Part shown: piece by piece, positions 1 to 64,000 of the stretch
Position numbering within the stretch: the first letter of the stretch is position 1
Layout of the letters: each line of letters opens with the position of its first letter
Source of the DNA: Parcubacteria group bacterium Greene0714_7
GTDB taxonomy: Bacteria; Patescibacteriota; Minisyncoccia; Phycocordibacterales; Phycocordibacteraceae
Length of the DNA: 64,000 bases
Assembly (NCBI GenBank): GCA_007378985.1
Contig: VMHB01000001.1
Span: 192,252 to 256,251, forward strand
Direction of reading: 5' to 3'
The notes under the pieces: generated by a model
Told to the model about the DNA's origin: nothing
The model's database searches: none
The model's input: only the letters and a program-made list of their open reading frames with translations
Position numbers and translations under genes: made by a program

Positions 1-2
1 AC

Positions 3-995
3 ATGCGTCATCGTCCAGTAGGTTTGGGTGTAGGCGGATTCCAAGATGCTTTGTACCAACTCAACATTGATTTCGCATCTGAGGCATGTGTGCAGTTTGC
101 TGATGAAAGTATGGAAATTCTTTCCTACTACTCAATCCTCGCTTCTACTGATTTGGCTCGAGAAAGGGGGGCCTATGAATCTTTTGTTGGTTCAAAATGG
201 GATCGAGGGCTTTTGCCAGTAGATACTATTCGACTTCTTGAGGATGAGAGGGGTGAAACTATTGATGTTGCTCGTGACACAAGACTTGATTGGAATGCTG
301 TACGTGACGCGATAAAGAAATACGGTATGCGCAATTCTAACTGTATGGCAATTGCTCCAACTGCTTCAACTTCAAATATTGTTTCAGTAGTGCCATCCGT
401 TGAACCTGTCTACAAAAATATTTATGTTGAGTCCAACATCAGCGGAGACTTTACTGTAGTAAATCCTTACCTTGTTGAAGACTTAAAGAAATTAAATCTC
501 TGGAACGATGCGATGTTGAACGAGCTTAAATATCAAGATGGTTCACTAGGAAAAATTGCTGGTATTCCGCAAGCTCTCAAGGATAAATATAAAGAAACAT
601 TTGAAATAGATATGCGTTGGATAATCAAAGCAGCTGCGTATCGTGGAAAGTGGATTGACCAATCACAGTCATTGAACATTTTCTTCCGTGGTTCATCAGG
701 TAAGGAGCTTTCTGAAATCTACTTCTACGCATGGGAGATGGGCTTGAAAACAACGTATTATCTTCGTTCGCTTGCCGCAACACAGGTTGAAAAATCAACA
801 GTCTCAACTAAAGAATTTGGTTCCACTCATACTCGTGATCAAAATGCTGGTGTAGATGCTAATGATGCTATGTCTATGACTAAGCCTGCTTCAACGGTGA
901 CTCCCGCACAAGCACCTGTTGCTGCTCTCGAGACAGCCCCACGAACCTATGTGTTACATCGAGCTCTTGCTGCTGCGTGTGAGTCGTGTGAGTAA
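3..995 (+). CDS. nrdA: Class I ribonucleotide reductase alpha subunit, C-terminal part (5' end lies outside the window)
   Basis: The translation has class I RNR alpha C-terminal motifs (NCMAIAPTASTS, YYLRSLAA) and a C-terminal CESCE Cys pair. nrdB follows immediately. Confidence 0.85.
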   Translation: MRHRPVGLGVGGFQDALYQLNIDFASEACVQFADESMEILSYYSILASTDLARERGAYESFVGSKWDRGLLPVDTIRLLEDERGETIDVARDTRLDWNAVRDAIKKYGMRNSNCMAIAPTASTSNIVSVVPSVEPVYKNIYVESNISGDFTVVNPYLVEDLKKLNLWNDAMLNELKYQDGSLGKIAGIPQALKDKYKETFEIDMRWIIKAAAYRGKWIDQSQSLNIFFRGSSGKELSEIYFYAWEMGLKTTYYLRSLAATQVEKSTVSTKEFGSTHTRDQNAGVDANDAMSMTKPASTVTPAQAPVAALETAPRTYVLHRALAAACESCE

Positions 996-1033
996 GTAAA
1001 TTGTTATGAGCGAAGCGAATTACAAGTTACTTA

Positions 1034-1083
1034 CCCTGTTAAATAGCCGTCAGACGGCTCCTGGTAGCCAGGATTTAACAGGG
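1034..1083 (+). other. 50-nt perfectly nested three-way-junction element in the nrdA-nrdB spacer
   Basis: The outer 11-bp stem is CCCTGTTAAAT/ATTTAACAGGG. It encloses two hairpins, AGCCG-TCAGA-CGGCT and CCTGG-TAG-CCAGG, with no unpaired junction nucleotides. Confidence 0.5.
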
Positions 1084-1128
1084 TGTAAGGTTTTCTGAAC
1101 TCATTATTATTCGTTAACAAAACCTAAC

Positions 1129-2163
1129 ATGGCAATCCAGAGAAACGCAAAGCCCGTCGATATTAACCAGCGCCGTGTCATTAACGGTCTTGAAGCTGAT
1201 GTTATTCAGCTTTACCCAATGAAGCATAAGTTTGCGTGGGAGTACTACAACGCAGCAAACTCAAACCACTGGCTACCAACAGAAATTTCCATGCAGCTCG
1301 ACATTGAGCAGTGGAAATCACCAACTGCACTCTCGCAAGATGAACGACATGCCTTTGAAACCATTCTTGGATTTTTCACAACCGCTGATTCAATCGCCGC
1401 AAACAATATTGTCATCGGTTTCTACAAGCATGTGACCTCGCCTGAGATTCGTATGTACTTGCTTCGTCAGGCCTACGAAGAGGCGATTCATACCCATGCA
1501 TATCAATATATTGTTGAGTCTTTGGGAATGGATGAGTCAAAAATATTCAACATGTATCGTGAGGTTGATGCTCTCTACAACAAGGAAGCATTCATCCTTT
1601 CCTTCAATGAAGGTGTCTTTGATCCAGCATTTAAAACAGGAACGTTTGAAGCCGATCAAAAATTCTTGGAAAACTGGGCAGTATTTTCACTCATCTTGGA
1701 AGGTATCTTTTTCTATTCGTCATTTGCAGTTATGTTTGGTTTCCAACGCCAGCACAAGCTCACTGGCTCTGCAGAGCAAATTCAGTACATCATGCGTGAT
1801 GAATCAATGCACTTGAACTTCGGTCTTGAAATCATCAATGCAATTCGCGAAGAAAATCCAGAGCTCTGGACACAGAAGTTTCAAGATCGCATCATCGAGC
1901 TTGTACATCAAGCTGTGAAACTTGAATATGAGTATGCACGGGATGTGTTTCCAACAGGAATCTTTGGACTTAACGCTGATGGATTCAAGGAATACATTCA
2001 GTTTATTGCGGACAGGCGACTTGAGCGTGTAGGACTCCCTGCGCAGTTCCACTCACAAAATCCGTTCCCATGGATGAGTGAAGCTATCGACCTTGCTAAG
2101 AAAAAGAACTTCTTCGAGACTAGAGTTACTGAATACAAAACAGGTGGGGCTCTCAATTGGTAA
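1129..2163 (+). CDS. nrdB: Class I ribonucleotide reductase beta subunit (di-iron/tyrosyl radical)
   Basis: Ferritin-like RNR small subunit signature (EEAIHTHAY, MRDESMHLNFG). It sits directly downstream of nrdA. Confidence 0.85.
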   Translation: MAIQRNAKPVDINQRRVINGLEADVIQLYPMKHKFAWEYYNAANSNHWLPTEISMQLDIEQWKSPTALSQDERHAFETILGFFTTADSIAANNIVIGFYKHVTSPEIRMYLLRQAYEEAIHTHAYQYIVESLGMDESKIFNMYREVDALYNKEAFILSFNEGVFDPAFKTGTFEADQKFLENWAVFSLILEGIFFYSSFAVMFGFQRQHKLTGSAEQIQYIMRDESMHLNFGLEIINAIREENPELWTQKFQDRIIELVHQAVKLEYEYARDVFPTGIFGLNADGFKEYIQFIADRRLERVGLPAQFHSQNPFPWMSEAIDLAKKKNFFETRVTEYKTGGALNW

Positions 2164-2193
2164 AGGGTCGCTCAGTTCCAGCATTGGAGAAAC

Positions 2194-2222
2194 AAAAAGC
2201 CCCTCCTGCGGGGGCTTTTTTC
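2194..2222 (+). terminator. Rho-independent terminator after nrdB
   Basis: GC hairpin AGCCCC-TCCTGCG-GGGGCT followed by a T6 run. Confidence 0.7.
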
Positions 2223-2368
2223 GTCCTCAACTGGATTCTGCCTGAGGCAGGCAGACCAAGCAATCCAGTTTGCGAATGTTCTCCAATGCAGGAGCCTCGC
2301 TTAAATGGAAAAGAGTGCTGGTTTCTGCGTTCATTGACAAAATAGTTTATCTGTTGTACTATTAATCT

Positions 2369-2563
2369 ATGGCTATGGAAAAAACCTGTTCTGCTTGCTA
2401 CGGTGCTGGTGGAAAAAAATGCGGGCCGTGCAATGGCATGGGTAGAATTGGAGGTAATCCTTTTTATCGTGGAACTTCGAGTGACCTCTCGCCGTGCTCC
2501 AACTGCCATGGAGTAGGGCGAATTGGTCTTTGTTCATTGTGTGGTAAAAAAGCGAGTCCATAA
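2369..2563 (+). CDS. Small DnaJ-type zinc-finger protein (four CxxCxGxG-like motifs), 64 aa
   Basis: The motifs CSACYGAG, CGPCNGMG, CSNCHGVG and CSLCGK match the DnaJ cysteine-rich repeat pattern. It is a stand-alone small ORF. Confidence 0.5.
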   Translation: MAMEKTCSACYGAGGKKCGPCNGMGRIGGNPFYRGTSSDLSPCSNCHGVGRIGLCSLCGKKASP

Positions 2564-2572
2564 GATTGATTC

Positions 2573-2791
2573 TTGATTGTTATTCGAAAATTTGACAGGA
2601 AATTGTCGTATGTTTTTATGTTCTATATGCATATAAAAACGCCAGAAGTTAGGCATCTTTTCCCAGTACATGAATATCATCACGGCGCTGTGTTTAAAGA
2701 GCGTGGTGTGCTTATGCGTTACTGTGCTTTTTGTAAAATAAAAATGGCAGATGTGCTGTGGCGAGAGCACCTAAAAGAAATGAAGCATTAA
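2573..2791 (+). CDS. Hypothetical small protein with a C-x2-C...H-x5-H zinc-finger-like tail
   Basis: An ORF of up to 72 aa followed by a perfect palindromic terminator. No family could be recognised. Confidence 0.25.
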   Translation: MIVIRKFDRKLSYVFMFYMHIKTPEVRHLFPVHEYHHGAVFKERGVLMRYCAFCKIKMADVLWREHLKEMKH

Positions 2792-2821
2792 TTATGAAGA
2801 TTGTGGATGAAAACAGGGTCT

Positions 2822-2847
2822 AAAAACTCTCATGCATGAGAGTTTTT
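2822..2847. terminator. 26-bp perfect palindrome hairpin with A-run and T-run flanks (possible bidirectional terminator)
   Basis: AAAAACTCTCATG/CATGAGAGTTTTT. Confidence 0.6.
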
Positions 2848-2895
2848 GTTTATATGTCCCTAGCTCCTAAGCGTTAAACGCTATACACTGTTTAA

Positions 2896-4362
2896 ATGCT
2901 GGGATTTTTGAAAAAATCGACTGAACGATTACCTCTCTTTCTCTACAACACACTCTCTAAAACAAAAGAGGAATTTAAGACAATAAGTGGCAAAAAGGTA
3001 AAGATGTATACCTGTGGTCCCACGGTGTATGACTATGCACATATTGGAAATCTACGTGCCTACGTATTTGCTGATACGCTTCGGCGAACACTTGAATACG
3101 CTGGTCTCTCAGTGAAGCAGGTGATTAACATCACTGATGTTGGGCATCTGGCGCAGGATTCCGATGATGGAGAAGATAAGATGACCAATGCATTGAAGCG
3201 TGAAGGCAAAGAACTCACCATTCCGAACATGAAGCTTTTAGGAGAAAGCTACACTTCGCTTTTTATAGAAGACTTGAAGGCGCTCAATGTTGAAATGCCA
3301 TTCGTATTTCCACGAGCTACCGCACATATTCACGAGCAAATTGCATTTATTTCTTCGCTCTTTCAGAAAGGATATGCGTATAAAACCTCAGACGGCATAT
3401 ATTTTGATACAGCCAAGTTTCCGTCCTATGGTGCACTCGGTGTGTCTGACGGAGGACAGGCTTTGCCTTCTTTAGGTCAAGCACGCATAGTGGCAAACCC
3501 CGAAAAGCACGACCAGCGAGACTTCGCACTTTGGAAGTTTGATAGCTCTCTTGGTTTCGAAGCGCCGTGGGGAAAAGGGTTCCCCGGGTGGCACATTGAA
3601 TGTACTGCCATGGCAACCAAGTATCTTGGAAAAAGTTTTGATATACATACTGGTGGCGTTGATCACATTGCCATTCATCACAATAATGAAATTGCACAAG
3701 CAGAAGCAGTGTCGGGTAAAAGATTCGTGAACTATTGGATGCACGGGGAATTTATTACCATTGAAGGAAAACGCATTGGAAAGTCAGAAGGAAATGCGAT
3801 TCGCTTATATCAACTTCGTGAACGTAATGTAAGTCCAACTGCATATAGGTATTTATTGCTCACTGCTCATTACCGTTCGCTTTTGAATTTCACATGGGAA
3901 GCTGTACTTGGAGCGCAAACTGCACTTCAGAGGGCTCAACGCATGTTTGCGGATTTTCCAGCGGGTGGACATATTGCAACTCTCTATCGCACAAAGTTTG
4001 GGACGGCGATTAATGATGATTTGAATATACCAATCGCAATTGCGGTGATGTGGGAGCTTTTGAAAGATGATTCGGTTACACCTGCCGATAAGCGGGCGAC
4101 AATTCTCGATTTTGATCGTGTATTTGGGTTAGGCTTTGGTACAGGATCGCTTTCTGAGAGCTCTAAAGTTTCGGTCACTGCGTTATCTGATGTACCGACG
4201 GAGGTAGCGTCTTTGGTTAAAGAGCGTGAAGAGGCCAGGGGATCTAAGGATTGGGCACGCGCTGATGCACTAAGGCTTTCCATTGAAGAGCAAGGGTTTA
4301 CAGTTGAAGATGCCCCAGAAGGGCCGATCGTGCATAAAACGTCCGAAGGGTTTAAGGGATAG
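2896..4362 (+). CDS. cysS: Cysteinyl-tRNA synthetase
   Basis: Class I aaRS HIGN motif (AHIGNLRAY), a CysRS-like catalytic core and an anticodon-binding C-terminus. Confidence 0.9.
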   Translation: MLGFLKKSTERLPLFLYNTLSKTKEEFKTISGKKVKMYTCGPTVYDYAHIGNLRAYVFADTLRRTLEYAGLSVKQVINITDVGHLAQDSDDGEDKMTNALKREGKELTIPNMKLLGESYTSLFIEDLKALNVEMPFVFPRATAHIHEQIAFISSLFQKGYAYKTSDGIYFDTAKFPSYGALGVSDGGQALPSLGQARIVANPEKHDQRDFALWKFDSSLGFEAPWGKGFPGWHIECTAMATKYLGKSFDIHTGGVDHIAIHHNNEIAQAEAVSGKRFVNYWMHGEFITIEGKRIGKSEGNAIRLYQLRERNVSPTAYRYLLLTAHYRSLLNFTWEAVLGAQTALQRAQRMFADFPAGGHIATLYRTKFGTAINDDLNIPIAIAVMWELLKDDSVTPADKRATILDFDRVFGLGFGTGSLSESSKVSVTALSDVPTEVASLVKEREEARGSKDWARADALRLSIEEQGFTVEDAPEGPIVHKTSEGFKG

Positions 4363-4465
4363 TAGGTAGCCGCACAGGTGTTGAATTTTGTAGTTTTTTC
4401 CCTAAAACCTAGTCCCTAGCACCTACCTCTGTGGTATCCTGTTTTTATTAACTAAGCATTTTTTT

Positions 4466-4993
4466 ATGAACAGTAAAAACATCAACGTTATCATCATATT
4501 GGCAATTGCAGTTGTTGCTATTTTCATCGGACTTGGATTCTTTGGTTTCGGTGGACTTGGTACTACAGGTGCTCCAAAAACTGAACAAAATGGCGCGCAA
4601 GCAATTCTTGCTGAAATTCAACAGACAGGAACAGTTGCAGATCTTCGAGTTCAAGAAATTACTGACGGGGCCGGCGAAGTAGTTGCCCCCGGAGATACGC
4701 TCACCGTTCAATACATTGGCGTTTTACCTGATGGTACAGTTTTTGATTCAACTGATGCACATGGTGGTACGCCCTTCGTATTTACTATTGGAGCTGGAAA
4801 GGTTATTCAGGGGTGGGAAAGAGGTCTTCTTGGTATGAGAGAAGGGGGCCGTCGCTTACTTGCAGTGCCACCGGCGTTAGGATACGGCGCACAGGCAAAT
4901 GGTGTGATTCCTGCAAATTCCACGTTGATATTTGATGTGCAACTTTTGAAACGGGTTCCCGCAGGCACTCCTGTCGCACCAGCGATTCCATAA
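4466..4993 (+). CDS. FKBP-type peptidyl-prolyl cis-trans isomerase with an N-terminal transmembrane anchor
   Basis: FKBP domain (VQYIGVLPDGTVFDST...GWERGLLGMREGGRRLLAVPPALGYG) after an N-terminal hydrophobic helix. Confidence 0.85.
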   Translation: MNSKNINVIIILAIAVVAIFIGLGFFGFGGLGTTGAPKTEQNGAQAILAEIQQTGTVADLRVQEITDGAGEVVAPGDTLTVQYIGVLPDGTVFDSTDAHGGTPFVFTIGAGKVIQGWERGLLGMREGGRRLLAVPPALGYGAQANGVIPANSTLIFDVQLLKRVPAGTPVAPAIP

Positions 4994-6235
4994 GTGGTAA
5001 TGTCTGTAGGTCCTTTCTCGTTTAAGATAGAGCACGCGCTTCGAATTGGAGCGCGTGTTGGCATTGTAGAGACTCCCCATGGTTCGTTTGAAACTCCTGC
5101 GTTTGTGGTGGTGGGGACAAAAGCAACAGTGAAATCTGTGTTGCCTGATGATTTGCGTATGCATGCCGGTGTGGATGTTGCTCTTGCAAACACGTATCAT
5201 CTTTTTCTTCAGCCAGGCGAAGATATTGTAGCGTCCGCTGGAGGTCTGCATGCGTTTATGGGTTTCGATGGGCCACTCTTCACTGATTCGGGAGGGTTTC
5301 AAGTTTTTTCGTTGGGTGTAGGTTTTGGAAAAGGTGTTTCAAAACTTGTTCCACGTAAGGATGACGTGGAACCTACGAGCTCCCACATGCCGACAGTGTT
5401 TGATGAAGATGTTCGTTCACAACATGGGAAGCTGGCCATTGTTGATGATGAGGGAGTTTCCTTTACTTCCCACATTGATGGAACGCTCTATCGATTTACA
5501 CCTGAGCGATCAGTCGAAATTCAACACAAGCTCGGGGCTGATATCTTTTTTGCATTTGATGATTTTGTTTTACCGGACGCTCCTCGCGAAGAGCAAATAG
5601 CTTCAATGCGTCGAACGCATGCATGGGCAGAGCGATCTCTCGCGACGCATCGCGCAAATCTTGAAGCGAGAAAACGGCAAGCGATTTTTGGCATTGTGCA
5701 GGGTGGGCGATATGCTGATTTACGTGCAGAGAGTGCGAAGATAATTGGGGAAATGGAGTTTGACGGTTTTGGTATTGGTGGAACTTTTTCTAAGGCGGAT
5801 TTAGGAGAAACTCTTCGTGTTGCCATAGATAATCTTCCATTCCTAAAGCCCCGACATCTTTTGGGTATCGGAGAACCTGAGGATATTTTTGAAGCGGTGT
5901 CACAGGGTATAGATACTTTCGATTGTGTACAGCCAACACGGCTTGCACGAACTGGAATGATTTATACGGCTCGAGGCAAGGTTAATCTTTTGAATGAAAG
6001 ATACATTCGTGACTTCTCACTACTCGATGTAGAAACAGGAGGGTATGCTTCAGAGCACTTCTCAAAGGCGTATGTTGCACATCTCTTTCGTGCAAAAGAA
6101 ATGCTTGGCGCTACAATAGCCTCAATTCATAATTTATATTTTCTCACTTCTTTGATGAAAAATATCCGCAATTCAATCCTTGAAGATAGGTTTGATGCCT
6201 TTCGAGAAGATTTTCTAAAAAAATATCTGGCGTAA
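4994..6235 (+). CDS. tgt: Queuine tRNA-ribosyltransferase
   Basis: TGT family N-terminus (ETPHGSFETPAFVVVGTKATVK) and a TIM barrel with an insertion. 413 aa. Confidence 0.85.
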   Translation: MVMSVGPFSFKIEHALRIGARVGIVETPHGSFETPAFVVVGTKATVKSVLPDDLRMHAGVDVALANTYHLFLQPGEDIVASAGGLHAFMGFDGPLFTDSGGFQVFSLGVGFGKGVSKLVPRKDDVEPTSSHMPTVFDEDVRSQHGKLAIVDDEGVSFTSHIDGTLYRFTPERSVEIQHKLGADIFFAFDDFVLPDAPREEQIASMRRTHAWAERSLATHRANLEARKRQAIFGIVQGGRYADLRAESAKIIGEMEFDGFGIGGTFSKADLGETLRVAIDNLPFLKPRHLLGIGEPEDIFEAVSQGIDTFDCVQPTRLARTGMIYTARGKVNLLNERYIRDFSLLDVETGGYASEHFSKAYVAHLFRAKEMLGATIASIHNLYFLTSLMKNIRNSILEDRFDAFREDFLKKYLA

Positions 6236-6321
6236 TTTCTAAATTTCTACTCCTCTCGAATTTCTAACTCTTAGAAAGAACTGTGTGAGAAAATTTTTCC
6301 GCAATACCTTTATAAACTCAT

Positions 6322-6357
6322 CCTCTAAACACTATCATATATGATAGTGTTTAGAGG
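6322..6357. promoter_or_regulatory. 36-bp perfect palindrome (operator-like) ending at the start codon of the TrpR-like gene
   Basis: CCTCTAAACACTATCATATATGATAGTGTTTAGAGG. A TATAAA box lies about 6 nt upstream. Confidence 0.6.
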
Positions 6358-6786
6358 ATGAAGGTTAAACCAAAAAAACTCACAAAAGATCAAATTATTG
6401 AAACTCTTGATGCTTTATATACAGCGGCAGGGTCACTACGAGGGCGTGCCACTATGAAATTATTTCTTCGCGATCTTCTGACCGAAGGAGAGAGGGTGAT
6501 GCTTGGTAGACGCATTCTGATTGCAAGACATCTTTTACGGGGTGAAAGCTATATCAGTATTCAACGTACTCTTGGCACAAGTCCTGTAACAATACGAAAT
6601 GTAGAGAAATGGTTAGACGATCAAATGCCGGGGTACGAGACAGCGATTAAGGGTATGCAAGCAACTTTTGCAAAGCGAAAACAAAAAAGCGCATCCATTG
6701 GCACATTTGCTTACTTAAAGAAGCGTTACCCGTTGCACTTTCTCCTCTTTCCGTGGCCAAAAGGGTATCGTACGGAAGATCAGTAA
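6358..6786 (+). CDS. TrpR-like DNA-binding protein (YerC/YecD family), paralog 1
   Basis: Conserved family segment LYTAAGSLRGRATMKLFLRDLLTEGERVMLGRR. It is paralogous to the ORF at 52390-52782. Confidence 0.8.
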   Translation: MKVKPKKLTKDQIIETLDALYTAAGSLRGRATMKLFLRDLLTEGERVMLGRRILIARHLLRGESYISIQRTLGTSPVTIRNVEKWLDDQMPGYETAIKGMQATFAKRKQKSASIGTFAYLKKRYPLHFLLFPWPKGYRTEDQ

Positions 6787-6793
6787 TATAAAC

Positions 6794-6813
6794 CACTATC
6801 ATATATGATAGTG
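6794..6813. promoter_or_regulatory. 20-bp perfect palindrome with the same core as the upstream operator, between the TrpR-like gene and rarA
   Basis: CACTATCATATATGATAGTG. Confidence 0.5.
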
Positions 6814-6882
6814 ATAATGAACACAGAGTAGAAGTTTGTTAAGTATGTGGAAGGGGTGTATGTGTCGCACATAAAAGATACA

Positions 6883-8022
6883 ATGATACACATGGAACCT
6901 TTGGCAGCAAAAATCAGACCAAAAAATCTTGATGAATTCATTGGGCAGGAGCATTTAGTAGGAGCTGGAAAACCTTTCCGTGTTGCCATAGAAGGTAAAC
7001 ACCGATTTTCTTTTGTGCTCTGGGGACCACCAGGGGTAGGAAAGACAACTTTGGCACGCATTTATGCAGACTCATTAGACGCTACTTTTTTTGAACTTTC
7101 GGCTGTTGCGGTTGGAAAAGAAGATATTAGGAAAGTAATAGCTACTGACACAGGCGGAAAACCAAAAGTTTTATTTCTTGACGAGATTCATAGATTTAAT
7201 AAAGCTCAGCAAGATTTTCTTCTTCCTTTTGTAGAGAAAGGCGACCTAACATTAATTGGAGCAACTACTGAAAATCCTAGTTTTGAAGTTATTCCTGCTC
7301 TTTTGTCTCGCGCTCGGGTATTTGTATTGCAGTCCATATCGGCAGAAAATATGGAAAAGATAATTGGGCGCACTGGCATGAAGATTGATTCAGAAGCGAT
7401 TGAGTGGGTCGTTGCCTATGCGAACGGTGATGCTCGAGCTGGAATCACTATAATTGAGAATGCTGAGCGTTTGTATGGAGAGGTAACTCAAAAGACACTA
7501 CAAGAATCACTCCAATCAGGGCGTCTTCGTTATGACAAAAAAGGTGAGGAGCACTACGATACTATTTCCGCATTTATAAAAAGTATGCGCGCAAGTCAGC
7601 CTGACGCCGCGATGTATTATCTTGCCCGTATGCTTGAAGGTGGAGAAGATCCCGTGTTCATTGCACGGCGTATGGTGATTTTTGCAAGTGAGGATATCGG
7701 GCTCGCACAGCCAACAGCACTAGTGGTAGCAAATGCGGTGTTTGATGCTGTTCGCTCAATAGGAATGCCTGAGGCTGGAATAAATCTTGCTCATGGTGTT
7801 GCCTATCTCTCGAACTCAAAAAAAGACCGATCAGCCTATGATGCACTCCGAGGAGCTCAGGCGGATGTTCAGACAACAGGTAATCTGCCTATCCCTATGA
7901 ATGTGCGTAATGCACCAACAAAGCTTATGAAGGAGTTGGGATACGGCAAGGATTATACAAAATATGACACAGAGAGTTATTTGCCTGAAAAGTTAAAAAA
8001 GAAGAAATATTTTGATTCTTGA
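6883..8022 (+). CDS. rarA: Recombination factor RarA/MgsA (AAA+ ATPase)
   Basis: Walker A (GPPGVGKTT), AAA+ core and a MgsA C-terminal domain. The start is taken at an internal Met of the ORF-track call. Confidence 0.85.
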
Positions 8023-8137
8023 CAGAATTTTTGAAAAGAGTATTTTGGATATATGGCAACTGTAGCTCAGAGCTTTGGCCTTCTTCTCGTCGTCAGCCTA
8101 CGCTAACGGAGGGAATTTGAGTTATATACAAAACAAA

Positions 8138-8163
8138 CCCCTCCCTAAAACGGAGGGGTTTTT
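8138..8163 (+). terminator. Rho-independent terminator downstream of rarA
   Basis: CCCCTCC-CTAAAAC-GGAGGGG followed by TTTTT. Confidence 0.7.
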
Positions 8164-8392
8164 AAAAATAAATATCATGAGTATAGATAATGGGGAGAGG
8201 AGTCATCGCAGATTTTTAGGTTCACGACAGCATGTTGAACGCAAAACTGTACATCCTGGATGTTTTTGTCAAATGAAACTTTCATCTGAAAATTCTACCC
8301 CTACGCATAAGCGTTATGTGTGTATTTTTGAAGGATGTAATGAGGGTAGGTGGGAGCGGAAAATATAATTTTGAGTTTTTTGTTATAGTGCC

Positions 8393-8500
8393 ATGATGAG
8401 CGGATTTAAACTTAAATCAGAATATAGTCCTGCAGGGGACCCCAGTACCAGACGCTCTTGCGTCGGTACGGGGCAGGTCATCCTTCATATAAAAACATGA
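8393..8500 (+). other. 35-codon upstream ORF that repeats the UvrB N-terminus and contains hairpin module A. Its TGA overlaps the uvrB ATG (ATGA).
   Basis: The uORF begins MMSGFKLKSEYSPAGD. The real UvrB begins MSGFNLKSDYKPAGD. Most codons differ only at synonymous positions. Confidence 0.45.
8438..8477 (+). repeat. GC-rich hairpin module A of the GACCCCAGT...ACGGGGCAGG family
   Basis: GACCCCAGTACCAGACGCTCTTGCGTCGGTACGGGGCAGG. The outer stem is CCCC(A)GTACC/GGTACGGGG and the inner stem is GACGC-TCTT-GCGTC. Confidence 0.6.
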
Positions 8501-10581
8501 GTGGTTTTAATCTCAAATCTGACTACAAACCAGCTGGCGATCAACCGCGAGCCATCGAGGCGTTGGTTAAGGGTGTGAAAGACGGGGAGTCACATCAGAC
8601 ACTTCTTGGGGTTACCGGCTCGGGTAAAACATTCACTGTTGCAAATGTTATACAGCAGATTCAAAAGCCAACCTTAGTCATTGCACACAATAAAACACTC
8701 GCAGCGCAACTTACACAAGAGTATCGAGAATTTTTCCCTGAAAATGCGGTGCACTATTTTGTTTCTTACTACGACTACTATCAGCCAGAGGCATACATGC
8801 CGATGACTGATACCTACATTGAAAAAGAGGCTCAAATTAACGCTGAAATTGATCGTTTGCGCCATGCTTCTACTCAGGCACTTTTAACTCGGAGTGATGT
8901 CATTATTGTGGCATCCGTTTCCGCTATCTACGGTCTTGGTTCTCCTGAGCAATATAAAAGAGTCCATAGGAATATTAGGGTGGGTGAAAAATTCGAGCGT
9001 GCAGAATTTGTACGTGCTCTCATTGGGCTCCAGTTTGAGCGTACAAACGCCGACTTAACTCCGGGGACATTTAGAGCGGTAGGTGCGAACGTTGAGCTTA
9101 TGCCAGTCAATGAAGTAGCGGTGTACCGTATTCATCCAGAGCAAGGAAGAATCGCACACATTAGTAAGCTCAATGCTGTTTCCCGGGCTCTTGTTGACGA
9201 GCCAAAAGAATTTTTTCTTTTTCCTGCAAAACATTATGTTACCGATGAAGCTGATAGAGGAAGGGCGGTAGCAGATATACAAAAAGAACTTGATGTTCGT
9301 TTGGTCCAGCTTGAAGCTGAAGGAAAAATGCTGGAGGCAGAACGCCTGCGGAGGCGTACTCGCTACGACCTCGCCCTCATTCGTGAAATTGGATACTGCA
9401 ACGGCATTGAAAATTATTCTCGCCACTTTGATGGACGCAAAGCTGGAGAGCCTCCGTATACGCTTCTTTCGTATTTTCCACACAAAGCAGATGGAACGCC
9501 AGATTTCCTTACGGTCATTGATGAGTCACACGTCACTATTCCTCAGCTCCGTGCCATGTATGCAGGAGACCAGTCACGAAAAAAGATGCTGGTTGATTAC
9601 GGGTTTCGTTTGCCATCTGCTGCGGACAATCGCCCTTTAACATTTGCGGAATTTGAGAAAAGAGTTGGAGAAAAAGTGTATACCAGTGCAACGCCAGGAG
9701 TGTATGAGTTTGAGCATTCGGGTACACCAATCGAGCAAGTCATTCGACCTACGGGACTCATTGACCCTGAAATAATAATTCGCCCCGTAACGGGCACCAG
9801 TTCATCGAGTAGTCAGGTAGTTGATTTCATACAGGAGACCGTCTCGGTAGTAAAAGGAGGAGGGCGAGTGCTTGTCACTACACTGACGAAGAAGATGGCG
9901 GAAGACTTGTCGGAATTCTTAAAAGAAAAAAATATAAAAGCTGAGTATATTCATAGTGATATTAAAACGATTGACCGCATTACTATTCTCACTGAATTTC
10001 GCAAAGGGACCTTTGATTGCTTGGTTGGTGTGAACCTACTTCGTGAAGGGCTCGACCTACCTGAAGTTGAGCTTGTGGGAATACTTGATGCCGATAAGGA
10101 GGGATTTCTTCGCTCCGATACATCACTCATTCAGACTATTGGTCGCGCAGCTCGAAATGTTAATGGTCGGGTTATTCTCTATGCCGATGGAATGACTGGC
10201 TCTATGGAGCGTGCCATTGGAGAGACTAATCGTAGGCGTGCGGTACAGCTTGCCTACAATACAAAGCACGGCATCACACCAAAAACCATTCATAAGAACA
10301 TTAAAGACATTACGGAAACACTGCAATCAGAGAGAGCTGCGGCTATTACTATGCTTTTGGCAGTTGATGAGGATCGTACGCATGATCCTAAAGCCTTGAA
10401 GGCTCTTATTAGCGAGAAACGCCAGCAAATGGAAGATGCGGTTGAGGTTCTTGATTTTGAGACTGCCGCACTGCTGCGAGATGAGGTCTATAAACTTGAA
10501 GAAAAACTACCCGTGCCGAAAAAGCCTAAGCGTAAACCCAAATGGCCCAAGAAAGGTATGGTAATTGATTTAGAAGATTAG
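8497..10581 (+). CDS. uvrB: Excinuclease ABC subunit B
   Basis: UvrB helicase motifs (GVTGSGKTF, DESH) and a C-terminal UvrB/UvrC interaction helix. The start is taken at the MSGFNLKSDY Met, not the TTG of the ORF track. Confidence 0.9.
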   Translation: MSGFNLKSDYKPAGDQPRAIEALVKGVKDGESHQTLLGVTGSGKTFTVANVIQQIQKPTLVIAHNKTLAAQLTQEYREFFPENAVHYFVSYYDYYQPEAYMPMTDTYIEKEAQINAEIDRLRHASTQALLTRSDVIIVASVSAIYGLGSPEQYKRVHRNIRVGEKFERAEFVRALIGLQFERTNADLTPGTFRAVGANVELMPVNEVAVYRIHPEQGRIAHISKLNAVSRALVDEPKEFFLFPAKHYVTDEADRGRAVADIQKELDVRLVQLEAEGKMLEAERLRRRTRYDLALIREIGYCNGIENYSRHFDGRKAGEPPYTLLSYFPHKADGTPDFLTVIDESHVTIPQLRAMYAGDQSRKKMLVDYGFRLPSAADNRPLTFAEFEKRVGEKVYTSATPGVYEFEHSGTPIEQVIRPTGLIDPEIIIRPVTGTSSSSSQVVDFIQETVSVVKGGGRVLVTTLTKKMAEDLSEFLKEKNIKAEYIHSDIKTIDRITILTEFRKGTFDCLVGVNLLREGLDLPEVELVGILDADKEGFLRSDTSLIQTIGRAARNVNGRVILYADGMTGSMERAIGETNRRRAVQLAYNTKHGITPKTIHKNIKDITETLQSERAAAITMLLAVDEDRTHDPKALKALISEKRQQMEDAVEVLDFETAALLRDEVYKLEEKLPVPKKPKRKPKWPKKGMVIDLED

Positions 10582-10652
10582 AGGTCGTCTAGCGTTAGTC
10601 ATCGAGAGACGGTAGTATGAGGGTACCGCCGGTTCGGCGGTTATTCCTATAT

Positions 10653-13316
10653 ATGGCAAAAGAAAAATCGAAAGATATCCACGACTCTGATGTAGGTCTC
10701 GACAAGATTGTTGTTCGAGGTGCCAAGACACACAATTTGAAGAATGTCTCTTTAGAGATACCTCGAAACAAACTCGTGGTATTTACGGGACTTTCTGGCT
10801 CAGGAAAATCATCGCTCGCATTTGATACTATTTTTGCTGAAGGGCAGAGACGATATGTGGAATCGCTTTCCGCATACGCTCGGCAGTTTTTAAATCAGAT
10901 GGCAAAGCCTGATGTGGAGGAAATTACTGGCCTTTCGCCTGCAATTGCCATCGACCAGAAGAGTCGTTCCAACAACCCTCGTTCTACCGTTGCGACTATC
11001 ACTGAAATTTATGACTACATGCGTATTTTGTATGCCCGTGTAGGTCAGCCGTACTGTACACAAGACGACACTCCAATTCAGAAACTCTCAAAAGAGGAGA
11101 TTATGAAAATAATTCTTCGCACCGTTGAGGTTGTGGATTTGAAGGCAACTGCAAAGCGGGCAATGGGAGTCGCATATAACGATTTGAAAATTCGTATTTT
11201 GGCCCCTGTAGTTGTGGGCAGAAAAGGCGAATACTATCAGCTTCTGTACGATTTACTTGGTAAAGGATATGAAAAGGTAATTGTTGATGGAAAAGAACAC
11301 TCGCTTCGAGAAAGAATTACAATTGAAAAAAACAAAGCGCACGACATTGATGTTGTGGTGGATGAAATTTTTGTTACTGAATTTGATCCCATCGGAAACG
11401 CAAAGCGTTCCAAGGAGCTTGGAAAATCAAAGGTGAACGATGCGAGAGAGCGGTTAAGTGAAGCGATTGAGCTTGCCCTCAAAGAGTCAAATGGTCTTAT
11501 AAAGATTGAAAATCCACTCAAAGAAGTACGCATTCTTTCGGCAAAGTTTATCTGCCCGCTAGACGGTTCATCGTTTCCTGAGGTCGAACCTAGACTATTC
11601 TCATTCAATAGTCCCTATGGTGCATGTCCTGAATGTCATGGGCTCGGAACAGTAGGGTTCTTTAATCTCGATGTTTGTACAGTATGTGAAGGCAAGCGCC
11701 TTCGACCTGAAGCGCTTCGTGTATTTTTAGGAGGCACTGAAAACAAACTCGGTATTTCAATCGTGGACCTTACGAGACTTTCTATCATTGATGCTAAAGT
11801 ATTTATTGAAAATCTAAAGCTCACCAAAAAACAGGAAGAAATTTCAAGTGCAATACTCAAAGAAATTCTTGCACGCTTGCAATTTATGATTGATGTAGGT
11901 ATCGGGTACTTGACGCTCGACCGCACCGCCAACACGCTTTCTGGTGGTGAGGCACAGCGCATTAGGCTCGCATCACAGCTCGGAAGCGGTCTTGTGGGAG
12001 CACTCTACGTTCTCGACGAGCCTACTATCGGACTTCACCAAAAAGATAATGACCGCCTCGTTAAAACACTGCTGAGGCTTCGTGATTTAGGTAATAGCAT
12101 CATCGTAGTGGAACATGACGAAGATACAATTTTCTCTTCGGACTTTATTGTGGACATTGGTCCAGGAGCTGGTGTGCATGGTGGTGAGATCGTCGTGGCT
12201 GGCTGGCTCGACAAACTTCTCACCGCTAAACGAAATGACTCAGGCTCTTTGACCCTCTCGTATCTTCGTGGAGAAAAAAAGATTCCAATTCCCGATGAGC
12301 GACGCACTGAGCAAAAAGGTGCTTTGAAAGTAAGACAGGGAAATGTCTTTAACATCAAAAATATGGATGTTGATGTTCCGCTAGGAAGACTGATTTGTGT
12401 CACTGGCGTATCTGGTTCAGGTAAATCATCTTTCATGTATGAGCTTTTATATAAAAATCTTCGAGGGAAGTTGGAGCGAAATTACAGAACAACCAAGCTG
12501 TATAACTGCACTAGCTTTTCAGGCTCTGAATATTTGAGTCGTGTAATTCTTATTGACCAATCATCGATTGGGCGTACACCCCGCTCTAACCCTGCAACAT
12601 ACACCGGTGCGTTTTCACATATTCGAGATATGTTTGCTGCAACGACTGAGGCTCGTGCACGAGGATGGAAAGGTGGACGGTTTTCTTTCAATGTAAAGGG
12701 AGGGCGATGTGAAGCGTGTCAAGGAAACGGCACCATAGCGGTTGAAATGCATTTCTTGCCAACGGTGTATGTGACCTGCGATGTGTGTGATGGTAAGCGG
12801 TTTATGAAGGAAACCTTGGAAGTTGAGTATCGAAAGAAAAATATACATCAAGTACTTTCTATGACGGTGGAAGAGGGACTTGAGTTCTTTAATGATATTC
12901 CTGCGATTCATGACCGCTTAAAAACCCTTTCAGAAGTAGGCTTGGGTTACTTGAAGCTAGGGCAATCAGCAACAACGCTTTCAGGTGGAGAAGCACAGAG
13001 AGTCAAAATCTCCTCGGAGCTGTATCGAAGACATACTGAGAAGACCATCTATCTTTTAGATGAGCCAACCATAGGTCTTCACTACGAAGATGTTCGAAAG
13101 CTTATTGATATTTTGCAAACCCTTGTGAATAAGGGCAATACCGTCATGGTTATTGAACACAATATGGAGCTTATAAAGAGCTCTGACTTTGTGATTGACA
13201 TAGGTCCTGACGGGGGAGTCGATGGCGGAAAAATCGTCGCTAAAGGCACTCCAGAGGAAGTTGCTCGCACCAAAGGTTCATATACCGGCGAATATTTAAA
13301 GCCTCTTTTGAAATAA
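10653..13316 (+). CDS. uvrA: Excinuclease ABC subunit A
   Basis: Two ABC ATPase modules (GLSGSGKSS, GVSGSGKSS) with zinc-finger CxxC inserts. The start is taken at MAKEKSKD. Confidence 0.9.
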   Translation: MAKEKSKDIHDSDVGLDKIVVRGAKTHNLKNVSLEIPRNKLVVFTGLSGSGKSSLAFDTIFAEGQRRYVESLSAYARQFLNQMAKPDVEEITGLSPAIAIDQKSRSNNPRSTVATITEIYDYMRILYARVGQPYCTQDDTPIQKLSKEEIMKIILRTVEVVDLKATAKRAMGVAYNDLKIRILAPVVVGRKGEYYQLLYDLLGKGYEKVIVDGKEHSLRERITIEKNKAHDIDVVVDEIFVTEFDPIGNAKRSKELGKSKVNDARERLSEAIELALKESNGLIKIENPLKEVRILSAKFICPLDGSSFPEVEPRLFSFNSPYGACPECHGLGTVGFFNLDVCTVCEGKRLRPEALRVFLGGTENKLGISIVDLTRLSIIDAKVFIENLKLTKKQEEISSAILKEILARLQFMIDVGIGYLTLDRTANTLSGGEAQRIRLASQLGSGLVGALYVLDEPTIGLHQKDNDRLVKTLLRLRDLGNSIIVVEHDEDTIFSSDFIVDIGPGAGVHGGEIVVAGWLDKLLTAKRNDSGSLTLSYLRGEKKIPIPDERRTEQKGALKVRQGNVFNIKNMDVDVPLGRLICVTGVSGSGKSSFMYELLYKNLRGKLERNYRTTKLYNCTSFSGSEYLSRVILIDQSSIGRTPRSNPATYTGAFSHIRDMFAATTEARARGWKGGRFSFNVKGGRCEACQGNGTIAVEMHFLPTVYVTCDVCDGKRFMKETLEVEYRKKNIHQVLSMTVEEGLEFFNDIPAIHDRLKTLSEVGLGYLKLGQSATTLSGGEAQRVKISSELYRRHTEKTIYLLDEPTIGLHYEDVRKLIDILQTLVNKGNTVMVIEHNMELIKSSDFVIDIGPDGGVDGGKIVAKGTPEEVARTKGSYTGEYLKPLLK

Positions 13317-13337
13317 TGATTTTGGTATAGTGATTCT

Positions 13338-14567
13338 GTGGAGAAGAAAGATCTAGATTTTTCAAAGATTCCTGATACGCCAGGCATTTATATTTTTCGA
13401 AAAGGAAAGAAGATTTTGTATATAGGTAAAGCAACCTCACTTAGAAGTAGGGTCCGTAGTTATTTTGTTGATGCTATAGCTGATATCCGCAGTCCCTTGA
13501 TTGCAAAGATTGTTGCGGACGCGGGAGTGGTTACTTGGGAAGAAACTGATTCAGTTTTAGAGGCATTCCTTTTGGAGTCCAAGCGAATAAAAGAATATCA
13601 GCCAGTAGGAAATACAGATGCTAAAGATAATAAGAGTTGGAATTATTTAGTGGTTACCAATGAAACCTTTCCTCGTTTTCTTGTTGTTCGTGAAAGAGAA
13701 CTTACTTCTAAATTTTCTCCATCTCTCATCAAGCATCTCTTCGGACCTTTTCCGAGTGGAGCAATGCTCAAGAGTGCTTTAAAAATAATTCGGAGAATTT
13801 TTCCTTTCTTTGATACCAAGTTTCCTTTAGACGGTCATTTAAGTCCTGCGAATGACAAGACGTTCCACTTTAATCAATCCATCGGGCTTTATCCGCGCGA
13901 GCTCAATGAAACTGAATATAAAAAAACAGTTCGGAATATCGTGCTTCTTTTTGAAGCAAAGAAATCAACTCTTTTGAAAACATTGGAGCGAGAAATGATG
14001 AGATCAGCAAAAGCTGAGGATTTTGAAGAAGCAGAAAAACTAAAACGACAAGTGTTTGCCTTAAAGCACATTCAAGACATTAGTTTAGTAAAAGAAGAGC
14101 TCCGTGCTCCTGATAGCTCCGAATTTCGTATCGAAGCCTATGACACGGCTCACATTCGTGGCAGTGCTCCGCGTGGGGTTATGTCGGTCATAGTGGATGG
14201 GGAAGCTGTTCCCGCTGAATATCGAATATTCACGATTCGAGATGCAAAGGCAGGTGATGATTTTGCAGCCCTTACAGAAATCATCACACGAAGAGCTAAT
14301 CATCCAGAATGGCCTTTCCCAAAATTAGTAGTTATTGATGGAGGAAAAACGCATCTGAATATGGCAAAGAAGGTGCTTGTGAAAGTGGGTATTGATGCGG
14401 ATGTTGTTTCTGTAGTGAAAGACGAACGACATCGTCCACGAGAAATTTTAGGCGGTACTGCGCTCGCTGTAACACATGAATCCAGCATTCTTCTTGCAAA
14501 TAGCGAGGCTCATCGTTTCGCTATTTCTCGCCATAGAAGGGCATTACGGAAGTCTCATATACAGTAA
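13338..14567 (+). CDS. uvrC: Excinuclease ABC subunit C, short form (409 aa, GIY-YIG plus C-terminal endonuclease domain, no HhH tail)
   Basis: GIY-YIG motif (GIYIFRKGKKILYIGKATSLRSR) followed by an RNase H-like C-terminal nuclease region. Confidence 0.8.
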   Translation: MEKKDLDFSKIPDTPGIYIFRKGKKILYIGKATSLRSRVRSYFVDAIADIRSPLIAKIVADAGVVTWEETDSVLEAFLLESKRIKEYQPVGNTDAKDNKSWNYLVVTNETFPRFLVVRERELTSKFSPSLIKHLFGPFPSGAMLKSALKIIRRIFPFFDTKFPLDGHLSPANDKTFHFNQSIGLYPRELNETEYKKTVRNIVLLFEAKKSTLLKTLEREMMRSAKAEDFEEAEKLKRQVFALKHIQDISLVKEELRAPDSSEFRIEAYDTAHIRGSAPRGVMSVIVDGEAVPAEYRIFTIRDAKAGDDFAALTEIITRRANHPEWPFPKLVVIDGGKTHLNMAKKVLVKVGIDADVVSVVKDERHRPREILGGTALAVTHESSILLANSEAHRFAISRHRRALRKSHIQ

Positions 14568-14608
14568 CTTTGAAACCTATTTTCTGAAGGTGCGGTACAA
14601 TATTTAAC

Positions 14609-15574
14609 ATGATAACTGTTGCTGTACTTCGCGGAGGCCCTAGTAATGAACACGATGTCTCTTTAAAGTCGGGAGCCAATGTTTTAAGTCACTTACAAAG
14701 AGAGCCATATCGCGCGATAGATGTATTTATAGATAAGAAAGGCGTGTGGCATGTTCGTGGTGTTCCTATTGACCCTGAGAGGGCACTCAGCTCTGTGGAC
14801 GTGGCATTTAATGTCATTCATGGGCATTACGGAGAAGATGGCACCCTACAGAGGATATTAGACAGGATTGGCATTCCCTACACCGGAGCGAACGCTTTGT
14901 CAGCAGGTTTATCTATGAACAAAGTGCTAACGAAAGATATGCTTGCTTCTTCTGGTATCAAAATGGCACATCATGCAACTTTGAATGTGTCACCGACTTT
15001 GGATAAAGACATATTCGAGCTGTTCAGAAGATTCCCTCAGCCTTCGGTAATAAAACCAAATGCGTCTGGTTCGTCTGTGGGTGTTACTATTGCTCGCAGT
15101 TTTGATGATTTTAAGGAAGGTATTAAAAAAGCTTTTGCTCATTCCACTCAGGTATTAGTGGAGGAGTTTATACAAGGCAAAGAAGCGACCGTTGGTATTG
15201 TTGAAGGGCTCCGTGGCAAGAAACACTATGATCTTCTACCTGTTGAGATTGTGCCACCACCGGATGCTGATTTCTTTGATTACGAATTTAAGTACAATGG
15301 TCAAACGACTGAACGAGTTCCTGGAAATTTTACTCGGGATGAAACAGGTGAGCTTCAGCGACTTGCCGCGCTAGCGCATGAGAAGATTGGACTTCGTCAC
15401 TATTCCCGCTCTGACTTTATTGTGTCCCCTCGAGGTATCTATTTCCTTGAAGTAAACAGCGCTGCTGGTGTTGGATTAACCGAGCAGTCGCTTCTACCGA
15501 AAGCTCTTTCCGCAGTGGGTATTTCCATGGATGAATTTTTAGATCATGTTATTCAAGAAACATTAAAGAAGTAA
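14609..15574 (+). CDS. ddl: D-alanine--D-alanine ligase
   Basis: ATP-grasp Ddl signature (VAVLRGGPSNEHDVSLKSG, HGxxGEDG). Confidence 0.9.
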   Translation: MITVAVLRGGPSNEHDVSLKSGANVLSHLQREPYRAIDVFIDKKGVWHVRGVPIDPERALSSVDVAFNVIHGHYGEDGTLQRILDRIGIPYTGANALSAGLSMNKVLTKDMLASSGIKMAHHATLNVSPTLDKDIFELFRRFPQPSVIKPNASGSSVGVTIARSFDDFKEGIKKAFAHSTQVLVEEFIQGKEATVGIVEGLRGKKHYDLLPVEIVPPPDADFFDYEFKYNGQTTERVPGNFTRDETGELQRLAALAHEKIGLRHYSRSDFIVSPRGIYFLEVNSAAGVGLTEQSLLPKALSAVGISMDEFLDHVIQETLKK

Positions 15575-15577
15575 TCT

Positions 15578-15997
15578 GTGAACATTCACCTTACCGATAA
15601 AAAGTGTGTTGCATGCGAGGGAGGTATTCCGCCACTTATGGAAGCGGAAATTTTAACTTTCAAACCTCAAGTGCCCGCTTGGAACATAACCAGAACTGCT
15701 TCTGGTTTGTTCCGGTCCGATGAAATCGGAACGACCGATGCTCGGGCTTCGGAGCAGGTCGTAGGAGGAATAGTGGAATCCATCCCTCAATCAATTTCAC
15801 GAAAATTTGTATTTAAAGATTTCAAAGAGGCTCTTGCTTTCGTGGATAAGGTTGGTGCCATAGCTGAAGAAGAAGGACATCACCCTGATATGAATTTGTT
15901 TGGTTTCAAGAATGTACTCATTACACTTTCCACCCACGCAATAGGAGGTCTCTCTGAGAATGATTTTATTGTCGCTGCAAAAATTGATTTACTGTAA
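15578..15997 (+). CDS. Pterin-4a-carbinolamine dehydratase-like protein
   Basis: PCD/DCoH signature EEEGHHPD...HAIGGLSENDFIVAAKID. Confidence 0.7.
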   Translation: MNIHLTDKKCVACEGGIPPLMEAEILTFKPQVPAWNITRTASGLFRSDEIGTTDARASEQVVGGIVESIPQSISRKFVFKDFKEALAFVDKVGAIAEEEGHHPDMNLFGFKNVLITLSTHAIGGLSENDFIVAAKIDLL

Positions 15998-16016
15998 GAG
16001 TAAATCGTAAGTGTAT

Positions 16017-16090
16017 GTGGACCGTGCCGGTTTCGAACCGGCTGCCTCCGCATTGCAAATGCGGCGCTCTACCAATTGAGCTAACGGCCC
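16017..16090 (-). tRNA. tRNA-Ala (anticodon TGC)
   Basis: The reverse complement folds as a cloverleaf with a G3:U70 pair, anticodon loop TTTGCAA and T-loop GGTTCGAAACC. Confidence 0.85.
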
Positions 16091-16345
16091 TCACTGAGAA
16101 AGAGAGTATCATACAACTCTTTGTATGTACTCTTTTCGAAGAGGGCGGCCGAAAACTTTGTTTACAGGCCCTCGACGAGAAAGAGGATAGCATACGAGAT
16201 TCTCATATGTACCTCTCTCAATGAAGAAGAGAATACCATGAGTGGGGAATCTATGCACCTCTCAGATAGGTCGAATATATAGGTTGAGGGTCATATTTCG
16301 ACATAAGGGCCTCGGTTGTTATACTAGCCGTATACGTATATTTAA

Positions 16346-17257
16346 ATGAAAAAAACACCTGCGCCTATTGTTGTGAAAGGAACTTTCAAACTCAAGTCGG
16401 GTTTGGCTGACATGCTAAAGGGCGGTGTCATTATGGATGTCGTAAATGTAGAGCATGCAAAGATTGCAGAAGATGCCGGGGCTGTTGCGGTGATGGCCCT
16501 CGAGCGGGTGCCGTCTGATATTCGTGCCATGGGTGGTGTAGCTCGTATGTCTGATCCAAAAATGATTAAAGGCATACAGTCTGCTGTTACCATTCCTGTA
16601 ATGGCAAAGTGCAGAATAGGGCACTTCGTGGAGGCACAGGTACTCGAAGCTCTGGCTGTGGATTTCATTGATGAAAGCGAAGTGCTTACTCCTGCAGACG
16701 AACAATTTCATATTTCAAAAGAAAATTTCACCGTGCCGTTTGTGTGTGGCGCCCGTGATTTAGGGGAGGCTCTCAGAAGAATCTCTGAAGGAGCCGCAAT
16801 GATACGAACAAAGGGTGAAGCGGGTAGTGGAAATATTGTGGAAGCAGTACGGCACATTCGTGCGATGCAAGCAGGTATTACTGAGCTTGTCGACCTTCTT
16901 AAGAAAAAGAATACAAAAAAATTACAAACGCTTGCTCGTGAGTATAGGGTTTCATATGAATTGGTTTTAAAAGTAGTGAAGCTGGGACGATTGCCGGTAG
17001 TTAATTTTGCAGCGGGAGGCATTGCAACTCCAGCGGACGCAGCGCTCTGTATGCAACTTGGTGTTGATGGTGTGTTTGTAGGTTCAGGGATATTTAAGAG
17101 TTCAAATCCTAAAAAAACAGCGAGGGCTATTGTTGACTCCGTTGCTCACTTTAATGATGCAAAAAAGATTGCACTAGCAAGTGAAGATGTAGGAGAGGCT
17201 ATGAAGGGGCAAGAAATTTCAGCTCTCCAAACTCGTTTAGCAAGTCGTGGTATTTAG
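16346..17257 (+). CDS. pdxS: Pyridoxal 5'-phosphate synthase lyase subunit
   Basis: PdxS/SNZ signature ([22 protein letters not shown]). Confidence 0.9.
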
Positions 17258-17264
17258 TGCTTCC

Positions 17265-17867
17265 ATGCGCTCTCTCACGGTAGGTGTTCTCGCGCTTCAA
17301 GGCGATGTGAGTGAGCATATAGAAGCAACCAAATCGGCAGGGACTCTTTTAAAGATTCCAATCACCGTTATATCTGTTCGTATAGCGGGTGATTTGGAAA
17401 CACTTGACGCTCTTATTATTCCTGGGGGTGAAAGCACCACACTGCAAAAACTGTGCGAAAGGGAAGGAATGTTTCAGAAAATGAAAAAAGTGAAGAATAT
17501 ATTTGGCACCTGTGCTGGGGCAATTCTTCTAGCAAAAGAAGTTTTACATAAAACATCAGACCAAAAAACTCTAGCTCTTATGAATATAGAGGTGGATAGA
17601 AATGCCTATGGTCGCCAGAATGAATCTTTCGAAAGGGTAATTGAGACGGAATTTGGACAAATGAATGCGGTTTTTATTCGTGCTCCAAAAATACGAACCG
17701 TTGGAAAGAAACTAAAGGTACTTGCTAGAAATGGAACTGAAATAGTTGCCTGTGAGGAACGAGATGGAGGCAGATACTACTTAGCCACGTGTTTTCATCC
17801 AGAGTACACCTCTGGCGCTTTCCATAAATATTTTTTAGAGCAGACTTTGCGAGAGGTAGTTGGGTAG
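17265..17867 (+). CDS. pdxT: Pyridoxal 5'-phosphate synthase glutaminase subunit
   Basis: Class I glutamine amidotransferase (GVLALQGD, catalytic Cys in GTCAG). It overlaps the pdxS stop. Confidence 0.85.
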   Translation: MRSLTVGVLALQGDVSEHIEATKSAGTLLKIPITVISVRIAGDLETLDALIIPGGESTTLQKLCEREGMFQKMKKVKNIFGTCAGAILLAKEVLHKTSDQKTLALMNIEVDRNAYGRQNESFERVIETEFGQMNAVFIRAPKIRTVGKKLKVLARNGTEIVACEERDGGRYYLATCFHPEYTSGAFHKYFLEQTLREVVG

Positions 17868-17868
17868 T

Positions 17869-18930
17869 TTATTTCCCCTGACCGTAATATTGCTTGAGAA
17901 GAGCAACGTGCTCCTTGTAGGTTGCGGTACAGTGGAAACCTCCTTTTTTATCGTGGAAGTAGAAAATGCAATTCGTTTTTTTAGGATTAAGTGCTGCAAT
18001 GACAGCGGCAACAGAGGGGTTTGCAATAGGGGTTGGTGGCAATCCAGGATTTAGGTATGTGTTGTAGCTTGATTTAATATATTTATCTTTTGGTGCAACT
18101 TTAGGCCACCATATATCGTTTTTCCCTTTGTTTGCAGAACTTTTTGCATATTGAAGTGTCGCGTCAATTTGGAGATTCATGTCATTCCAAATGCGATTCC
18201 AGATTATGCCTGAAATTATTCGCATTTCATCAGGGTCACTTGTCTCACGCTCTAAGAGTGATGCAATTGTTAGTGCTGTTTCGAGTGGCACGATTTGAGC
18301 AGTGGAAGTCGCATATCGAGAAAGTATTGTGTTATGAAAACGTTCATCCAAGGTGCGTTTGATAGCATCAATATCGTCGCCGGCATTGACTTCGTATGTC
18401 CCTGGAGCAAATTTCCCCTCACCTAAAGTTGGGGCTTCCGTATTTGTGTGTGTAAGAAACTCTGCACGTTCTTCCTTATTCCAATCTAGTGTTTTTCCAA
18501 AAGCTCGCGCAACTTCTTCTTGTCTATATCCTGGGTAAATAGTGACGAACTGCATTCCAGCAGCTCCGACAAGTGCATAGCCAGGCACGGAAGCGATAAT
18601 ACTAGCGATAGTGCCCAATATTCCTTTCGCCTTAATAGAGGCAGCAGATATTGAGGGGTTTTCATTGGTGAAGAAGGCATCAACTTCTGCATTTTCGTTG
18701 ATAGATCTTCCTTGAGGGTTAACGCTGACGGGGAACGGCTTAATTGTAGGGGTTACGATTTCTTGTTCTTGGTGTATTTGGAAAGAAAAAAATGAAGGAA
18801 ATGAAAGAACTGCACCACCTATAATTAGGGCAAATGCCACACCCCACAACACGAGTGATTTTTTATTTGGCATTTTTTTCTTACCTCTAATTTTTTGCAC
18901 CAAAGGTTTTGATGCTGAAGAACTTGCCAT
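17869..18930 (-). CDS. mltG: Endolytic murein transglycosylase MltG/YceG-like, membrane anchored
   Basis: YceG motifs (YNTY...GLPPTPIANP) and an N-terminal transmembrane helix. Confidence 0.75.
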   Translation of the reverse strand: MASSSASKPLVQKIRGKKKMPNKKSLVLWGVAFALIIGGAVLSFPSFFSFQIHQEQEIVTPTIKPFPVSVNPQGRSINENAEVDAFFTNENPSISAASIKAKGILGTIASIIASVPGYALVGAAGMQFVTIYPGYRQEEVARAFGKTLDWNKEERAEFLTHTNTEAPTLGEGKFAPGTYEVNAGDDIDAIKRTLDERFHNTILSRYATSTAQIVPLETALTIASLLERETSDPDEMRIISGIIWNRIWNDMNLQIDATLQYAKSSANKGKNDIWWPKVAPKDKYIKSSYNTYLNPGLPPTPIANPSVAAVIAALNPKKTNCIFYFHDKKGGFHCTATYKEHVALLKQYYGQGK

Positions 18931-18959
18931 ACGATATAGTATAACGCTAGGAATGCTCT

Positions 18960-19916
18960 CTAGTCAGTTTCAAAAAGCTCACTCAAAGATTCGCCATTAT
19001 TAAGGCGATTTATAGCATTGCCAAAAATTTCACCCACAGAAATAATTTCTATCTTTTGAGATAATGCTTGTGTTGGGAGAACGCTATCAGTTATGAATAT
19101 TTTTTTAACGGGCGAACGATCAATAGAGGCCATGGCATTTCCTGAAAGTATTCCGTGCGTTGCGGCAGCGTAGACTTCTTTTGCACCATTCTCCATAAGC
19201 AAAGCAGAGGCTTTTTCAAGAGTTCCGCAGGTATCAAACATGTCATCAATGATGAGTGCAATCTTTCCTTTTACATCACCGACAAGTTTCATGGCCGTTA
19301 CCTGATTTGGAATTTCTCGTTGCTTGTGAATAATTGCAAGATCCACATTTTTTGTTAGTCGTTTTGCGTATGATTGTGCACGACTTACACCGCCAACATC
19401 TGGGGAAACAACCACAAGCTCTTCTTTTGCTAATGCATCAGCAAAGAAGGATTGGAAGAAAGAAATAAATACAGGTCGTGCGTATAAATAATCAACATTT
19501 GTGTCTCTAAAGAATCCGCCGATGGCATCTGTATGTAAGTCCATTGCTAAAATTTTGTCAGTACCGAGCGTTTCAAGAAGCACCGCCACTACTCGAGCGG
19601 AAATTGGTTCACGAGGCTTTGCTTTCCTCTCCTGTCTGGCATATCCCATATACGGGAGTACGACTGTGATTTCCCTGGCAGATGCACCGCGTGCAGCTTC
19701 AACGGCGAGGAATAAGCGCATCCAATTTTCAGCAGGTGGGTTAGTGGACTGAACAAGAAATACACTCTTCCCACGAAGGTTCTCCATAAACTGCACATGC
19801 TGTTCGCCATCAGAGAATGTTTTCAGTTTTATTTTCCCCAAGGAGGTGCCGAGCTTTGATGCAATTTTTTCAGCAAGAGGGTCGTTCGAGCCGAGGCTGA
19901 AAATTGCGTAGTCCAT
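18960..19916 (-). CDS. prs: Ribose-phosphate pyrophosphokinase
   Basis: PRPP synthetase motifs (DLHTDAIGGFF, PRPP-binding loop VSPDVGGV). The start is taken at MDYAIFSLGSN. Confidence 0.85.
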   Translation of the reverse strand: MDYAIFSLGSNDPLAEKIASKLGTSLGKIKLKTFSDGEQHVQFMENLRGKSVFLVQSTNPPAENWMRLFLAVEAARGASAREITVVLPYMGYARQERKAKPREPISARVVAVLLETLGTDKILAMDLHTDAIGGFFRDTNVDYLYARPVFISFFQSFFADALAKEELVVVSPDVGGVSRAQSYAKRLTKNVDLAIIHKQREIPNQVTAMKLVGDVKGKIALIIDDMFDTCGTLEKASALLMENGAKEVYAAATHGILSGNAMASIDRSPVKKIFITDSVLPTQALSQKIEIISVGEIFGNAINRLNNGESLSELFETD

Positions 19917-20180
19917 CCGGTTGTGAGTTTTGGCGTCATGCCCGCAGTCGTCCGTAGAGATTGAAGTGTGCCCCATATATTTAGATGAAGTGGACTATAC
20001 CACTGCCGTTATGGGCATAAAAGACCGCAACGCCAAAATCTACAACGGGATCCATTAGTGGGGAGTATATCAAGAACTGTGTCTAATGTGTAACATTTTC
20101 CTCCTTGCATGGGTTTATGTATTCAGCACTAGGATACATGCGTAAAGGAGTCCTGTGTCTTATACTGCTTTAATACACCA

Positions 20181-20609
20181 ATGATTAACGTAAACCAACT
20201 CACTGAGGCTTCAGAGCAAAACATACAGGAACTAGAGCTTCTCTCGGGTATGTTGCATGGCGATGAACGAAAATCATCGGCAGACGAAATTGCCCGTATA
20301 CTCAGTAACCCCTCTGTTATTTTTGTTGTTGCAAAAGATGGGGAACGTATTATTGGGATGGGTGCGCTCTATATACATCAGAAAGTTGGTAAAATAGGGT
20401 CATATATAGAAGATGTCATTGTTGATAGTGCGTACCGTGGGAAAGGATTAGGTAAAGAAATAGTACAAGCTCTCATTGATGGAGCACGCGAGCGGGGGGT
20501 AGTATCAGTTTCACTTACCTCACGACCAGAAAGAATTGCAGCGCATACTTTGTATGAAAAACTTGGTTTTAAAAAATATGACACAAATGTTTTTAGAATT
20601 ACCCTCTAA
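20181..20609 (+). CDS. GNAT family N-acetyltransferase
   Basis: GNAT acetyl-CoA binding motif (VDSAYRGKGLGKEIV). Confidence 0.75.
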   Translation: MINVNQLTEASEQNIQELELLSGMLHGDERKSSADEIARILSNPSVIFVVAKDGERIIGMGALYIHQKVGKIGSYIEDVIVDSAYRGKGLGKEIVQALIDGARERGVVSVSLTSRPERIAAHTLYEKLGFKKYDTNVFRITL

Positions 20610-20621
20610 TAGATAGCTCTA

Positions 20622-21767
20622 ATGTCACGGGTAAAAATTACGGAGTATAGAGCTAAGAAACTTATACTTGGGGACGCATATGCGGGTCGTTCCTTGTCGG
20701 GTATTTCTGATGTTGGGTTTACGAAACCCAACATGGTGGTGAAGGTTGATCAAGGGATTAAGAAGCGTTTTAAGCAGGGGCTTGTTGCGGTCAATGTTTC
20801 TTCAAAGGAGGCAGGGCAGAAAGTAAGGGAATGGGAAAAGCGAGGTTTTTCTCATTTTCTTGTTGAGCCGTATGTATCGCATGAGGAGTCTGAAGAGCAG
20901 TACCTTTTTTTAGAGCGGGTACGCACGGGGATACGAGTTCTACATGCTTCTTCGGGTGGTATTGATATCGAGGCACACCCAGAACTAGTGAAAACATATC
21001 TCATAAACCCGGCACTATCATATATGGTAGTGCCGGGCATCCCAGAAAAATTCTTGAAACATCTTGTGGAGGTGTTTGAAAAAAACTTTTTCTCTTTTCT
21101 TGAAATTAATCCACTTGTTGTTCGGGGAGATGAGGTATATATCCTCGATGCAGCGGTGCTCGTCGACAGCGCGGGAATATTTTTCGTCAAAAATGGATGG
21201 AACGAAGAAGACGTTGTTGAGGGAAAGGTACGACATATTGCTGAAGAAAAAGTACAGGCACTTCAAAAAACTACCCCTGCCTCCCTGAAACTCACCATTT
21301 TGCACCCTGATGGAGGTTTGTTTTTTCTGCTTTCAGGTGGTGGTGGAAGTATTGTTATTGCAGATGAGGCAGAACTTAATGGTGTGGGTCGCTCCATTGG
21401 TAATTATGGAGAATATAGCGGTGGTCCAACTCGAGAAGAAACACATCTCTACGCACGAGAGGTGATTCAGCTATTACTTAATTCACCTGCAAAGAAGAAG
21501 GCGCTCGTGATTGCTGGAGGTATTGCAAATTTTACTGATGTTAAGTCAACATTTAAGGGTATTGTTGATGCCTTGTCAGAGTGCGCGAGCACTCTTCGAG
21601 GAAAAGGTGTAAAAGTATTTGTGCGTCGTGGCGGACCGAATGAAATTGAAGGGCTTCTTTTTATGGAAGAGTATTTAAAAAAAGAAAAATTATTTGGTTC
21701 AGTGTATGGTTCTGGTGCAGTAATTACGAGTGCAGTTGATGATGCCATTGCATTTATAAAAAAATGA
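20622..21767 (+). CDS. aclB: ATP-citrate lyase beta subunit (ATP-grasp, SucC-like)
   Basis: Blocks match the N-terminal half of ATP-citrate lyase: VVKVDQGIKKRFKQGLVAVN, FLEINPLVV, ASLKLTILHPDGG, GNYGEYSGGP, ALVIAGGIANFTDVKSTFKGIV and VFVRRGGPN. Confidence 0.8.
   Translation: MSRVKITEYRAKKLILGDAYAGRSLSGISDVGFTKPNMVVKVDQGIKKRFKQGLVAVNVSSKEAGQKVREWEKRGFSHFLVEPYVSHEESEEQYLFLERVRTGIRVLHASSGGIDIEAHPELVKTYLINPALSYMVVPGIPEKFLKHLVEVFEKNFFSFLEINPLVVRGDEVYILDAAVLVDSAGIFFVKNGWNEEDVVEGKVRHIAEEKVQALQKTTPASLKLTILHPDGGLFFLLSGGGGSIVIADEAELNGVGRSIGNYGEYSGGPTREETHLYAREVIQLLLNSPAKKKALVIAGGIANFTDVKSTFKGIVDALSECASTLRGKGVKVFVRRGGPNEIEGLLFMEEYLKKEKLFGSVYGSGAVITSAVDDAIAFIKK
21011..21034. promoter_or_regulatory. 24-bp near-perfect palindrome inside aclB that matches the TrpR-like paralog-1 operator core (19/20)
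   Basis: GGCACTATCATATATGGTAGTGCC versus operator CACTATCATATATGATAGTG. Confidence 0.4.
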
Positions 21768-21813
21768 ACCCCGTTAGAAATACCACCTGCACAGATTTCT
21801 AAAATATTTATAT

Positions 21814-23652
21814 ATGAAAAAGCGCATTGATAAAATTTCTAACGGGGTGAACATACTTGAATTAACACGGAGTGGAAGAGCAAGAGTTCTCGTCATAGGG
21901 AATCATTCAGGCATTATTCAGTCAATGCTCGATTTTGATTTTCTTTCAGGCAAGGAAATTCCTTCTGTATTGGGGATAGTTGCAGGGAATCGTAAGGCAG
22001 AAAAATATTTTTTTGGGACTAAAGAAATTTTGTTGCCATGCTATAAGAATATTCAAATTGCTTCGGAGGCCTTAGGTTCAAAGGTCGACTGGATGCTTAA
22101 TCTTCAGTCGGGACGGCGTACATTTGAATCAACGGTTTCCTTTTTTGATTTTTTCCCAAAATCGCTTGGGGCACACATATTTGCAGAAAATGTTCCAGAA
22201 AGTCACGCAACTGAGCTCATTTCTCGTTTTGGTAAGAAGTATTTTATCGTAGGGCCTTCAGGAGTTGGATTGTTGATACCAGGCGCTTTGAAGCTTGGCG
22301 CCATTGGTGGTGTTGATGCGGTTCAAATTAAATCTGGAGCACTGACAAACGCTGGAAATATTGCGGTTGGTTCAACTTCTGGAGGAATGACTAATGAGCT
22401 GATTCATGCAGTTGCGCGTGCTGGGAAAAGACTCTCGTTTGCAATAGCTATTGGCGGAGACAGGTTTCCTGTAGTTTCTTTGACGCAGATATTTGCGCTT
22501 GCTGAAGCAGATTCTCAAACAGAAGGATTTGTATATTTTGGAGAGCTTGGCGGTGTAGATGAATATGAAATTATTGAGCTCATTAAGGCAAAAAAGTTCA
22601 CCAAACCTCTTGTTGCGTATATTGCGGGAATTATAGATGAAGCATTTGATGAACATGTACAATTTGGGCATGCAAAGGCATTGGTGCAGACAATGGATGA
22701 AAGTGCTCGTGCAAAGCGTGAGGCACTTCGCGAGGCTGGTGTTATTGCTCCTGATACATTTCCTCAGTTTCTTGATGCGCTTCAAAAACTTCCCGGAGGC
22801 GCGTATACTGCTGAGGAAATGGATATAGAGCCGCTTCAAGGACGACAGAAAAGTATTCTTTCGACGAGAAAGGTTTCAGACATAGATGAAGGTCGTATTT
22901 TTGTAAAAGGAAAAAAACTTTCGAAAGGCAAAGAAAATGCATTTGTGGACGCTACGTTAGTTGCACTTCTTGGAAAGCCTGTACAGTCTCCAATAACACG
23001 AGCCTTTACCGAAGCTGTGTTTGAAATGCTTATAGACCACGGAGGAAATGTTTCAGGGGCAGTAAATACCATGATTACCGCTCGTGCTGGTAAAGATCTT
23101 GTTTCATCCCTTGCCTCAGGCCTTCTCACTGTTGGTCCCCGTTTTGGTGGAGCAATAAACGAAGCAGCTCGTTTGTGGATTTCGGGTGTTGTATCGCAAA
23201 AAACAGGTTTGGAATTTGTAGCTGAAAAAGCAAAGGCAGGTGAGTTGATTTTAGGCATTGGGCACAAGAAATACCGCGTTGGGCTCCCAGATCCTCGAGT
23301 GAAAGCTCTTGCTGAATTTGCAACGCTTCTTAAAGTACATCCACATTATGATTTCGCACGGAGCGTAGAGAAAGCAACAACTTCAAAAAACGGGAAATTG
23401 ATTTTAAATATCGACGGCGCTATTGCAGCGTTACTCTTAGACATCTTGAGTGAATGCGAAGGGATGAGTCAGCGCGAACTTCAAGAGCTTGCTGATGCTG
23501 AATTCTTTAATGCATTTTTTGTTATTCCTCGCTCTGTAGGTTTCATTGCACATTTCATGGAACAAAAGAAAAATGATGAAGGTTTGTTTCGTCTTCCTGA
23601 TGAACTACTGTTTGTGAGAGCAGAGACTCCAAAGAAAACTAAGAAGAAATAA
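21814..23652 (+). CDS. aclA: ATP-citrate lyase alpha subunit (CoA-binding SucD-like domain plus citrate-synthase-like domain)
   Basis: MLDFDFLSGKEIPSV, ARAGKDLVSSLASGLLTVGPRFGG, GIGHKKYRVGLPDPR (a citrate synthase-type motif) and PRSVGFIAHFMEQ all match the ACLY C-terminal half. Confidence 0.8.
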   Translation: MKKRIDKISNGVNILELTRSGRARVLVIGNHSGIIQSMLDFDFLSGKEIPSVLGIVAGNRKAEKYFFGTKEILLPCYKNIQIASEALGSKVDWMLNLQSGRRTFESTVSFFDFFPKSLGAHIFAENVPESHATELISRFGKKYFIVGPSGVGLLIPGALKLGAIGGVDAVQIKSGALTNAGNIAVGSTSGGMTNELIHAVARAGKRLSFAIAIGGDRFPVVSLTQIFALAEADSQTEGFVYFGELGGVDEYEIIELIKAKKFTKPLVAYIAGIIDEAFDEHVQFGHAKALVQTMDESARAKREALREAGVIAPDTFPQFLDALQKLPGGAYTAEEMDIEPLQGRQKSILSTRKVSDIDEGRIFVKGKKLSKGKENAFVDATLVALLGKPVQSPITRAFTEAVFEMLIDHGGNVSGAVNTMITARAGKDLVSSLASGLLTVGPRFGGAINEAARLWISGVVSQKTGLEFVAEKAKAGELILGIGHKKYRVGLPDPRVKALAEFATLLKVHPHYDFARSVEKATTSKNGKLILNIDGAIAALLLDILSECEGMSQRELQELADAEFFNAFFVIPRSVGFIAHFMEQKKNDEGLFRLPDELLFVRAETPKKTKKK

Positions 23653-23702
23653 TTCCTGTTCCGTAGCCACTTGTTCTGAGTTATTATTGTCCCTACAGTA
23701 TC

Positions 23703-23775
23703 GGGCGGTTAGCTCAGTTGGTAGAGCGTTCCCTTCACACGGGAGAGGTCACAGGTTCGAATCCTGTACCGCCCA
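23703..23775 (+). tRNA. tRNA-Val (anticodon CAC)
   Basis: Cloverleaf with D-loop AGCTCAGTTGGTAGAGC, anticodon loop TTCACAC and T-arm GGTTCGAATCC. Confidence 0.8.
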
Positions 23776-23798
23776 CACATGATTTATTATTGTTAGTT

Positions 23799-23869
23799 CG
23801 GGGCGGAGTATGCCGGTAGTACATACGATTCGGGTTCGTATAGACCGAGTTCGATTCTCGGCGCCCCGA
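23799..23869 (+). tRNA. tRNA-Pro (anticodon CGG)
   Basis: Acceptor CGGGGCG/CGCCCCG, anticodon stem TACGA/TCGTA, loop TTCGGGT with G37, and T-arm CCGAG-TTCGATT-CTCGG. Confidence 0.7.
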
Positions 23870-24004
23870 CTGAACAAAGTGAAGGAGGAAGAACAGACCG
23901 ACTGCTCGGTCTGTGTCCGGAATCGAAAGTCGGAGTCATGCCGTTAGGCAGACGAGACCGGGTAGAAACCACTTAGCGAGTCCTCGAGCGGAGTTCGTTG
24001 ACGC

Positions 24005-24023
24005 CGATTCTCGGCGCCCCGAC
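24005..24023 (+). repeat. Direct repeat of the tRNA-Pro 3' end (19 nt, followed by an encoded CCA), a possible att-like remnant
   Basis: CGATTCTCGGCGCCCCGAC is identical to 23852-23870. The downstream copy continues with CA (ACCA) while the intact tRNA continues with CTG. Confidence 0.6.
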
Positions 24024-24126
24024 CATAGAGGTCAAATATATTTTTTATTCATGGGCCTATAAGCAAAGCTTTTAGGCTCCTCTCTCGAAAAAAGTAGACA
24101 TACATGCCATACTTTCTTTCTCGTTC

Positions 24127-24197
24127 GGGCCTATAGTCTAGTGGTACGACGCTACATTCGCATTGTAGAGGCGCGAGTTCGATTCTCGCTAGGTCCA
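24127..24197 (+). tRNA. tRNA-Ala (anticodon CGC)
   Basis: G3:U70 acceptor pair, anticodon loop TTCGCAT and T-arm GCGAG-TTCGATT-CTCGC. Confidence 0.75.
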
Positions 24198-24208
24198 CAG
24201 AAACAAGG

Positions 24209-24257
24209 ATCTCCCTCCGAAGGAGAAAATCCAGGTTCGACTCCTGGTGAGAGCACC
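24209..24257 (+). pseudogene. tRNA 3' fragment (anticodon arm with CCG, T-arm and acceptor 3' strand, but no 5' half). Possible relic of tRNA-Arg(CCG).
   Basis: TCTCC-CTCCGAA-GGAGA and CCAGG-TTCGACT-CCTGG are present. No matching D-arm or 5' acceptor strand is found. Confidence 0.4.
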
Positions 24258-24323
24258 TTTCGACTCCATGACTCACTCAGAGCAAGCACCCGTGGACTAT
24301 TTTTCTAAACACTACAAAAGAGC

Positions 24324-24365
24324 CAGTATAGTATAAGTTAACGACCGTTAAATTATACTATACTG
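24324..24365. promoter_or_regulatory. 42-bp AT-rich near-palindrome P1 (20-bp arms, AC centre)
   Basis: CAGTATAGTATAAGTTAACG-AC-CGTTAAATTATACTATACTG. Confidence 0.5.
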
Positions 24366-24409
24366 ATTGAAACTGCTTTTATTTTAGAATTAATTTTTTA
24401 CTCAATTTT

Positions 24410-24721
24410 TTATTTGGCCTTTTTTAAAAATTTGACGCTCAAAGGTGAAATGTTTGGATAGAGGCGTGCTAATTCTGTCGGGTCAGATTTATACGGTGTG
24501 AATGCTTCAATAGTTGCATCTGATGCGGTGCCTGGTCCAAGCCATACAGTATCCCCACCTTCATCAGTATGTCTTTCAATGTGAAATACTCGGTAGACAA
24601 TGCCGGGGAAAAAATGAGGAGCAAGAGAAATAAAGTCTTGCGCTGAGAGGGCTCGTAGTTTCACCCGATCTCCTTTTTGAAGAAAGAGATGTTCAGGTTT
24701 TCGGTGGTCTTTTTCTGACAT
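24410..24721 (-). CDS. Hypothetical protein (103 aa) bracketed by palindromes P1 and P2
   Basis: The ORF is intact but has no recognisable domain. Confidence 0.45.
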   Translation of the reverse strand: MSEKDHRKPEHLFLQKGDRVKLRALSAQDFISLAPHFFPGIVYRVFHIERHTDEGGDTVWLGPGTASDATIEAFTPYKSDPTELARLYPNISPLSVKFLKKAK

Positions 24722-24797
24722 AGATGCCGTTTATTATATCATTTTGATTTTTTAACTCTTCAGTAATGTAATTTTTAAGTATTATTAACCAATTGCC

Positions 24798-24837
24798 TGT
24801 ATAGTATAATTTAACGACCGTTAAATTATACTATACA
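24798..24837. promoter_or_regulatory. 40-bp near-palindrome P2, same family as P1, in the divergent spacer between the 103-aa gene and the NUDIX gene
   Basis: TGTATAGTATAATTTAACG-AC-CGTTAAATTATACTATACA. Confidence 0.5.
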
Positions 24838-24876
24838 CCTTAATACTACTTAGCTTAGGCGGTATATAATAAAAAA

Positions 24877-25455
24877 ATGAAAGACCGATCGTACAGAAAA
24901 CCTCTGATGCCTGAAAATGCGAAGCGTGTTTTTGAAGGTGAGATTTTTGACATGTATCAGTGGGAACAAGAGCTCTACGATGGAACTTCTGCAACTTTTG
25001 AAAAAGGTTCTCGTCCCGACACTGCTATCGTGTTTCCAATTACTGAGACTGGAGAGATTCTTATAATCGAAGATTCACAACCTCATAGAGAAACTGTTTT
25101 GACTTCAGTGAGTGGGCGAATAGAGTCAGGCGAGACTCCCGAAGAAGGAGCGAGACGGGAACTCTTGGAAGAGACAGGCTATGAAGCAAATACATGGGAA
25201 TCTTTTTACACCAGTACACCAGTAGAGAAACTCGATTGGGTTAATTATGTTTTTATTGCAAAAGGATGCAAGAAAATAAAAGACGCCAAGCCTGACGCAG
25301 GAGAAAAAATAGTTATCCGTTCGGTCACGTTTGATGAACTTATTTTACTTGCTTCAGAAGGGAAGTTACGAGGAAAGGATTTCAGCATCATGGTGCTTCA
25401 GGCGATGCTGAATCCTGAAAAAATGAAAGATTTACGAAAGAAGTTTACGCCCTAG
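24877..25455 (+). CDS. NUDIX hydrolase
   Basis: Nudix box GRIESGETPEEGARRELLEETG. Confidence 0.8.
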   Translation: MKDRSYRKPLMPENAKRVFEGEIFDMYQWEQELYDGTSATFEKGSRPDTAIVFPITETGEILIIEDSQPHRETVLTSVSGRIESGETPEEGARRELLEETGYEANTWESFYTSTPVEKLDWVNYVFIAKGCKKIKDAKPDAGEKIVIRSVTFDELILLASEGKLRGKDFSIMVLQAMLNPEKMKDLRKKFTP

Positions 25456-25484
25456 TAGAAATTCGCTTTATTTTATAAATATTT

Positions 25485-25988
25485 TCACCACACCCATTTT
25501 ACTGATACAAAAGCAATTGCGAGAACACTAAGAAGTGTGATTCCTTGTAGTGCCATTAATATATATTTATGTGAACGTGCGACATGTGATTTTCTTTTAA
25601 GATATGCACGCCAACCTTGATGAATTAAAATTATATTCCCAGTTAGTGCAAAAATAAGTATTAATGCAGAGGTGTTGGTGGTGAACGCTAATGCGTCAAA
25701 CCCGTAGAGAGCTACACTCGCCCCCACTCCAACAAATAGTATGTCCAGTAGTGCATTTTCTGCATCCTCTACGAGGCCAGCCCCAAACTCAAGAGCTTCG
25801 TAGAGTACTGCTCCACCAGTGATTGCTATAAAAGCGTAGAGAGTGGACACCTCTAGAAACCACGCGAATGCTCCGAATGTTAATCCAGAAAATAGGTGCA
25901 CGAGCGACCAGAAATCAGCATAGCGACCATGCGCCCACCCGAAGTTTACGAGTTTTGAAGCTGTGCGTTCAAAGTTTAATTTCAGCAT
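25485..25988 (-). CDS. Hypothetical integral membrane protein
   Basis: Four or five predicted transmembrane helices. An SD-like GGGAGAAG precedes the chosen ATG. Confidence 0.5.
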   Translation of the reverse strand: MLKLNFERTASKLVNFGWAHGRYADFWSLVHLFSGLTFGAFAWFLEVSTLYAFIAITGGAVLYEALEFGAGLVEDAENALLDILFVGVGASVALYGFDALAFTTNTSALILIFALTGNIILIHQGWRAYLKRKSHVARSHKYILMALQGITLLSVLAIAFVSVKWVW

Positions 25989-26061
25989 CTTCTCCCTAGT
26001 ATACCTTTCCATCTTAAAATATCGTGGTATTCTTTGCGCGTATTCTAAAGAAGAAATACCT

Positions 26062-26580
26062 ATGGACGAAAAACAATTGAACGGGGAGATACGCACTGAA
26101 AAGACTCCACGCACGGTGTATTTTTTTGAGTACCTGACGCGTTGGACGGGTTCCATCCCATCATTGATTGTTCACACAATTCTTTTCGGTGGTGCTTTTG
26201 CTCTTGGGTTCTTTCATGTAGCTCCGTGGGATTCTGTGCTTTTGGTATTGACGACATTAGTTTCTTTAGAAGCAATCTATCTTTCTTTGCTCATACAAAT
26301 GACTGTCAATAGACACTCAGAAAGCTTGAAGGAGGTTGGAGAAGACGTTGAGGGGATTCAGGAAGACATTGAAGAAATTACCGAAGACGTTGAGGGAATT
26401 CAGGAAGACATTGAAGAAATTACCGAAGACGTTGAGGGAATTCAGGAGGATGTTGAAGAAATGACCGAAGAAGATGCTGAAGACGCAGAATTAGAAAAGC
26501 GTCATCTCGTGAGCCTAGAGCAGTTAACAAAAGATGTACAACGGGTTTTACAGGACTTGGAGAAATTCAAGAAACAGTGA
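26062..26580 (+). CDS. DUF1003-like membrane protein with an acidic C-terminal tandem repeat
   Basis: Two transmembrane helices (FGGAFALGFFHVAPW...) are followed by three copies of a 14-aa repeat VEGIQEDIEEITED. Confidence 0.55.
   Translation: MDEKQLNGEIRTEKTPRTVYFFEYLTRWTGSIPSLIVHTILFGGAFALGFFHVAPWDSVLLVLTTLVSLEAIYLSLLIQMTVNRHSESLKEVGEDVEGIQEDIEEITEDVEGIQEDIEEITEDVEGIQEDVEEMTEEDAEDAELEKRHLVSLEQLTKDVQRVLQDLEKFKKQ
26347..26472 (+). repeat. Three tandem copies of a 42-bp in-frame repeat inside the DUF1003-like gene
   Basis: GTTGAGGGAATTCAGGAAGACATTGAAGAAATTACCGAAGAC x3, with a few substitutions in copies 1 and 3. Confidence 0.8.
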
Positions 26581-26707
26581 GCTATAGATTAGTGTATAGC
26601 GTTTAGTGGTTAGGGGAATTCAATTCAAGAAAACTAAACCCTAAACGCTAGACCCTAAACCCTATTTAAGCTAGCCCCGAGAGGTTCGAAGTGTTAAAGT
26701 ATTTGCG

Positions 26708-27460
26708 ATGGAATCTAAAATTCATATCTCGCTGAAAGCGGATTCGTTTGGAACTTTGTGGGGTATGCCCATCACGAGCAGTCTGCTTATGACATGGCTG
26801 GCAATGGGAATTCTCTTCCTTTTCGTGTTTCTGTTTAGGCGCTCCATTGCACTCATACCGGGAAAGCTGCAAGCAATGCTTGAGTGGGCTATTGAAGGCG
26901 CCCTGTCGTACATGACCGAGACCCTTGAGGATGCGAAGCTTGCTCGACGTTTTTTCCCACTCATAGCAACGCTCTTTCTCTTTATTCTGACTATCAACGA
27001 ACTCGCGTTCTTCCCTGGTGTAGGAAGCGTAGGGTTCTTTACTGAGCACGGATTCGCGCCACTACTCCGCCCTTCAACTGCCGACCTCAATACAACGCTC
27101 GCTCTTACCCTCATCTCAGTTATTATTGTTGAAATCACCGGTGTGGTAGCGTTGGGATTTTTCCGTTATACAGGGAAATTCATAAATTTCTCGTCACCAC
27201 TTAATTTTGTTGTTGGTTTAATTGAGTTAGTGAGCGAACTGGGACGCTTGGTATCGTTGTCGTTTCGTCTTTTCGGTAACATATTTGCGGGTGAGGTTTT
27301 GATCGCGGTGATTGCGCTGTTCGTGCCGTATATTATGCCTATCCCATTTATGCTCTTCGAAATTTTTGTTGGCTTTGTTCAAGCTGTTATTTTCTCTCTA
27401 CTGACTTTGTTTTTCATCAAACTTGCGGTTACGCCTCCTCATGCGAGCGAAGCTCATTAA
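26708..27460 (+). CDS. atpB: F-type ATP synthase subunit a
   Basis: Conserved a-subunit helix with the essential Arg (LSFRLFGNIFAGE). Confidence 0.85.
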   Translation: MESKIHISLKADSFGTLWGMPITSSLLMTWLAMGILFLFVFLFRRSIALIPGKLQAMLEWAIEGALSYMTETLEDAKLARRFFPLIATLFLFILTINELAFFPGVGSVGFFTEHGFAPLLRPSTADLNTTLALTLISVIIVEITGVVALGFFRYTGKFINFSSPLNFVVGLIELVSELGRLVSLSFRLFGNIFAGEVLIAVIALFVPYIMPIPFMLFEIFVGFVQAVIFSLLTLFFIKLAVTPPHASEAH

Positions 27461-27568
27461 AACTGAGGAAAAACAGCCTCAATTGCTAGCCTAGTGAGGG
27501 GAAATTGGTGTATACTAGCGAGGTAATTATCAAGCCGTAAGGCATTATTTTGTATTAATTAACTATAT

Positions 27569-27774
27569 ATGGACATTGATTCTGCAAAACTGATTGGTAT
27601 GGCACTCGCCGCAGGTTTGGGTGTGCTTGGACCTGGTATTGGTATTGGTCTTATTGGAGGACGAGCCCTGATGCATCAGGCAAGATTATTCCAAACATGA
27701 TCCTTGCTATTGTTTTCACCGAAGCCTTGGGTATTCTCGCTTTGGTTGTGGCCTTTATCATCAAGTTCGTCTAA
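27569..27774 (+). pseudogene. atpE: F-type ATP synthase subunit c with an apparent internal frameshift and a short deletion in the polar loop
   Basis: The N-terminal helix MDIDSAKLIGMALAAGLGVLGPGIGIGLIGGRAL is in frame 1. The C-terminal helix GKIIPNMILAIVFTEALGILALVVAFIIKFV is in another frame. The ARQPE loop is missing and frame 1 ends at a TGA at 27698. Confidence 0.45.
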
Positions 27775-27802
27775 TTGAGTTGATTTAGAAGGAATCTAAA
27801 AT

Positions 27803-28249
27803 ATGGGAGAGCTATTTGCTACATTCGGTCTTGATGTACGACTGCTTGGTATACAGGCAGTCAACTTTGGGATTACACTCGTTGTACTCTGGTACTTTTT
27901 GTATCGACCACTTCTTCGCATAATTAGCGAGCGAAAAGAGAAGATTGCGAAAGGTGTCCGTGATGCCGAAGCAGCAGCTCTCGCTGTTACAGAAATTGAA
28001 GAAAAGCGCACTTCAATGCTTTCTGCCACAGAGCGTGAGGCACAAGGCTTGGTTGAGCGTGCAACTCTCGAAGGTAAGGATGAGCGTGCAAAAATCATAA
28101 AAACTGCACAAGAAAGAAGCGACGCAATACTTGCCGATGCTAAAGCGGAGGCTGTGGAAATGCAACGCCGTGCTCTTGCTGAGTCTGAAAAGGAAATGAC
28201 TCGTTTGGCAGTGCTTGCTGCAGAAAAAATTCTTCGAAAACAATCATAA
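27803..28249 (+). CDS. atpF: F-type ATP synthase subunit b
   Basis: An N-terminal transmembrane helix is followed by a long charged coiled coil. Its position in the operon supports the call. Confidence 0.75.
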   Translation: MGELFATFGLDVRLLGIQAVNFGITLVVLWYFLYRPLLRIISERKEKIAKGVRDAEAAALAVTEIEEKRTSMLSATEREAQGLVERATLEGKDERAKIIKTAQERSDAILADAKAEAVEMQRRALAESEKEMTRLAVLAAEKILRKQS

Positions 28250-28255
28250 ACCACC

Positions 28256-28639
28256 ATGTCACTTGCTAATGCCTATGCTTCAGTTATCAATGAAACTCCA
28301 CAAGAGCTTCAAAATGCTGATTTTACTCTGAAGTTGCTTGCGTTTATGCGTGCACGAGGACATATGTCACTTCTTTCTGAGATTGTGCAAATACTGGAAA
28401 ATAAACCAAAAGAGGCTGACGCAGTAGTGACTGTCGCTCACGGGGCAGATTTGAAAGAATTTGCATCTGAAATAAAATCCGCTCTCTCTACATTAGGGGC
28501 GGATGCAAAAATACACCGCACCATCGTTGATGCTCGTGCTGTGGGTGGCTATTCAGTGCGTGCAGGTTCTCAGATAATTGATAACACTTTCAGAACAGCG
28601 CTTGTCGACATTTATCAAAAAACGGTAGGTAGTAGATAA
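28256..28639 (+). CDS. atpH: F-type ATP synthase subunit delta (short)
   Basis: An OSCP-like protein placed between b and alpha. 127 aa. Confidence 0.65.
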   Translation: MSLANAYASVINETPQELQNADFTLKLLAFMRARGHMSLLSEIVQILENKPKEADAVVTVAHGADLKEFASEIKSALSTLGADAKIHRTIVDARAVGGYSVRAGSQIIDNTFRTALVDIYQKTVGSR

Positions 28640-28714
28640 TCGGTAGCGCACTTTAAGCTCGTTACTTACCATTTACTACGTACTTTAAACTTGTTACTAA
28701 CTTACTAATCTCAT

Positions 28715-30274
28715 ATGGACATCAGCATCATTGAACGCCTCAAGAAAGAAATTGAATCCTTTGCACCAAATGCAAAACCAACTGAAACGGGCATCGTGCG
28801 CAAGGTGGGTGATGGCATTGTTGAGATAGAAGGTTTGGATGAAGTGTCGATGGCCGAGATGGTTCGTTTTGACGAGGGTTCGGTATCTGATGTGAAAGCA
28901 ACTATTGCACATGAGGATACACTCTATGGTGTTGTATTGAACTTGGAAGAGAATACCGTAAAGGCAATCATCCTCGGGGATTCGTCACGCATTAAAGAGG
29001 GAATGCTTGTGCATCGCACAAAGAAACTTCTTTCAATTCCTGTAGGAGACGCGGTTATTGGTCGCATTGTTGATGCACTCGGAGTTCCTATAGATGGGAA
29101 AGGGCCAATCAAAGCAGATGCCACAAGTCCTATTGAGCGCGAAGCGTACGGCGTTATCGATAGAGGCCCAGTAAATGTACCAATGCACACCGGCATTAAA
29201 GCAATTGATTCATTAATTCCTATTGGTCGTGGACAGCGTGAACTCATCATTGGCGACAGAGGCACTGGTAAAACAACAGTTGCTATCGATGCAATTTTGA
29301 ACCAACTTAATGAACCAAAGGAGACACGCCCTATTTGTGTATATGTTGCTATTGGTCAAAAAGAATCAAAGACTGCCCGCATTGCAGCGATGCTTAAAGA
29401 GCGCGGTGCGATGGATTACACCATTGTGGTATCGGCTCCAGCATCAGCTTCAGCAGCATTCCAATTCTTGGCACCGTACGCTGGCGTAACTTTGGGTGAG
29501 TATTTCATGGACAAAGGCAGAGATGTTTTGGTTATCTACGATGATCTTTCCAAGCAAGCTGTTGCGTACCGACAACTTTCGCTCCTCCTTCGTCGTCCCC
29601 CTGGACGCGAGGCATATCCTGGAGACATTTTCTATCTCCACTCAAGACTTTTGGAACGAGCCGCAAAACTTTCTCCTGAAAAAGGAGGAGGCTCTCTTAC
29701 GGCGCTTCCTATTATTGAAACGCAAGAAGGCGACATCTCGGCGTACATTCCAACCAATGTTATTTCCATTACTGACGGTCAAATGTTCCTCGAGGCTGAT
29801 CTCTTCAATAAAGGAACACGCCCTGCAATCAATGTAGGTATTTCAGTTTCTCGTGTCGGTTCTGCCGCTCAAACAAAAGCTATGAAGAAGGTGTCGGGAC
29901 GCATCAAGCTCGACCTCGCACAGTTCCGTGAACTTGAAGCATTCATGCAATTCTCACAAGATCTCGATGCTGAAACGAAGAAGACCATTGATGGAGGTCG
30001 TCGTCTTTCGGCAATTCTGAACCAAAACAAAAACGCCCCAATTCCATTTGAGCGACAGGTTGTTGTTATGTATGCAGTCACTAACGGCTTCTTCGATACA
30101 TTTGGTGCTGAACAGATGAGTGAAATAGAAGCAAAGTTCCTCGCGTATTTGGATAGGGAAGCTAAAGGCGTTCTTGACGCTATTCGTACATCAAAAGAAA
30201 TAGCTAAAGACACGGAGGAGAAACTTAAGACTGCCATTCAGTCGTTTGTTTCAACTGTAGATGTGAAAAGCTAA
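28715..30274 (+). CDS. atpA: F-type ATP synthase subunit alpha
   Basis: Walker A GDRGTGKT and the alpha-specific C-terminal domain. Confidence 0.95.
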   Translation: MDISIIERLKKEIESFAPNAKPTETGIVRKVGDGIVEIEGLDEVSMAEMVRFDEGSVSDVKATIAHEDTLYGVVLNLEENTVKAIILGDSSRIKEGMLVHRTKKLLSIPVGDAVIGRIVDALGVPIDGKGPIKADATSPIEREAYGVIDRGPVNVPMHTGIKAIDSLIPIGRGQRELIIGDRGTGKTTVAIDAILNQLNEPKETRPICVYVAIGQKESKTARIAAMLKERGAMDYTIVVSAPASASAAFQFLAPYAGVTLGEYFMDKGRDVLVIYDDLSKQAVAYRQLSLLLRRPPGREAYPGDIFYLHSRLLERAAKLSPEKGGGSLTALPIIETQEGDISAYIPTNVISITDGQMFLEADLFNKGTRPAINVGISVSRVGSAAQTKAMKKVSGRIKLDLAQFRELEAFMQFSQDLDAETKKTIDGGRRLSAILNQNKNAPIPFERQVVVMYAVTNGFFDTFGAEQMSEIEAKFLAYLDREAKGVLDAIRTSKEIAKDTEEKLKTAIQSFVSTVDVKS

Positions 30275-30308
30275 AACCTGATACCTGAAAGTTGACACCT
30301 AAAACCCC

Positions 30309-30413
30309 ATGTCTCTCAAAGATATCAAACTCAAAATAAAATCTGTTGACCCCAGTCGTAGAGCTGGAACAGCTCACAACGGGGCAGGCCGTACTCACAT
30401 ACTATGTCGTTAA
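30309..30413 (+). other. 34-codon upstream ORF that repeats the AtpG N-terminus and contains hairpin module C. Its TAA overlaps codons 3-4 of atpG.
   Basis: The uORF begins MSLKDIKLKIKSVD, identical to AtpG residues 1-14, yet 8 of 14 codons differ at synonymous positions. Confidence 0.45.
30348..30388 (+). repeat. GC-rich hairpin module C of the GACCCCAGT...ACGGGGCAGG family
   Basis: GACCCCAGTCGTAGAGCTGGAACAGCTCACAACGGGGCAGG. The inner stem is GAGCTG-GAA-CAGCTC. Confidence 0.6.
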
Positions 30414-31321
30414 AGGATATTAAATTGAAAATAAAGTCCGTGGACAGAACACGGAAAGTTACGAAGGCAATGGAATCTGTTTCTGCGGTGAAGATGCGCA
30501 AAAGTCAGATACGCGCAATTACCTCGAGGCCCTACGCTTCTTCCGCGCTCTCCATTCTGGAGCGCATGAGTGTTTCTCTCGCGTCTCTTAAACATCCGTT
30601 AACTGTTGTGCGACCTGTCAAAAAAGCAGCAATAGTTGTGGTTACCAGCGACAAGGGACTCTGCGGCATATTAAATGCAGCTGTTGTGAAATCTGCCTAC
30701 ACTCTTGCAGAATCATTGGAACTCCCTCGTGAAGCAATTTCTATCTACGCTTTTGGACGCAAAGGGGCTGAGTTTTTTGATCGCCGTGGATATCAAATTT
30801 TAGGAAAGTTTGAAAACGTTTCTGACGATGTTTCTGTTGCTGACCTAGCTCTTGTCTCAAATGATATCGCCCGTGCATTTCTAAATAAAGAATTTGACCG
30901 TGTTGATGTTGTATATACCAACTTTAAATCTACGTTTGAGCAAAGTGCTATTGCCCATAAAGTACTTCCACTCTCCATTGAAACAGTATCTGAAATAGTG
31001 AGCGGTATTGTGCCAGTAAAAGGAAAGTTTGCTGTGGTAGAGCGAGTGAAAGGTCCTGCATCATACACGGCAGAGCCATCTACTGAAGTTGTCGTAGACG
31101 CCCTCATTCCACGCCTTGTCAGTGTACTTTTCTTCCACGCACTTTTGGAGTCAAAAGCGTCAGAGCATTCAGCTCGTATGGTTGCCATGAAGAATGCGTC
31201 AGATAAATCTCGAGATCTTTCTAAGCTACTGACAAGAAAATACAACAAAGCTCGTCAGGCGCTTATTACCAGAGAAGTTTCCGAGATTGTTGGAGGTATC
31301 GAGGCCATGGCAACGAGTTAG
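30404..31321 (+). CDS. atpG: F-type ATP synthase subunit gamma
   Basis: Gamma subunit N- and C-terminal coiled-coil helices (MSLKDIKLKIKSV...ITREVSEIVGG). Confidence 0.9.
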   Translation: MSLKDIKLKIKSVDRTRKVTKAMESVSAVKMRKSQIRAITSRPYASSALSILERMSVSLASLKHPLTVVRPVKKAAIVVVTSDKGLCGILNAAVVKSAYTLAESLELPREAISIYAFGRKGAEFFDRRGYQILGKFENVSDDVSVADLALVSNDIARAFLNKEFDRVDVVYTNFKSTFEQSAIAHKVLPLSIETVSEIVSGIVPVKGKFAVVERVKGPASYTAEPSTEVVVDALIPRLVSVLFFHALLESKASEHSARMVAMKNASDKSRDLSKLLTRKYNKARQALITREVSEIVGGIEAMATS

Positions 31322-31354
31322 AAAGAATAGAAGAATTAAGGTAAAATCAAAAAC

Positions 31355-31528
31355 ATGACACTTCTAGCTGAAAGAGTACATAGAAAAAATTCTGACAAAG
31401 GATTGAAAACAGTGGTGGAAACTGACGGAGTTCGAAAAAGTTCGTGGCGTCTTACTGAGGCTGAGCAGGCTATCTTAAGGGTATTAAATGGCGAGGCAAC
31501 TGTAGGGCCTGTTTGGGATATAAAATAA
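31355..31528 (+). CDS. Small ORF (57 aa) in the atpG-atpD spacer, below the ORF-track threshold
   Basis: ATG...TAA is open. MTLLAERVHRKNSDKGLKTVVETDGVRKSSWRLTEAEQAILRVLNGEATVGPVWDIK. Confidence 0.3.
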   Translation: MTLLAERVHRKNSDKGLKTVVETDGVRKSSWRLTEAEQAILRVLNGEATVGPVWDIK

Positions 31529-31532
31529 AAAT

Positions 31533-31724
31533 ATGGCATCACCAGAAAGAAAGGGAAGATTAGACATTAGTGAGGTTCCATTTCGTGGGCGCCTTGCTTC
31601 CGCTGGTGGTTTTGATGGGAGAGGTCGAGGTGGCGGAGGTAGACTTGAGGATGAGAAATTTAGACCTCGCCTCCTTCAAGGAGGATTAAGTTCATCTTCA
31701 GATCCGGAAAATCAAAAAGAATAA
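31533..31724 (+). CDS. Small Arg/Gly-rich ORF (63 aa) in the atpG-atpD spacer
   Basis: RGG-like tract FDGRGRGGGGRLEDEKFRPR. It is on the same strand as the operon. Confidence 0.3.
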   Translation: MASPERKGRLDISEVPFRGRLASAGGFDGRGRGGGGRLEDEKFRPRLLQGGLSSSSDPENQKE

Positions 31725-31770
31725 AAGAAATTAATATATTAAAAGTTGCAACCTATAACCTGACACCTAA

Positions 31771-33156
<1,386 letters not shown>

Positions 33157-33316
33157 CTTCCTATGGCTTTACTCAATCAGGCAGAAAGTTTGCGGGCTCC
33201 TCAAAAGCACACGGGGGGTGGTAACTGGCTAGAGGCATATCTAAATATGTTGTTTAAGGTGTCAGGACCGATGATGGATTTTCTCTTACTAACTACTCCA
33301 AAAAAGAATTAGGCTT

Positions 33317-33547
33317 ATGTTGGTTGTTATTGCAAAAGTTCATGAGAATCTTTTTTCAGGGGAAGCACTCTCGCTTTCTGCTATGACCACAGAAGGGAAG
33401 CTCACTATACTCCCCAAGCACGAGCCCTTTGTGGCGAATTTGAAGGCGGGAGAGGTGACAGTAAAGACAACATCAGGAGAGCAAAAATTTGATATTACTG
33501 GTGGTGTTCTTGAAGTTTCCAACAATCAGGTAACGGTGCTTTTGTAA
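33317..33547 (+). CDS. atpC: F-type ATP synthase subunit epsilon (N-terminal beta-sandwich only, 76 aa)
   Basis: Epsilon N-domain pattern, last gene of the operon. Confidence 0.75.
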   Translation: MLVVIAKVHENLFSGEALSLSAMTTEGKLTILPKHEPFVANLKAGEVTVKTTSGEQKFDITGGVLEVSNNQVTVLL

Positions 33548-33548
33548 T

Positions 33549-33740
33549 ATGGCTAAGCGTGCAACTGCTGTAGAGGCAAATTTGGCGGATTTTTGGAGTG
33601 TAGTTAGCCATCCTCTCAATTTCGAAAATCCAGCTACACGAGACACTGTTCGAAAAATTGCTTTCAGTGCCATGAAGAAATGTAATAGAGAAGATGCTCT
33701 AAAAATACAAGCTTTTTTGGATGAGTATAACTGTGGTTGA
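33549..33740 (+). CDS. Small hypothetical ORF translationally coupled to atpC
   Basis: Its ATG lies 2 nt after the atpC stop. 63 aa, no recognisable domain. Confidence 0.3.
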   Translation: MAKRATAVEANLADFWSVVSHPLNFENPATRDTVRKIAFSAMKKCNREDALKIQAFLDEYNCG

Positions 33741-33770
33741 CAAAATTGTATTTTGGAGTATAAATAAGAA

Positions 33771-33935
33771 ATGGCAAGTAAGAAACCAAGAGAAGCTCGG
33801 GAAAAAATATCCTGGTGTGCACAGCTATATTGTCTGCTTCCGGGTCAAGTAGTTTGTATTCATTGCAGAGATATATACTGTTTCTTTCATTATGCTATTC
33901 ACCGAGCAATCAGTAGTTGTTCAGTAAAATTCTAA
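33771..33935 (+). CDS. Cys-rich small protein (54 aa, 7 Cys) with its own promoter-like boxes and terminator
   Basis: TTGACA at 33737, TAAATA at 33761, ATG at 33771. MASKKPREAREKISWCAQLYCLLPGQVVCIHCRDIYCFFHYAIHRAISSCSVKF. A terminator follows at 33954. Confidence 0.4.
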   Translation: MASKKPREAREKISWCAQLYCLLPGQVVCIHCRDIYCFFHYAIHRAISSCSVKF

Positions 33936-33953
33936 GATGAGGCATTGCTAGTA

Positions 33954-33981
33954 CGACATCACTGATGTGATGTCGTTTTTT
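33954..33981 (+). terminator. Rho-independent terminator
   Basis: CGACATCAC-TGAT-GTGATGTCG followed by TTTTTT. Confidence 0.7.
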
Positions 33982-34078
33982 AATTATTTTTTTGAAACAC
34001 TAACCTTCGTTATTAAGAAGGATTCCAGAATTGTTTGTAGTGCGAGGGGAGTCCTCATGCTACATAAGTGTAAGTTTT

Positions 34079-37000
34079 TTAGAGAGGGGAAGAAGGGTTC
34101 CAGAATTGTTTCCCCGGGTTTCGGTAGACGAGGATTGGTGTGAGTACGAGTGTCAGAATCATTGCAAATGAGAGACCAAACATAATAGCGAAGGCAAGAG
34201 GTCCCCATAGTGCAGATGCGCCAGCGAGAGGAATCATACCAATGACGGTAGTGATGGTAGTGAGAACAATTGGTCGAAGCCTGCTTGCTGAACCGTCAAC
34301 AACTACCTCCTCCAGTGTCTTTCCTTCGGGATTCTTCATGCGGATTATGATTGAGTCCACAAGAATTATGGCGTGGTTGATTATGACACCAGCAAGTGCA
34401 ATGACACCTAAGAGAGATGAGAACGAGAGCGGTTGTCCCGTAAGTGCAAGGCCACCTAATACTCCAATGAGAGAAAGAATGACGAGCATGAGGAGATAGA
34501 ACGAATAGCGGAATGAATTGAATTCGAGTACTAGAACTGCAAGCATAAGCACCAAACCAGCGAGGAAGGCAATTCCCATTTCGCTGAATGACTTATTTAC
34601 ATCTTCCGTTTCGCCTCCGATTTTCATTACGACACCAGTAGGCAAAGTTTCTTTTTCAATAGCTTTTTTGAATGCGGTAGATACCTCAACAGCTGTTGCT
34701 CCTCCTGCAGTGTAGCTAGAGACAGTAGCAATGTTTTTTTGGTCTTGGCGCCTAATAACTGCGTTTGATTTTTCAATAGAAGGGGAGAGAATTGAGCCTA
34801 ACAGTACTGTGCCTCGAGGCGTTTTTACAGAGAGGTTTAAGAGCGTATTGATATCTGCTTTTGTAGTATCTTCCGGTTCTTGCCAAGAAGGGTTGAGGTT
34901 TGTGGAGACAAGAACGTCGATGTCCTCGGTGTCATTTTTTATAGTGGTTGCAACAACACCTGAGACTGCAGTTCGGAGAATGCTTGCTACCTGTAGAGGA
35001 GAGAGCCCCACTTGTGATGCCTTGGCGCGGTCAATAGTGAGGGCAAACTGTGTTCCATCGTCCTTAATAGATGTAGCTACTTCAGCAGTACCTTTAATGG
35101 AGCGCATTATTTTTTCGCCTGTAGCTACTGAGCGCTCTAAGTCATCAAGATTGTCTCCAGAGAAGGTTATAAGAACTGGGGCGCCTGAAGGTGGTCCGCC
35201 AGCTGGCTCGAATGCATTTACAGAAAATTCATGGAAAACAGAAACTTTGTTTCTGAGCTCTTCAGTAATTTGTGTTGAAGTTTGTTTTCGATCTTCTTTC
35301 GGTACAAGCTTGATGGTGATGTTTGCGTATTTGGCACCGCTGGATTGATTTTGACTTAATCCTGATGAGGCACCAACAGTTGTTACAAATGAGCTGATAC
35401 GCGAATCGTTATAAAGAAGCTCTTCTACACCTCGGGTGGCAAGATCAGTCACTTCAAGTGGTGTGCCTTGCTTTGCTTCTACTTCAAGATATACATAATC
35501 GGCATCCTCTGATGGGAAAAAGAGCACTTTCACAATGCCTGACACTGGTAAGAGAATTGCTACGACGAGAGCGAGACCCAATCCAAGCATGAATCTATTT
35601 TGGAATTTTCTATTTTTCAAAACTCCCGTAAGAAAGCTTCGGTACCATACTTGCGCTTTGTTGTTCCACTCTTCTTGTATGATTTGAAGTTTGCCAGTGC
35701 TTCGCTTGGTGAGATTTATTGCAATTAATGGCACTAAACCGAGTGCTACAAAAATCGAAGCAATAAGAACGGTAATGATTGTAAAGGGGATTGATTGAAT
35801 GTATTGACCTACAATACCTGAAATAAAGAAGAGTGGCGCAAACATAACGACAGTCGTCATAGTGCCTGCGGTTAGGGGCCTGGCATATTCGCGAATCGCT
35901 TCTTTTGCTGCACGAATTGGATCCCCAAATTTCTGATAGCGCGTGTGAATTGCTTCCGTCACCACGATGCCAGAATCAACAAGAATGCCGATTGCAAGAA
36001 TGAGTGCAAAGAGGGAGACGAAATTTATGGTGTTACCTGAAGCGTTCAGTCCTATGAATGCAATAACGAAAGAAAGAGGAATTGAAAGTCCTGCAACGAG
36101 AGATTCTCGCCAGCCAATTGTTAACACAAGACAGATCATGACGAGAGCGATTGTTTCTAAGCCAACTTTAGTAAGTTCGCTCAAACTTTTCTGAACTTCT
36201 TCTCCAAGGTCAATCGAGATATCGGTAGTAATACCCAAAAGCATTGTTCCCGAGAGCGAGTTTAGTTTTTCTTTTGCTGCTGATGCTGTTTTGAAAATAT
36301 TTCCTCCAGCTTTTTTATATACTGAAAGGGTAATTGCAGGCTCTGCTGGAGCGCCTTTAGTAGAAACGCGAGATACACTTTTTGCTTTCTCAAGACCGTT
36401 AACGATGTCCGCTACATCGCGAAGATAAATTGGGTTGCCATCTAAATTCCCGATACTTGTTTGCGCGAGTTCTTCTGGATCATTCAAATCGCCCTTAAAG
36501 GCAACAGAATACTCAATGGCATCGACAGTTATAGTGCCAACAGGTAAAGAACTATTGGACGCACTTAGGGCAGATACTACGTCCGTAAGTGATAGTCCGT
36601 ATGATTGTAAAGCTTCTTTGCGAACTATTATGTTCGCTTCTCGTTCGCGGGTACCGCTGATTTCCACTCTGGACACACCAGATACTTGTTCAAGTTCATC
36701 CTGCACATCTTTGGCAAGACGAGTAAATTCTGTTGGTGGAAGTCCGCCAGAAAGAGACACTATAAAAATTGGTTGATCGTTCGCTGTGATGCGGAGTACT
36801 ACAGGTTCGTCTGCATCTTTAGGAAGTTTTGGTTTTGCACGGTCAACCGCATCTTTAACATCCTGAATTGATTTATCAATATTTGCCGATGCTTCAAATT
36901 CAGCACTCACTACAGAGACTCCCTCGCGAGAAGAGGAAGTGAGTTTGTGAAGGTTCTCAACAGTGCCAACCTCTTTCTCTATTTCCTTTGTTATGAGTTT

Positions 37001-37183
37001 TTCAGTGTCTGCCGCGGAGGCACCACGAAGCGTTGTTTGAATAATGGCAATAGGAATTGTTACCTCTGGGGCATTCTCTTTTGGTATTGCTAAAACGGCT
37101 ACAAATCCCGCCACCACAAGAGCGATTATCACTAGAATAGTGAACTGCCTGCGTTCAATGAAAAAGTTCCAAAATTTATGCAT
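34079..37183 (-). CDS. RND family efflux transporter (AcrB/HAE1-like), 1034 aa
   Basis: Twelve transmembrane helices plus large periplasmic loops, typical of AcrB/CzcA. Confidence 0.9.
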   Translation of the reverse strand: MHKFWNFFIERRQFTILVIIALVVAGFVAVLAIPKENAPEVTIPIAIIQTTLRGASAADTEKLITKEIEKEVGTVENLHKLTSSSREGVSVVSAEFEASANIDKSIQDVKDAVDRAKPKLPKDADEPVVLRITANDQPIFIVSLSGGLPPTEFTRLAKDVQDELEQVSGVSRVEISGTREREANIIVRKEALQSYGLSLTDVVSALSASNSSLPVGTITVDAIEYSVAFKGDLNDPEELAQTSIGNLDGNPIYLRDVADIVNGLEKAKSVSRVSTKGAPAEPAITLSVYKKAGGNIFKTASAAKEKLNSLSGTMLLGITTDISIDLGEEVQKSLSELTKVGLETIALVMICLVLTIGWRESLVAGLSIPLSFVIAFIGLNASGNTINFVSLFALILAIGILVDSGIVVTEAIHTRYQKFGDPIRAAKEAIREYARPLTAGTMTTVVMFAPLFFISGIVGQYIQSIPFTIITVLIASIFVALGLVPLIAINLTKRSTGKLQIIQEEWNNKAQVWYRSFLTGVLKNRKFQNRFMLGLGLALVVAILLPVSGIVKVLFFPSEDADYVYLEVEAKQGTPLEVTDLATRGVEELLYNDSRISSFVTTVGASSGLSQNQSSGAKYANITIKLVPKEDRKQTSTQITEELRNKVSVFHEFSVNAFEPAGGPPSGAPVLITFSGDNLDDLERSVATGEKIMRSIKGTAEVATSIKDDGTQFALTIDRAKASQVGLSPLQVASILRTAVSGVVATTIKNDTEDIDVLVSTNLNPSWQEPEDTTKADINTLLNLSVKTPRGTVLLGSILSPSIEKSNAVIRRQDQKNIATVSSYTAGGATAVEVSTAFKKAIEKETLPTGVVMKIGGETEDVNKSFSEMGIAFLAGLVLMLAVLVLEFNSFRYSFYLLMLVILSLIGVLGGLALTGQPLSFSSLLGVIALAGVIINHAIILVDSIIIRMKNPEGKTLEEVVVDGSASRLRPIVLTTITTVIGMIPLAGASALWGPLAFAIMFGLSFAMILTLVLTPILVYRNPGKQFWNPSSPL

Positions 37184-37213
37184 AAGAGTTAGCTAATGGC
37201 TATACCCTAAAAC

Positions 37214-38815
37214 CTATTGGCTAATAATTACTTCTTCACCATCCTTCAGGCCTCGTGCATCTTTAACTATTCTCATGTCGGAAGTTATTCCTGAAGTTAC
37301 TGCAATTCTAGAACCTGCAAGCGTTCCGACGATCACAGGGTGAGGGACAAGGATTCCATTTTCACTAACAGTGAAAACAATTGTCCCTTCAGGGGTAATT
37401 TTGAGTGCAGATAAAGGCAGAGTGAGGAGGGTATCTTTTACGGATGTTTTAGTTGTTCGCGCAATGGAGACAGATGCACTTGATCCAGAAACTAGCGAAG
37501 TGTTTTGAGGAATAGAGATACGAACTTCAGCCTTTTTTGTTATAGGATCAAGGGCGTTTGCCAGTCTTGCAACTTTTCCTGTGACGGATTTTCCAACCAC
37601 TACAGTTGCTCCAACGGAAATATCAGCAATATCACGCTCAGAAACGAATACGACAACTTCAAGGCCTCGCGCGTTCGTTATATACACAACAGGCACTGAC
37701 GCGTTCACGAAAGACCCCACCTCAAGATCAAGGCGGTTGATAGTGCCTCCAATTGGTGCGCGGATGATAGTTTTTTCTAAGTTAGCTTTCGCCACTTGAA
37801 GATTAGCCTCTGCTCCGCGTACATCTGAATTTTGTGATGTGCCCCCAGAAAGATTTTCTGTTGATACTTGCACTGCGGCAGTTTTTGCCTTTAGATTTTC
37901 AATCGCACTGTTAACTGCGGACGCAGCACCGTTTACGTTTGAAAGTGCTAGAGATACATCGGCACGATATCCTGCAATTGCAGCATCAGTAACTGAGCCA
38001 GACGCAATTGCTTTATTGAGAGCTGAAACCGTTGCAGAGAGAAGGTCGCGAACTTTATTGATGTCACTTCTGAGAGTCTCAAGCTCAGCCAAGGCGCTTG
38101 TGGCATCAGTTGGAGTTTCTGCTTTTTCTTCTCGTGCTAAAACTGTCTGTATTGCAAGGCGTTTACTTTCAACAGTGAGAACAGCCTGAGAATTTGAAGT
38201 TGATACTATAAATTTAGGTTGTGAGCCGTTTGGATTAGAAAATACCCCATCTAATTTTTTACTCACTGCATCATCGAGTGTCGCATACGTTCCGAGGATA
38301 GTATTTTTCGCTGAATTAATTGCTGAAGTGAGACTGTCTTCTGCGGACCCAAGACCGATACCGGTTATTGTTGCACCTGTCTTTGCTTTATCGAGGGCTG
38401 CTTCCGCTTGAGCTACTCCTGCGCGTTGTGAATCATTCTTTAGGTCTGCAATGACTGCTCCAGCACCAACTGTGTCACCGAGTGATCGGTAGACGTGAGC
38501 GACGGTGCCCGATACGTCAGGAGCTACATTGGCTTCGCTTACGGAGCGAACTTCACCAATTAGAGATATAGGTTCTGGTGCGGAAAGATCACTGGCTGAA
38601 AGCAAGGTCACTTGTCGTCTTCCATCTGTAGCACCTTCAAGTTTTGATTTAAAAAAATAAGATATACCCACACTCCCTGCAATAAGGGCAACAATAATAC
38701 CAAGGGAAATGAGTTTATGTGCTTTTGCTACGATAAAAAATTCTTGTGAAGCTTTCCAAATAAATATCAATCCTCCCCGAAGAAAAGTGAGTGCACGTAT
38801 AAGATGTTCATTCAT
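37214..38815 (-). CDS. Efflux periplasmic adaptor (HlyD/AcrA-like membrane fusion protein) with a long coiled coil
   Basis: N-terminal anchor, extended alpha-hairpin and a C-terminal beta-barrel/lipoyl-like region. It sits upstream of the RND gene. Confidence 0.8.
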   Translation of the reverse strand: MNEHLIRALTFLRGGLIFIWKASQEFFIVAKAHKLISLGIIVALIAGSVGISYFFKSKLEGATDGRRQVTLLSASDLSAPEPISLIGEVRSVSEANVAPDVSGTVAHVYRSLGDTVGAGAVIADLKNDSQRAGVAQAEAALDKAKTGATITGIGLGSAEDSLTSAINSAKNTILGTYATLDDAVSKKLDGVFSNPNGSQPKFIVSTSNSQAVLTVESKRLAIQTVLAREEKAETPTDATSALAELETLRSDINKVRDLLSATVSALNKAIASGSVTDAAIAGYRADVSLALSNVNGAASAVNSAIENLKAKTAAVQVSTENLSGGTSQNSDVRGAEANLQVAKANLEKTIIRAPIGGTINRLDLEVGSFVNASVPVVYITNARGLEVVVFVSERDIADISVGATVVVGKSVTGKVARLANALDPITKKAEVRISIPQNTSLVSGSSASVSIARTTKTSVKDTLLTLPLSALKITPEGTIVFTVSENGILVPHPVIVGTLAGSRIAVTSGITSDMRIVKDARGLKDGEEVIISQ

Positions 38816-38818
38816 ATG

Positions 38819-39070
38819 TTACGACCGTTCAGTTTTTTTAAGTACCGAGCGAATATTTTTTAAATTGCCTGCTAAATGCGCTGCGAATTTTTCAACATTG
38901 GCAAGCTTAGTAAATGCAATCATATCGCATCCCATACCAAAAACGAGTAATTTTTCACCGTCTTTAAGGTTCATTGCTTTGCGTGCTTCGGCGGGAATTA
39001 CAACCTGCCCTTTAGCGCCCACTGTGGTGGCGCCATAAAACTCTTTTTGAGTAGTGTGTGGTTTTATCAT
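38819..39070 (-). CDS. AbrB/SpoVT-family transcriptional regulator, first gene of the efflux operon
   Basis: Swapped-hairpin motif GQVVIPAEARKAMNLKDGEKLLVF. The start is approximate (internal Met of the ORF-track call). Confidence 0.6.
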   Translation of the reverse strand: MIKPHTTQKEFYGATTVGAKGQVVIPAEARKAMNLKDGEKLLVFGMGCDMIAFTKLANVEKFAAHLAGNLKNIRSVLKKTERS

Positions 39071-39181
39071 AAGCATTCGGAATCGTATCATGAATATCCT
39101 AATACATACAAGTATGAAATGTAAGAATATCAGCAAGCTCGTCCACATACATCTTTAGATAAAAAATAAAGGAAAGATTGT

Positions 39182-39790
39182 ATGTCTGCTAGAATAGGCG
39201 ACATGACTTCGAGCAAGAAAAAAATATTTATCCTCATGGGAAATCCCGACAGCGATTCTCGTACAGGACACCTTGCTGATGCATATGAACTCGGAGCTCT
39301 TGAGGCGGGGCATGAAGTGAGGCGCCAAAATGTAGGCGAAATGCATTTTGACCCAATACTCCATAAGGGATATAAGGTTATTCAGGAATTAGAGCCTGAT
39401 TTAAAAACATTTCAGGAGAATGTACGCTGGGCAGATCATTTGGTGGTGCTATATCCAAACTGGTGGTCTACGATGCCCGCACTTCTAAAAGGACTCATTG
39501 ATCGAGCGTGGCTTCCGGGGTTTGCGTTTCGTTTTCATAAAACCGATGTCTGGTGGGACGGTCTCCTCAAAGGTAAAAGTGCACGAATCATAATTCTAGC
39601 CAATACACACCCATGGTTTGCGTGGCTTATGTTTGGCGAGTTCACCAATGAACTTGCTCGCGCAACGCTGGCATTTTCAGGTATAGCCCCAATTTTTATA
39701 AATGTACTTACTCCATCTGAAAAAGTTTCTGAAACCAAATGGAAAAAATGGGTGCAGATGGTGCAAGAGATGGGTTCCCGTGCTACTTGA
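39182..39790 (+). CDS. Flavodoxin-like NAD(P)H-dependent oxidoreductase (KefF/MdaB/azoreductase-like)
   Basis: Flavodoxin_2 pattern (KIFILMGNPDSDS...HLVVLYPNWWSTMPALLKGLIDR). Confidence 0.7.
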   Translation: MSARIGDMTSSKKKIFILMGNPDSDSRTGHLADAYELGALEAGHEVRRQNVGEMHFDPILHKGYKVIQELEPDLKTFQENVRWADHLVVLYPNWWSTMPALLKGLIDRAWLPGFAFRFHKTDVWWDGLLKGKSARIIILANTHPWFAWLMFGEFTNELARATLAFSGIAPIFINVLTPSEKVSETKWKKWVQMVQEMGSRAT

Positions 39791-39815
39791 CAAAAATAGT
39801 TACATGGTATATAAT
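39787..39815 (+). promoter_or_regulatory. Sigma-70-like promoter (TTGACA-N17-TATAAT)
   Basis: An exact consensus -35 and -10 with a 17-bp spacer lie 22 nt upstream of a small ORF at 39838. Confidence 0.5.
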
Positions 39816-39837
39816 ATGCAGTACATTAAAAAATTAT

Positions 39838-40011
39838 ATGAGCGAAGAATCACTAAAACAAATTGGACTTACTCCTGATCAGCGGGCAATTATACAACAA
39901 TTCAGAGAAAGAGGTATTATTCCAAATGCAGCACTTAAGATGCTTGAGCGACTGATGATAGACGCTAAACTCGATGCTGAGGCTACAGTTAGACACTTTA
40001 AGAGGGGTTGA
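39838..40011 (+). CDS. Small hypothetical protein (57 aa)
   Basis: The ORF lies downstream of a consensus promoter. MSEESLKQIGLTPDQRAIIQQFRERGIIP... Confidence 0.3.
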   Translation: MSEESLKQIGLTPDQRAIIQQFRERGIIPNAALKMLERLMIDAKLDAEATVRHFKRG

Positions 40012-40185
40012 GAATTGCTGATTGAAGTCGAGTGTTTCATACACTAACTAGCCAATTTTTTATTTAGGAGATATTAGAAAAAAGAAAAATGGAAACAGTG
40101 GGTTGATATAGTTCAACAAATAGGAAGTAGGGCAAAATAAATTAGGACCCTCTAATAATTAATGCCCCGTGTCTCCGAAAAACAC

Positions 40186-40227
40186 CTGTATAGTATAAAA
40201 TCACGGTCGTGATTTTATACTATACAG
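40186..40227. promoter_or_regulatory. 42-bp near-palindrome P3 (same family as P1/P2, with compensatory arm changes) upstream of ychF
   Basis: CTGTATAGTATAAAATCACG-GT-CGTGATTTTATACTATACAG. Confidence 0.5.
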
Positions 40228-40287
40228 GGTTTTAAATTTTTTTTTTAGGCTAGCCACTAAAGCCTAAACCCTATACACTGCTCCTTT

Positions 40288-41385
40288 ATGGGTTTATCTA
40301 TTGGAATTGTTGGACTGCCAAATGTCGGGAAATCCACGCTTTTTAATGCGCTCACCGCAAAAGGTGTTCCTGCAGAGAATTATCCGTTTTGTACCATCGA
40401 TCCATCGGTGGGTATTGTGCCCGTGCCTGATCCTCGTCTTCAAAAACTCGCAACGCTTTCGAGCTGTTTTAAGATTATTCCTGCGGTTATCGAATTCGTT
40501 GATATTGCAGGCTTGGTAAAGGGTGCCTCTGAAGGCGCAGGTTTAGGAAATCAGTTTCTCCAACATATTCGCGAGACCGATGCGATTTTGGAAGTGGTCC
40601 GTATTTTTGATGACGCCGATATTACACACGTTGAGGGGGAGGTTGATCCTGTTCATGATATTGAAGTCATCAATTTAGAGCTTGTCCTTACCGACCTTTC
40701 TGCGGTAGCGAAGAGACTTCAGAGTGTTGAACGTGATGCTAAACGAGGTGTAAAGGAGGCAATTTTAGAGCAAGCAACATTACAGAAAGTTGACCAAACT
40801 CTTTCGGAAGGGAAACTCGCTTCAACAACACCTCTGACAAGTGAAGAGCGCCACGCAATACGCGCGTTGCAACTTCTAACCATGAAGCCAATTATGTACG
40901 CCCTCAATAAAAAAGCGGGAGGACACAATCTTGATGAGATGAATGATGGCAGGTATCAGAAACTGATTGAATTTTTAGATGGTATGGGTGCTGAATACGC
41001 CACTGTGGATGCAGGCATTGAAGGGGAGCTTCGTGATGTGGCAGGTGAAGACAAAGAAACACTTAGACGAGAGTTTGGGGTTTTAGACGATGGGCTGGAC
41101 GGGCTTATTCGTGCAGGATATCGATTACTTGGATTAATGACATTTCTTACCACTGGTGAAGTTGAAACAAGAGCTTGGACAGTGAAGATTGGTTCAACGG
41201 CACCTGAGGCGGGAGCTGCTATTCATACTGATTTCAGGGATACATTTATTAGGGCGGAGGTGGTTGCCTATGACAAACTCATTGAAGCTGGTTCATACGC
41301 TACAGCTCGCGAAAAAGGGTGGGTTCGGACAGAAGGCAAGGAGTATATTGTTAAAGACGGGGATGTTATTGAGTTTAAGGTTTGA
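40288..41385 (+). CDS. ychF: Ribosome-binding ATPase YchF
   Basis: G1-G4 motifs (GLPNVGKST, DIAGLV), a TGS domain and the Obg-family YchF C-terminus. Confidence 0.9.
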   Translation: MGLSIGIVGLPNVGKSTLFNALTAKGVPAENYPFCTIDPSVGIVPVPDPRLQKLATLSSCFKIIPAVIEFVDIAGLVKGASEGAGLGNQFLQHIRETDAILEVVRIFDDADITHVEGEVDPVHDIEVINLELVLTDLSAVAKRLQSVERDAKRGVKEAILEQATLQKVDQTLSEGKLASTTPLTSEERHAIRALQLLTMKPIMYALNKKAGGHNLDEMNDGRYQKLIEFLDGMGAEYATVDAGIEGELRDVAGEDKETLRREFGVLDDGLDGLIRAGYRLLGLMTFLTTGEVETRAWTVKIGSTAPEAGAAIHTDFRDTFIRAEVVAYDKLIEAGSYATAREKGWVRTEGKEYIVKDGDVIEFKV

Positions 41386-41399
41386 GTTACTGTGTGCCA

Positions 41400-41427
41400 T
41401 TGACACTATTCAAAAATTCTATATAAT
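41400..41427 (+). promoter_or_regulatory. Sigma-70-like promoter (TTGACA-N16-TATAAT)
   Basis: Consensus boxes. A possible 46-codon ORF or sRNA follows before the membrane-protein gene. Confidence 0.45.
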
Positions 41428-41663
41428 TTTTTCTTAGTAAAAATAACACTAAATATATGGGTAACATAGAAGGTTCAGGTGCCCTTGCTCTTCTGGGCGT
41501 ATTGAATACTAGAAAACCAAAACCAGACTCCCTTCCGCCGTATTGTTCAGAATGTGAGCGCAGGCATGTAGGGTCTTGTCGCAAGTTGTGGGGTTAGTTT
41601 TTGACTCCCATTGTTTTATCCATGTTAGGCTGAAGTAAGCATTATTGTCTTATATTTTTTCCT

Positions 41664-42617
41664 ATGGATACAACAACTCAAGTTAAAGCCAAAGTTACTG
41701 CAAAAGACTTCTTTTTGTGGCTTGGCGCGATGGTCGCGCTGTATGTTTCAGCAACATCGCTCATTCTTTTAGTGCATCAGTATATAAATGTATTTTTTCC
41801 TAATGCCCTAGACTACGCAGCTTCGTACTCCAGTTCGATGCGATTCGCGATAGCGTCTCTCGTTGTGTTTTTCCCGCTCTATGTGTGGCTTACACGGATG
41901 CTCCACGAAGACATTCGGCACACACCTTTGAAGCAAGAACTCTGGGTTCGCAAATGGCTCATCTTTCTCACGCTCTTTGTTGCAGGTATAACCATGGCAA
42001 TCGATTTAGTGATGCTCGTCAATACATTCTTAAATGGTGATATAACAACTCGCTTCATCCTCAAGGCGCTCACAATACTCGTCGTTATTGGTGGTGGTTT
42101 TTGGTACTACCTTAATGAATTGAAAGGAAAGTGGGAGGAAAAGAAAAAAGAATCTACTGTTGTCGCTTTTGTTGTTTCTGGCATTGTCCTCGCAACGATA
42201 GTTAGCGCTTTCTTCATAATAGGCTCTCCACAAACGGAGCGTTTGGCACGCTTTGATGAGCAGAAAACTTATGATTTGCAGAGCATTCAGTGGCAGATAG
42301 TAAGTTACTGGCAACAAAAAGAAAAATTACCAGTAGGTATTTCAGATCTTGAAGATCCATTAACCGGCTTTGTTGCTCCGAAAGATCCTCAAACTGGAGC
42401 TTCATACACTTATGAGTCAACAGGCGCAATGTCATTTAAGCTTTGTGCCGATTTTAACGCACCAAGTCGCGACATGGTCGTGGATGGGAAAAGTAGACCT
42501 GCTGTTCCTCAGCCAGTAGGAAGTGAACTCGCTAATGAAAATTGGAAACACGACAAAGGCACTGTTTGTTTTGACCGAACCATTGATCCAGAGCGTTTTC
42601 CTGTTTTCAAGAAATAG
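41664..42617 (+). CDS. Hypothetical membrane protein (N-terminal multi-transmembrane region, C-terminal soluble domain)
   Basis: Four or five hydrophobic helices. No confident family assignment. Confidence 0.5.
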   Translation: MDTTTQVKAKVTAKDFFLWLGAMVALYVSATSLILLVHQYINVFFPNALDYAASYSSSMRFAIASLVVFFPLYVWLTRMLHEDIRHTPLKQELWVRKWLIFLTLFVAGITMAIDLVMLVNTFLNGDITTRFILKALTILVVIGGGFWYYLNELKGKWEEKKKESTVVAFVVSGIVLATIVSAFFIIGSPQTERLARFDEQKTYDLQSIQWQIVSYWQQKEKLPVGISDLEDPLTGFVAPKDPQTGASYTYESTGAMSFKLCADFNAPSRDMVVDGKSRPAVPQPVGSELANENWKHDKGTVCFDRTIDPERFPVFKK

Positions 42618-42653
42618 CTTTCAGCTTGGAGTTTTCAGTCGTATAATCCCTAC

Positions 42654-42755
42654 ATGGGAAGTTACGACCGCCCCAGTACCACCGGGCTCCGCATGGCTAC
42701 GGGGCAGGAAGTGGTTCGATATATAATCGTGTTTTTGACATTTTCAGTACCCTAA
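42654..42755 (+). other. 33-codon upstream ORF with a LeuRS-like start (MGSYD versus MQSYD) that contains hairpin module B and ends 6 nt before the leuS ATG
   Basis: ATG GGA AGT TAC GAC then CGCCCCAGT... The TAA lies at 42753. Confidence 0.4.
42666..42708 (+). repeat. GC-rich hairpin module B of the GACCCCAGT...ACGGGGCAGG family
   Basis: GACCGCCCCAGTACCACCGGGCTCCGCATGGCTACGGGGCAGG. Confidence 0.55.
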
Positions 42756-42761
42756 ATCTGC

Positions 42762-45173
42762 ATGCAATCATACGACCACAAAAAAATAGAGAAAAAATGG
42801 CGAAAGCTTTGGGAAGAGTCAGGTATTTACAAGACTAGTGAAAATTCATCAAAGCCAAAGCACTATGTTCTGGACATGTTTCCGTACCCATCGGCGTTAG
42901 GTCTTCACACTGGTCATGTTGAAGGGTATGCGGCGACCGATATTTACAGTCGTTTTAAACGAATGAAGGGGTTCAGTGTGCTCCATCCTATGGGATGGGA
43001 TGCGTTCGGTCTCCCTGCAGAAAACTATGCAATAAAAACAAATACGCCACCTCGAGAAACTACAAATAAGGCAATTGATAACTTCCGCAATCAAATCCAA
43101 CGCTTAGGCCTTTCGTATGACTGGTCACGAGAAATAGGCACTCACAATCCTGACTATTATAAGTGGACACAGTGGTTGTTTTTGTTCTTGTTTGAAAATG
43201 GTCTTGCGGAAAAACGCATGGGTAAGGTGAATTGGTGTCCCACCGACCAAACAGTGCTCGCCAATGAACAAACAGTGAGTGAGAGTGGAGAAAAGGGTGT
43301 GTGTGTTCGTTGCGGTACAAAAATAATTCAACGCGAACTTTCACAGTGGTTTTTCAAAATTACTGATTTTGCTGATGTATTAATTGATGATTTGAATGGT
43401 GTTGATTGGCCAGAGTCTACAAAAATAAATCAACGAAATTGGATTGGTAGAAAAGAAGGAGTCATTGTTACTCATAAAGTGAAAGGGCTGGATGTATCGC
43501 TCGACACGTTTAGTGCCTATCCTGCATGGCTTTTTGCGGATACCTATATGGTACTTGCTCCTGAGCACCCAATAGTAAAAACTCTTGTGGAAGGTACTGA
43601 AGTACAAAAGAGTGTTGAGGATTTTGTGAAGTGTATGCAGGAGGTCACAACGATTGATCGCACAAACGCAACAACGGAGAAAGAGGGTATTTTTACAGGA
43701 CGCTTCGCTATTGACTCTCTCTCCGGTAAAGAATTTCCTATTTGGATTGCTAACTTTGCTTTGATGGATTTTGGAACAGGTATTATTCGTTGCTCTTCAC
43801 ACGATATCCGCGACCTTACATTTGCTAAAAAATACGGAATCCCTTTGAGTGAGGTAGTCGAGAGAGAAAGTCCTGATATGCCCGTTGATGCCCATGCTAA
43901 TAAGGGTGTTTTGAAAGACTCGGGTCCGTTCACTGGTCGCACTATTAATAATGAGTTAATTCAAGAAATAATTGCGTGGATAGAAAGTAATGGATATGGG
44001 CATGCACAGACTACATACCGTCTTCGTGATTGGCTTATTTCTCGTCAACGATATTGGGGGGCGCCTATTCCAGTAGTGTATGACCCAGAAGGGAAAGCGC
44101 ATGGAGTTCCCAAAGAGCACTTGCCGTGGCTCCTTCCTGAAGATGTAGAGTATTTACCGAAGGGAACTTCACCGCTCGGAACCTCAAAGGAACTTTTGGA
44201 ACGAACAGAGAAAATATTTGGGAAAGGGTGGAAGCCAGAGATCGACACTATGGACACTTTCGTGTGTTCTTCGTGGTATTTTCTTCGATTTGCCGATCCA
44301 CATAATGAGATTGAGTTTGCGTCGAAAGAAGTAGTAAAAAAATGGCTTCCCGTTGACCTCTACATGGGAGGTGCTGAACATACAGTTTTGCATCTTATGT
44401 ACGCCCGCTTTATTACCAAGGCCCTGCAGAAGTTTGGATACATAGAGTTTGGTGAGCCATTCTCCAAGCTCCGTCACCAAGGGATGATTCTTGCTGAAGA
44501 TGGAACCAAGATGTCTAAGTCGAAAGGTAATGTCATAAACCCTGACGAAATTAGTGAACTCTACGGTGCGGACACGCTACGAATTTATGAAATGTTCATG
44601 GGTCCTCTTGAAGCTATGAAGCCATGGAGCACCAAAAATATTATTGGCTCACGGAGATTTTTGGAGCGTGTCTGGAGGGTACAAGAAAAGGTGAGTCAAG
44701 GTGCAACTTTGAGTGCAAGCGCTGATGCCACTCTACAGCAAACAATTAAAAAAGTAGCTGAAGATATCGAGCTCCTTAGTTTAAACACGGCAGTGAGTCA
44801 GATGATGATTTGTGTTAATGCTTTTGAAAAAGAAGAAAAAATACCTGCTGAAAGCTATGAGAGCATGCTGTTGGTACTTGCCCCGTTTGCACCTCATATG
44901 ACAGAAGAATTATGGGAAACTTTGGGTCATACTTCTTCAATTCATCAAGAAAATTGGCCAGTGTTTGATGAAAGTAAGCTCGAAAAAAATGAAGTAGTAA
45001 TGGCTGTTCAGGTTGGTGGGAAAGTAAAGGGCACCATTGTCATTCCTCGCGGAGCTACAGAAGAAGAAGTAATTGAGTTAGTACGAAAAGACGTCAAACT
45101 TGGTGGGGTAGTTCCTCAAAACCCATCCCGCATGATATTCGTTCCCAATAGGGTCGTTAACTTCATACCCTAG
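42762..45173 (+). CDS. leuS: Leucyl-tRNA synthetase
   Basis: HIGH-region equivalent (HTGHVEGY), KMSKS, and the CP1 editing and anticodon-binding domains. Confidence 0.95.
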   Translation: MQSYDHKKIEKKWRKLWEESGIYKTSENSSKPKHYVLDMFPYPSALGLHTGHVEGYAATDIYSRFKRMKGFSVLHPMGWDAFGLPAENYAIKTNTPPRETTNKAIDNFRNQIQRLGLSYDWSREIGTHNPDYYKWTQWLFLFLFENGLAEKRMGKVNWCPTDQTVLANEQTVSESGEKGVCVRCGTKIIQRELSQWFFKITDFADVLIDDLNGVDWPESTKINQRNWIGRKEGVIVTHKVKGLDVSLDTFSAYPAWLFADTYMVLAPEHPIVKTLVEGTEVQKSVEDFVKCMQEVTTIDRTNATTEKEGIFTGRFAIDSLSGKEFPIWIANFALMDFGTGIIRCSSHDIRDLTFAKKYGIPLSEVVERESPDMPVDAHANKGVLKDSGPFTGRTINNELIQEIIAWIESNGYGHAQTTYRLRDWLISRQRYWGAPIPVVYDPEGKAHGVPKEHLPWLLPEDVEYLPKGTSPLGTSKELLERTEKIFGKGWKPEIDTMDTFVCSSWYFLRFADPHNEIEFASKEVVKKWLPVDLYMGGAEHTVLHLMYARFITKALQKFGYIEFGEPFSKLRHQGMILAEDGTKMSKSKGNVINPDEISELYGADTLRIYEMFMGPLEAMKPWSTKNIIGSRRFLERVWRVQEKVSQGATLSASADATLQQTIKKVAEDIELLSLNTAVSQMMICVNAFEKEEKIPAESYESMLLVLAPFAPHMTEELWETLGHTSSIHQENWPVFDESKLEKNEVVMAVQVGGKVKGTIVIPRGATEEEVIELVRKDVKLGGVVPQNPSRMIFVPNRVVNFIP

Positions 45174-45175
45174 AG

Positions 45176-45202
45176 CATGTGGGACCTCGGAGGTCCCACA
45201 TG
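45176..45202 (+). terminator. Strong 11-bp-stem hairpin after leuS (no clear U-tract)
   Basis: CATGTGGGACC-TCGGA-GGTCCCACATG. Confidence 0.5.
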
Positions 45203-45210
45203 GGGGTGGC

Positions 45211-45351
45211 CCCCGCACTAAAACTTGGCGTTATAGCTTGCTGTACTGATATATGAGATTATTTATACTACTGTTGCCACTATTGCACTCCGTGTAATGC
45301 GTTATACTCACGCTTCGCTATGAGGTACGACGCCAAGTTCTAGTGACGGGG
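45211..45351. repeat. About 140-nt element bounded by imperfect 21-bp inverted repeats with CCCCG...CGGGG ends
   Basis: CCCCGCACTAAAACTTGGCGT ... ACGCCAAGTTCTAGTGACGGGG. Confidence 0.4.
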
Positions 45352-45440
45352 TGGGGATAAGTATTTGACGGTTTGACGGGATTTAAAATATGTGCTATAA
45401 GAAGTGGACACAGTAATCAATAAAAATACGGCTCATATTT

Positions 45441-46469
45441 ATGATCAAACTTCCTTTCAAGCCTGTTCAAGTGAGCAAACGACTTGTTGCAGTACTACCT
45501 GAGCGTTCACGCGATGTTGTAGTGAGCCGTTATGGCTTAGGTTCAAAAGCTCGCGGAGAAACTCTTGATGCTATTGGAAAGCGATATGGCATTACACGAG
45601 AACGCGTTCGCCAAATTGAAAACCACGCAACAAAACTCATACAAGATTCTCCAGCACTTACAAAAGAAGCTTCTTCTTTTGTCTGGCTTGAGAATGCTAT
45701 TCGTGAATTAGGGGGCGTACTGTCAGAGAGTATGTTGCTTGATGAGTTTGCAAAGGACACTGAAACACGAAACCATCTTTATTTTTTACTCGTTGTTGGA
45801 CAGCCATTTATTTCTGCAAAAGAAACTCCTGACTTTAAAGCTCGCTGGTCTGTTGATCCAGAGCTCACCAAGGCAGTTGAATCTGCTTTGAAGCAAGTTC
45901 ATGGAACCGTTAAACACTCTGATGTTTTATCTGAAGATAAACTTGTTGAGCATGTCATGAGTTGCCTCACTAAGGTCAACACTAAATATCGCTCTAAAGA
46001 TACTGTCCGTAGATGGCTAGAGCTTTCAAACTGTATTATGCGAAATCCTTTAGGTGATTGGGGACGCGCATCGGCACCAGGAATTAGAGTAAAAAATATT
46101 CGCGACCATGCGTATCTTGCCTTGAAGCGTCATGGCTCACCAATGCATTTTCGTGAAGTCGCAAAATCAATCGAGAAACTTTTTGGAAAGAAAGCTCACG
46201 AAGCAACAACGCATAATGAGCTTATTAAAGATGGCCGTTTTGTGTTAGTGGGTAGAGGTATCTACGCTCTCAAGGAGTGGGGATATCGAATTGGTCCAGT
46301 GGTTGAAATAATTAAACACATTCTGAAGGAATCAGGACCTTTAACTCGTGAGGAAATCATGAAGCGTGTTTCTAAAGAGCGTTATGTGAAGCCAAACACT
46401 ATCATTGTGAACTTGCAAAATTCATCATTCACAAAAAAAGACGGGAAGTATTCATTGAAGGGAACATAA
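45441..46469 (+). CDS. Protein with an N-terminal sigma-70 region-4-like HTH and a large unknown C-terminal domain
   Basis: Region 4 signature (VSRYGLGSKARGETLDAIGKRYGITRERVRQIE). Confidence 0.55.
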   Translation: MIKLPFKPVQVSKRLVAVLPERSRDVVVSRYGLGSKARGETLDAIGKRYGITRERVRQIENHATKLIQDSPALTKEASSFVWLENAIRELGGVLSESMLLDEFAKDTETRNHLYFLLVVGQPFISAKETPDFKARWSVDPELTKAVESALKQVHGTVKHSDVLSEDKLVEHVMSCLTKVNTKYRSKDTVRRWLELSNCIMRNPLGDWGRASAPGIRVKNIRDHAYLALKRHGSPMHFREVAKSIEKLFGKKAHEATTHNELIKDGRFVLVGRGIYALKEWGYRIGPVVEIIKHILKESGPLTREEIMKRVSKERYVKPNTIIVNLQNSSFTKKDGKYSLKGT

Positions 46470-46726
46470 TATACATATGTATGCCTAGGCATGAAAAACC
46501 TCAATTGAAGCTCATTCAAGGGGGATTAGCAGAAGCTCCATTCCCTCCCACTTCTAAGTTTTTTACTAGACCACCTCAGTCTTCTCCGTTTTCACTCACT
46601 GATTTTAAACTCCCTGACGACGAATTTGTTCTCTCGATAGAAATTCTCAACGGCCTAAGAGAAAGATTTGATCTAGATTGAGAGATAAGAGTATCGGCCT
46701 TAGGTTGGGTCTTATTGTGATATATT

Positions 46727-47959
46727 TTGATAATGTCTCGTCGCTACACAGTGCAATTTCTCGTTATTTTTGCACTCCTTGCGGTTCCAGTTCTCATTTA
46801 TTTTGCTCCATCTTTTGTAGCTTTTCTTTATCACACTCTTACTTTTTTAGCCCCTCTATGGCTCCCTGTCGCACTTCTAGCGATTGCTTGGCCTCTCTGG
46901 CTCAATGTCATTCGCTCTAGATTCGTTGATTCAATTTCTTATGTCACGCTCGAATTAAAGCCGGGTGATGAAACGCCTTCTACTGCAAAAGCAATGGAGC
47001 TTGTTTTTTATTCTCTGTATCATCGGACAAACATTTCTCGAATAGATGCCTATTTCCATGGCAAAGTTCGTTCATCTTGGTCGTTTGAAGTATATGCACA
47101 CAATGGTCGTGTACGATTTTTTGCCCATGTGCCAGAAAGTTATCGTGTATTACTCGAAGGACGAATCCAAGCGGAATATCGCGATATTGATATTCATGAA
47201 GTGCGTGATTATTCAAGAGAACTTCACTTCGATCCCCTCCATATGCGACTTTCTGCACGCGAATACACTCTCGCAAAACCAGATCCGTATCCACTAAAAA
47301 CCTACGTCTCATATGAAGGTGGGCAGGGGAAACGAGATGTCTTTGGTGAAATTGTAGAAGGGTTAGCGCATACCAATACACATGAACATGTGTTTCTTTC
47401 AATAATAATGCGACCGCATCAACGGGATCGTTACAATATTTTTGAAAATCCACGAGACACGCTTCATGAGGCAGCACACATTGAAATTAAAAAATTAGTT
47501 GGTGCACAAGGTGAAATGAGTAAGCTTGCACCAACAACTAAAACTATAGTGAGTGCTATAGAGTCAGCGTTAAACAAGCCTTCTTTCGATTGTGGCATAC
47601 GGTCTCTTTATATTGCAGACAGAGATCATTTTGATGAATCATATGAACAAAAACTCACACGTTTGCTCGACCCTTTAAACGACAATGATTTGAACAGCTT
47701 TGTTGCGTATGACCCCAATCACCGTCCTGGTTTTGTATTGTCTGAGATCTTTGGTGCAGTACCCATACTCGCCTCATCGCACCTTCTAAATTTATATCGT
47801 CGTCGAGCATTTTTTGCCCCACCGTACTATGGGAAAGCATTTGTGCTTAATACTGAAGAATTAGCAACATTATTTCACTTACCACACGCAAGCAGAGGTA
47901 GTGCACTGGCCCGTATGCGTGGTCTTACGCTGGAACCGCCTGAGAATTTGCCAGTTTAG
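46727..47959 (+). CDS. Hypothetical membrane-anchored protein (410 aa)
   Basis: Two N-terminal transmembrane helices and a large soluble domain with no recognised motifs. Confidence 0.5.
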   Translation: MIMSRRYTVQFLVIFALLAVPVLIYFAPSFVAFLYHTLTFLAPLWLPVALLAIAWPLWLNVIRSRFVDSISYVTLELKPGDETPSTAKAMELVFYSLYHRTNISRIDAYFHGKVRSSWSFEVYAHNGRVRFFAHVPESYRVLLEGRIQAEYRDIDIHEVRDYSRELHFDPLHMRLSAREYTLAKPDPYPLKTYVSYEGGQGKRDVFGEIVEGLAHTNTHEHVFLSIIMRPHQRDRYNIFENPRDTLHEAAHIEIKKLVGAQGEMSKLAPTTKTIVSAIESALNKPSFDCGIRSLYIADRDHFDESYEQKLTRLLDPLNDNDLNSFVAYDPNHRPGFVLSEIFGAVPILASSHLLNLYRRRAFFAPPYYGKAFVLNTEELATLFHLPHASRGSALARMRGLTLEPPENLPV

Positions 47960-47979
47960 AAGAAGGTTCTAGTTTTTAG

Positions 47980-48948
47980 GTGCTAGCTTTTAAAATGGAA
48001 AAAAATACTAAAAAAATAATCTATAGCATTTCGGGAGTTCTGATTGTTTTTCTTTTTGCTACCTACGGTGCATTTTTTGCACCTCCACTTAGTTTTCAGA
48101 AAGATTCCATTGTCACAATTTCCTCAGGGACGGGCGTACAAGAGGCTGGGGAATTGTTGAAAGCAAAGAGTGTTATTCAATCTCCATTCGTGTTTTCAAT
48201 ACTTGTTCGATTTATCTACCCCTCAGGTATTATCGCTAACCACTATTCGTTTTCTAAGCCCCAGTCAGTATTGACTGTTGCGTACCGTCTTGCAAAAGGG
48301 AAAACAGATTTGGTGCCCCTTAAAGTAACTATCCCAGAAGGCTCTAGTTCTTTCGAGATTTCAAACATCCTTGAGGGCACACTTAAGGATTTTGATTCGG
48401 TAACTTTCAAGGCACTCGCAAAATCACAAGAGGGATACTTGTTTCCTGACACCTACTTTTTCTTACCAGGAACCACACCCGACGTAGTGATTGATACGAT
48501 GCGTAAAAACTTTGATGAAAAAATAAAACCACTTGAGAGCGATATTGTTATATTTGGGAAACCAATGAGTGAGATACTCACAATGGCTTCTATTCTTGAA
48601 AGGGAAGCACGTCAGAGTGAAACTAGGAGAATGGTCGCGGGAATATTGTGGAAGCGAATATCTATTGGCATGCCACTTCAGGTTGACGCAGTGTTTGGCT
48701 ATATTTTTCAAAAGAGTGGCTATGCTCCAACGCTCACTGATTTACAAACTGATTCTCTCTACAATACATATTTACATAGAGGACTTCCACCAATGCCCAT
48801 TGGTAACCCTGGTCTTGAGGCAATACAGGACGCCGTCACGCCTACAAAAAATCCTTACCTCTATTACTTAACTGATACAGATGGGAATATATACTATGCA
48901 AAGACATTTGCGGAACATCGGCTCAACAAACTAAAAGCCAGAAACTAA
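47980..48948 (+). CDS. MltG/YceG-like endolytic transglycosylase, second paralog
   Basis: YceG motifs (DSLYNTYLHRGLPPMPIGNPG...YLYYL) and an N-terminal transmembrane helix. Confidence 0.7.
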   Translation: MLAFKMEKNTKKIIYSISGVLIVFLFATYGAFFAPPLSFQKDSIVTISSGTGVQEAGELLKAKSVIQSPFVFSILVRFIYPSGIIANHYSFSKPQSVLTVAYRLAKGKTDLVPLKVTIPEGSSSFEISNILEGTLKDFDSVTFKALAKSQEGYLFPDTYFFLPGTTPDVVIDTMRKNFDEKIKPLESDIVIFGKPMSEILTMASILEREARQSETRRMVAGILWKRISIGMPLQVDAVFGYIFQKSGYAPTLTDLQTDSLYNTYLHRGLPPMPIGNPGLEAIQDAVTPTKNPYLYYLTDTDGNIYYAKTFAEHRLNKLKARN

Positions 48949-48960
48949 CAAGAAATTTCC

Positions 48961-49000
48961 CCATTTCTTATATATCGATTAATCGATATATAAGAAATGG
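48961..49000. promoter_or_regulatory. 40-bp perfect palindrome immediately upstream of a consensus promoter
   Basis: CCATTTCTTATATATCGATTAATCGATATATAAGAAATGG. Confidence 0.6.
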
Positions 49001-49007
49001 ACATGGG

Positions 49008-49036
49008 TTGACAAAATATGATTAAGCTAGTATATT
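49008..49036 (+). promoter_or_regulatory. Sigma-70-like promoter (TTGACA-N17-TATATT) for the 49043-52307 gene string
   Basis: Consensus boxes lie 7 nt upstream of the ATG at 49043. Confidence 0.5.
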
Positions 49037-49042
49037 ACACAG

Positions 49043-49315
49043 ATGGCAGGAGAAGATTATATAGGAGATCGGGTTCGTAGGGGAATCCCTGTTTTAAAGG
49101 CAACTGAGGCTTTGGCAGTAGTTGCTGGTGTTTCTGTACCTGTAGCAGTGGGGCACTTACTTATAGCAGGATTACTTACTCCACCTCTCGGAGCTATTGC
49201 TGCCGGTACTTTTGCGACTTCAGCACTTGTTTTTTGGTTAGCACGAGGATACAGAAAAGGTAGAGAGAGCGTTCTTGATCATTGGAACAAATGGCCAGTC
49301 AGACCCGGTAAATGA
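49043..49315 (+). CDS. Small membrane protein (90 aa, two transmembrane helices)
   Basis: A hydrophobic ORF placed first in the operon. Confidence 0.4.
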   Translation: MAGEDYIGDRVRRGIPVLKATEALAVVAGVSVPVAVGHLLIAGLLTPPLGAIAAGTFATSALVFWLARGYRKGRESVLDHWNKWPVRPGK

Positions 49316-49344
49316 TACTAAAATCGACTTTAAAGTAATATTTT

Positions 49345-49533
49345 ATGTCTTCAGGAAAAAGAGAAACACTTCGAATACAAGGTGAGCGCAATTTTGCGAG
49401 ACTTGTAGATAACATAAGAAGCGCAACTAGTAGAGCTCTGGAGCAGATGACCGAAGACTGGAGTTGCACTGTCTGTGGGCTTGCAGGAATACCTGAAGGT
49501 AGTAGATGTCCAACTTGTAATCCATATAAATAA
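49345..49533 (+). CDS. Small zinc-ribbon protein (62 aa)
   Basis: CTVCG...CPTC Cys4 ribbon at the C-terminus. Confidence 0.4.
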   Translation: MSSGKRETLRIQGERNFARLVDNIRSATSRALEQMTEDWSCTVCGLAGIPEGSRCPTCNPYK

Positions 49534-49581
49534 TTTTTCTTAAAACTGGAAGACTGGGGCTTGAGGCTATAGACTGTCTTC

Positions 49582-50610
49582 ATGGATACTGTTTTTGTAG
49601 GACTCTCTGGAGGTGTTGATTCTGCAGTTTCCGCGTATCTTTTGAAGAAGCAAGGATACAAAGTAGTGGGCGCTTTTATAAAGGGCTGGGAACCTGATTT
49701 TTTGCCATGCACCGGTGTTCGTGATCGTTTGGAAGCAATGAGGGTGGCAGCTCACCTCGGCATTCCATTCGTTACTTACGACTTGTCAGAAGAATATAAG
49801 CGGGGAGTCGTTGATTATTTTGTTAGTGAATACAAGCTCGGTAGGACACCTAATCCTGATGTCATGTGTAATCGAGTTATAAAATTTGGTGCATTTTGGG
49901 AAAAAGCAAAAGCAGATGGAGCCAATCTAATTGCAACCGGCCATTACGTCCAAAAGAAGATGGCAGATGGCAGTTTTCAGATGGCAGTCTCGGAAGATAT
50001 GGAGAAAGATCAAACATATTTTTTGTGGACATTGACACAAGAGGATCTTAGTCATTCTTTCTTTCCAGTAGGTGGACTTGAAAAAAGTGAAGTCAGGCGA
50101 CTTGCACTTGAAGCAAATCTACCAAATGCCTCACGCGCCGACTCGCAAGGGCTTTGTTTTTTAGGGCATGTTGATATGCACGCATTTTTAAAGCGATATC
50201 TACCAACTGAAATAGGTGTTGTGCGAGATGAAAATGGAAAGTCTATTGGTAGTCATGATGGAATTTGGTTTTATACTCTTGGTCAACGGCACGGCTTCGG
50301 TTCTCTTGGAGGTGAACGTTTGTATGTGGTAGCAAAAGATCGTACGAAAAACGAATTAATTGTTTCTACAAGTCCTCTTGGAGAAAATGCGGAGAAATCA
50401 TTTGCATTAACTAATGAGAGTTCGGTAGATGGCTCTCCACTAGTAGGGAAATATTTGGGTCGCTATCGGTATCGTCAGACATTATTGCCTGTGGAAATTC
50501 ATGACGGACAGGCTTCTTTTGACACTCCGCAACGGATAGCCTCTGGGCAGTCGCTCGTGGTGTATGACGAGAGAGGGGAAATAATGCATGGTGGTGCTAT
50601 TATTGAGTAA
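49582..50610 (+). CDS. mnmA: tRNA-specific 2-thiouridylase
   Basis: PP-loop SGGVDS, and catalytic cysteines in PNPDVMCN and DSQGLCF. Confidence 0.9.
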   Translation: MDTVFVGLSGGVDSAVSAYLLKKQGYKVVGAFIKGWEPDFLPCTGVRDRLEAMRVAAHLGIPFVTYDLSEEYKRGVVDYFVSEYKLGRTPNPDVMCNRVIKFGAFWEKAKADGANLIATGHYVQKKMADGSFQMAVSEDMEKDQTYFLWTLTQEDLSHSFFPVGGLEKSEVRRLALEANLPNASRADSQGLCFLGHVDMHAFLKRYLPTEIGVVRDENGKSIGSHDGIWFYTLGQRHGFGSLGGERLYVVAKDRTKNELIVSTSPLGENAEKSFALTNESSVDGSPLVGKYLGRYRYRQTLLPVEIHDGQASFDTPQRIASGQSLVVYDERGEIMHGGAIIE

Positions 50611-50612
50611 CT

Positions 50613-51446
50613 ATGTCGTTGCCTATTATTATAAAAGGAGATGGAAACAAAGAGTCTTTTGCAATAGAAAAACTTACCGAATCTCTGCGTCGCTCAGGAA
50701 CAGATGAGCATTTAGCAGAAGCTGTAGCAAAGCGCGTTGGTGCGACCGTTAAAGACGGTATGACTACTACCGCTATTTACCAAGAAGCTTTCAAAGTACT
50801 CCGCAAGGAGGAGCGTGTTTCAGCAGCCCGATATTCAATGCGCCGAGCTATTCTTGATTTAGGGCCTACTGGTTTTCCATTTGAGAAATTTGTTGCCGCG
50901 CTCATGCATGCAAAAGGATACGAAACTTCGTATGGCATCACGGTGCAGGGAAGATGTATTGATCATGAAGTTGATGTAGTAATGCGAAAAGATGGAAAGG
51001 CAATTGGCGCTGAATTAAAATTTCATAATACCCCCGGATTTAAAACAGATCTAAAGACCGCACTCTATGTGCGTGCAAGATATTGGGATATTCAATGGGG
51101 GGCTGAAGACAGGGAAGAGAAGGCTGGTATTGACGAAGGATGGCTTGTGACGAATACAAAGTTTACTTCGAAAGCTATCCAATATTCAAATTGTTCGGGC
51201 ATTAAACTTCTTGGGTGGAGTTATCCTGATGGCGCCAGTCTTTCTGACTTTATTCGAGAGACGGGTGTCTATCCCATAACGATCTTAACGACACTCTCAC
51301 AAGCAGAAAAAAATCGACTTCTTCAGTCTGGCGTAACAATGTGTCACATGGTAATGAGTGATCCCGATTCACTAAAGCGAATTGGTATTCCAGCAAAAAA
51401 ACAAAGTGAGGTAGTTGCAGAGAGTAAGGCAATTTGTCAGCTGTAA
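50613..51446 (+). CDS. ATP-cone domain protein fused to an Mrr-like PD-(D/E)xK restriction endonuclease domain
   Basis: N-terminal ATP-cone (IIKGDGNKESFAIEKLTESLRRSG). C-terminal Mrr_cat-like D...EVD...ELK core. Confidence 0.65.
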   Translation: MSLPIIIKGDGNKESFAIEKLTESLRRSGTDEHLAEAVAKRVGATVKDGMTTTAIYQEAFKVLRKEERVSAARYSMRRAILDLGPTGFPFEKFVAALMHAKGYETSYGITVQGRCIDHEVDVVMRKDGKAIGAELKFHNTPGFKTDLKTALYVRARYWDIQWGAEDREEKAGIDEGWLVTNTKFTSKAIQYSNCSGIKLLGWSYPDGASLSDFIRETGVYPITILTTLSQAEKNRLLQSGVTMCHMVMSDPDSLKRIGIPAKKQSEVVAESKAICQL

Positions 51447-51470
51447 CATTGTATTTTTTCACAAAGCATT

Positions 51471-52307
51471 ATGTCGCAATACTATAAGCCACACCGTAAA
51501 GTTGATTGGAATTATGGAGGGCCTAGGTGGCGTCTGTCGCGTTCAAAAATAGATCTCTTCATTCAGTGTCCTCGTTGTTTTTATATTGATAATAAGCTTG
51601 GTACTGCACGACCTCCTGGATTTCCATTCAATTTGAACTCAGCCGTCGACAAACTTTTAAAAAAAGAGTTTGATATTCACCGAAATTCAAAAAGTACTCA
51701 TCCATTAATGAGTAAGTATGGTGTTGATGCTATCCCCTTTGAGCATAAAAAGATGGATACATGGAGAGAAAATTTTAAAGGGATTGATTGCTTCCATGCA
51801 CCTACTGGATTCACTGTTTCGGGCGCCATAGATGATGTATGGGTTAGTCCAAAAGGTGAGTTACACATTGTTGATTACAAGGCTACGAGTAAAGATGAGG
51901 AAGTAACCCTTGATGCCGAGTGGCAGGATGGATACAAGCGTCAAATGGAAGTGTACCAATGGCTATTTCGTCAAAACGAGTTCACTGTCTCTGACATGGG
52001 GTATTTTGTGTATGCGAACGGAAGAACAGATACCGAGGCATTCGATGGCAAGCTTGAGTTCGATGTAAAGGTAATCCCGTACGTCGGCAAAGCGGATTGG
52101 ATTGACGGGACTCTTTTGGAAATTAAAGCGTGCCTAGATGCCGATGTAATTCCAAAAACAGGCGAAGCGTGCGATTACTGTACGTACCGCAAAGCAGTTG
52201 GGGAAGTTCTTCAGCCATTTATAAAAAAAGATGTAGGCAGTTCAAAAATAAGTAAGGCAAAATCAAAAGATAGTGAAGATTCACATGAGCAATCCCTTTT
52301 TAGATAA
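51471..52307 (+). CDS. Cas4-like/RecB-family PD-(D/E)xK nuclease with N- and C-terminal Cys pairs (probable Fe-S cluster)
   Basis: Motifs IVDYKAT and QMEVYQWLF (QhxxY), plus the Cys pairs CPRC (N-terminal) and CDYC (C-terminal). Confidence 0.65.
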   Translation: MSQYYKPHRKVDWNYGGPRWRLSRSKIDLFIQCPRCFYIDNKLGTARPPGFPFNLNSAVDKLLKKEFDIHRNSKSTHPLMSKYGVDAIPFEHKKMDTWRENFKGIDCFHAPTGFTVSGAIDDVWVSPKGELHIVDYKATSKDEEVTLDAEWQDGYKRQMEVYQWLFRQNEFTVSDMGYFVYANGRTDTEAFDGKLEFDVKVIPYVGKADWIDGTLLEIKACLDADVIPKTGEACDYCTYRKAVGEVLQPFIKKDVGSSKISKAKSKDSEDSHEQSLFR

Positions 52308-52351
52308 TTTTTTAAATTAACGACTAGTGTCTACAAATTTCTTTTTTGCAT

Positions 52352-52395
52352 GACTGAGAAACTTATTTCCATATATGGAAATAAGTTTCTCAGTC
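52352..52395. promoter_or_regulatory. 44-bp perfect palindrome over the 3' end of the second TrpR-like gene. It is followed on the plus strand by a T-run, so it probably also terminates the Cas4-like gene.
   Basis: GACTGAGAAACTTATTTCCATATATGGAAATAAGTTTCTCAGTC followed by TAATTTTTTCTTTTTT. Confidence 0.6.
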
Positions 52396-52782
52396 TAATT
52401 TTTTCTTTTTTGGTTCTGGAAATAGAAGAAAATGCAACGGGTATTTGCGTTTAAGTGCTCTGAAAGAAAATGGACCATAGTTCGCCTCAAAAAGGTTTTC
52501 CCTCTTTTTGAATTCTTTATCCATGCTTTTGATTGCTTCCTCGAATCCAGGAAATTGATCTTGAAGCCATCGTTCTACTCGGTATATGGTTGCCAATCCA
52601 ACGCGTAGTTTTGTGGCGATGTCATTAGCTCGTTCGCCTTGGATAAGGAGTCGAGCTATCCAAATTCGCCTTCCAAGCATGATTCTCTCGCTTTCAGTGA
52701 GAAGATCGCGCAGGAAGAGTTTCATTGTGCTTCGTCCGCGAACTGATCCCGCTGCAGTGTAGAGAATATCTAGTGTTTTCAT
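52390..52782 (-). CDS. TrpR-like DNA-binding protein (YerC/YecD family), paralog 2
   Basis: MKTLDILYTAAGSVRGRSTMKLFLRDLLTESERIMLGRR matches paralog 1. A strong SD (AAGGAGGAG) precedes the internal ATG chosen as start. Confidence 0.8.
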   Translation of the reverse strand: MKTLDILYTAAGSVRGRSTMKLFLRDLLTESERIMLGRRIWIARLLIQGERANDIATKLRVGLATIYRVERWLQDQFPGFEEAIKSMDKEFKKRENLFEANYGPFSFRALKRKYPLHFLLFPEPKKKKLD

Positions 52783-52875
52783 TTTCTCCTCCTTTCCAAG
52801 GTCGCTAGATTTTCTTTTCATACTGAACATATTTTCATATATGGAAATATCTGCACGAAAACATGGTGTATAACT

Positions 52876-52917
52876 TCACTCACATGTATTTCCATATATG
52901 GAAATACATGTGAGTGA
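52876..52917. promoter_or_regulatory. 42-bp perfect palindrome in the divergent spacer between TrpR-like paralog 2 and the MGMT-like gene. An imperfect copy lies at 52849-52868.
   Basis: TCACTCACATGTATTTCCATATATGGAAATACATGTGAGTGA. The core TTTCCATATATGGAAA is shared with the 52352 palindrome. Confidence 0.6.
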
Positions 52918-52969
52918 ACAGATTTGGGCGTGCAAGATGAGCTAGGCAAAAGGGTGGTATATTTGATAA

Positions 52970-53257
52970 ATGGTGCAGGTATTTTCAAAGAAGTTCAAAG
53001 ATGATTTCAGGGCTCGAGTGGTGGCGGTGGTAAAGAAAATACCGCGCGGAAAAACTATGAGTTATGGGCAGGTTGCTCTGGCAGCTGGGCGTCCAAATGC
53101 AGGAAGGGCAGTTGGAACTATTATGGCGGGAAATCAGGATAAGGGCGTGCCGTGTCACCGAGTGATTCGCTCTGATGGGAAAATTGGGGGCTACAACGGT
53201 CTTCGAGATGGTTTGAGTAAGGAAGAACTTTTAAGAAAGGAAGGGGCGATTAAATAG
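52970..53257 (+). CDS. MGMT-family (O6-alkylguanine alkyltransferase) DNA-binding domain protein, short (95 aa)
   Basis: PCHRV active-site motif and a helix-turn-wing region (MSYGQVALAAGRPNAGRAVG). Confidence 0.7.
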   Translation: MVQVFSKKFKDDFRARVVAVVKKIPRGKTMSYGQVALAAGRPNAGRAVGTIMAGNQDKGVPCHRVIRSDGKIGGYNGLRDGLSKEELLRKEGAIK

Positions 53258-53325
53258 ATTCAAGGTACAGGATTCAAGAAGCAAGAATTAAAAAACCTTT
53301 ACTCCTGAATCGCGAATCTTACTTC

Positions 53326-54009
53326 TTGAATGCAAGGCATATGGAAATACGCATTGAGCAATCTTGGAAAGAAAAATTGAAAGAGGAATTTGAAAAGCCA
53401 TATTTCAAAACACTGATTTCATTTGTTAAAGATGCCTATACAAAAGGTTCGGTATACCCACATCCAAAAAATATCTTCCGTGCGTTTGATTTATGTCCAT
53501 TTGGTGCGGTTAAGGTAGTTATCTTGGGTCAGGATCCGTATCACGGAGAAGGCCAGGCAAATGGCCTTTCGTTTGCAGTAGAGGAAGGAGTACGACCACC
53601 GCCATCGCTTCAAAATATTTTCAAAGAAATTCAATCAGATATTGGTAAGCCTCTTGTTCATACGAACGGTGACTTATCAAGGTGGGCAACGCAGGGAGTA
53701 CTACTTTTAAACGCAACGCTCACTGTGCAAGCGAATACGGCAGGCTCGCATCAGGGTAAAGGTTGGGAAGAGTTTACTGATGCGGCAATTAAATTACTTT
53801 CAGAAGAACGTGAACACCTAGTGTTTATTCTTTGGGGTAATTATGCCAAAGCAAAAGGTGCGCATATTGATCGCACTAAACATCTTGTTATTGAATCGCC
53901 ACACCCATCACCTTTCTCGGCCTTTAGTGGATTTTTTGGAAGTAAACCTTTCAGTAAAACAAACACGTATCTTATGGTTAAGGGACACGCTCCTATTGAT
54001 TGGCTCTGA
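53326..54009 (+). CDS. ung: Uracil-DNA glycosylase (family 1)
   Basis: Catalytic motifs GQDPYH and HPSPLS-like (SPHPSPFSA). Confidence 0.9.
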   Translation: MNARHMEIRIEQSWKEKLKEEFEKPYFKTLISFVKDAYTKGSVYPHPKNIFRAFDLCPFGAVKVVILGQDPYHGEGQANGLSFAVEEGVRPPPSLQNIFKEIQSDIGKPLVHTNGDLSRWATQGVLLLNATLTVQANTAGSHQGKGWEEFTDAAIKLLSEEREHLVFILWGNYAKAKGAHIDRTKHLVIESPHPSPFSAFSGFFGSKPFSKTNTYLMVKGHAPIDWL

Positions 54010-54079
54010 ATGTTATCCACTTATGTTCTACTTGTACCCGTAATCAATTTATGTGGGTGATACAAATAAAAAGTAAGTT

Positions 54080-54301
54080 ATGGGTGCACACTGTTCAGAA
54101 CGTCATCTGGTGGATAAATTGAGAGATTTAGGATTTGAAGGGCCTGTCCCCGGTGGCCATCATAAGAAAATGACGAGAGATGGAAAAACAGTTGCAATAC
54201 CGAACACACATGGGAGCGGTCAACTCGACATTTGCGCAAAACTTCTTTTTAAAATTTTACGAGAGGGAGGGGTTACAAAAGATGAGTGGCGTCAGAATTA
54301 A
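54080..54301 (+). CDS. hicA: HicA-like (YcfA) mRNA interferase toxin with no adjacent HicB
   Basis: HicA pattern GGHHKKMTRDGKTVAIPNTHGSGQLDICAKLLFKIL. Confidence 0.5.
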   Translation: MGAHCSERHLVDKLRDLGFEGPVPGGHHKKMTRDGKTVAIPNTHGSGQLDICAKLLFKILREGGVTKDEWRQN

Positions 54302-54318
54302 TTCCTTAATTAATACCT

Positions 54319-56298
54319 TCACCAAACTTTTGCACGTTTGTTTTTAGGACGATACAAAGCATCCTCTTTTTGGACTTTAAATGCAGAGTAGAACTCTTCA
54401 AAATTTGAAACGGGACCATTTACACGGCATGGCGCTGGAGAATGGGGGTCAGTGAGTGCTGCCATTTTCAAAAATTCTGGACGCGCAATTTCTCGCTCTG
54501 CCTGAGCAAACCCTAAGAAAAACCGTTGTTCAGGAGTGAGTCCATCAATATTTTTTCTGCCAGTTACTCTGAGACGTTTTTGATACGCATCGTATGCGAT
54601 GGAGAGTCCTCCAAGGTCGGCTATGTTTTCTCCCAAGGTTAATTTTCCATTTACCTGCACACCCGCTGCCGCTTCGTACTGGTCGAATTGTTTAGCAATA
54701 AGCGATGCTCTTTTAGCAAATTGCTTTTCATCCTTTTTTGTCCACCAACTTTTCATGTTGCCGTTTCCATCAAACTTTGAACCCTGATCATCAAAACCAT
54801 GTGTCATTTCATGCCCTATGACCGCGCCAATGCCCGCATAGTTTATTGCGTCATCTGCATTTTCATCAAAAAATGGTGCCTGAAGAATGGCAGCAGGGAA
54901 AACAATTTCATTTAAATTAAAACTGCAGTATGCGTTTACTGTCTGCGGAGTCATAAACCATTCTTTACGGTCAACGGGGCGACTCAGCTTCCGTACTTCA
55001 CGATTATGAGCTTGTTCATGAGCGCGAATAATGTTTCCAAAGTAGTCGGTCGGGTCTACTTTGAGTCCTCTATACGTTCTGAAACGTTTTGGGTACCCAA
55101 TTTTGCGGTTCATTTTTCGAAGTTTCAGAATTGCTTTCTTTTTTGTTTGTGCACTCATCCAATCAAGGGCACGAATTCTGTCTTCATATACAATAAAAAG
55201 ATCGCTAACGAGTGCATACATTCTTTTCTTTGCCGATTGTGGAAAATAGCGCTCAACATAGAGTTTCCCGAGCGCTTCTCCAATTGTTCCATTCACAGTG
55301 CCGAGCGCACGGCGCCAGAGTGGTTTCATTTTCTTTGCTCCACTGAGTACTGTGCCGTAGAAAGCAAAGTTCTCTTTCACAAATTTTTCTGAAAGTAGTG
55401 ACGCCGTATCGTTTATGAGGTGCCACGAGAAGTATGTTTTCCAGTCATCTATAGAGATAGTTTCAAGCATTCGAGAAATTTCTTTAAAGAAGTTTGGTGT
55501 GGCCACAATAACTGTCGAAACATTTTTAATGCCTGAATTTTTAAAGTAATGCTTCCAATTAATGCTCGGAGAGAGATAACCGAGAGAGGAAAGGTTCATT
55601 TTGTTGTAGGTCTTTTCAACATCACGGGTATCTTCTTTATTCATTGATGCGCGCGCGAGACGAGTTTCTATTTCTAGTACCACACGAGAAATATGAGCTC
55701 GTTCTTCAGCTGTTTTTCCATGAAGCTTTAGAAGGGCATCAATGTGTGCAAGATATGCACCCCGAACACGCTTCTGCTCCGCTTCATTTTTAAGGTAATA
55801 ATCACGCTCAGGCATACCCAAGCCTCCTTGATACAAATGCAGTATGTATGAGTCACTCTTTTTTGAATCCTGATCTACCGAGCTATTCCATAGAGCTGAA
55901 ATACCGACGCGGTGTGCTTTGGTAATGTAATTGAGTAAATCTTTAGTATTGGAGATATCTTCAACTACTCTCTGCCATTTGATTATTGGTGTGGTGTCGA
56001 GCTTGTTTCGGAGTGGCATATCAACGGCTGACCTATATAGGTCCCTGACAAGCTTTTCTGGACCCTCCTTAATTCTTGATGCTTTCAGAAGTTCATTTAG
56101 GAGCGTGTGCTGTTGATAGTCTGTTTTATGTCGAAGCATAATAAAACTTCCCCAACGAGATTCATCGGAGGGGAGTTTTGTCTTTTTTATCCATCCACCG
56201 TTCGCAAACAAAAAGAAATCATCCTGAGGACGCACTGAAGAATCAATTGTCTTAGGGTTAAAACCCCAGCCAGTCTTTTTTCCCTTTACGGTGTTCAT
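54319..56298 (-). CDS. M13 family zinc metallopeptidase (PepO/neprilysin-like)
   Basis: HEXXH (VIGHEMTHGFD), the ENIAD motif, and the typical length of about 660 aa. Confidence 0.85.
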   Translation of the reverse strand: MNTVKGKKTGWGFNPKTIDSSVRPQDDFFLFANGGWIKKTKLPSDESRWGSFIMLRHKTDYQQHTLLNELLKASRIKEGPEKLVRDLYRSAVDMPLRNKLDTTPIIKWQRVVEDISNTKDLLNYITKAHRVGISALWNSSVDQDSKKSDSYILHLYQGGLGMPERDYYLKNEAEQKRVRGAYLAHIDALLKLHGKTAEERAHISRVVLEIETRLARASMNKEDTRDVEKTYNKMNLSSLGYLSPSINWKHYFKNSGIKNVSTVIVATPNFFKEISRMLETISIDDWKTYFSWHLINDTASLLSEKFVKENFAFYGTVLSGAKKMKPLWRRALGTVNGTIGEALGKLYVERYFPQSAKKRMYALVSDLFIVYEDRIRALDWMSAQTKKKAILKLRKMNRKIGYPKRFRTYRGLKVDPTDYFGNIIRAHEQAHNREVRKLSRPVDRKEWFMTPQTVNAYCSFNLNEIVFPAAILQAPFFDENADDAINYAGIGAVIGHEMTHGFDDQGSKFDGNGNMKSWWTKKDEKQFAKRASLIAKQFDQYEAAAGVQVNGKLTLGENIADLGGLSIAYDAYQKRLRVTGRKNIDGLTPEQRFFLGFAQAEREIARPEFLKMAALTDPHSPAPCRVNGPVSNFEEFYSAFKVQKEDALYRPKNKRAKVW

Positions 56299-56345
56299 TC
56301 AGAGGATGATACCGTACCCTTAAGAAAATTGGTAAGATACCACCT

Positions 56346-58253
56346 ATGACCGTAAACGAACTGCGATCCAAATATCTTGAATTTTTTAGGCAAAGAGGGC
56401 ACCGGGTAATTCCTTCGGTTTCACTAGTGCCTGAGAATGACCCAACCACCCTGTTCGTTTCTTCGGGTATGCAACCTTTGTTGCCGTACTTTTTGGGAAT
56501 TCCACATCCGATGGGTAGCCGTGTTACTAACTCGCAGAAATCTCTCCGCACACAAGACATTGAAGAGGTAGGCGACAACCGCCATACGACGTTTTTTGAG
56601 ATGCTCGGTAATTGGTCTTTTGGAGATTACTTCAAGGCAGAACAATTGCCATGGTTTTTTGAATTTTTAACTGATGTGGTGGGGCTCGACCCGGCACGTT
56701 TGTATGTAACTACATTCATCGGAGACGAAAGTTTAGGAATCCCACGGGATACCGGGTCGGCAGAGATTTGGAAGAAACTTTTTAGCTCGAAGGGGGTAGA
56801 GGCAAAAGATGTTGCTTTAGGCTCCGAAGAAAACGGTGGAACCAAAGGTATGCAGGGTGGGCGTATTTTTTACTACGACGCAAAGAAAAACTGGTGGAGC
56901 CGCGCCGGAGCCCCGTCTCTCATGCCAGCGGGCGAGCCTGGTGGTCCTGACTCTGAAGTCTTTTATGACTTTGATCCAACAGGGGTAATGCACGACGTGA
57001 AATTTGGGAAAGAGTGTCACCCTAATTGTGATTGCGGAAGATTCATGGAAATAGGCAATTCTGTTTTCATGGAGTACATCAAGAAAGAGGATGGCAGTTT
57101 CGAACCTCTTCCCAATAAAAATGTGGATTTTGGTGGGGGGTTAGAACGCATTGCAGCAGCTCGTGAAGGGGGTGGTGACGTGTTTCTTTTGGATGCGTTT
57201 ACTCCGCTTATTTCCGTCCTTGAAAAAGCAGGCACAAAAAAATACAAAGAGGCAACAAAATCATTTCGTGTCGTGTTAGATCACATTCGTGCTGCGACAT
57301 TCATGCTTGGCGATGGAGTCACCCCTTCAAATACTGAGCGAGGGTACATTGCACGCCGGCTCATTCGTCGTGCGGTGCGTCATGTTGATGTACTCGGCGC
57401 ACCACAGGGAACCCTCGCTCTACTCGCTACTGCCGTTATTGAGTATTTCAAAGAGCATTATCCCGAACTCAAATCAGCTGAAACGATAATCCAAGAAAAT
57501 ATTAATATCGAGGAAGATAAATTCCGGAAAACTTTAACGCAAGGCATGCGAGAATTTGAGAAACTCTCGAAAGAGGGACCACTTCGTGGAGAAGATGCAT
57601 TTACACTCTTTACAACCTTCGGATTTCCTTTTGAAGTTACAGAAGAACTAGCAAAAGAGAGAGGTCTAGCTTTTGATAGTGCTGGTTTCAAGCAAAAAAT
57701 GGAGGAACATCAAAAACTTTCTCGTGCTGGTGCGGCACAAAAATTTGCAGGAGGTTTGGCGGATCATTCAGAGCAAACAGTTCGTTATCACACCACGCAT
57801 CACATCCTTCTAAAAGCTTTGCAAGTAGTCCTGGGTCCTGAAGTGCATCAGCGAGGATCAAATATCACCTCCGAGAGACTCCGTATCGACTTTTCGTACC
57901 CAACCAAAATGACACCAGAGCAAAAAGCGGAAGTGGAAAAAATTGTGAACGAAAAAATAGCAGAAAAGCTTCCTGTTATGCGTACCGTTATGCCAAAGGG
58001 AGAAGCTGAGAAATTTGGAGCGGAGCACGAGTTTGGCGTGAAATATCCTGAAATGGTATCTGTTTACTCTGTAGGACCAAAGGGAGCGGTTGAAGGTAAT
58101 CCGCAAATTGAGAGCGCATTCTCAATAGAGTTTTGCGGAGGTCCTCATGTAAACAACACACAAGAAATTGGCGACAACGGCAGAATCTTTAAAATTCAAA
58201 AAGAAGAAGCGGTAGCATCAGGAGTTCGAAGAATAAAAGCGGTGTTAGTGTAA
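56346..58253 (+). CDS. alaS: Alanyl-tRNA synthetase, short form (catalytic, tRNA-recognition and editing-core domains, 635 aa)
   Basis: Class II AlaRS N-terminal motifs (FFRQRGHRVIPSVSLVPENDPTTLFVSSGMQP, NVDFGGGLERI) and an HxxxH...CGGPH editing site. Confidence 0.85.
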   Translation: MTVNELRSKYLEFFRQRGHRVIPSVSLVPENDPTTLFVSSGMQPLLPYFLGIPHPMGSRVTNSQKSLRTQDIEEVGDNRHTTFFEMLGNWSFGDYFKAEQLPWFFEFLTDVVGLDPARLYVTTFIGDESLGIPRDTGSAEIWKKLFSSKGVEAKDVALGSEENGGTKGMQGGRIFYYDAKKNWWSRAGAPSLMPAGEPGGPDSEVFYDFDPTGVMHDVKFGKECHPNCDCGRFMEIGNSVFMEYIKKEDGSFEPLPNKNVDFGGGLERIAAAREGGGDVFLLDAFTPLISVLEKAGTKKYKEATKSFRVVLDHIRAATFMLGDGVTPSNTERGYIARRLIRRAVRHVDVLGAPQGTLALLATAVIEYFKEHYPELKSAETIIQENINIEEDKFRKTLTQGMREFEKLSKEGPLRGEDAFTLFTTFGFPFEVTEELAKERGLAFDSAGFKQKMEEHQKLSRAGAAQKFAGGLADHSEQTVRYHTTHHILLKALQVVLGPEVHQRGSNITSERLRIDFSYPTKMTPEQKAEVEKIVNEKIAEKLPVMRTVMPKGEAEKFGAEHEFGVKYPEMVSVYSVGPKGAVEGNPQIESAFSIEFCGGPHVNNTQEIGDNGRIFKIQKEEAVASGVRRIKAVLV

Positions 58254-58258
58254 GGGGA

Positions 58259-58287
58259 TTGACTTACTGTATCAACTAATGTATAAT
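58259..58287 (+). promoter_or_regulatory. Sigma-70-like promoter (TTGACT-N17-TATAAT). The expected start site coincides with an ATG, giving a leaderless mRNA.
   Basis: The -10 box ends 6 nt before the ATG at 58294. Confidence 0.5.
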
Positions 58288-58293
58288 ATATCT

Positions 58294-58464
58294 ATGAGTG
58301 AAAGACCAGCGAGCGCATCAAGACAAGAAACTCAAAGAGCTCTGAGAGAAGACTCGCTATTTGAGGAGTTTTTGCAAGATATAGGAGTTACTGATTGGAA
58401 TAGAATTCTTAAAATCGATGCCGAGAAATTAGTTGACCGACTTTTTGGTGTTGATAAAAAATAG
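58294..58464 (+). CDS. Small hypothetical protein (56 aa), probably translated from a leaderless transcript
   Basis: The ORF is MSERPASASRQETQRALREDSLFEEF... The ORF-track start at 58279 lies inside the promoter spacer, so the start is moved. Confidence 0.3.
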   Translation: MSERPASASRQETQRALREDSLFEEFLQDIGVTDWNRILKIDAEKLVDRLFGVDKK

Positions 58465-58514
58465 AAGTTTTTTTAAGCTAAGGCTTCATTTCATAGGTTA
58501 CAATAATCTGTGAA

Positions 58515-59630
58515 ATGAAAAAGAGTAGAACTGAGTTAATTTTAGATATCGGCAGTGCTTCTGTTGGAGCATGTGTGGCAACTTTTACAAAAGGCGAAAA
58601 AATAGTAATGCACCACTCTGAGAGGGTTGCCATTCAAAATGATTCAGGAGATGCAGTTGGTGGTATTCAAACACTAACTCTTCAGGCATTAAAGAAAGCT
58701 CTTGACACGGTGGCACGTACTACGCACCTAGATCTAGTGCATGTTGTTTTTGCTGCTCCTTGGTATGCGTCAGAGATAAAGGTTGTACTCTCAGAATCTA
58801 AAAAACCTTTAAAAATTACACAGGCAACAGTGTCGCATGCTTTGAAAACAGAGCGTTTAGAAAATTCAAGAAATCGTCGCACAGGGCGTCATCCACTTGA
58901 GTCGGTGGTTAGTCAAATATATGTTAATGGATACCTCACCACTTTGGATTCTGCAGTTCAAGGGACTGAACTAAAAGTGCATTTGTACGAAAGTGAAGCC
59001 GATTCTGCTTTTGTACAAGGAGTCACCGAGCTTATTAAGAGTGCTTTCCCGCACATTCACATTAGTTTTCAAACGTTCCCTTTTATAGCATTTTCCATGC
59101 TCCAAGCCACCCGCGAAGAAGAAAATTTTATGGTTCTCGATATCGGAGGTGAAATAACTGATTGTCTCATTGGTGATAGGGGGGCTCTTTCTTTTATGAG
59201 TTCATTCCCAAAAGGTACACGCTCATTTGTTCGTGAGATTGCAGGTGCAGGAAGTATTACCGACGCACTGTCCAGGCTTACATTATTCGCACGAGGAGAG
59301 CTGAGTCCGGAGCAGACAGAAGCTTTTTCAAAGGTTTTTAGAGATGCGAGTGCTTCATGGATTAAAGGCTACGAGCGTGTTATTGAATTAGCTCGTGAGA
59401 GTACCCCAGTTCCTCGGACGATATTCTTAATGGCCGATAAAGAGGCGTTGCCGTGGTTTGAGAAGATTTTTTCACTGGGGATTCCGAATTCTGTAGTAAA
59501 TACAATCTTAGTCACACCTAATTTTTTTGAAAAATATATCACACTTGGAAAAGATACAATTCACGACCCATTTCTTTCTGTCGAGGCTCTTTTTGCAAGT
59601 GTGAATGATGGCGAGATATCCAAAATCTAG
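58515..59630 (+). CDS. Actin-fold ATPase (FtsA/PilM-like)
   Basis: Phosphate-1-like ILDIGSASVG and phosphate-2-like MVLDIGGEITDC motifs with actin-like spacing. Confidence 0.45.
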   Translation: MKKSRTELILDIGSASVGACVATFTKGEKIVMHHSERVAIQNDSGDAVGGIQTLTLQALKKALDTVARTTHLDLVHVVFAAPWYASEIKVVLSESKKPLKITQATVSHALKTERLENSRNRRTGRHPLESVVSQIYVNGYLTTLDSAVQGTELKVHLYESEADSAFVQGVTELIKSAFPHIHISFQTFPFIAFSMLQATREEENFMVLDIGGEITDCLIGDRGALSFMSSFPKGTRSFVREIAGAGSITDALSRLTLFARGELSPEQTEAFSKVFRDASASWIKGYERVIELARESTPVPRTIFLMADKEALPWFEKIFSLGIPNSVVNTILVTPNFFEKYITLGKDTIHDPFLSVEALFASVNDGEISKI

Positions 59631-59706
59631 TTCCTGCTCATTTTGTACACAGGTATAGCAATAAGGGGAGATTGGGTTTGCGTGAAAGAGGGGTATACTT
59701 TACGGA

Positions 59707-60984
59707 ATGGATCAGCATCGCAGCATTCAAGATATTATTCCACCTGCCCGTTCAAAGCCTATAAGAAGTTCTATGCCTGGAACTTCAGAAACTACACCAC
59801 CACCACGATCAACACCACCAAAAAGCATGCCTGTTAATCCTAAACGACCAAGTGGCTTCTTCGGATTCGCTGTCGTGGCGGGAATTGTTGCGGTACTGCT
59901 CGTTGTCGGTGTTGTAGTCATTAGTACGGTTTTCTACCGAGCATATATTACTGTGACCCCAGTCTCTTTCAGCGTCCCTGTACAAGCTTCTTTCGAGGCA
60001 TCTCTTACGAGTACAGAACTTCCATATCAAAAAATTGCCGTTTCTGATACCGCGTCTAAGAGTGTGCCTGCTACAGGAACACAGCATGTTGAAAATCATT
60101 CTTCGGGAACGATTACTATCTACAATGCGTATACTGCGACACCCCAGCGTCTCATTACAAATACTCGTTTTGCAACAAAAGATGGGCTAGTTTTCCGAGT
60201 GCATGCGCCAGTTGTAATCCCTGGTTACACAATGAAGGCCGGTATTAAGGTACCAGGCTCTGTAGATGTCCTTGTATATGCTGATGAAGCAGGAGAGAAA
60301 TACAATATCAGTCCTACCGACTTCACTATCCCCGGCCTTAAGGCATCTAAGCAATACACTCTTATATATGCGAAATCAAAAGGATCTACAACGGGAGGAT
60401 TTATAGGCGAACAGGCCGTTGTAGACTCAACTGTTCGTTCGGAAACTGTTGCAGGTTTAAAGGCAGAAGTTGAACGCTCTCTTCGTGCAAAGATGCTCGT
60501 GGCACTGCCCGCAGGGACATTGGTTTTTAATGACTCTGTTTCCATCATCTATGTAGAAGCTCCTGACGCTGTTGATGGTAGTAATGCAGTAATCTCTATT
60601 TCTGGCACGGCTTCGGCACCGGCGGTCAATGAAAATGCACTGGCTCGTTCAATCGCCACTACAGGGCAAGTTTCGTACGATGGGTTATTGGGCATTGCAA
60701 ATCCTAATGATTTCCGTGTTGTAGTGGATGTTCCTGAGTCGTTAGGCACAGATACGCCTATACACCTGAATGTTTCTGGGACGGCAAAATTGGTTGCACT
60801 TTTCGATATTAACGCTCTAACTAAAGATCTTACGGGTATACAAAAAAAGGACATAAAGGTTGTTTTGCCTAACTATCCATCGATTTCAAACATCGATGTC
60901 AAGGTATATCCTTTCTGGAGAGGGGGCATGCCTAATGACCCAAAGAAGCTCAAAATAACAGTGTCCGAGACATCCACAAACTAA
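59707..60984 (+). CDS. Hypothetical single-pass membrane protein with a Pro-rich N-terminal tail and a large extracytoplasmic domain
   Basis: A Pro/Ser/Thr-rich cytoplasmic tail, one transmembrane helix (FFGFAVVAGIVAVLLVVGVVVI), then a soluble domain. Confidence 0.45.
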   Translation: MDQHRSIQDIIPPARSKPIRSSMPGTSETTPPPRSTPPKSMPVNPKRPSGFFGFAVVAGIVAVLLVVGVVVISTVFYRAYITVTPVSFSVPVQASFEASLTSTELPYQKIAVSDTASKSVPATGTQHVENHSSGTITIYNAYTATPQRLITNTRFATKDGLVFRVHAPVVIPGYTMKAGIKVPGSVDVLVYADEAGEKYNISPTDFTIPGLKASKQYTLIYAKSKGSTTGGFIGEQAVVDSTVRSETVAGLKAEVERSLRAKMLVALPAGTLVFNDSVSIIYVEAPDAVDGSNAVISISGTASAPAVNENALARSIATTGQVSYDGLLGIANPNDFRVVVDVPESLGTDTPIHLNVSGTAKLVALFDINALTKDLTGIQKKDIKVVLPNYPSISNIDVKVYPFWRGGMPNDPKKLKITVSETSTN

Positions 60985-61000
60985 CCTGTGAGTTCTTCTT

Positions 61001-61137
61001 GACCCCGTTGTAGATGTTGGTGATATTCAATTAATGATTTAAAAAACGTTGAAAAACATGATTAAAATGAACTCGCTCACTTTGCAAAAACTATCTCAAG
61101 TGGATAACTTTTCACCAACATTCACAACGGGGTTGAC
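61001..61137. repeat. 137-nt element bounded by 20-bp inverted repeats with GACCCC...ACGGGG ends. It is related to hairpin modules A-C, and its 3' arm overlaps the -35 of the infA operon promoter.
   Basis: GACCCCGTTGTAGATGTTGGTG ... CACCAACATTCACAACGGGGTTGAC. It shares CACAACGGGG with module C. TTGACG-N17-TACTAT follows. Confidence 0.45.
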
Positions 61138-61195
61138 GTCTGATACTTATTTCTGGTACTATAGCTAAGTCCAATTCAGATACTGATTCGCTCAA

Positions 61196-61414
61196 ATGGT
61201 ACGCACGAAAGACACTGAGGAAAAGCTTGGTACAGTTACCGAGTCACTCCCAAATGCTCTATTTCGAGTAATCCTTGAAGGCGGAGAGGAAGAGATGCTT
61301 GCATATCTTGCAGGTAAAATGAGACTCCATCGCATTCGCGTGTTGGTGGGGGATCGCGTTTCTCTTGTTCTGGATCCGTACGGCGGACGTGCACGAATAG
61401 TGCGACGTCTATAA
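61196..61414 (+). CDS. infA: Translation initiation factor IF-1
   Basis: S1-like OB fold ([26 protein letters not shown]). Confidence 0.9.
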
Positions 61415-61438
61415 TTTTTTACACACACATGAAGGTTC

Positions 61439-61555
61439 TAGCATCCGTAAAGAAGCAGCAAGCAGGCGATATTCTCGTCCGCAGGCGTGGTCGCTTGTAC
61501 CGGATCAACAAGAAGAACCCTCGTCGTAAAGCTCGCCAAGGATAAGCGTTTCAAA
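61439..61555 (+). CDS. rpmJ: Ribosomal protein L36, Cys-less variant (38 aa, below the ORF-track threshold)
   Basis: [38 protein letters not shown], located between infA and rpsM. Confidence 0.8.
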
Positions 61556-61591
61556 ATAAATTCAATCTACTAAAAATATTCTCTATTAATT

Positions 61592-61972
61592 ATGCGTGTC
61601 GCTGGTATTACCATCCCTGATAACAAACATCTTTCTATCGCTCTTACTGCGGTGTATGGAGTTGGTCGGGTACGTGCAAGCACAATACTTGCAAGGGTTG
61701 GTGTTTCTGGCACAACGGTCGCAAAAGATCTTTCTCCTGAAAAAGAGTTAGAAATAAGAACACTCATTGAATCGTTTACTATTGAAGGAGATCTCAGAAG
61801 AGAAATTGGCGGTAACGTAAAACGCCTAAAAGATATCAAGGCATTTCGCGGTATTCGTCATCTTAAAAGCCTTCCTGCTCGAGGACAGCGCACCAAGACA
61901 AACTCACGAACTGTTCGTGGCAATGTCAGAAAGACCATGGGTTCAGGCCGTCGTAAACTAGAAAAAACATAA
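61592..61972 (+). CDS. rpsM: Ribosomal protein S13
   Basis: MRVAGITIPDNKHLSIALTAVYGVG. Confidence 0.95.
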   Translation: MRVAGITIPDNKHLSIALTAVYGVGRVRASTILARVGVSGTTVAKDLSPEKELEIRTLIESFTIEGDLRREIGGNVKRLKDIKAFRGIRHLKSLPARGQRTKTNSRTVRGNVRKTMGSGRRKLEKT

Positions 61973-61978
61973 AATATC

Positions 61979-62413
61979 ATGGGTAAAAGACGAATATTAA
62001 AGAAACAAGGTAGTGGTGTTGATTCCGGAAAGCGGGATCGCACTCTTTCAAAGATCTCGAAAAGACATATTGATCGAGCTATTTTGCATATTGAGTCAAC
62101 ATTCAATAACACTCGTGTCAGTCTTACTGATAAGGAGGGTGGCATGCTTATGTGGTCATCATCGGGATCTATGGGATTCACTGGGAATCGTAAATCAACT
62201 CCATTCGCTGCTGCAAAAGTCGGCGAAGTCATAGGAGAAAAATCTGTAACCATTGGTGTTAAGGAAGTAGAAGTGTTCATTAAGGGGGTTGGTTCTGGTC
62301 GCGAATCAGCACTCCGTGCTTTTGCTGGCAAAGGTATCCAGATCCTTGCTATCCACGACATAACGCCAGTTCCTCATAATGGTCCACGACCTTGTAAGCC
62401 TCGTCGCGTATAA
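61979..62413 (+). CDS. rpsK: Ribosomal protein S11
   Basis: AILHIESTFNNTRVSLTDKEG. Confidence 0.9.
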   Translation: MGKRRILKKQGSGVDSGKRDRTLSKISKRHIDRAILHIESTFNNTRVSLTDKEGGMLMWSSSGSMGFTGNRKSTPFAAAKVGEVIGEKSVTIGVKEVEVFIKGVGSGRESALRAFAGKGIQILAIHDITPVPHNGPRPCKPRRV

Positions 62414-62429
62414 TCAATAAATAATTTTT

Positions 62430-63038
62430 ATGATACTCGGACCTAGATACAAAATCTGTAAACGCCTTGGCTCTTCCATTTTTGAGAAGTGTCAGACACA
62501 AAGCTTCGCTCTTTCAAAGCAACGCTCTGATGCAAATAAGAAGAAGGGACGCCGAAATGTTTCTGACTATAATCGTCAGCTCATCGAGAAGCAGAAGCTT
62601 CGTCTTTTGTATGGTCTTACTGAAAAACAATTTTCTACGTATGTAGAAAAAGCGCTTGAAAGTAAAGCGAATCCACAGGCAACACTTTTCGGTTTCCTTG
62701 AAAGCAGGCTCGATTCGGTTGCGTATCGCATGGGTCTTGCTTCAACGCACCGCATGGCACGCCAAATGGTCTCTCATGGCCACCTCGTAGTGAATGGCAA
62801 GCGCGTTACCGTACCTTCATACCGTGTCTCTCCGGGAGACAGTATTACTATCCGCGTAGGAAGTAAGGATAGTGGTTTGTTCCAAACACTTGGCGAAAAA
62901 TTGAAAGAGGCTCGCACACCATCATGGATTTCTTTTGATCCAAGCGTTATGGAAGGGAAGTTGAAAACTACTCCGGTATTTTCTGATCAGGATACAGCCG
63001 TTGACATTGGTGCTGTGTTTGAATATTACACACGTTAA
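62430..63038 (+). CDS. rpsD: Ribosomal protein S4
   Basis: S4 N-terminal and S4-domain signature. Confidence 0.9.
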   Translation: MILGPRYKICKRLGSSIFEKCQTQSFALSKQRSDANKKKGRRNVSDYNRQLIEKQKLRLLYGLTEKQFSTYVEKALESKANPQATLFGFLESRLDSVAYRMGLASTHRMARQMVSHGHLVVNGKRVTVPSYRVSPGDSITIRVGSKDSGLFQTLGEKLKEARTPSWISFDPSVMEGKLKTTPVFSDQDTAVDIGAVFEYYTR

Positions 63039-63065
63039 TAATTAGCCAATAATCACTTAATCACT

Positions 63066-64000
63066 ATGGATTACTCCATTACATTGCCATCAAAGCCACG
63101 AATCGTTTCTGAGGAAGGAACTACCGGTATCTATGAAATCGATGGCTTGTACCCTGGCTACGGACATACACTCGGCAATTCACTTCGCCGAATTATTCTT
63201 TCTTCTATCCCAGGAGCTGCAATCACATCAGTGAAAATTGAGGGTGCATCGCATGAGTTTTCAACTATGGCAGGTGTCAAAGAGGACACTATTGGTGTTA
63301 TTTTGAACCTTAAAAAAGTTCGTATTCGCATCTTCGATAATCAACCACATACTCTCTCTATCAATGTAAAGGGTATAAAAACACTTACAGCAAAAGACAT
63401 CACTGTTCCTGGTCAGGTTGAAATATTAAATCCTGATCAACACATTGCTGAGCTCACTGATAAAAATGCACATTTTGAGTCTGAATTGATAGTAGACACA
63501 GGACTTGGTTACGTACCAAAAGAAATTACTCAGAAAGACCGAGTAGACATTGGCATGATTGCACTTGATGCAATATTTACACCAATTCGTCGTGTTAACT
63601 ACGAAGTTGAGAACATGCGTGTTGGTGATCGTACCGATTTCAATCGTTTGCGTATTGTTATTGAAACAGACGGCACTCTTTCACCAAGAGAAGCATTGGA
63701 GCGCTCTGTTGCAACAATGATTCAGCAGTTGAAAGCTGTCGTTGGTTTTAAAGAAGATGCTCCAGTACCTTCAGAGGCTGAGTCTGTTGCAATGGGTGAC
63801 GAAGCGAGAGAGGATGTCATGAAGACTCGTATTGAGTCACTTGAACTTTCAACAAGAACTGCAAACGCGCTTACTGGTGCTGGTATTCGTACACTTGGAG
63901 GACTCGCTCGAAAGACTCCTGAAGATATTCTTGCACTTGAAGGTATCGGAGAAAAAGCAGTTGAGGAAATAAAAGAAGCTCTCTCACATTTCGGTATTTC
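63066..64000 (+). CDS. rpoA: DNA-directed RNA polymerase alpha subunit (3' end lies outside the window)
   Basis: Alpha N-terminal domain motifs (GYGHTLGNSLRRILLSSIPGAA). Confidence 0.9.
   Translation, partial: MDYSITLPSKPRIVSEEGTTGIYEIDGLYPGYGHTLGNSLRRIILSSIPGAAITSVKIEGASHEFSTMAGVKEDTIGVILNLKKVRIRIFDNQPHTLSINVKGIKTLTAKDITVPGQVEILNPDQHIAELTDKNAHFESELIVDTGLGYVPKEITQKDRVDIGMIALDAIFTPIRRVNYEVENMRVGDRTDFNRLRIVIETDGTLSPREALERSVATMIQQLKAVVGFKEDAPVPSEAESVAMGDEAREDVMKTRIESLELSTRTANALTGAGIRTLGGLARKTPEDILALEGIGEKAVEEIKEALSHFGI

Follow-up and report, generated by a model that had tools for sequence, protein, structure and literature searches.

In ribonucleotide reductases and in NrdR, the ATP-cone serves as the allosteric sensor of nucleotides. 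For AF1548 of Archaeoglobus fulgidus (PDB 1Y88), a catalytic D...ExK motif has been predicted (PMC1821046). The groundwater genome of Parcubacteria bacterium Greene0714_7 encodes, within the 64-kb stretch of DNA analysed here (the window), a protein in which an ATP-cone precedes an AF1548-like nuclease. Residues 93-274 of this protein align with AF1548 (E=9e-39 by sequence), the fold match reaches E=5e-17 with a TM of 0.74 on the target, and a PD-(D/E)xK core followed by a C-terminal helical domain is common to both proteins. The D...ExK residues predicted to be catalytic in AF1548 are invariant in the window protein's family. The N-terminal ATP-cone (residues 5-75), in contrast, lies outside the match to the 199-residue AF1548 chain, and this match names the family, not the activity.

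An earlier note on this DNA had described five tightly spaced plus-strand genes that end at a 44-bp palindrome/terminator, and such a run is present (gaps of 29, 48, 2 and 24 nt; Table 1). Its gene identifications were also right: mnmA scores 348 bits with its NCBIfam equivalog model, above the cut-off of 284, and the nucleases match ATP-cone/Mrr_cat and PDDEXK_1 of Pfam. On balance, the region appears to be a composite of an old housekeeping string and a young strain-variable cassette, and not one special operon.

Table 1. Features of the mltG-UDG region (positions in the window)
Feature	Position	Strand	Evidence or remark
mltG (YceG-like)	47980..48948	+	Pfam YceG E=1.6e-64; NCBIfam MltG; syntenic in related loci
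40-bp perfect palindrome	48961-49000	.	20+20, no spacer, TTAA centre
Near-consensus sigma-70-type promoter	49008..49036	+	TTGACA 49008-49013, 17-nt spacer, TATATT 49031-49036
TM90, 90-aa protein with two predicted hydrophobic (transmembrane-like) stretches	49043..49315	+	Lineage-restricted
Zinc-ribbon protein, 62 aa, CxxC...CxxC	49345..49533	+	Varies or is replaced between close strains
TAGACT, -10-like hexamer, candidate leaderless mnmA promoter	49570..49575	+	6 nt before mnmA ATG
mnmA, tRNA 2-thiouridine(34) synthase	49582..50610	+	NCBIfam NF001138; Pfam tRNA_Me_trans
ATP-cone + PD-(D/E)xK nuclease + AF1548-like C-terminal domain	50613..51446	+	Three Pfam domains above cut-off
RecB/Cas4/AddB-type PD-(D/E)xK nuclease	51471..52307	+	Pfam PDDEXK_1; alignment invariants
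44-bp perfect palindrome, terminator-like in both directions	52352-52395	.	Flanking A run and T run
TrpR/YerC-like regulator gene	52390..52830	-	Pfam Trp_repressor E=8e-13; convergent with nuclease genes
MGMT DNA-binding/active-site domain protein	52970-53257	+	Pfam; syntenic continuation of string
Uracil-DNA glycosylase (UDG)	53326-54009	+	Pfam; syntenic continuation of string

Comparison by tblastn of loci from 49 related genomes reveals a long conserved string, LeuRS-sigma-DUF8128-mltG-mnmA-ATP-cone/AF1548 nuclease-RecB-like nuclease-MGMT-UDG-M13-AlaRS, the order of which persists over the whole length even in loci whose ATP-cone nuclease is only about 42% identical. The mnmA gene lies directly upstream of the ATP-cone nuclease gene in 37 of the 43 informative loci, with a gap of at most 30 nt in 23, and of 39 loci, 33 have the second nuclease gene no more than 3 kb downstream, 23 of them at 150 nt or less, so that the co-localisation of these genes, which the earlier note had left to be checked elsewhere, is common. 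The MGMT gene overlaps the RecB-like nuclease gene or starts within 30 nt of it in 18/31 loci. Judged from this distribution, the string of about 14 kb that holds mnmA and the two nucleases is a housekeeping one, conserved across the clade, and mltG, mnmA, both nucleases, MGMT and UDG would make up its ancient part in Patescibacteria of the Paceibacteria/Kaiserbacteria type. As the genome is generally syntenic and streamlined, the conserved order proves neither functional coupling nor the absence of coupling. The ATP-cone nuclease is probably translated by coupling to mnmA, since its start is located only 2 nt past the mnmA stop.

The ATP-cone nuclease passes the Pfam models ATP-cone, Mrr_cat and AF1548-like_C. 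Residues E119, D121, E134 and K136 are conserved in 100% and the ATP-cone residues K8, G11 and K20 in 97-98% of 151 sequences. There are 3317 homologues (56-88% identity among the 120 best matches listed). The family counts 549 clusters at 50% identity (E<=1e-30), of which the best 150 are nearly all about 280 aa long, and is found mainly in Patescibacteria among the matches that carried a name. This is an uncharacterised family, possibly regulated by (d)ATP; its domains and motifs suggest that the enzyme is probably switched by the binding of ATP/dATP to the ATP-cone. The RecB-like nuclease has at least 8000 homologues (65-99% identity among the 120 best matches listed) and carries four invariant cysteines, arranged CxxC...CxxC, and a conserved, disordered C-terminal tail ending in [ST]-L-F, by which it may be tethered to the replication clamp.

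The distance between mltG, the last gene ahead of a variable slot, and mnmA ranges from 12 to 3216 nt between loci, and this slot is occupied here by the 40-bp palindrome, the promoter and the two small genes. In a 96% relative (L035) the mltG stop runs straight into the mnmA leader and the whole cassette is absent; a 97% relative (L004) is without the 40-nt palindrome segment, part of the promoter and part of the TM90 gene; in L006 the palindrome is absent and the order of the small genes is reversed, with the zinc-ribbon gene ahead of TM90. The zinc-ribbon gene is also frameshifted in L003 and is a different one in L004. TM90 matched no Pfam family at cut-off, and only three clusters of homologues were found, while the differences from the L006 orthologue at codon positions 1/2/3 (11/8/35) indicate purifying selection. 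The palindrome is carried only by strains of 99-100% identity. Palindrome, promoter and small genes thus represent, to judge by these comparisons, a strain-variable cassette inside the old conserved string, presumably a young one, with the palindrome as a 40-nt indel at its left edge.

The cassette promoter, an 11/12 match to sigma-70, is the best in the 46-55 kb interval; five matches of at least 11/12 occur in the window against 1.5 expected. The description of it as a textbook promoter close to the first ATG holds, since the -10 box ends 6 nt ahead of the ATG at 49043. With this spacing, transcription is predicted to begin on the A of the ATG or on a neighbouring nucleotide, giving a leaderless mRNA, and no SD motif is present ahead of this ATG. 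The promoter would therefore yield a leaderless message for the lineage-specific membrane protein and the small zinc-ribbon protein. L003, L006 and L026 likewise have -10-N6-ATG ahead of the cassette. Genome-wide habit is visible among the 67 ORFs: 27 of them have a TAnnnT whose end lies 5-8 nt ahead of the start codon, compared with about 2 per position elsewhere, and four have an SD-like motif; a -10 box at this distance is the genome's normal leaderless layout. The mnmA gene would be transcribed from a -10 box of its own, also of the leaderless type: the hexamer TAGACT, retained by L003, L004 and L035. The corresponding sequence of L006 and L026 is TAAGCT-N6-ATG. Transcription of the cassette may read through into mnmA, which would not depend on it; as no terminator-like site was found between 49043 and 52352, a large share of the mRNA for mnmA and the nucleases may come, in this strain, from the cassette promoter.

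The earlier note had gone further and taken the palindrome as the operator of one promoter driving all five genes, with the nucleases, an unusual combination, possibly forming a nucleotide-sensing DNA-damage or defence module. The common strand, the short gaps, the failure to find an internal terminator-like site, the conserved ATP-cone residues and the co-localisation of the nuclease pair with mnmA in most relatives are in its favour, as is the fact that defence systems do contain Cas4-like and Mrr-like domains. The PADLOC search, however, returned only weak hits to such domains, the Cas4 model scores far under its cut-off, and the nucleases are highly conserved single genes of a clade-wide housekeeping string and not of a variable island. 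Close relatives keep the three large genes without the palindrome, the promoter and both small genes, and mnmA is preceded by its own -10-like box. The pair can also be separated: the two genes lie 4.4 kb apart in L056, and in a Nomurabacteria-type genome the RecB-like nuclease is located elsewhere, without the ATP-cone nuclease. Base composition is uniform (GC is flat at 41-44% across the window), and no CRISPR array was found in the 64 kb, in agreement with what had been noted. Such an operon, or a DNA-damage or anti-phage module, is very improbable, and no feature singles the genes out as a defence system or as a single operon under special regulation. Both nucleases are core proteins, highly conserved and with intact catalytic residues. 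Their domains and motifs suggest, as the most likely role, DNA repair or nucleotide metabolism, and the MGMT and UDG genes that come next would fit repair. It is unlikely that they are nucleotide-salvage enzymes, degrading imported or damaged nucleic acid at low (d)ATP in a nucleotide-scavenging organism. The sensor role of the ATP-cone in ribonucleotide reductase and NrdR, its conserved key residues in the window nuclease and the predominance of Patescibacteria among the named matches agree with salvage, but the neighbouring MGMT and UDG genes and the clamp-binding-like tail point to repair at the replication fork, and AF1548 relatives exist in archaea too.

The palindrome next to the promoter is indeed perfect, consisting of CCATTTCTTATATATCGATT followed directly by AATCGATATATAAGAAATGG, and ends 7 nt before the -35 box. 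It occupies about -43 to -82, overlaps neither the -35 nor the -10 box, and is present as a single copy in the 64 kb, where eight perfect palindromes with arms of at least 12 occur against 0-1 in shuffled copies. Its exact core was found only in the same strain and a 99% relative, and relative to L004 it is a clean 40-nt indel. A 22-nt core recurs exactly in three unrelated metagenome contigs, two of which share a 29-nt version (chance expectation for this AT-rich word, only roughly 0.03-0.3). In L026 the same slot holds a different 40-bp TTAA-centred perfect palindrome. Two TrpR-like genes of the window are flanked by other no-spacer palindromes, the cores of which co-vary with the orthologue in six other genomes; these other long palindromes of the window are, on this evidence, putative co-varying operators. 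The 44-bp one contains the TTTCCATATATGGAAA box of the adjacent TrpR-like gene as well.

The most likely role of the 40-bp palindrome, although a tentative one, is that of a candidate binding site for a dimeric DNA-binding protein, favoured by the symmetry, which is perfect through the centre, and by the behaviour of the other no-spacer palindromes. The 22-nt core shared with unrelated contigs and the absence of a T tract after the palindrome on the plus strand also speak for an operator, while the single copy and the odd placement, off the -35 and -10 boxes and next to a promoter for which no activator should be necessary, speak against it. The possible alternatives, about equally likely and each less so than protein binding, are an RNA hairpin and a neutral sequence. 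As a hairpin, the palindrome would stand at the end of the mltG transcript and terminate, insulate or stabilise it before the cassette promoter, a reading that is rather doubtful. The palindrome begins 12 nt past the mltG stop codon and folds, as RNA, into a stem of 18 bp closed by a 4-nt loop (the surrounding 106 nt fold at -28 kcal/mol, z = -6.1); the clade has other hairpins right after stop codons, for example that of LeuRS (45176-45202), conserved in L026, which carries hairpins in the mltG-mnmA slot too. Yet the clear terminators of the window (52352-52395 and 40185-40228) possess the U tract that is missing here, the self-complementarity of the loop is more than an RNA role would call for, the mltG-mnmA interval is free of hairpins in relatives that have no cassette, and in L006 the promoter comes directly after the stop codon. 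That the palindrome is functionless, a recent inverted duplication, a template-switch quasi-palindrome correction or a small insertion tolerated in a variable slot, is somewhat doubtful as well. Template switching yields perfect symmetry, centre included, as seen here. The restriction to 99-100% strains and the clean indel fit such an origin, and the flanks of the TrpR-box palindromes, perfectly symmetric yet different between copies, suggest a palindrome-extending process. The recurrence of the 22-nt core, in contrast, points to a recognised motif, and the other TTAA-centred palindrome in the L026 slot is likewise at odds with neutrality.

Among known regulators, TrpR/YerC-family repressors with palindromic operators offer a parallel: both TrpR-like genes of the window are flanked by perfect palindromes with cores co-varying with the orthologues. 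The core of the 40-bp palindrome, A-TCGA-TTAA-TCGA-T, is presumably laid out like that of the E. coli trp operator, A-CTAG-TTAA-CTAG-T, a similarity that serves as a lead only. This palindrome differs from the TrpR-box palindromes in being without the CATATATG centre, in its single copy and in not overlapping a promoter, and L003 has the palindrome but no TrpR-like gene between the RecB-like nuclease and MGMT genes, where this gene is also missing in the other closest relatives (L004 and L035). The promoter itself, with its -10 box 6 nt before the ATG and no SD motif, is like those of leaderless mRNAs, a layout so ordinary in this genome that only the consensus -35 box sets it apart.

The RecB-like nuclease matches PDDEXK_1 and has the D, DxK and QxxxY motifs as well as four invariant cysteines, and its nearest folds are AdnA, Cas4, RecE, AddB and EXO5, with a TM of only 0.34-0.43; the conserved disordered tail distinguishes it from all of them. 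The protein departs from Cas4 in several respects: the NCBIfam Cas4 model gives 24 bits against a cut-off of 65, the cysteines follow CxxC...CxxC and not C...CxxCx5C, and there are no cas genes or CRISPR array nearby. The ATP-cone nuclease is related to Mrr-type (type IV) restriction endonucleases through Mrr_cat (31 bits, cut-off 21), but the ATP-cone is the sole Pfam domain detected N-terminal to its nuclease core, and the protein is highly conserved in a housekeeping string, not patchy, with a marginal PADLOC domain hit. With the ribonucleotide reductase activity site and NrdR it shares a Pfam ATP-cone above cut-off, an N-terminal K-x-D-G...E-F...K-L signature conserved across the nuclease family and weak fold matches to reductase ATP-cones, whereas its putative nucleotide-binding domain is fused to a nuclease and not to a reductase or a zinc-ribbon repressor.

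The protein encoded directly after mnmA carries three domains that all score above their Pfam cut-offs: ATP-cone (28.1 bits against 25.8), Mrr_cat (31 against 21) and AF1548-like_C (28 against 23.9). Its match to AF1548 (PDB 1Y88) takes in the C-terminal domain as well as the nuclease core (residues 93-274; phmmer E=9e-39, Foldseek E=5e-17), which places it in the AF1548 family. The catalytic residues E119, D121, E134 and K136 are 100% conserved in an alignment of 151 sequences, and the ATP-cone residues are conserved at 91-98% (K8 and G11 98%, F16 91%, K20 97%), indicating that the PD-(D/E)xK nuclease is conserved and probably active and that its nucleotide-sensing domain is intact. ATP or dATP probably gates the enzyme through this predicted ATP-cone sensor. 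A metal cluster of four cysteines was considered for this protein and rejected: C115 and C194 are 97% conserved, but C244 only 72% and C275 51%. The family is large, with 3317 homologues at E<=1e-10 (the best 120 of the 3317 being 56-88% identical) and, in a filter-free profile search, 549 clusters (50% identity) at E<=1e-30; the best 150 of these clusters are nearly all about 280 aa long with the three domains present. AF1548 was predicted to be restriction-endonuclease-like in 2007 (PMC1821046), and a literature search for the ATP-cone plus Mrr/AF1548 architecture found nothing beyond that prediction.

The neighbouring nuclease has RecB-type motifs that are invariant in its alignment (D121/D122, D135-x-K137 and Q158xxxY162). 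Its nearest folds are those of AdnA, Cas4, RecE, AddB and EXO5 (TM 0.34-0.43), and Foldseek gives a probability of 1.0 for Cas4, AddB and AdnA. At least 8000 homologues exist, and the best 120 are 65-99% identical. The C-terminus (residues ~256-278) is a disordered Lys-rich linker with a conserved [ST]-L-F end, which we take to resemble a beta-clamp-binding motif.

Features of the region (window positions)
Feature	Position	Strand	Description
Palindrome	48961-49000		perfect, 20+20, zero spacer
-35 box, TTGACA	49008-49013		7 nt past the palindrome
-10 box, TATATT	49031-49036		17-nt spacer from the -35 box
TM90 gene	49043-49315	+	90 aa, two predicted hydrophobic (transmembrane-like) stretches; no Pfam family
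Zinc-ribbon protein gene	49345-49533	+	62 aa, CxxC...CxxC
TAGACT	49570-49575	+	-10-like box, N6 before mnmA ATG
mnmA	49582-50610	+	tRNA 2-thiouridine(34) synthase; NF001138, TIGR00420 above cut-off
ATP-cone nuclease gene	50613-51446	+	Pfam ATP-cone, Mrr_cat, AF1548-like_C above cut-off
RecB-like nuclease gene	51471-52307	+	Pfam PDDEXK_1; RecB motifs D, DxK, QxxxY
Palindrome	52352-52395		perfect, 44 bp, with T run

A scan of a genome collection yielded 49 related loci, nearly all labelled Patescibacteria. By tblastn with 14 window proteins, most of them share the order LeuRS, a sigma-r4/HARE-HTH protein, DUF8128, mltG, mnmA, ATP-cone nuclease, PD-(D/E)xK nuclease, MGMT domain, UDG, M13 peptidase and AlaRS, an order still seen when the identity of the ATP-cone nuclease has fallen to about 42%. 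In 37 of the 43 informative loci mnmA immediately precedes the ATP-cone nuclease gene (gap <=30 nt in 23), the RecB-like nuclease gene follows the latter at no more than 150 nt in 23 of 39 loci and at no more than 3 kb in 33 of them, and the MGMT gene starts no more than 30 nt from the RecB-like nuclease gene, or overlaps it, in 18 of 31. The co-localisation of mnmA with the two nucleases is therefore real elsewhere, and linkage between the two nucleases is not obligate: a Nomurabacteria-type genome carries the RecB-like nuclease (72% identical) among different neighbours, the nearest 8 kb being free of an ATP-cone nuclease, and a further genome has 4.4 kb between them. The co-localised genes form part of an extended syntenic run of housekeeping genes. 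The product of mnmA itself exceeds the NCBIfam equivalog cut-offs (NF001138, 348 bits against 284; TIGR00420, 331 against 237) and those of Pfam tRNA_Me_trans and tRNA_Me_trans_M, with a weak match to tRNA_Me_trans_C. The conserved 342-aa protein at 45441-46469 (sigma-70 region 4 plus HARE-HTH; 49-99% identity in related loci) is always found between LeuRS and DUF8128 there.

The earlier note had read these genes as a five-gene operon behind a palindrome and promoter, and as a possible DNA-damage or defence module. The conserved neighbourhood and the repair-like flavour of that interpretation stand, but a single palindrome-controlled operon and a defence role are not supported. Defence is disfavoured by the strong conservation of the genes, their place in a syntenic housekeeping string, the MGMT and UDG neighbours, a flat GC content (41-44% across the window) and the results of PADLOC, which gave only weak matches to Cas4, ZorD-Mrr and QueC domains. 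On this comparative evidence we regard both nucleases as probably core enzymes of DNA repair or nucleotide metabolism; a role in nucleotide salvage is the minority alternative.

The palindrome, promoter, run of five ORFs and terminal 44-bp palindrome/terminator described in the earlier note are all present in the sequence. The promoter matches the consensus at 11 of 12 positions, is the best match within 46-55 kb and is among five matches of at least 11/12 in the window, against 1.5 expected. Its -10 box ends 6 nt upstream of the ATG at 49043. Such a short distance is normal here, since in a crude set of 67 non-overlapping window ORFs a TAnnnT ending 5-8 nt before the start codon was found for 27, against about 2 per position elsewhere upstream. 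An SD-like motif precedes only 4 of the 67, and the gene starts of the window look predominantly leaderless by these counts. Four further near-consensus sigma-70 promoters occur at 33737-33764, 58259-58287, 39787-39815 and 41400-41427. The first two precede predicted leaderless small ORFs (from 33771 and 58294; one of 54 aa and Cys-rich, the other of 56 aa) in the arrangement -10-N6-ATG, so that the cassette promoter appears as one of a class of strong leaderless promoters with a small-protein gene behind. Two of the four are perfect (12/12) with no ATG 3-13 nt past the -10 box, and may drive non-coding RNAs or long leaders. The word CCCTAAA(C/A)CCTA(T/G) also recurs upstream of several gene starts beside -10-like boxes (2867-2891, 4400-4430, 26639-26669, 37193-37235 and 40250-40274) and may be a lineage-specific promoter element.

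The five ORFs are separated by gaps of 29, 48, 2 and 24 nt, and the 44-bp palindrome with its T run stands at their end. No credible terminator was found between 49043 and 52352, so read-through from the cassette promoter into mnmA and the nuclease genes is possible. One strand, short gaps and the absence of an internal terminator are what a single operon from 49008 would show, but the promoter is not conserved together with the gene set: the cassette (palindrome, promoter and the two small genes between mltG and mnmA) is absent or rearranged in the relatives L035, L004 and L006, as it is in the majority of the remaining related loci. A single promoter for five genes is also disfavoured by the conserved -10-N6-ATG directly before mnmA, which is kept as TAGACT-N6-ATG in L003, L004 and L035 and replaced by TAAGCT-N6-ATG in L006 and L026. 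In a genome with 5'-terminal AUG starts and without SD sequences, a downstream gene would require either its own transcription start or translational coupling. The gene mnmA would then have its own start, and the ATP-cone nuclease gene, with an ATG only 2 nt past the mnmA stop, would be translationally coupled.

The slot between mltG and mnmA varies from 12 to 3216 nt over the 49 loci. L035, whose ATP-cone nuclease is 96% identical, is missing the entire cassette of ~590 bp, and its mltG stop runs straight into AACTGGAAGACTG..., which is also the leader of mnmA in the window. L004 (97%) is without a 40-nt segment containing nearly all of the palindrome, has a second deletion that takes the promoter spacer and the first ~27 codons of the TM90 gene, and carries a different Zn-ribbon gene. 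L003 (99%) has the palindrome with its outermost pair broken and a frameshifted Zn-ribbon gene. In L006 (74%) the gene order is reversed, Zn-ribbon gene then membrane-protein gene, and a TTGACA/TATTGT promoter without palindrome follows immediately past the mltG stop. In L026 (88%) the slot is occupied by the gene of a membrane protein of 47% identity, by further small ORFs and by another 40-bp perfect palindrome, which differs from that of the window and has no spacer and a TTAA centre. TM90 has only three homologue clusters in a large protein collection, and differences from its L006 orthologue are distributed 11/8/35 over codon positions 1/2/3, which indicates purifying selection. From these comparisons, palindrome, promoter and two small genes are a young, variable cassette. 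A mobile or phage origin was considered for it and rejected, as blastn against a phage collection gave no match and the palindrome core occurred in no viral contig.

The palindrome (arms CCATTTCTTATATATCGATT and AATCGATATATAAGAAATGG) is one of 8 perfect palindromes with arms of at least 12 nt in the window, where shuffled copies have 0-1. We tentatively consider it a candidate DNA-level site for protein binding, at somewhat short of even chances. The symmetry is perfect through the centre, of which an RNA hairpin has no need; the plus strand has no T tract after it; the remaining no-spacer palindromes of the window are linked to regulators; and the same slot in L026 holds an unrelated palindrome of like design. 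Its 22-nt core ATATATCGATTAATCGATATAT also occurs exactly in three unrelated metagenome contigs, although this recurrence is only moderately above chance, the word being AT-rich. The copies (L057 1509-1530, L058 1349-1370 and L059 757-778) are intergenic in higher-GC contigs, two of which come from a single sample and have a 29-nt form in common (TGTAAATATATCGATTAATCGATATATTT). Against protein binding, the site lies at about -43 to -82, next to a promoter expected to need no activator, it is a single copy in the 64-kb window (the search covered the window and 8-kb flanks of the relatives), and conservation stops at the 99% strain, the exact core being confined to that relative and this strain among the related loci compared.

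That the palindrome arose neutrally, through template switching or an insertion, is a rather doubtful alternative; it has to be set beside that short-range conservation on the one hand and the like design of the L026 palindrome on the other. An RNA hairpin insulating the mltG transcript is, in our estimate, an unlikely one. RNA around the site is predicted to fold at -28 kcal/mol (z = -6.1), and Rfam gave for both palindromes of the region only spurious miRNA-hairpin matches far under gathering scores. An intrinsic terminator was rejected, as only 5 of the 19 pairs in the stem are GC and the plus strand runs on as ACATGGGTTGAC with no T run, the T-rich tail being on the minus strand only. A replication origin or terminus was also rejected, the GC skew being positive and monotonic over the whole window. 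The TrpR-like protein encoded at 52390-52830 is not supported as a binder of the palindrome, since its own boxes (TTTCCATATATGGAAA) differ from it and L003 has the palindrome without a TrpR-like gene at that site.

The boxes of this TrpR/YerC-like gene (minus strand) occur three times, one past its stop (52352-52395), the others at the start or farther upstream (52829-52850 and 52875-52918). Orthologues in six genomes (L009, L010, L017, L021, L026 and L045) have their own perfect palindromes of the form xxCATATATGxx with centre CATATATG (CTTATAAG in L026), at the start codon in five and just past the stop in five, with differing flanks. The flanks outside the shared core are perfectly palindromic too, yet unlike between copies. 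These boxes look like a co-evolving autoregulatory operator, for which they are candidates by position and symmetry. A second TrpR-like gene (6358-6786) has the core CACTATCATATATGATAGTG in a perfect 44-bp palindrome over its start (6318-6361), with further copies just past its stop (6791-6813) and within an ATP-citrate-lyase-like ORF (21010-21032). A third palindrome family (CTGTATAGTATAA..ACG; arms 19-26 nt, 2-nt centre; 24322-24378, 24795-24851 and 40184-40240) brackets a 103-aa ORF of no family (24410-24721, minus strand), its third copy standing ahead of ychF; the arms hold the -10-like words TATAGT/TATAAT, and this ORF could encode a further regulator that has sites of its own. Perfect palindromes of 28-44 bp that have AT-rich centres and no spacer recur in several relatives, beyond this strain (L026 11386-11413 and 11860-11893, a pair separated by ~450 bp in the interval from UDG to the M13 peptidase gene; L040 3389-3432; L005 4157-4184).

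LeuRS is separated from the sigma-r4/HARE-HTH gene by a 268-nt spacer (45174-45440) that begins with a GC-rich hairpin (45176-45202), whose stem is conserved in L026 (2061-2097) with a different loop. Two distant stretches of the spacer are complementary to each other (45226-45235 and 45330-45339), and the spacer could act as a structured RNA or leader; Rfam, run on 44-54 kb, gave no match for it. At 20622-23652, two adjoining ORFs carry ATP-citrate-lyase/citryl-CoA-type domains (Citrate_bind and ATP-grasp, then CoA-ligase and Citrate_synt). The host group is thought to be very reduced in central metabolism, and such genes are unexpected there.

As a candidate regulatory or defence system the region is of little importance: its genes are ordinary residents of a housekeeping string, and the palindrome with its promoter is a strain-level decoration. 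Its modest value lies in the ATP-cone nuclease family and in genome organisation, for which the window shows leaderless starts, small-gene cassettes in variable slots amid conserved genes, and regulator genes flanked by their own co-evolving palindromes as candidate operators. Across Patescibacteria, both the ATP-cone/AF1548 nuclease and the RecB-like nuclease beside it are widespread, well conserved to a high degree and uncharacterised; an ATP/dATP-gated nuclease, if true, would be a new use of the ATP-cone. Patescibacteria have minimal repair and nucleotide-synthesis capacity. A joint reading, which we offer as improbable speculation, is that the ATP/dATP pool would control the ATP-cone/AF1548 protein allosterically, making it the first nuclease of this sort, and that, with the translationally coupled mnmA and a clamp-tethered RecB-like nuclease, it would form a Patescibacteria-wide module matching DNA processing, be it repair or salvage of scavenged DNA, to the supply of nucleotides. 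As a separate part of this speculation, perfect palindromes of the clade that have no spacer, including 48961-49000, would be operator cores under continued extension to perfect 40-44-bp dyads by an active process, either template-switch homogenisation or cruciform selection.

With regard to known systems, the RecB-like nuclease was previously called Cas4-like with no CRISPR context. No CRISPR array occurs in the 64-kb window, where its neighbours are housekeeping genes, and its RecB-type motifs and Cas4-like fold agree with the name, but the curated Cas4 model TIGR00372 gives 24.2 bits, below its cut-off of 65, PADLOC Cas4 matches reach only E=1e-3 to 8e-8, and the invariant cysteines (C33, C36, C234 and C237) form the pattern CxxC...CxxC, whereas that of Cas4 is C...CxxCx5C. 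The description of the other enzyme as ATP-cone/Mrr-like holds for its ATP-cone and for the catalytic Mrr_cat domain that it shares with Mrr type IV restriction enzymes. It differs from these in having the ATP-cone at the N-terminus in place of an N-terminal DNA-recognition domain, and in that its gene resides in a housekeeping string conserved over 49 loci and does not show a patchy, defence-type distribution. In both sequence and fold the ATP-cone nuclease matches AF1548 (1Y88), a structural-genomics protein.

Follow-up and report, generated by a model that had tools for sequence, protein, structure and literature searches.

Two genes for small helix-turn-helix (HTH) proteins of the Trp repressor type, paralog 1 and paralog 2, lie in the 64-kb stretch of DNA analysed here (the window), and palindromes, several of them long and perfect, stand beside both. 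The paralog 2 locus raises the question of what these palindromes are: recognition sites of the protein encoded next to them, hairpins, or both. The reading preferred here, with a probability of about 0.6, is that the paralogs are autoregulated, paralog-specific TrpR-like DNA binders encoded in a conserved cassette whose sites double as hairpins. What can be observed directly are sequence features, fold, conservation of layout, covariation and compensatory changes; DNA binding, repression, termination and any involvement of a ligand are inferred.

The TrpR-like proteins

The host of both paralogs is an uncultured groundwater member of the Parcubacteria; paralog 2 is 100% identical to protein P0001 of Parcubacteria bacterium Greene0714_7. 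Paralogs 2 and 1 match Pfam Trp_repressor (PF01371) with 49.1 and 41.2 bits, respectively (gathering cut-off 27). Translation of paralog 2 most likely starts at ATG 52821, because the N-terminus that results, MKRKSSDL, fits the family consensus MKxKxxDL. (The public record places the start at the upstream ATG 52830, for a protein of 146 aa; the first-pass annotation had placed it at 52782, a choice that the consensus disfavors.) The AF2 model of paralog 2, a single chain with pLDDT 86.6, has the all-helical TrpR-type fold with its HTH. The top Foldseek matches in the PDB are 3KOR, 3FRW and 3G1C (TM 0.78-0.85, normalised to target), the closest solved structures, which belong to the HisR (YerC/YecD) group of Firmicutes; TrpR structure 1TRO aligns with TM 0.64-0.67, also normalised to target.

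Both paralogs score below the cut-offs of the models for TrpR proper and for HisR: 27.8 and 19.2 bits with the NCBIfam TrpR equivalog model TIGR01321 (cut-off 67.25), and 26.4 and 27.9 bits with the YerC/YecD (HisR) model TIGR02531 (cut-off 42.2). Specific to the family, and missing from TrpR and YerC, are an additional long helix at residues 91-115 and a C-terminal motif, KYPLHFLLFPxPK, that hardly varies. The family comprises 608 clusters at 50% identity (E <= 1e-10), with two to four paralogs per genome. No trp genes were found adjoining the examined loci, and membership of a defence system was discarded on the grounds that PADLOC returned no match for the TrpR-like proteins.

Table 1. Genes and palindromes of the window discussed in the text
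Feature	Position	Strand	Description
Paralog 1 upstream site	6318-6361		Perfect 44-bp palindrome; core ACACTATCATATATGATAGTGT; right arm contains ATG 6358
Paralog 1	6358-6786	+	TrpR/YerC-like protein, 142 aa, 60% identical to paralog 2
Paralog 1 downstream site	6794-6813		Perfect 20-bp palindrome CACTATCATATATGATAGTG; starts 8 nt after stop, upstream of mgsA/rarA-like gene
Intragenic paralog-1-type site	21008-21037		CCCGGCACTATCATATATGGTAGTGCCGGG, 30 bp, one mismatched pair; inside ATP-citrate-lyase beta-like gene 20622-21767
Nuclease	51471-52307	+	PD-(D/E)XK nuclease, weakly Cas4-like; Pfam PDDEXK_1 52.6 bits; PADLOC Cas4 models E 8e-8
O3	52352-52395		Perfect 44-bp palindrome, 22+22 nt without spacer; core TATTTCCATATATGGAAATA, outer arms GACTGAGAAACT/AGTTTCTCAGTC
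Paralog 2	52390-52821	minus	TrpR/YerC-like HTH protein, 143 aa; stop TGA 52392-52390
O1	52830-52849		Imperfect 20-bp palindrome TATTTTCATATATGGAAATA, one mismatched pair; candidate autoregulatory site of paralog 2
O2	52875-52918		Perfect 44-bp palindrome in divergent spacer; core TATTTCCATATATGGAAATA, unique outer arms TTCACTCACATG/CATGTGAGTGAA
MGMT-like alkyltransferase	52970-53257	+	95 aa, C-terminal domain only; Pfam DNA_binding_1 92.7 bits; PCHR motif (VPCHRV in translation)
Uracil-DNA glycosylase	53326-54009	+	Pfam UDG 60.3 bits; GQDPYH in translation; downstream of MGMT-like gene

Palindromes at the two loci of the window

Three sites belong to paralog 2 (Table 1). O3 overlaps its last codon and stop, between convergent genes, and is perfect over 44 bp, as the first-pass annotation had it. 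The second long palindrome, O2, described there as 42 bp at 52876-52917, in fact measures 44 bp, and the imperfect copy, O1, exists, at 52830-52849 rather than at 52849-52868. The core common to all three sites that had been proposed is indeed present: TTCCATATATGGAA has 3 matches at <=2 mismatches where 0.37 are expected, a number that 0/100 shuffles reach. The window contains the shorter CATATATG 6 times, the expected number being 0.75. The centre of O1 is 18 nt from ATG 52821, and that of O2 is 73 nt from the ATG of the MGMT-like gene; O1, and not the 44-bp O2, has the conserved spacing to the start codon that would suit an autoregulatory site. A sigma-70 consensus scan of the spacer (52822-52969) yielded no convincing promoter.

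Very stable hairpins are predicted for O2 (-30.6 kcal/mol, z about -10) and O3 (-30.4 kcal/mol, z -9.7). O3 also resembles intrinsic terminators, on the + strand only, in that the stable hairpin is followed by a T-run (the sequence after O3 on this strand is TAATTTTTTC); neither O2 nor the 6318-6361 palindrome combines hairpin and T-run in this way. The nuclease gene is convergent with paralog 2 and its transcript would meet O3, and the + strand pattern fits the earlier suggestion that the 52352 palindrome and its T-run terminate the Cas4-like nuclease gene.

At the paralog 1 locus both flanking sites carry the core ACTATCATATATGATAGT, and the centre of the upstream site is 18 nt from the ATG, equal to the distance at paralog 2. 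The recognition helices of the two proteins read SPVTIRNV (paralog 1) and GLATIYRV (paralog 2). At locus L203, which encodes an 88% ortholog of paralog 1, the 28-bp core of the upstream site is identical to that of the window, and all 3/3 outer-arm substitutions are mirrored in the opposite arm. (In genome L201 a paralog-1 orthologue was not among the matches, and the contigs of L203 and L205 are not assignable to a single organism.) A search of the 64-kb window found no further TrpR-like paralogs.

A paralog-1-type site that the first-pass annotation overlooked lies inside the ATP-citrate-lyase beta-like gene (Table 1), where it falls in a variable loop of the encoded protein. Its palindromy is kept in two relatives by compensatory changes (ACTCCC/GGGAGT and ACACCC/GGGTGT), and the symmetry is upheld through double substitutions that change amino acids. 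An origin as an insertion or mobile element was rejected: homologues are equal in length, orthologue synteny is stable, and viral contigs yielded no relatives.

A conserved cassette in Patescibacteria

Among 76 homologous genes from other Patescibacteria, 56 have palindromes on both sides, and in 54/56 of these two-sided loci the 5' and 3' half-sites match, the 3' partner lying just after the stop codon. The centre of the site is almost always [C/G]ATATAT[G/C], and the distance from upstream centre to ATG has its mode at 17 nt. Putative operator, gene and putative operator thus recur in this order throughout Patescibacteria as a conserved cassette. (The cassette-wide layout does not figure in the first-pass annotation, and in the full-text literature, with most subscription journals outside reach, nothing on such a cassette in CPR was found.)

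Two generalizations from the window were discarded. Its three 44-bp palindromes do not represent a fixed unit or a family rule, arm length elsewhere ranging continuously from 8 to 31 nt. Nor are the 3' sites of cassettes all canonical terminators, there being no T-run enrichment beyond the palindromes; such signal as exists is confined to the immediate flanks of the core, mainly at dispersed sites (see below). Termination at O3 may therefore be particular to this locus, since most downstream cassette sites have no T-run past the palindrome.

Covariation of protein and site

The bases of the half-site were compared with HTH residues in 67 homologous loci. Half-site position -4 (C vs G) tracks residue 77 with a mutual information of 0.95 bit, which 0/2000 permutations reach: Asp77 accompanies all but one of the GATA sites, and never CATA sites. 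Residues 76 and 80, the equivalents of DNA-contact residues of TrpR, vary together with half-site positions -6 and -8. Covariation is enriched in HTH columns over other columns (Mann-Whitney p=0.008). Shared ancestry confounds the signal in part: high scores are also obtained for residues 3, 16 and 126, which mark clades, and the Asp/G pairing may go back to no more than one or two events in evolution.

In genomes with several paralogs the half-sites always differ between them. The proposal that the paralogs of the window, with their different N6-CATATATG-N6 sites, are diverged repressor/operator pairs is thus supported, because half-sites co-vary with the helix and differ between paralogs of the same genome.

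Dispersed copies of the site

The paralog-1-type 20-mer has 131 metagenomic occurrences, only 25 of which adjoin a TrpR-like gene. Dispersed copies of CACTATCATATATGATAGTG are intergenic in 37 cases and intragenic in 20, in DNA that is 84% coding (p=2e-16); 15 lie in convergent spacers and 3 in divergent ones (p=0.008), and in tandem spacers 16/19 lie on the side of the upstream gene's 3' end. (Gene context is here based on crude ORF calling.) The left flank of the core is 47% A and the right flank 49% T, against a background of 27%, and the order of arms beside it is A-rich 5' and T-rich 3' at 31 sites, reversed at 3. This signature of A-tract, core and T-tract is typical of bidirectional terminators, and the outer arms often resemble GC-rich terminator stems. 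"Repressor/operator" is probably not the whole story, because most paralog-1-type copies elsewhere lie at the 3' ends of genes, and few in the promoter regions of divergent ones; the bias toward convergent over divergent spacers is unlike a classical repressor regulon and counts against the proposal made here.

An alternative that takes its departure from these copies would have the protein/palindrome pairs act mainly at gene ends, as a system of punctuation. A dimer bound to a hairpin site, at the end of a gene or inside one, would stop or gate transcription both ways, in the role of a bidirectional terminator or insulator reinforced by protein or regulated by a ligand. Each paralog gene would be flanked by its own marks, as RAYT genes are by REPs, and the cassette, which as a rule lies antisense to a co-directional pair of neighbors, would serve as a valve, here separating the nuclease operon from MGMT/ung. 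(The logic would be analogous to that of mTERF or TTF-I, the layout to REP/RAYT.) The placement, flanks and arms of the dispersed copies are all consistent with this. So is the orientation of the TrpR-like gene, which is co-directional with its upstream neighbor in just 21/66 loci (p=2e-7) and with its downstream neighbor in 17/69 (p=7e-11), against 64% for gene pairs generally; the unrelated housekeeping functions of the neighbors point the same way, and preservation of the intragenic site by compensatory change is consistent with a roadblock. On the other hand, the 64-kb window has no dispersed 3'-end copy; its only extra sites are O2, between divergent genes, and the site inside the lyase-like gene. 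The supporting ORF calls are crude, and the dispersed sites sit on metagenome contigs that are not linkable to a genome with the cognate protein. At no more than about one per 10 kb, the sites are also too sparse to be the general terminators. As the main role of the sites, punctuation is considered unlikely.

Core and outer arms

The part of the palindrome common to the sites of a cassette is 18-22 bp long. Beyond it, each of the two sites of a gene has outer arms of its own, which nonetheless stay symmetric; their sequence is unconserved, and symmetry is upheld by compensatory substitutions between orthologous loci, in agreement with the earlier view that outer-arm symmetry matters.

These properties could be taken to mean that the palindromes are structural elements of RNA or DNA and nothing else (terminators, mRNA stabilisers or cruciforms), unbound by the TrpR-like protein, whose gene would be associated with them by location. 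The predicted hairpins are very stable (-30 to -31.5 kcal/mol, z -8.6 to -10.5), their pairing is kept by compensatory changes, the dispersed copies have terminator-like A/T tracts beside them, and the same genome has unrelated perfect palindromes at gene ends (2822-2847 and 48961-49000). A hairpin requires no set sequence, yet the ATATAT centre is nearly invariant over about 70 divergent loci, the core is common to both sites of a gene whereas the outer arms are not, the exact 20-mer is present in at least 120 metagenome stretches, and the variable positions of the core co-vary with recognition-helix residues. Moreover, O2, between divergent genes, has no transcript to terminate. An account by hairpins only is very improbable.

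A different question is whether the long perfect arms are functional at all. Quasipalindrome mutagenesis is a mutational mechanism of E. coli. A stable operator palindrome might similarly seed intrastrand template switching in the course of replication (quasipalindrome correction), by which symmetry would be perfected and extended outward, into any unconstrained sequence alongside, as a functionless by-product. Such an origin of the arms leaves the protein-binding core of the preferred explanation untouched and competes only with selected hairpin formation. It would account for the continuous distribution of arm lengths, for the locus-specific sequence of the outer arms, and for a mean arm length of 12 nt at intragenic sites as against 17.5 nt at intergenic ones. 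Extension halts at functional sequence (the start codon at 6318-6361, the last codon and stop at 52352-52395), and mirrored substitutions are the expected product of conversion. A neutral process leaves unexplained, however, the bias toward A-rich 5' and T-rich 3' arms, as well as an intragenic palindrome that persists even though its upkeep alters amino acids. An origin of the arms as a mere by-product is a possibility to be taken seriously, if still a rather doubtful one.

The neighboring genes

Paralog 2 is transcribed divergently from the MGMT-like gene, and the suggestion had been made that it controls the alkyltransferase and uracil-glycosylase genes. In favor of this, the adjacency, with a site 66-73 nt upstream of the MGMT start, is kept in L001 and L208 (where the site is centred 66-67 nt away). 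Against it, synteny of paralog 2 with MGMT/UDG extends to only two or three close relatives (these two loci among them), and the position is not a classic promoter-occluding one: O2 is ~65 bp upstream of the presumed MGMT transcription start, unlike the position of a repressor. The neighbors of the family at large are diverse housekeeping genes (obg, secA and grpE, for example) without a DNA-repair theme, and a DNA-repair regulon was rejected, the neighbors of cassettes and dispersed sites alike being varied housekeeping genes. The third gene of this string (54080-54301), previously labeled hicA, has no Pfam or NCBIfam match that would bear out the label.

A model of the cassette and its relation to known systems

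In the preferred reading, the cassette would consist of a gene for a TrpR/YerC-fold HTH protein flanked by its own palindromic recognition site of ~20-22 bp, here TATTTCCATATATGGAAATA. A dimer would dock on the palindrome in the manner of TrpR, each recognition helix reading half-site positions -4 to -9. Binding at the promoter-proximal O1, 18 nt before the ATG, would produce autorepression; O2, which stands between paralog 2 and the divergently transcribed MGMT-like/ung genes, probably couples these genes to paralog 2. O3, at the stop codon, would mark the 3' boundary of the cassette and, as a hairpin with a 20-bp stem and a T-run, might also end the convergent nuclease transcript. Paralogs 1 and 2 would be an orthogonal pair, diverged in recognition helix and half-site. 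The extension to 44 bp would reflect a constraint or conversion process that keeps the arms complementary for hairpins, rather than sequence-specific recognition by protein.

A further possibility concerns the pairing of sites. LacI O1-O2 and lambda CI OL-OR are precedents for repression by looping, and the 5' and 3' sites of a cassette, ~450-550 bp apart, might be bridged by dimer-dimer contacts via the C-terminal extension, forming a repression loop around the gene. The two-sided arrangement in 56/76 genes, loci with two or three sites on each side (L008, for example), and the extra helix 91-115 with the KYPLHFLLFPxPK motif, missing from TrpR and YerC, would all suit such a loop. The oligomerisation that it calls for is conjectural, the structural model being of a single chain, and looping leaves the dispersed sites and long arms unexplained; it appears improbable.

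Palindromes of 20 bp are the binding sites of TrpR and HisR (YerC), which frequently control their own genes as well (PMC9413887). E. coli TrpR shares Pfam family and fold with the proteins described here (TM 0.65 normalised to TrpR), and its HTH aligns residue for residue; T44, R54 and R84 of its Trp pocket align with T42, R52 and R81 of paralog 2. At its trp, aroH and trpR operators TrpR likewise reads ~20-bp palindromes at about -4 to -9 from the dyad, and it regulates its own gene, as is predicted for the family. Unlike TrpR, the family has ~40 extra C-terminal residues, sites centred on CATATATG and placed at both gene ends, several paralogs per genome with different sites, and scores far under the equivalog cut-off. 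The 20-bp palindromes of HisR have a lineage-specific consensus, and a candidate autoregulatory site is found in about half of genomes (PMC9413887). In contrast with the family, HisR is single-copy, governs a coherent his regulon rather than adjoining unrelated housekeeping genes, has <100 aa without C-terminal extension, and is not reported to have a downstream site or long palindromes.

REP/RAYT systems are similar in layout: the gene is flanked by cognate palindromes, with a palindrome class for each paralog, and copies elsewhere are mostly extragenic, at 3' ends, with hairpin potential. The differences are that a RAYT carries a HUH/Y1 transposase domain, while the 143-aa HTH protein has Trp_repressor as the only domain found; that copy density here is far lower than that of REPs and the palindromes are perfect with locus-specific outer arms; and that site positions are conserved between related genomes, with no sign of mobility. 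Bidirectional intrinsic terminators also reuse a short specific sequence as a gene-end hairpin stem with A-tract and T-tract flanks (uptake-sequence pairs of Neisseria and Haemophilus form terminators). Unlike usual terminators, these stems are much longer (20 pairs), their sequence co-varies with a DNA-binding protein, and the same sequence recurs at the start codon of the gene for that protein and between divergent genes. Operators outside promoters that act by roadblock or looping are known from PurR in purB, lac O2 and lambda OL/OR; they have in common with the family cognate sites inside a coding gene (here 21008-21037) and downstream of the regulated gene. In the family this arrangement is systematic and family-wide, and the sites are extended into hairpins, in contrast to those operators.

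Significance

Patescibacteria (CPR) have tiny genomes with few recognisable regulators, and to our knowledge almost nothing is known about how their transcription is controlled. The cassette offers a handle for regulon prediction in these unculturable organisms. Each paralog carries a readable target beside its gene, and the family thereby provides a natural table of recognition helix against half-site for TrpR-type HTH proteins, which can serve work on specificity codes and the design of orthogonal synthetic repressors. Because protein and palindrome change together in relatives, the cassette is also a natural model for the evolution of regulator specificity. It presents, in addition, a testable case in which the site of a transcription factor and a hairpin/terminator would be one and the same sequence, compensatory evolution indicating that hairpin potential is maintained. 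If the gene-end sites should prove to be protein-dependent terminators, they would represent a new mode of bacterial transcription punctuation: a DNA-binding, possibly ligand-controlled mechanism of termination or insulation in a reduced bacterial genome.

The protein and its subfamily

The two TrpR-like proteins encoded in the window (paralogs 1 and 2, 60% identical to each other) both pass the Pfam Trp_repressor cut-off; a search for a third paralog within the window found none. Given the start of the family consensus, MKxKxxDL, paralog 2 most likely starts at the ATG at 52821, which makes a protein of 143 amino acids. When PDB sequences are searched with a profile, matches are obtained to the YerC/HisR-like entries 3FRW, 3KOR and 3G1C (E ~1e-10 to 1e-9) and, more weakly, to E. 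coli TrpR (E ~1e-3), spanning residues 8-104 only. The same three structures rank top in Foldseek for the AlphaFold2 model (pLDDT 86.6), in which six TrpR-like helices precede an additional long helix (91-115), a short helix and a tail.

Because both paralogs score under the NCBIfam cut-offs for TrpR and for YerC/YecD, they are assigned to a separate subfamily, distinct from both. Clustering at 50% identity (E <= 1e-10) divides it into 608 clusters, mostly of full-length proteins. A C-terminal motif that hardly varies within the family and is absent from TrpR and YerC, (K/R)KYPLHFLLFPxPK with a Lys-rich tail after it, has the look of a short peptide element for partner binding or oligomerisation. 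(In the AlphaFold2 model the motif falls in the lower-confidence tail.)

Palindromes flanking the gene

The three sites around paralog 2 (O1, O2 and O3) have TATTT(C/T)CATATATGGAAATA in common; with <=2 mismatches allowed, their 14-mer core has 3 occurrences where 0.37 would be expected. The two perfect long palindromes and the imperfect copy described in the first-pass annotation are present in the sequence; the coordinates first given for the second long palindrome were slightly off, those for the imperfect copy clearly so, and both are corrected in the table.

Palindromic sites and related features of the window
Feature	Position	Description
O3	52352-52395	perfect 44-bp palindrome, 22+22 nt, without spacer; over paralog 2 stop codon
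O2	52875-52918	perfect 44-bp palindrome, 22+22 nt, without spacer; divergent spacer to MGMT-like gene
O1	52830-52849	20-bp copy, imperfect (1 mismatched pair)
Paralog 1 upstream site	6318-6361	perfect 44-bp palindrome covering paralog 1 ATG
Paralog 1 downstream site	6794-6813	perfect 20-bp copy shortly 3' of stop
Intragenic site	21008-21037	30-bp copy, 1 mismatched pair, within coding gene
C-terminal motif and tail, paralog 2	52393-52470	residues ~118-143
C-terminal motif and tail, paralog 1	6700-6783	
Second palindrome family	24324-24365; 24798-24837; 40180-40233	long, near-perfect
40-bp palindrome	48961-49000	perfect
26-bp palindrome	2822-2847	perfect

This arrangement recurs among 80 homologous loci sampled from species-representative genomes, all Patescibacteria. 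Palindromes lie on both sides of 56 of 76 analysable genes, and in 54 of these 56 at least 8 of the 9 half-site positions agree. The site centre is almost always [C/G]ATATAT[G/C], with arms varying by locus; where one genome has two to four paralogs, each has a half-site of its own. Downstream sites lie 10-90 nt past the stop codon. Upstream, the distance from site centre to ATG is most often 17 nt across loci and is 18 nt in both window paralogs; judging by this shared spacing, the imperfect O1, not the 44-bp O2, is the paralog 2 counterpart of the paralog 1 upstream site.

In L001 (1354-1863), from the genome of the closest relative, a more distant TrpR-like gene (1391-1807, 138 aa) lies beyond MGMT/UDG and is likewise flanked by its own palindrome, AAACTATACGATATATCGTATAGTTT. 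The matching position in the window holds a 73-aa ORF (54080-54301), initially called hicA, for which no match was found in Pfam or NCBIfam. At locus L008 (DATDST010000069.1), cognate palindromes (AGTTCCATATATGGAACT) number three before the gene and three after it, 60-110 bp apart and spanning -252 to +566 relative to the gene match. Three spaced palindromes on each side suggest cooperative or higher-order binding there.

Protein and half-site co-vary

With a single exception, loci with G at half-site position -4 (GATATATC) have Asp as residue 77, and C at -4 never occurs with Asp. This pair has the highest mutual information (0.95 bit), and -8 with residue 80 and -6 with residue 76 are also prominent; none of 2000 permutations attains the values of these pairs, by a statistic that ignores phylogeny. 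Residues 77, 80 and 76 are the counterparts of the TrpR DNA-contact residues A80, T83 and I79, and HTH columns score above other columns (p=0.008, kinship ignored). High scores also appear in some clade-marker columns, so phylogeny adds to the signal. The 88% orthologue of paralog 1 retains both recognition helix and site; in the 72-74% orthologues of paralog 2 the helix differs and the site also differs (TTTATCTTATAAGATAAA).

Genomic context

Only 21 of 66 loci have an upstream neighbour on the same strand as the TrpR-like gene, and only 17 of 69 a downstream one, against 64% co-directional for gene pairs in general. The TrpR-like gene is thus usually antisense between two co-directional genes, as paralog 2 is between the nuclease gene and MGMT/ung. 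The neighbours vary (Obg in 10/66 loci, SecA in 9/69, also GrpE and others); MGMT/UDG adjacency is retained in L001 and L208, which are the nearest two relatives of paralog 2. These have a single site, centred 17 nt from the regulator ATG and 66-67 nt from the MGMT ATG, whose role is split in the window between O1 and O2, the latter 73 nt from the MGMT ATG. Of the three sites only O3 has a T-run after it, when read in the direction of the convergent nuclease gene; this run is the antisense of the C-terminal lysine codons of paralog 2.

The conserved intragenic site is carried by the beta-like gene of an ATP-citrate-lyase beta and alpha-like pair (20622-23652) in this reduced genome, with citrate-binding and CoA-ligase/citrate-synthase domains. 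Homologues with the same domains number in the thousands in the searched database, and those of the best matches that have names are Patescibacteria.

Long arms and hairpin potential

Arm length across loci forms a continuous range of 8-31 nt. The three 44-bp palindromes of the window are therefore not a family rule, and a fixed 44-bp unit as a family feature is ruled out. (Other genomes show varying arm lengths within one genome, unlike the window's three long palindromes, the paralog 1 upstream site, O2 and O3, which have arms of exactly 22 nt and nearly equal predicted stability despite unrelated outer arms; the equality may be coincidence or a genome-specific limit.)

Outer arms are unlike between the two sites of one gene and are therefore not read as sequence, and their symmetry is maintained despite sequence divergence. 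When the paralog 1 upstream site is compared with that of its 88% orthologue, the 28-bp core is identical and 3/3 substitutions in the outer right arm, which contains the sequence directly before the ATG, are matched by mirrored changes in the left arm. The arms of the intragenic site are ACTATC/GGTAGT in the window and ACTCCC/GGGAGT and ACACCC/GGGTGT in two relatives (L201 and L202), with invariant flanks and changing encoded amino acids. Hairpins of the window's three long palindromes are predicted to be very stable (-30.4 to -31.5 kcal/mol). This stability and the compensatory retention of symmetry support the earlier suggestion that hairpin or cruciform formation may matter; mutation by a conversion-type process would produce such arm symmetry as well.

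Other palindromes are present. The 40-bp palindrome, CCATTTCTTATATATCGATTAATCGATATATAAGAAATGG, begins 13 nt past the stop of a YceG-like gene and is not of the CATATATG type; the 26-bp one, AAAAACTCTCATGCATGAGAGTTTTT, has an A5/T5 frame and resembles a bidirectional terminator that lacks a loop. Hairpins in this genome may generally take the form of perfect palindromes without spacer. A second, unrelated palindrome family has the form (C/T)(A/G)GTATAGTATAA..CG-2 nt-CG..TTATACTATAC.., with TATAAT in each arm of the two copies near 24 kb. Between these lies a small ORF (24410-24721, minus strand, 103 aa) for which no family match was found; it adjoins tRNA genes and, flanked by two palindrome copies, has the layout of the TrpR cassette with other sequence. 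The 40-kb copy is upstream of a ychF-like GTPase gene.

Dispersed sites

Metagenome contigs scanned for exact matches to a single site class, the paralog-1-type 20-mer, gave at least 120 stretches (counts stand by contig, not by genome). Among the matches listed, 25 of 131 occurrences adjoin a TrpR-like gene and 68 have none within 700 nt. Of the distinct dispersed sites among these matches, 37 of 57 are intergenic (by crude ORF calling) in DNA that is 84% coding (p=2e-16). Convergent spacers contain 15 of the sites and divergent spacers 3 (p=0.008), and of the 19 in tandem spacers 16 are closer to the stop codon of the gene upstream. A makes up 47% of the 10 nt left of the core and T 49% of the 10 nt right of it (background 27%), and many outer arms resemble GC-rich terminator stems. 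Density is low, ~1 per 10 kb or less, and the adjacent genes are unrelated housekeeping genes.

This pattern is unlike a classical repressor regulon. The gene-end bias, the excess of convergent over divergent spacers, the A/T flanks and the mixed neighbours suggest that this sequence doubles as a bidirectional terminator hairpin, whether or not the protein is bound.

Comparison with known systems and a proposed mechanism

The palindromes bound by TrpR and HisR (YerC) are 20 bp long, and autoregulation is frequent in both (PMC9413887); by this analogy, an autoregulated TrpR-like palindrome binder is of an already known kind. What is new is a subfamily with a C-terminal extension, sites placed systematically at both gene ends, an apparent within-genome radiation of orthogonal paralog/site pairs, the lengthening of sites to perfect hairpins retained via compensatory change, and the concentration of extra copies at gene ends. 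REP/RAYT elements have a similar layout, but the cassette protein is without a transposase domain and copy number is low. A search of the full-text literature on CPR found no description of this cassette.

The most likely functional scheme, read throughout from sequence, builds on the observed fold, cassette layout, covariation and compensatory symmetry. TrpR-like dimers would bind the 20-22-bp core in the manner of TrpR. O1 would serve autorepression of paralog 2, O2 would tie the divergent MGMT/ung unit to the paralog 2 protein, and O3 would close the cassette and end the convergent nuclease transcript.

Follow-up and report, generated by a model that had tools for sequence, protein, structure and literature searches.

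Hairpin-forming MITEs that lie between genes are known from several bacteria, as Correia/NEMIS in Neisseria, ERIC/IRU in enterobacteria, RUP in the pneumococcus, and MITEAba12 in Acinetobacter (in part PMC6382973 and PMC3049150). The repeat family described here is like these elements in its size range (about 100-170 bp), its terminal inverted repeats, the lack of an ORF, the short target duplication, and the many copies. Like them, it varies in presence from one close genome to the next, lies at gene boundaries, and has the potential to create promoters or change existing ones. The genomes of CPR/Patescibacteria are among the smallest and most streamlined, and are usually held to be poor in mobile DNA. 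In the 64-kb stretch of DNA analysed here (the window), whose host lineage is Patescibacteria (Paceibacterota, Kaiserbacteria-like), two genomes of about 95% identity differ by four independent insertions of one superfamily of elements. The insertions struck the promoter of a ribosomal operon, a start codon, and a stop/start overlap, none of which was destroyed.

The element upstream of infA is called E1 below. We put the probability at about 0.85 that E1 is a MITE-type non-autonomous DNA transposon, belonging to a family of elements of about 125-141 bp, with shorter derivatives, in Paceibacterota (Patescibacteria). Terminal inverted repeats of about 22 nt, ending in CCCC.../...GGGG, and no coding capacity are the traits of this family.

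E1, its empty sites, and the infA promoter

The spacer in which E1 lies measures 211-214 nt and separates a 425-aa hypothetical gene (59707-60984) from infA (61196-61414). A first-pass annotation had placed an inverted-repeat element at 61001-61137. The inverted repeat is present there and can be refined to two arms of 22 nt each, 20/22 (91%) complementary, with 88 nt between them; when the arms are paired, a conserved A.C/G.T bubble remains. The end motifs given in the same annotation are correct as described, and its boundaries were corrected by the empty sites described below to 61004-61132 plus one TTGAC. The features of the locus are as follows.

60999 to 61003, plus strand: left copy of the 5-bp duplication TTGAC; a single TTGAC stands in the empty sites of six relatives (L002-L007)
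61004 to 61132, plus strand: E1, a 129-nt non-coding hairpin element, CCCGTTGTAGATGTTGGTGA...TCACCAACATTCACAACGGGG, with an AT-rich interior; seen as a 134-nt gap in six relatives, an inverted repeat, and a fold
61002 to 61023, plus strand: 5' arm of E1 (terminal inverted repeat), containing the family-conserved GTTGTAGA
61112 to 61133, plus strand: 3' arm of E1 (terminal inverted repeat), containing the family-conserved TCACAAC
61133 to 61162, plus strand: native infA-operon promoter, from a promoter scan; conserved in relatives without E1

A 147-nt region containing E1 folds at -41.3 kcal/mol, as against -23.6 +/- 3.7 kcal/mol for its shuffles (z = -4.7; 0/200 shuffles as good), and the fold of the reverse strand is just as good. 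A census of the window for 18-nt arms with <=2 mismatches, 30-170 nt apart, gave only 3 inverted repeats of this quality. There are just two occurrences of CACAACGGGG in the window, one at 61123 and the other at 30375, on the 3' side of a small hairpin before atpG. No ORF of note is found in E1, which is overlapped only by a chance 39-codon TTG ORF. A weak arm-like match at 60384-60426 was discarded as coding sequence (GEQAVVDS).

For comparison, 70 loci from GTDB species representatives were fetched via aligned homologues of the upstream protein, and the order of the hypothetical gene and infA is conserved among them. The spacer is 80 nt long in relatives whose upstream protein is 99, 98, 95, 79, or 72% identical, 104 nt in a 78% relative, and typically 66-130 nt in about 60 other loci. 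Alignment with the six relatives L002, L003, L004, L005, L006, and L007 leaves one clean gap. The extra DNA of the window is exactly 134 nt, consisting of the 129-nt element and a 5-bp target duplication, as which either copy of TTGAC (60999-61003 or 61133-61137) can be counted. The empty site of the relatives reads ...GAGTTCTTC-TTGAC-GTCTGATAC..., that is, GTTCTTC-TTGAC-GTCTG with a single TTGAC, and the filled site of the window reads ...TTC-TTGAC-CCCGTTGTAG...CACAACGGGG-TTGAC-GTCTG.... The boundary is ambiguous by +/-1 nt, the C of TTGAC also being readable as the first C of the element, and the alternative reading is a 130-nt symmetric element with a 4-bp duplication.

Because outgroups of graded distance all lack the element and have one TTGAC, an insertion in the window lineage is far more parsimonious than six precise deletions. 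Judged by these alignments, E1 is an insertion and not a conserved promoter structure. The first-pass annotation had proposed a member of a mobile repeat family, to be looked for as an empty site in related genomes and as further copies. Both were found, the empty site in six relatives and additional copies in the window, in relatives, and in metagenomes. In another relative, L009, a 100-N scaffold gap (2831-2930) begins exactly after the same infA TTGAC; such elements probably break assemblies.

The best promoter-like site of the spacer is TTGACG-N18-TACTAT, with the -35 box at 61133-61138, an 18-nt spacer, and a TG-extended -10 box at 61157-61162. The right copy of the E1 duplication makes up the first 5 nt of the -35 box. 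The whole stretch is nearly invariant in all six relatives, and since TTGACG is present in relatives without the element, the -35 box is older than E1. The 3' arm had earlier been taken as the source of the -35 box. That view had to be given up, since the promoter is conserved in all relatives without the element and TTGAC is the duplicated host target. As read from the empty sites, the -35 box is the insertion target, and the duplication rebuilds it. E1 has entered the -35 hexamer of the infA-rpmJ-rpsM-rpsK-rpsD-rpoA promoter with duplication of the target TTGA(C), and the downstream duplicate restores TTGACG at the right distance from the -10 box, so that the operon promoter is retained. E1 now has the upstream stop codon on one side and the infA promoter on the other; a long hairpin could form there in RNA read through from upstream, and an effect on transcription is conceivable. 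A second, weaker promoter-like site is formed by the left TTGAC copy and the 5' arm (TTGACC-17-GATATT, 60999-61027).

A distant relative (L050, 31%) carries an element of different sequence in the same infA -35 TTGAC (3798-3932), with TTGAC on both sides. Its geometry is like that of E1, with 22-nt arms, 91 nt between them, and the ends ACCCCC.../...GGGGGT. With E1, the L050 element, and the L009 gap, the infA -35 TTGAC looks like an insertion hot spot.

Two observations concern the leaders of genes in these operons. The genes infA, rpmJ, and rpsM are not preceded by any evident Shine-Dalgarno sequence. Also, an ACCTGA / GACACCTAAAA motif recurs shortly upstream of atp-operon start codons (30275-30310 and 31745-31782, and also at 100-175 of L009), and may be a lineage-specific leader or promoter motif.

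The family within and beyond the window

Besides E1, the window holds three members, all of which are absent from the closest relative, JAGOSG01, with clean empty sites. The contig JAGOSG010000001.1 is 93-99% identical to the window in the flanks, and its orthologous loci were reached via cluster members and homologues.

19917 to 20050, minus strand: E2, 134 nt, on the prs start codon; empty site CCACTAATGGACTACGC in JAGOSG01 (L098) and in L099
45210 to 45350, plus strand: E3, a 141-nt divergent member, CCCCCGCACTAAAACTTGGCGT...ACGCCAAGTTCTAGTGACGGG, flanked by GTGG; absent from L095, L096, and L097; inverted repeat
21770 to 21847, no strand assigned: E4, a 78-nt short member, CCCGTTAGAAAT...ATTTCTAACGGGG; empty site AAAAAATGAACATACTTG in L098; inverted repeat

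E2 was found in a 3-mismatch search with the 5' arm of E1. It is flanked by ATGGA (plus-strand TCCAT at 19912-19916 and 20051-20055), which is duplicated from the empty site CCACTA-ATGGA-CTACGC. The prs start codon is regenerated beside the 3' arm of E2, the duplication rebuilding ATG-GAC. In 10/13 cluster members prs is 318 aa long; it is called at 338 aa in the window because of an in-frame ATG inside E2, so that the gene is annotated 20 residues too long.

E3 separates leuS from the promoter of a sigma-like gene, and its empty site is TAG-GTGG-GGATAAG, of which GTGG is duplicated. A second structure downstream of leuS, reported earlier at 45211-45351, is this element, a real structure with related arms. 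Directly after the leuS stop codon and adjoining E3, a 32-nt GC-rich hairpin (CATGTGGGACC-TCGGA-GGTCCCACATG, 45174-45205) was also observed, which is absent from JAGOSG01 and L097.

E4 was not in the earlier list and was found by comparison with JAGOSG01. Its inverted repeat is 14 bp and perfect when the flanking A/T is counted, and TGAAC stands on both sides (21765-21769 and 21848-21852). The empty site, AAAAAA-TGAAC-ATACTTG, is the ATGA stop/start overlap of two citrate-lyase-like genes. After duplication of TGAAC, the left copy keeps the TGA stop, and the right copy together with the last G of the element supplies a GTG start (21847). An alternative in-frame ATG inside E4 (21814), 33 nt upstream of the GTG, adds 11 codons, and in this way the second gene gains an N-terminal extension. 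Gene calls are distorted by the elements in both E2 and E4. The targets of E1, E2, and E4, namely TTGAC, (A)TGGAC, and TGAAC, fit the consensus TKRAC. The elements are usable as strain-level markers.

Outside the window, 24 copies were found in other Paceibacterota contigs, 23 in metagenomes and 1 in a GTDB genome. One metagenome scan (JGI) with the two-arm pattern gave the 23 copies at 21 loci on 17 contigs, the hosts of which are relatives of the window organism (e.g. L092, with atpD 85% identical) and lower-GC Paceibacterota-like genomes. The remaining copy was found with an arm HMM in a 58%-identity relative (L009, 178-319) and is flanked by TACAA. The family spans 78-141 nt and has the ends 5'-CCCCGTTGTAGA.../...TCACAACGGGG. 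The flanks of the copies are unrelated to one another.

Perfect direct repeats of 3-5 bp abut both ends in 21/26 copies when the element ends are set 4 nt outside GTTG and CAAC. The repeats seen are TAA (7 copies), TTGA (4), TGAA, TGGA, TCAA, TTTA, TGTA, CAAG, CAA, TAG, TACAA, and TCAAA. No single fixed duplication length fits them, and terminal-base models of 4+4, 3+4, and 4+3 each cover only some copies.

The arms are conserved in all copies, including an asymmetric AGA/CTC bubble, and the interior is alignable only within subfamilies. A GTAG conserved in the 5' arm is missing from E3, E4, and L050. Compensatory changes (10/44 pairs) preserve the pairing of the closing stem and of an inner hairpin in the largest subfamily. 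The sense strand folds at -42.1 and the antisense strand at -43.2 kcal/mol (p = 0.16), and G.U counts are equal on both strands. Since pairing is kept and both strands fold equally, the constraint therefore looks like one on a DNA palindrome or hairpin and not on a strand-specific RNA.

Additional E3-like hairpin elements with arms CCC(C/A)GCAC... were observed in the infA-rpsD cluster of relatives, at 3230-3388 and 4138-4245 of L009, 2523-2635 of L015, 2979-3111 of L051, and 2923-3015 of L052. Three of them are followed by the same TGTAACGTTT.

Small hairpins joined to recoded gene starts

Small hairpin modules of the window had been regarded as possible mini versions of the element. The one before atpG is the following.

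30351 to 30384, plus strand: 34-nt hairpin with E1-like termini (CCCAGTCGTAGAGCTGGAACAGCTCACAACGGGG), joined to the GTTGAC of the original atpG codons 13-14

It shares both termini with E1, TTGAC-CCCAGTCGTAGA...CTCACAACGGGG against TTGAC-CCCGTTGTAGA...TTCACAACGGGG, and this part of the earlier view stands. It is not merely a shortened copy, however, but the 5' part of a 95-nt insertion with a recoded atpG start, common to the window and JAGOSG01; SCTS01 (95%) and L104 (78%) are without the insertion. Upstream, ATGTCTCTC...GTTGAC is the original atpG start and matches SCTS01 and L104. The hairpin is followed by a 19-nt spacer and then by a new 14-codon start, recoded synonymously. Two copies of atpG codons 1-14 stand at 30310-30447, with 9 synonymous and 0 non-synonymous differences, and the upstream copy now opens a 34-codon ORF overlapping the real start. 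The window atpG is alone in its 90% cluster and atpA is not, which suggests that this atpG may be a foreign allele. As far as the sequences go, the relation of the hairpin to E1 is one of similarity of termini only.

Insertions of a comparable kind were observed at two other genes. At leuS, a 108-nt insertion (42670-42777) lies after codon 5 (fifth/sixth codons) and is absent from JAGOSG01, with TACGACC at both ends. It opens with a CCCCAGT...ACGGGGCAGG hairpin (GCCCCAGTACC...GGCTACGGGGCAGG) and closes with a second, diverged leuS promoter, leader, and start, giving MQSYD in place of MGSYD. Between atpG and atpD, an insertion of about 420 nt relative to JAGOSG01 (31360-31782) contains two small ORFs, the first of which reuses the original atpD ATG. 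The new atpD start after it is ATGCAAGGC (ATGCAA), with MQG instead of MNG, and 42 nt of the atpG-atpD spacer of JAGOSG01 are absent from the window. The atpG, leuS, and atpD insertions have related termini and are a different phenomenon from E1.

Three further palindromic structures of the window were recorded. A 30-nt palindrome in a coding region (CCCGGCACTATCATATATGGTAGTGCCGGG, 21008-21037) is matched by JAGOSG01 in 29/30 positions as the reverse complement and in 27/30 directly, as if it had been flipped, with three amino acids changed. A strong inverted repeat, ATATTTTCATATATGGAAATA.../...TATTTCCATATATGGAAATA (52829-52907), adjoins the beginning of a Trp-repressor-like gene and may be an operator. 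Another, TTAGTGTATAGCGTTTAG.../...CTAAACGCTAGACCCTAA (26589-26658), lies upstream of atpB.

Gene-boundary targets, rival explanations, and known systems

In 13/26 copies, all among the 23 from metagenomes, the TAA/TAG stop codon of a co-oriented upstream ORF stands directly against the first C of the element, and the orientation is the same in 13/13. Stop codons make up only 5.7% of non-coding TAA/TAG sites on both strands of the same contigs (p ~4e-11). In E2, L075, and L077 the terminal A of the element and the TG of the duplication form an ATG start codon, and E1, L050, L085, and L091 stand at TTGAC boxes. In each of the stop, start, and TTGAC classes, the signal is restored by the duplication. 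The stop-codon bias may come either from an asymmetric recognition of the target or from very strong filtering in genomes as compact as these. The strong, oriented association with stop codons and the recurrent TTGAC boxes make it testable whether targets are chosen, or insertions selected, at gene boundaries.

The classification of E1 as a MITE is based on several observations. At 129 nt and with no coding capacity, it falls below the limit of about 500 bp. Terminal inverted repeats are present in E1 (from the insertion boundary), E2, E3, E4, and L050. Comparison with empty sites gives the duplications TTGAC (E1), ATGGA (E2), GTGG (E3), and TGAAC (E4). Copies are dispersed, with 4 in the 64 kb of the window and 24 elsewhere in unrelated flanks. 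A putative transposase supplied in trans, presumably of DDE type, would bind both ends and insert the element at a target cut with a stagger of 3-5 nt; the flanking direct repeat would arise as the gaps left by this joining are repaired. No transposase or autonomous partner was found in the 64-kb window, where Pfam searches of 20 ORFs of unknown role gave housekeeping domains or no match. In about 1 Mb of fetched loci, no IS-sized end pairs (inverted repeats 600-3500 nt apart) were found other than pairs from separate small copies.

The lack of such a partner counts against this classification, and so do three further findings. The interiors of E1-E4 are wholly different though all four were gained after the split from JAGOSG01, which is unlike a recent burst from one master copy. 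The duplication length is 3, 4, or 5 bp, with an ambiguity of +/-1 nt at the C/G ends. Also, the 13 stop-abutting copies in one orientation are unexplained by a simple sequence-blind transposase.

A wider reading of the target pattern can be offered only tentatively. It would make the family a widespread Paceibacterota MITE superfamily, integrating selectively and in fixed orientation into stops, starts, ATGA overlaps, and -35/-10 hexamers, with the duplication rebuilding the signal on both sides. Target choice would be tied to gene-expression signals, or the elements would be portable UTR or promoter modules, and the CCCCAGT...ACGGGGCAGG hairpins would mark breakpoints of foreign 5' gene ends (atpG, leuS, atpD). 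If true, such rebuilding of gene punctuation would explain why the elements are tolerated even by essential operons of ultra-compact genomes.

A retained RNA role is somewhat less probable still. Mobility would then account for the spread only, and the family would be kept for what its hairpin does in RNA, either protecting or ending upstream transcripts from within their 3'-UTR, or acting as a switch by which upstream translation is coupled to the next start codon. Such a role agrees with the position of 13/23 metagenome copies immediately after a co-oriented stop codon, with E2, L075, and L077, where the downstream start codon is buried at the stem base, and with the covariation that keeps the closing stem and inner hairpin paired. 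However, the stability and G.U content described above show no strand bias, and a strand-specific RNA structure was rejected on this ground. Also, no U-tract follows the hairpin (right flanks TAAAT or TTGAC), and no intrinsic terminator or terminator-like site is present in 60850-61300.

It is improbable that the elements were placed by import of foreign alleles, through homologous or homology-facilitated illegitimate recombination with diverged relatives, the hairpins marking recombination breakpoints. The unrelated interiors of E1-E4, all absent from the closest relative, would suit import, and the 5' gene ends substituted by the atpG, leuS, and atpD insertions are diverged and must be foreign; the clustering of the window atpG alone, with atpA among relatives, points the same way. 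The flanks of E1, E2, and E4, however, are collinear with JAGOSG01 as far as the duplicated 5 bp, and no foreign segment adjoins these elements. The direct repeats still need an original transposition somewhere, and the question raised by import is where this occurred, not what the element is.

Very improbable is a REP/REPIN-like or IS200/IS605-derived palindromic element (PATE) that travels as single-stranded DNA with the help of a Y1 (HUH) transposase or RAYT. The long hairpin equally good on both strands, the GTAG of the 5' arm, the pairing kept by compensatory changes, and the orientation-specific insertion at an asymmetric target (13/13 at TAA/TAG) would all suit it. The IS200/IS605 and REP systems make no target duplications, however, and these are proven here by three or four empty sites. 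A constant left-only target of 4-5 nt is also lacking, since the right flank repeats the left flank whatever its sequence, and the inverted repeat reaches the very termini instead of being subterminal. In addition, E3, E4, and L050 are without GTAG, and no RAYT or TnpA gene exists in the window. A conserved, non-mobile cis-regulatory structure of the infA operon (promoter-upstream operator or RNA leader), for which the strong fold, the orientation shared with the operon, and the position right beside the -35 box could speak, is already refuted by the empty sites as we read them: E1 is absent from 6 close and about 60 distant relatives with the same gene order and promoter, lies upstream of the -35 box and hence outside the mRNA from that promoter, and has related copies adjoining unrelated genes.

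An integron attC site (RYYYAAC 5', GTTRRRY 3', in a cassette array) was rejected for E1, as the motif order is reversed on either strand (GTTGTAG 5' and CACAAC 3') and its neighbours are housekeeping genes. Rfam searches of the whole window at gathering thresholds returned only 4 tRNAs, and at the E1 locus nothing meaningful was returned at E up to 10, the best sub-threshold match on E1 scoring 21.9 bits against a gathering score of 139.7. A BLAST search of E1 against plasmids and phages gave no match. A literature search for MITEs in CPR/Patescibacteria, or for MITEs targeting stop or start codons, found nothing relevant. The MITE-like family was not found described. As an element it is of a known kind, and its tie to gene boundaries is unusually precise.

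Among known systems, the IS5 / PIF-Harbinger-type and IS1380-type transposons are a candidate lead for the family. They are like it in their 3-5-bp duplications of T...A type (TAA, TTGA, TGAA, TGGA, TCAA) and their C-rich ends, but no transposase was found by which the family could be assigned. The RAYT-mobilised REP/BIME/REPIN elements are also hairpin doublets with conserved arms round a less conserved spacer, with GTAG and an intergenic location near stops. Unlike the RAYT-dependent REPINs, which make no duplication, the window family has proven duplications and lacks GTAG in several members. The Rickettsia palindromic elements (RPE) are likewise small palindromic mobile elements of a reduced genome, tolerated at or inside gene ends and adding residues, as do the in-frame ATG and 11 codons of E4 and the annotated 20-aa prs extension of E2. 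RPE are inserted in frame inside coding sequence and translated, whereas the window elements stand on stop, start, and -35 signals, mostly outside ORFs.

From the bacterial MITEs named at the outset, the window family differs in having no sequence similarity (no plasmid, phage, or Rfam match), in its host, a CPR/Patescibacteria lineage for which no MITE report was found, and in an interior that is unalignable between subfamilies though length and arms are kept. It also differs in inserting precisely and orientation-specifically on stop codons, and in a duplication that rebuilds start codons and -35 boxes.
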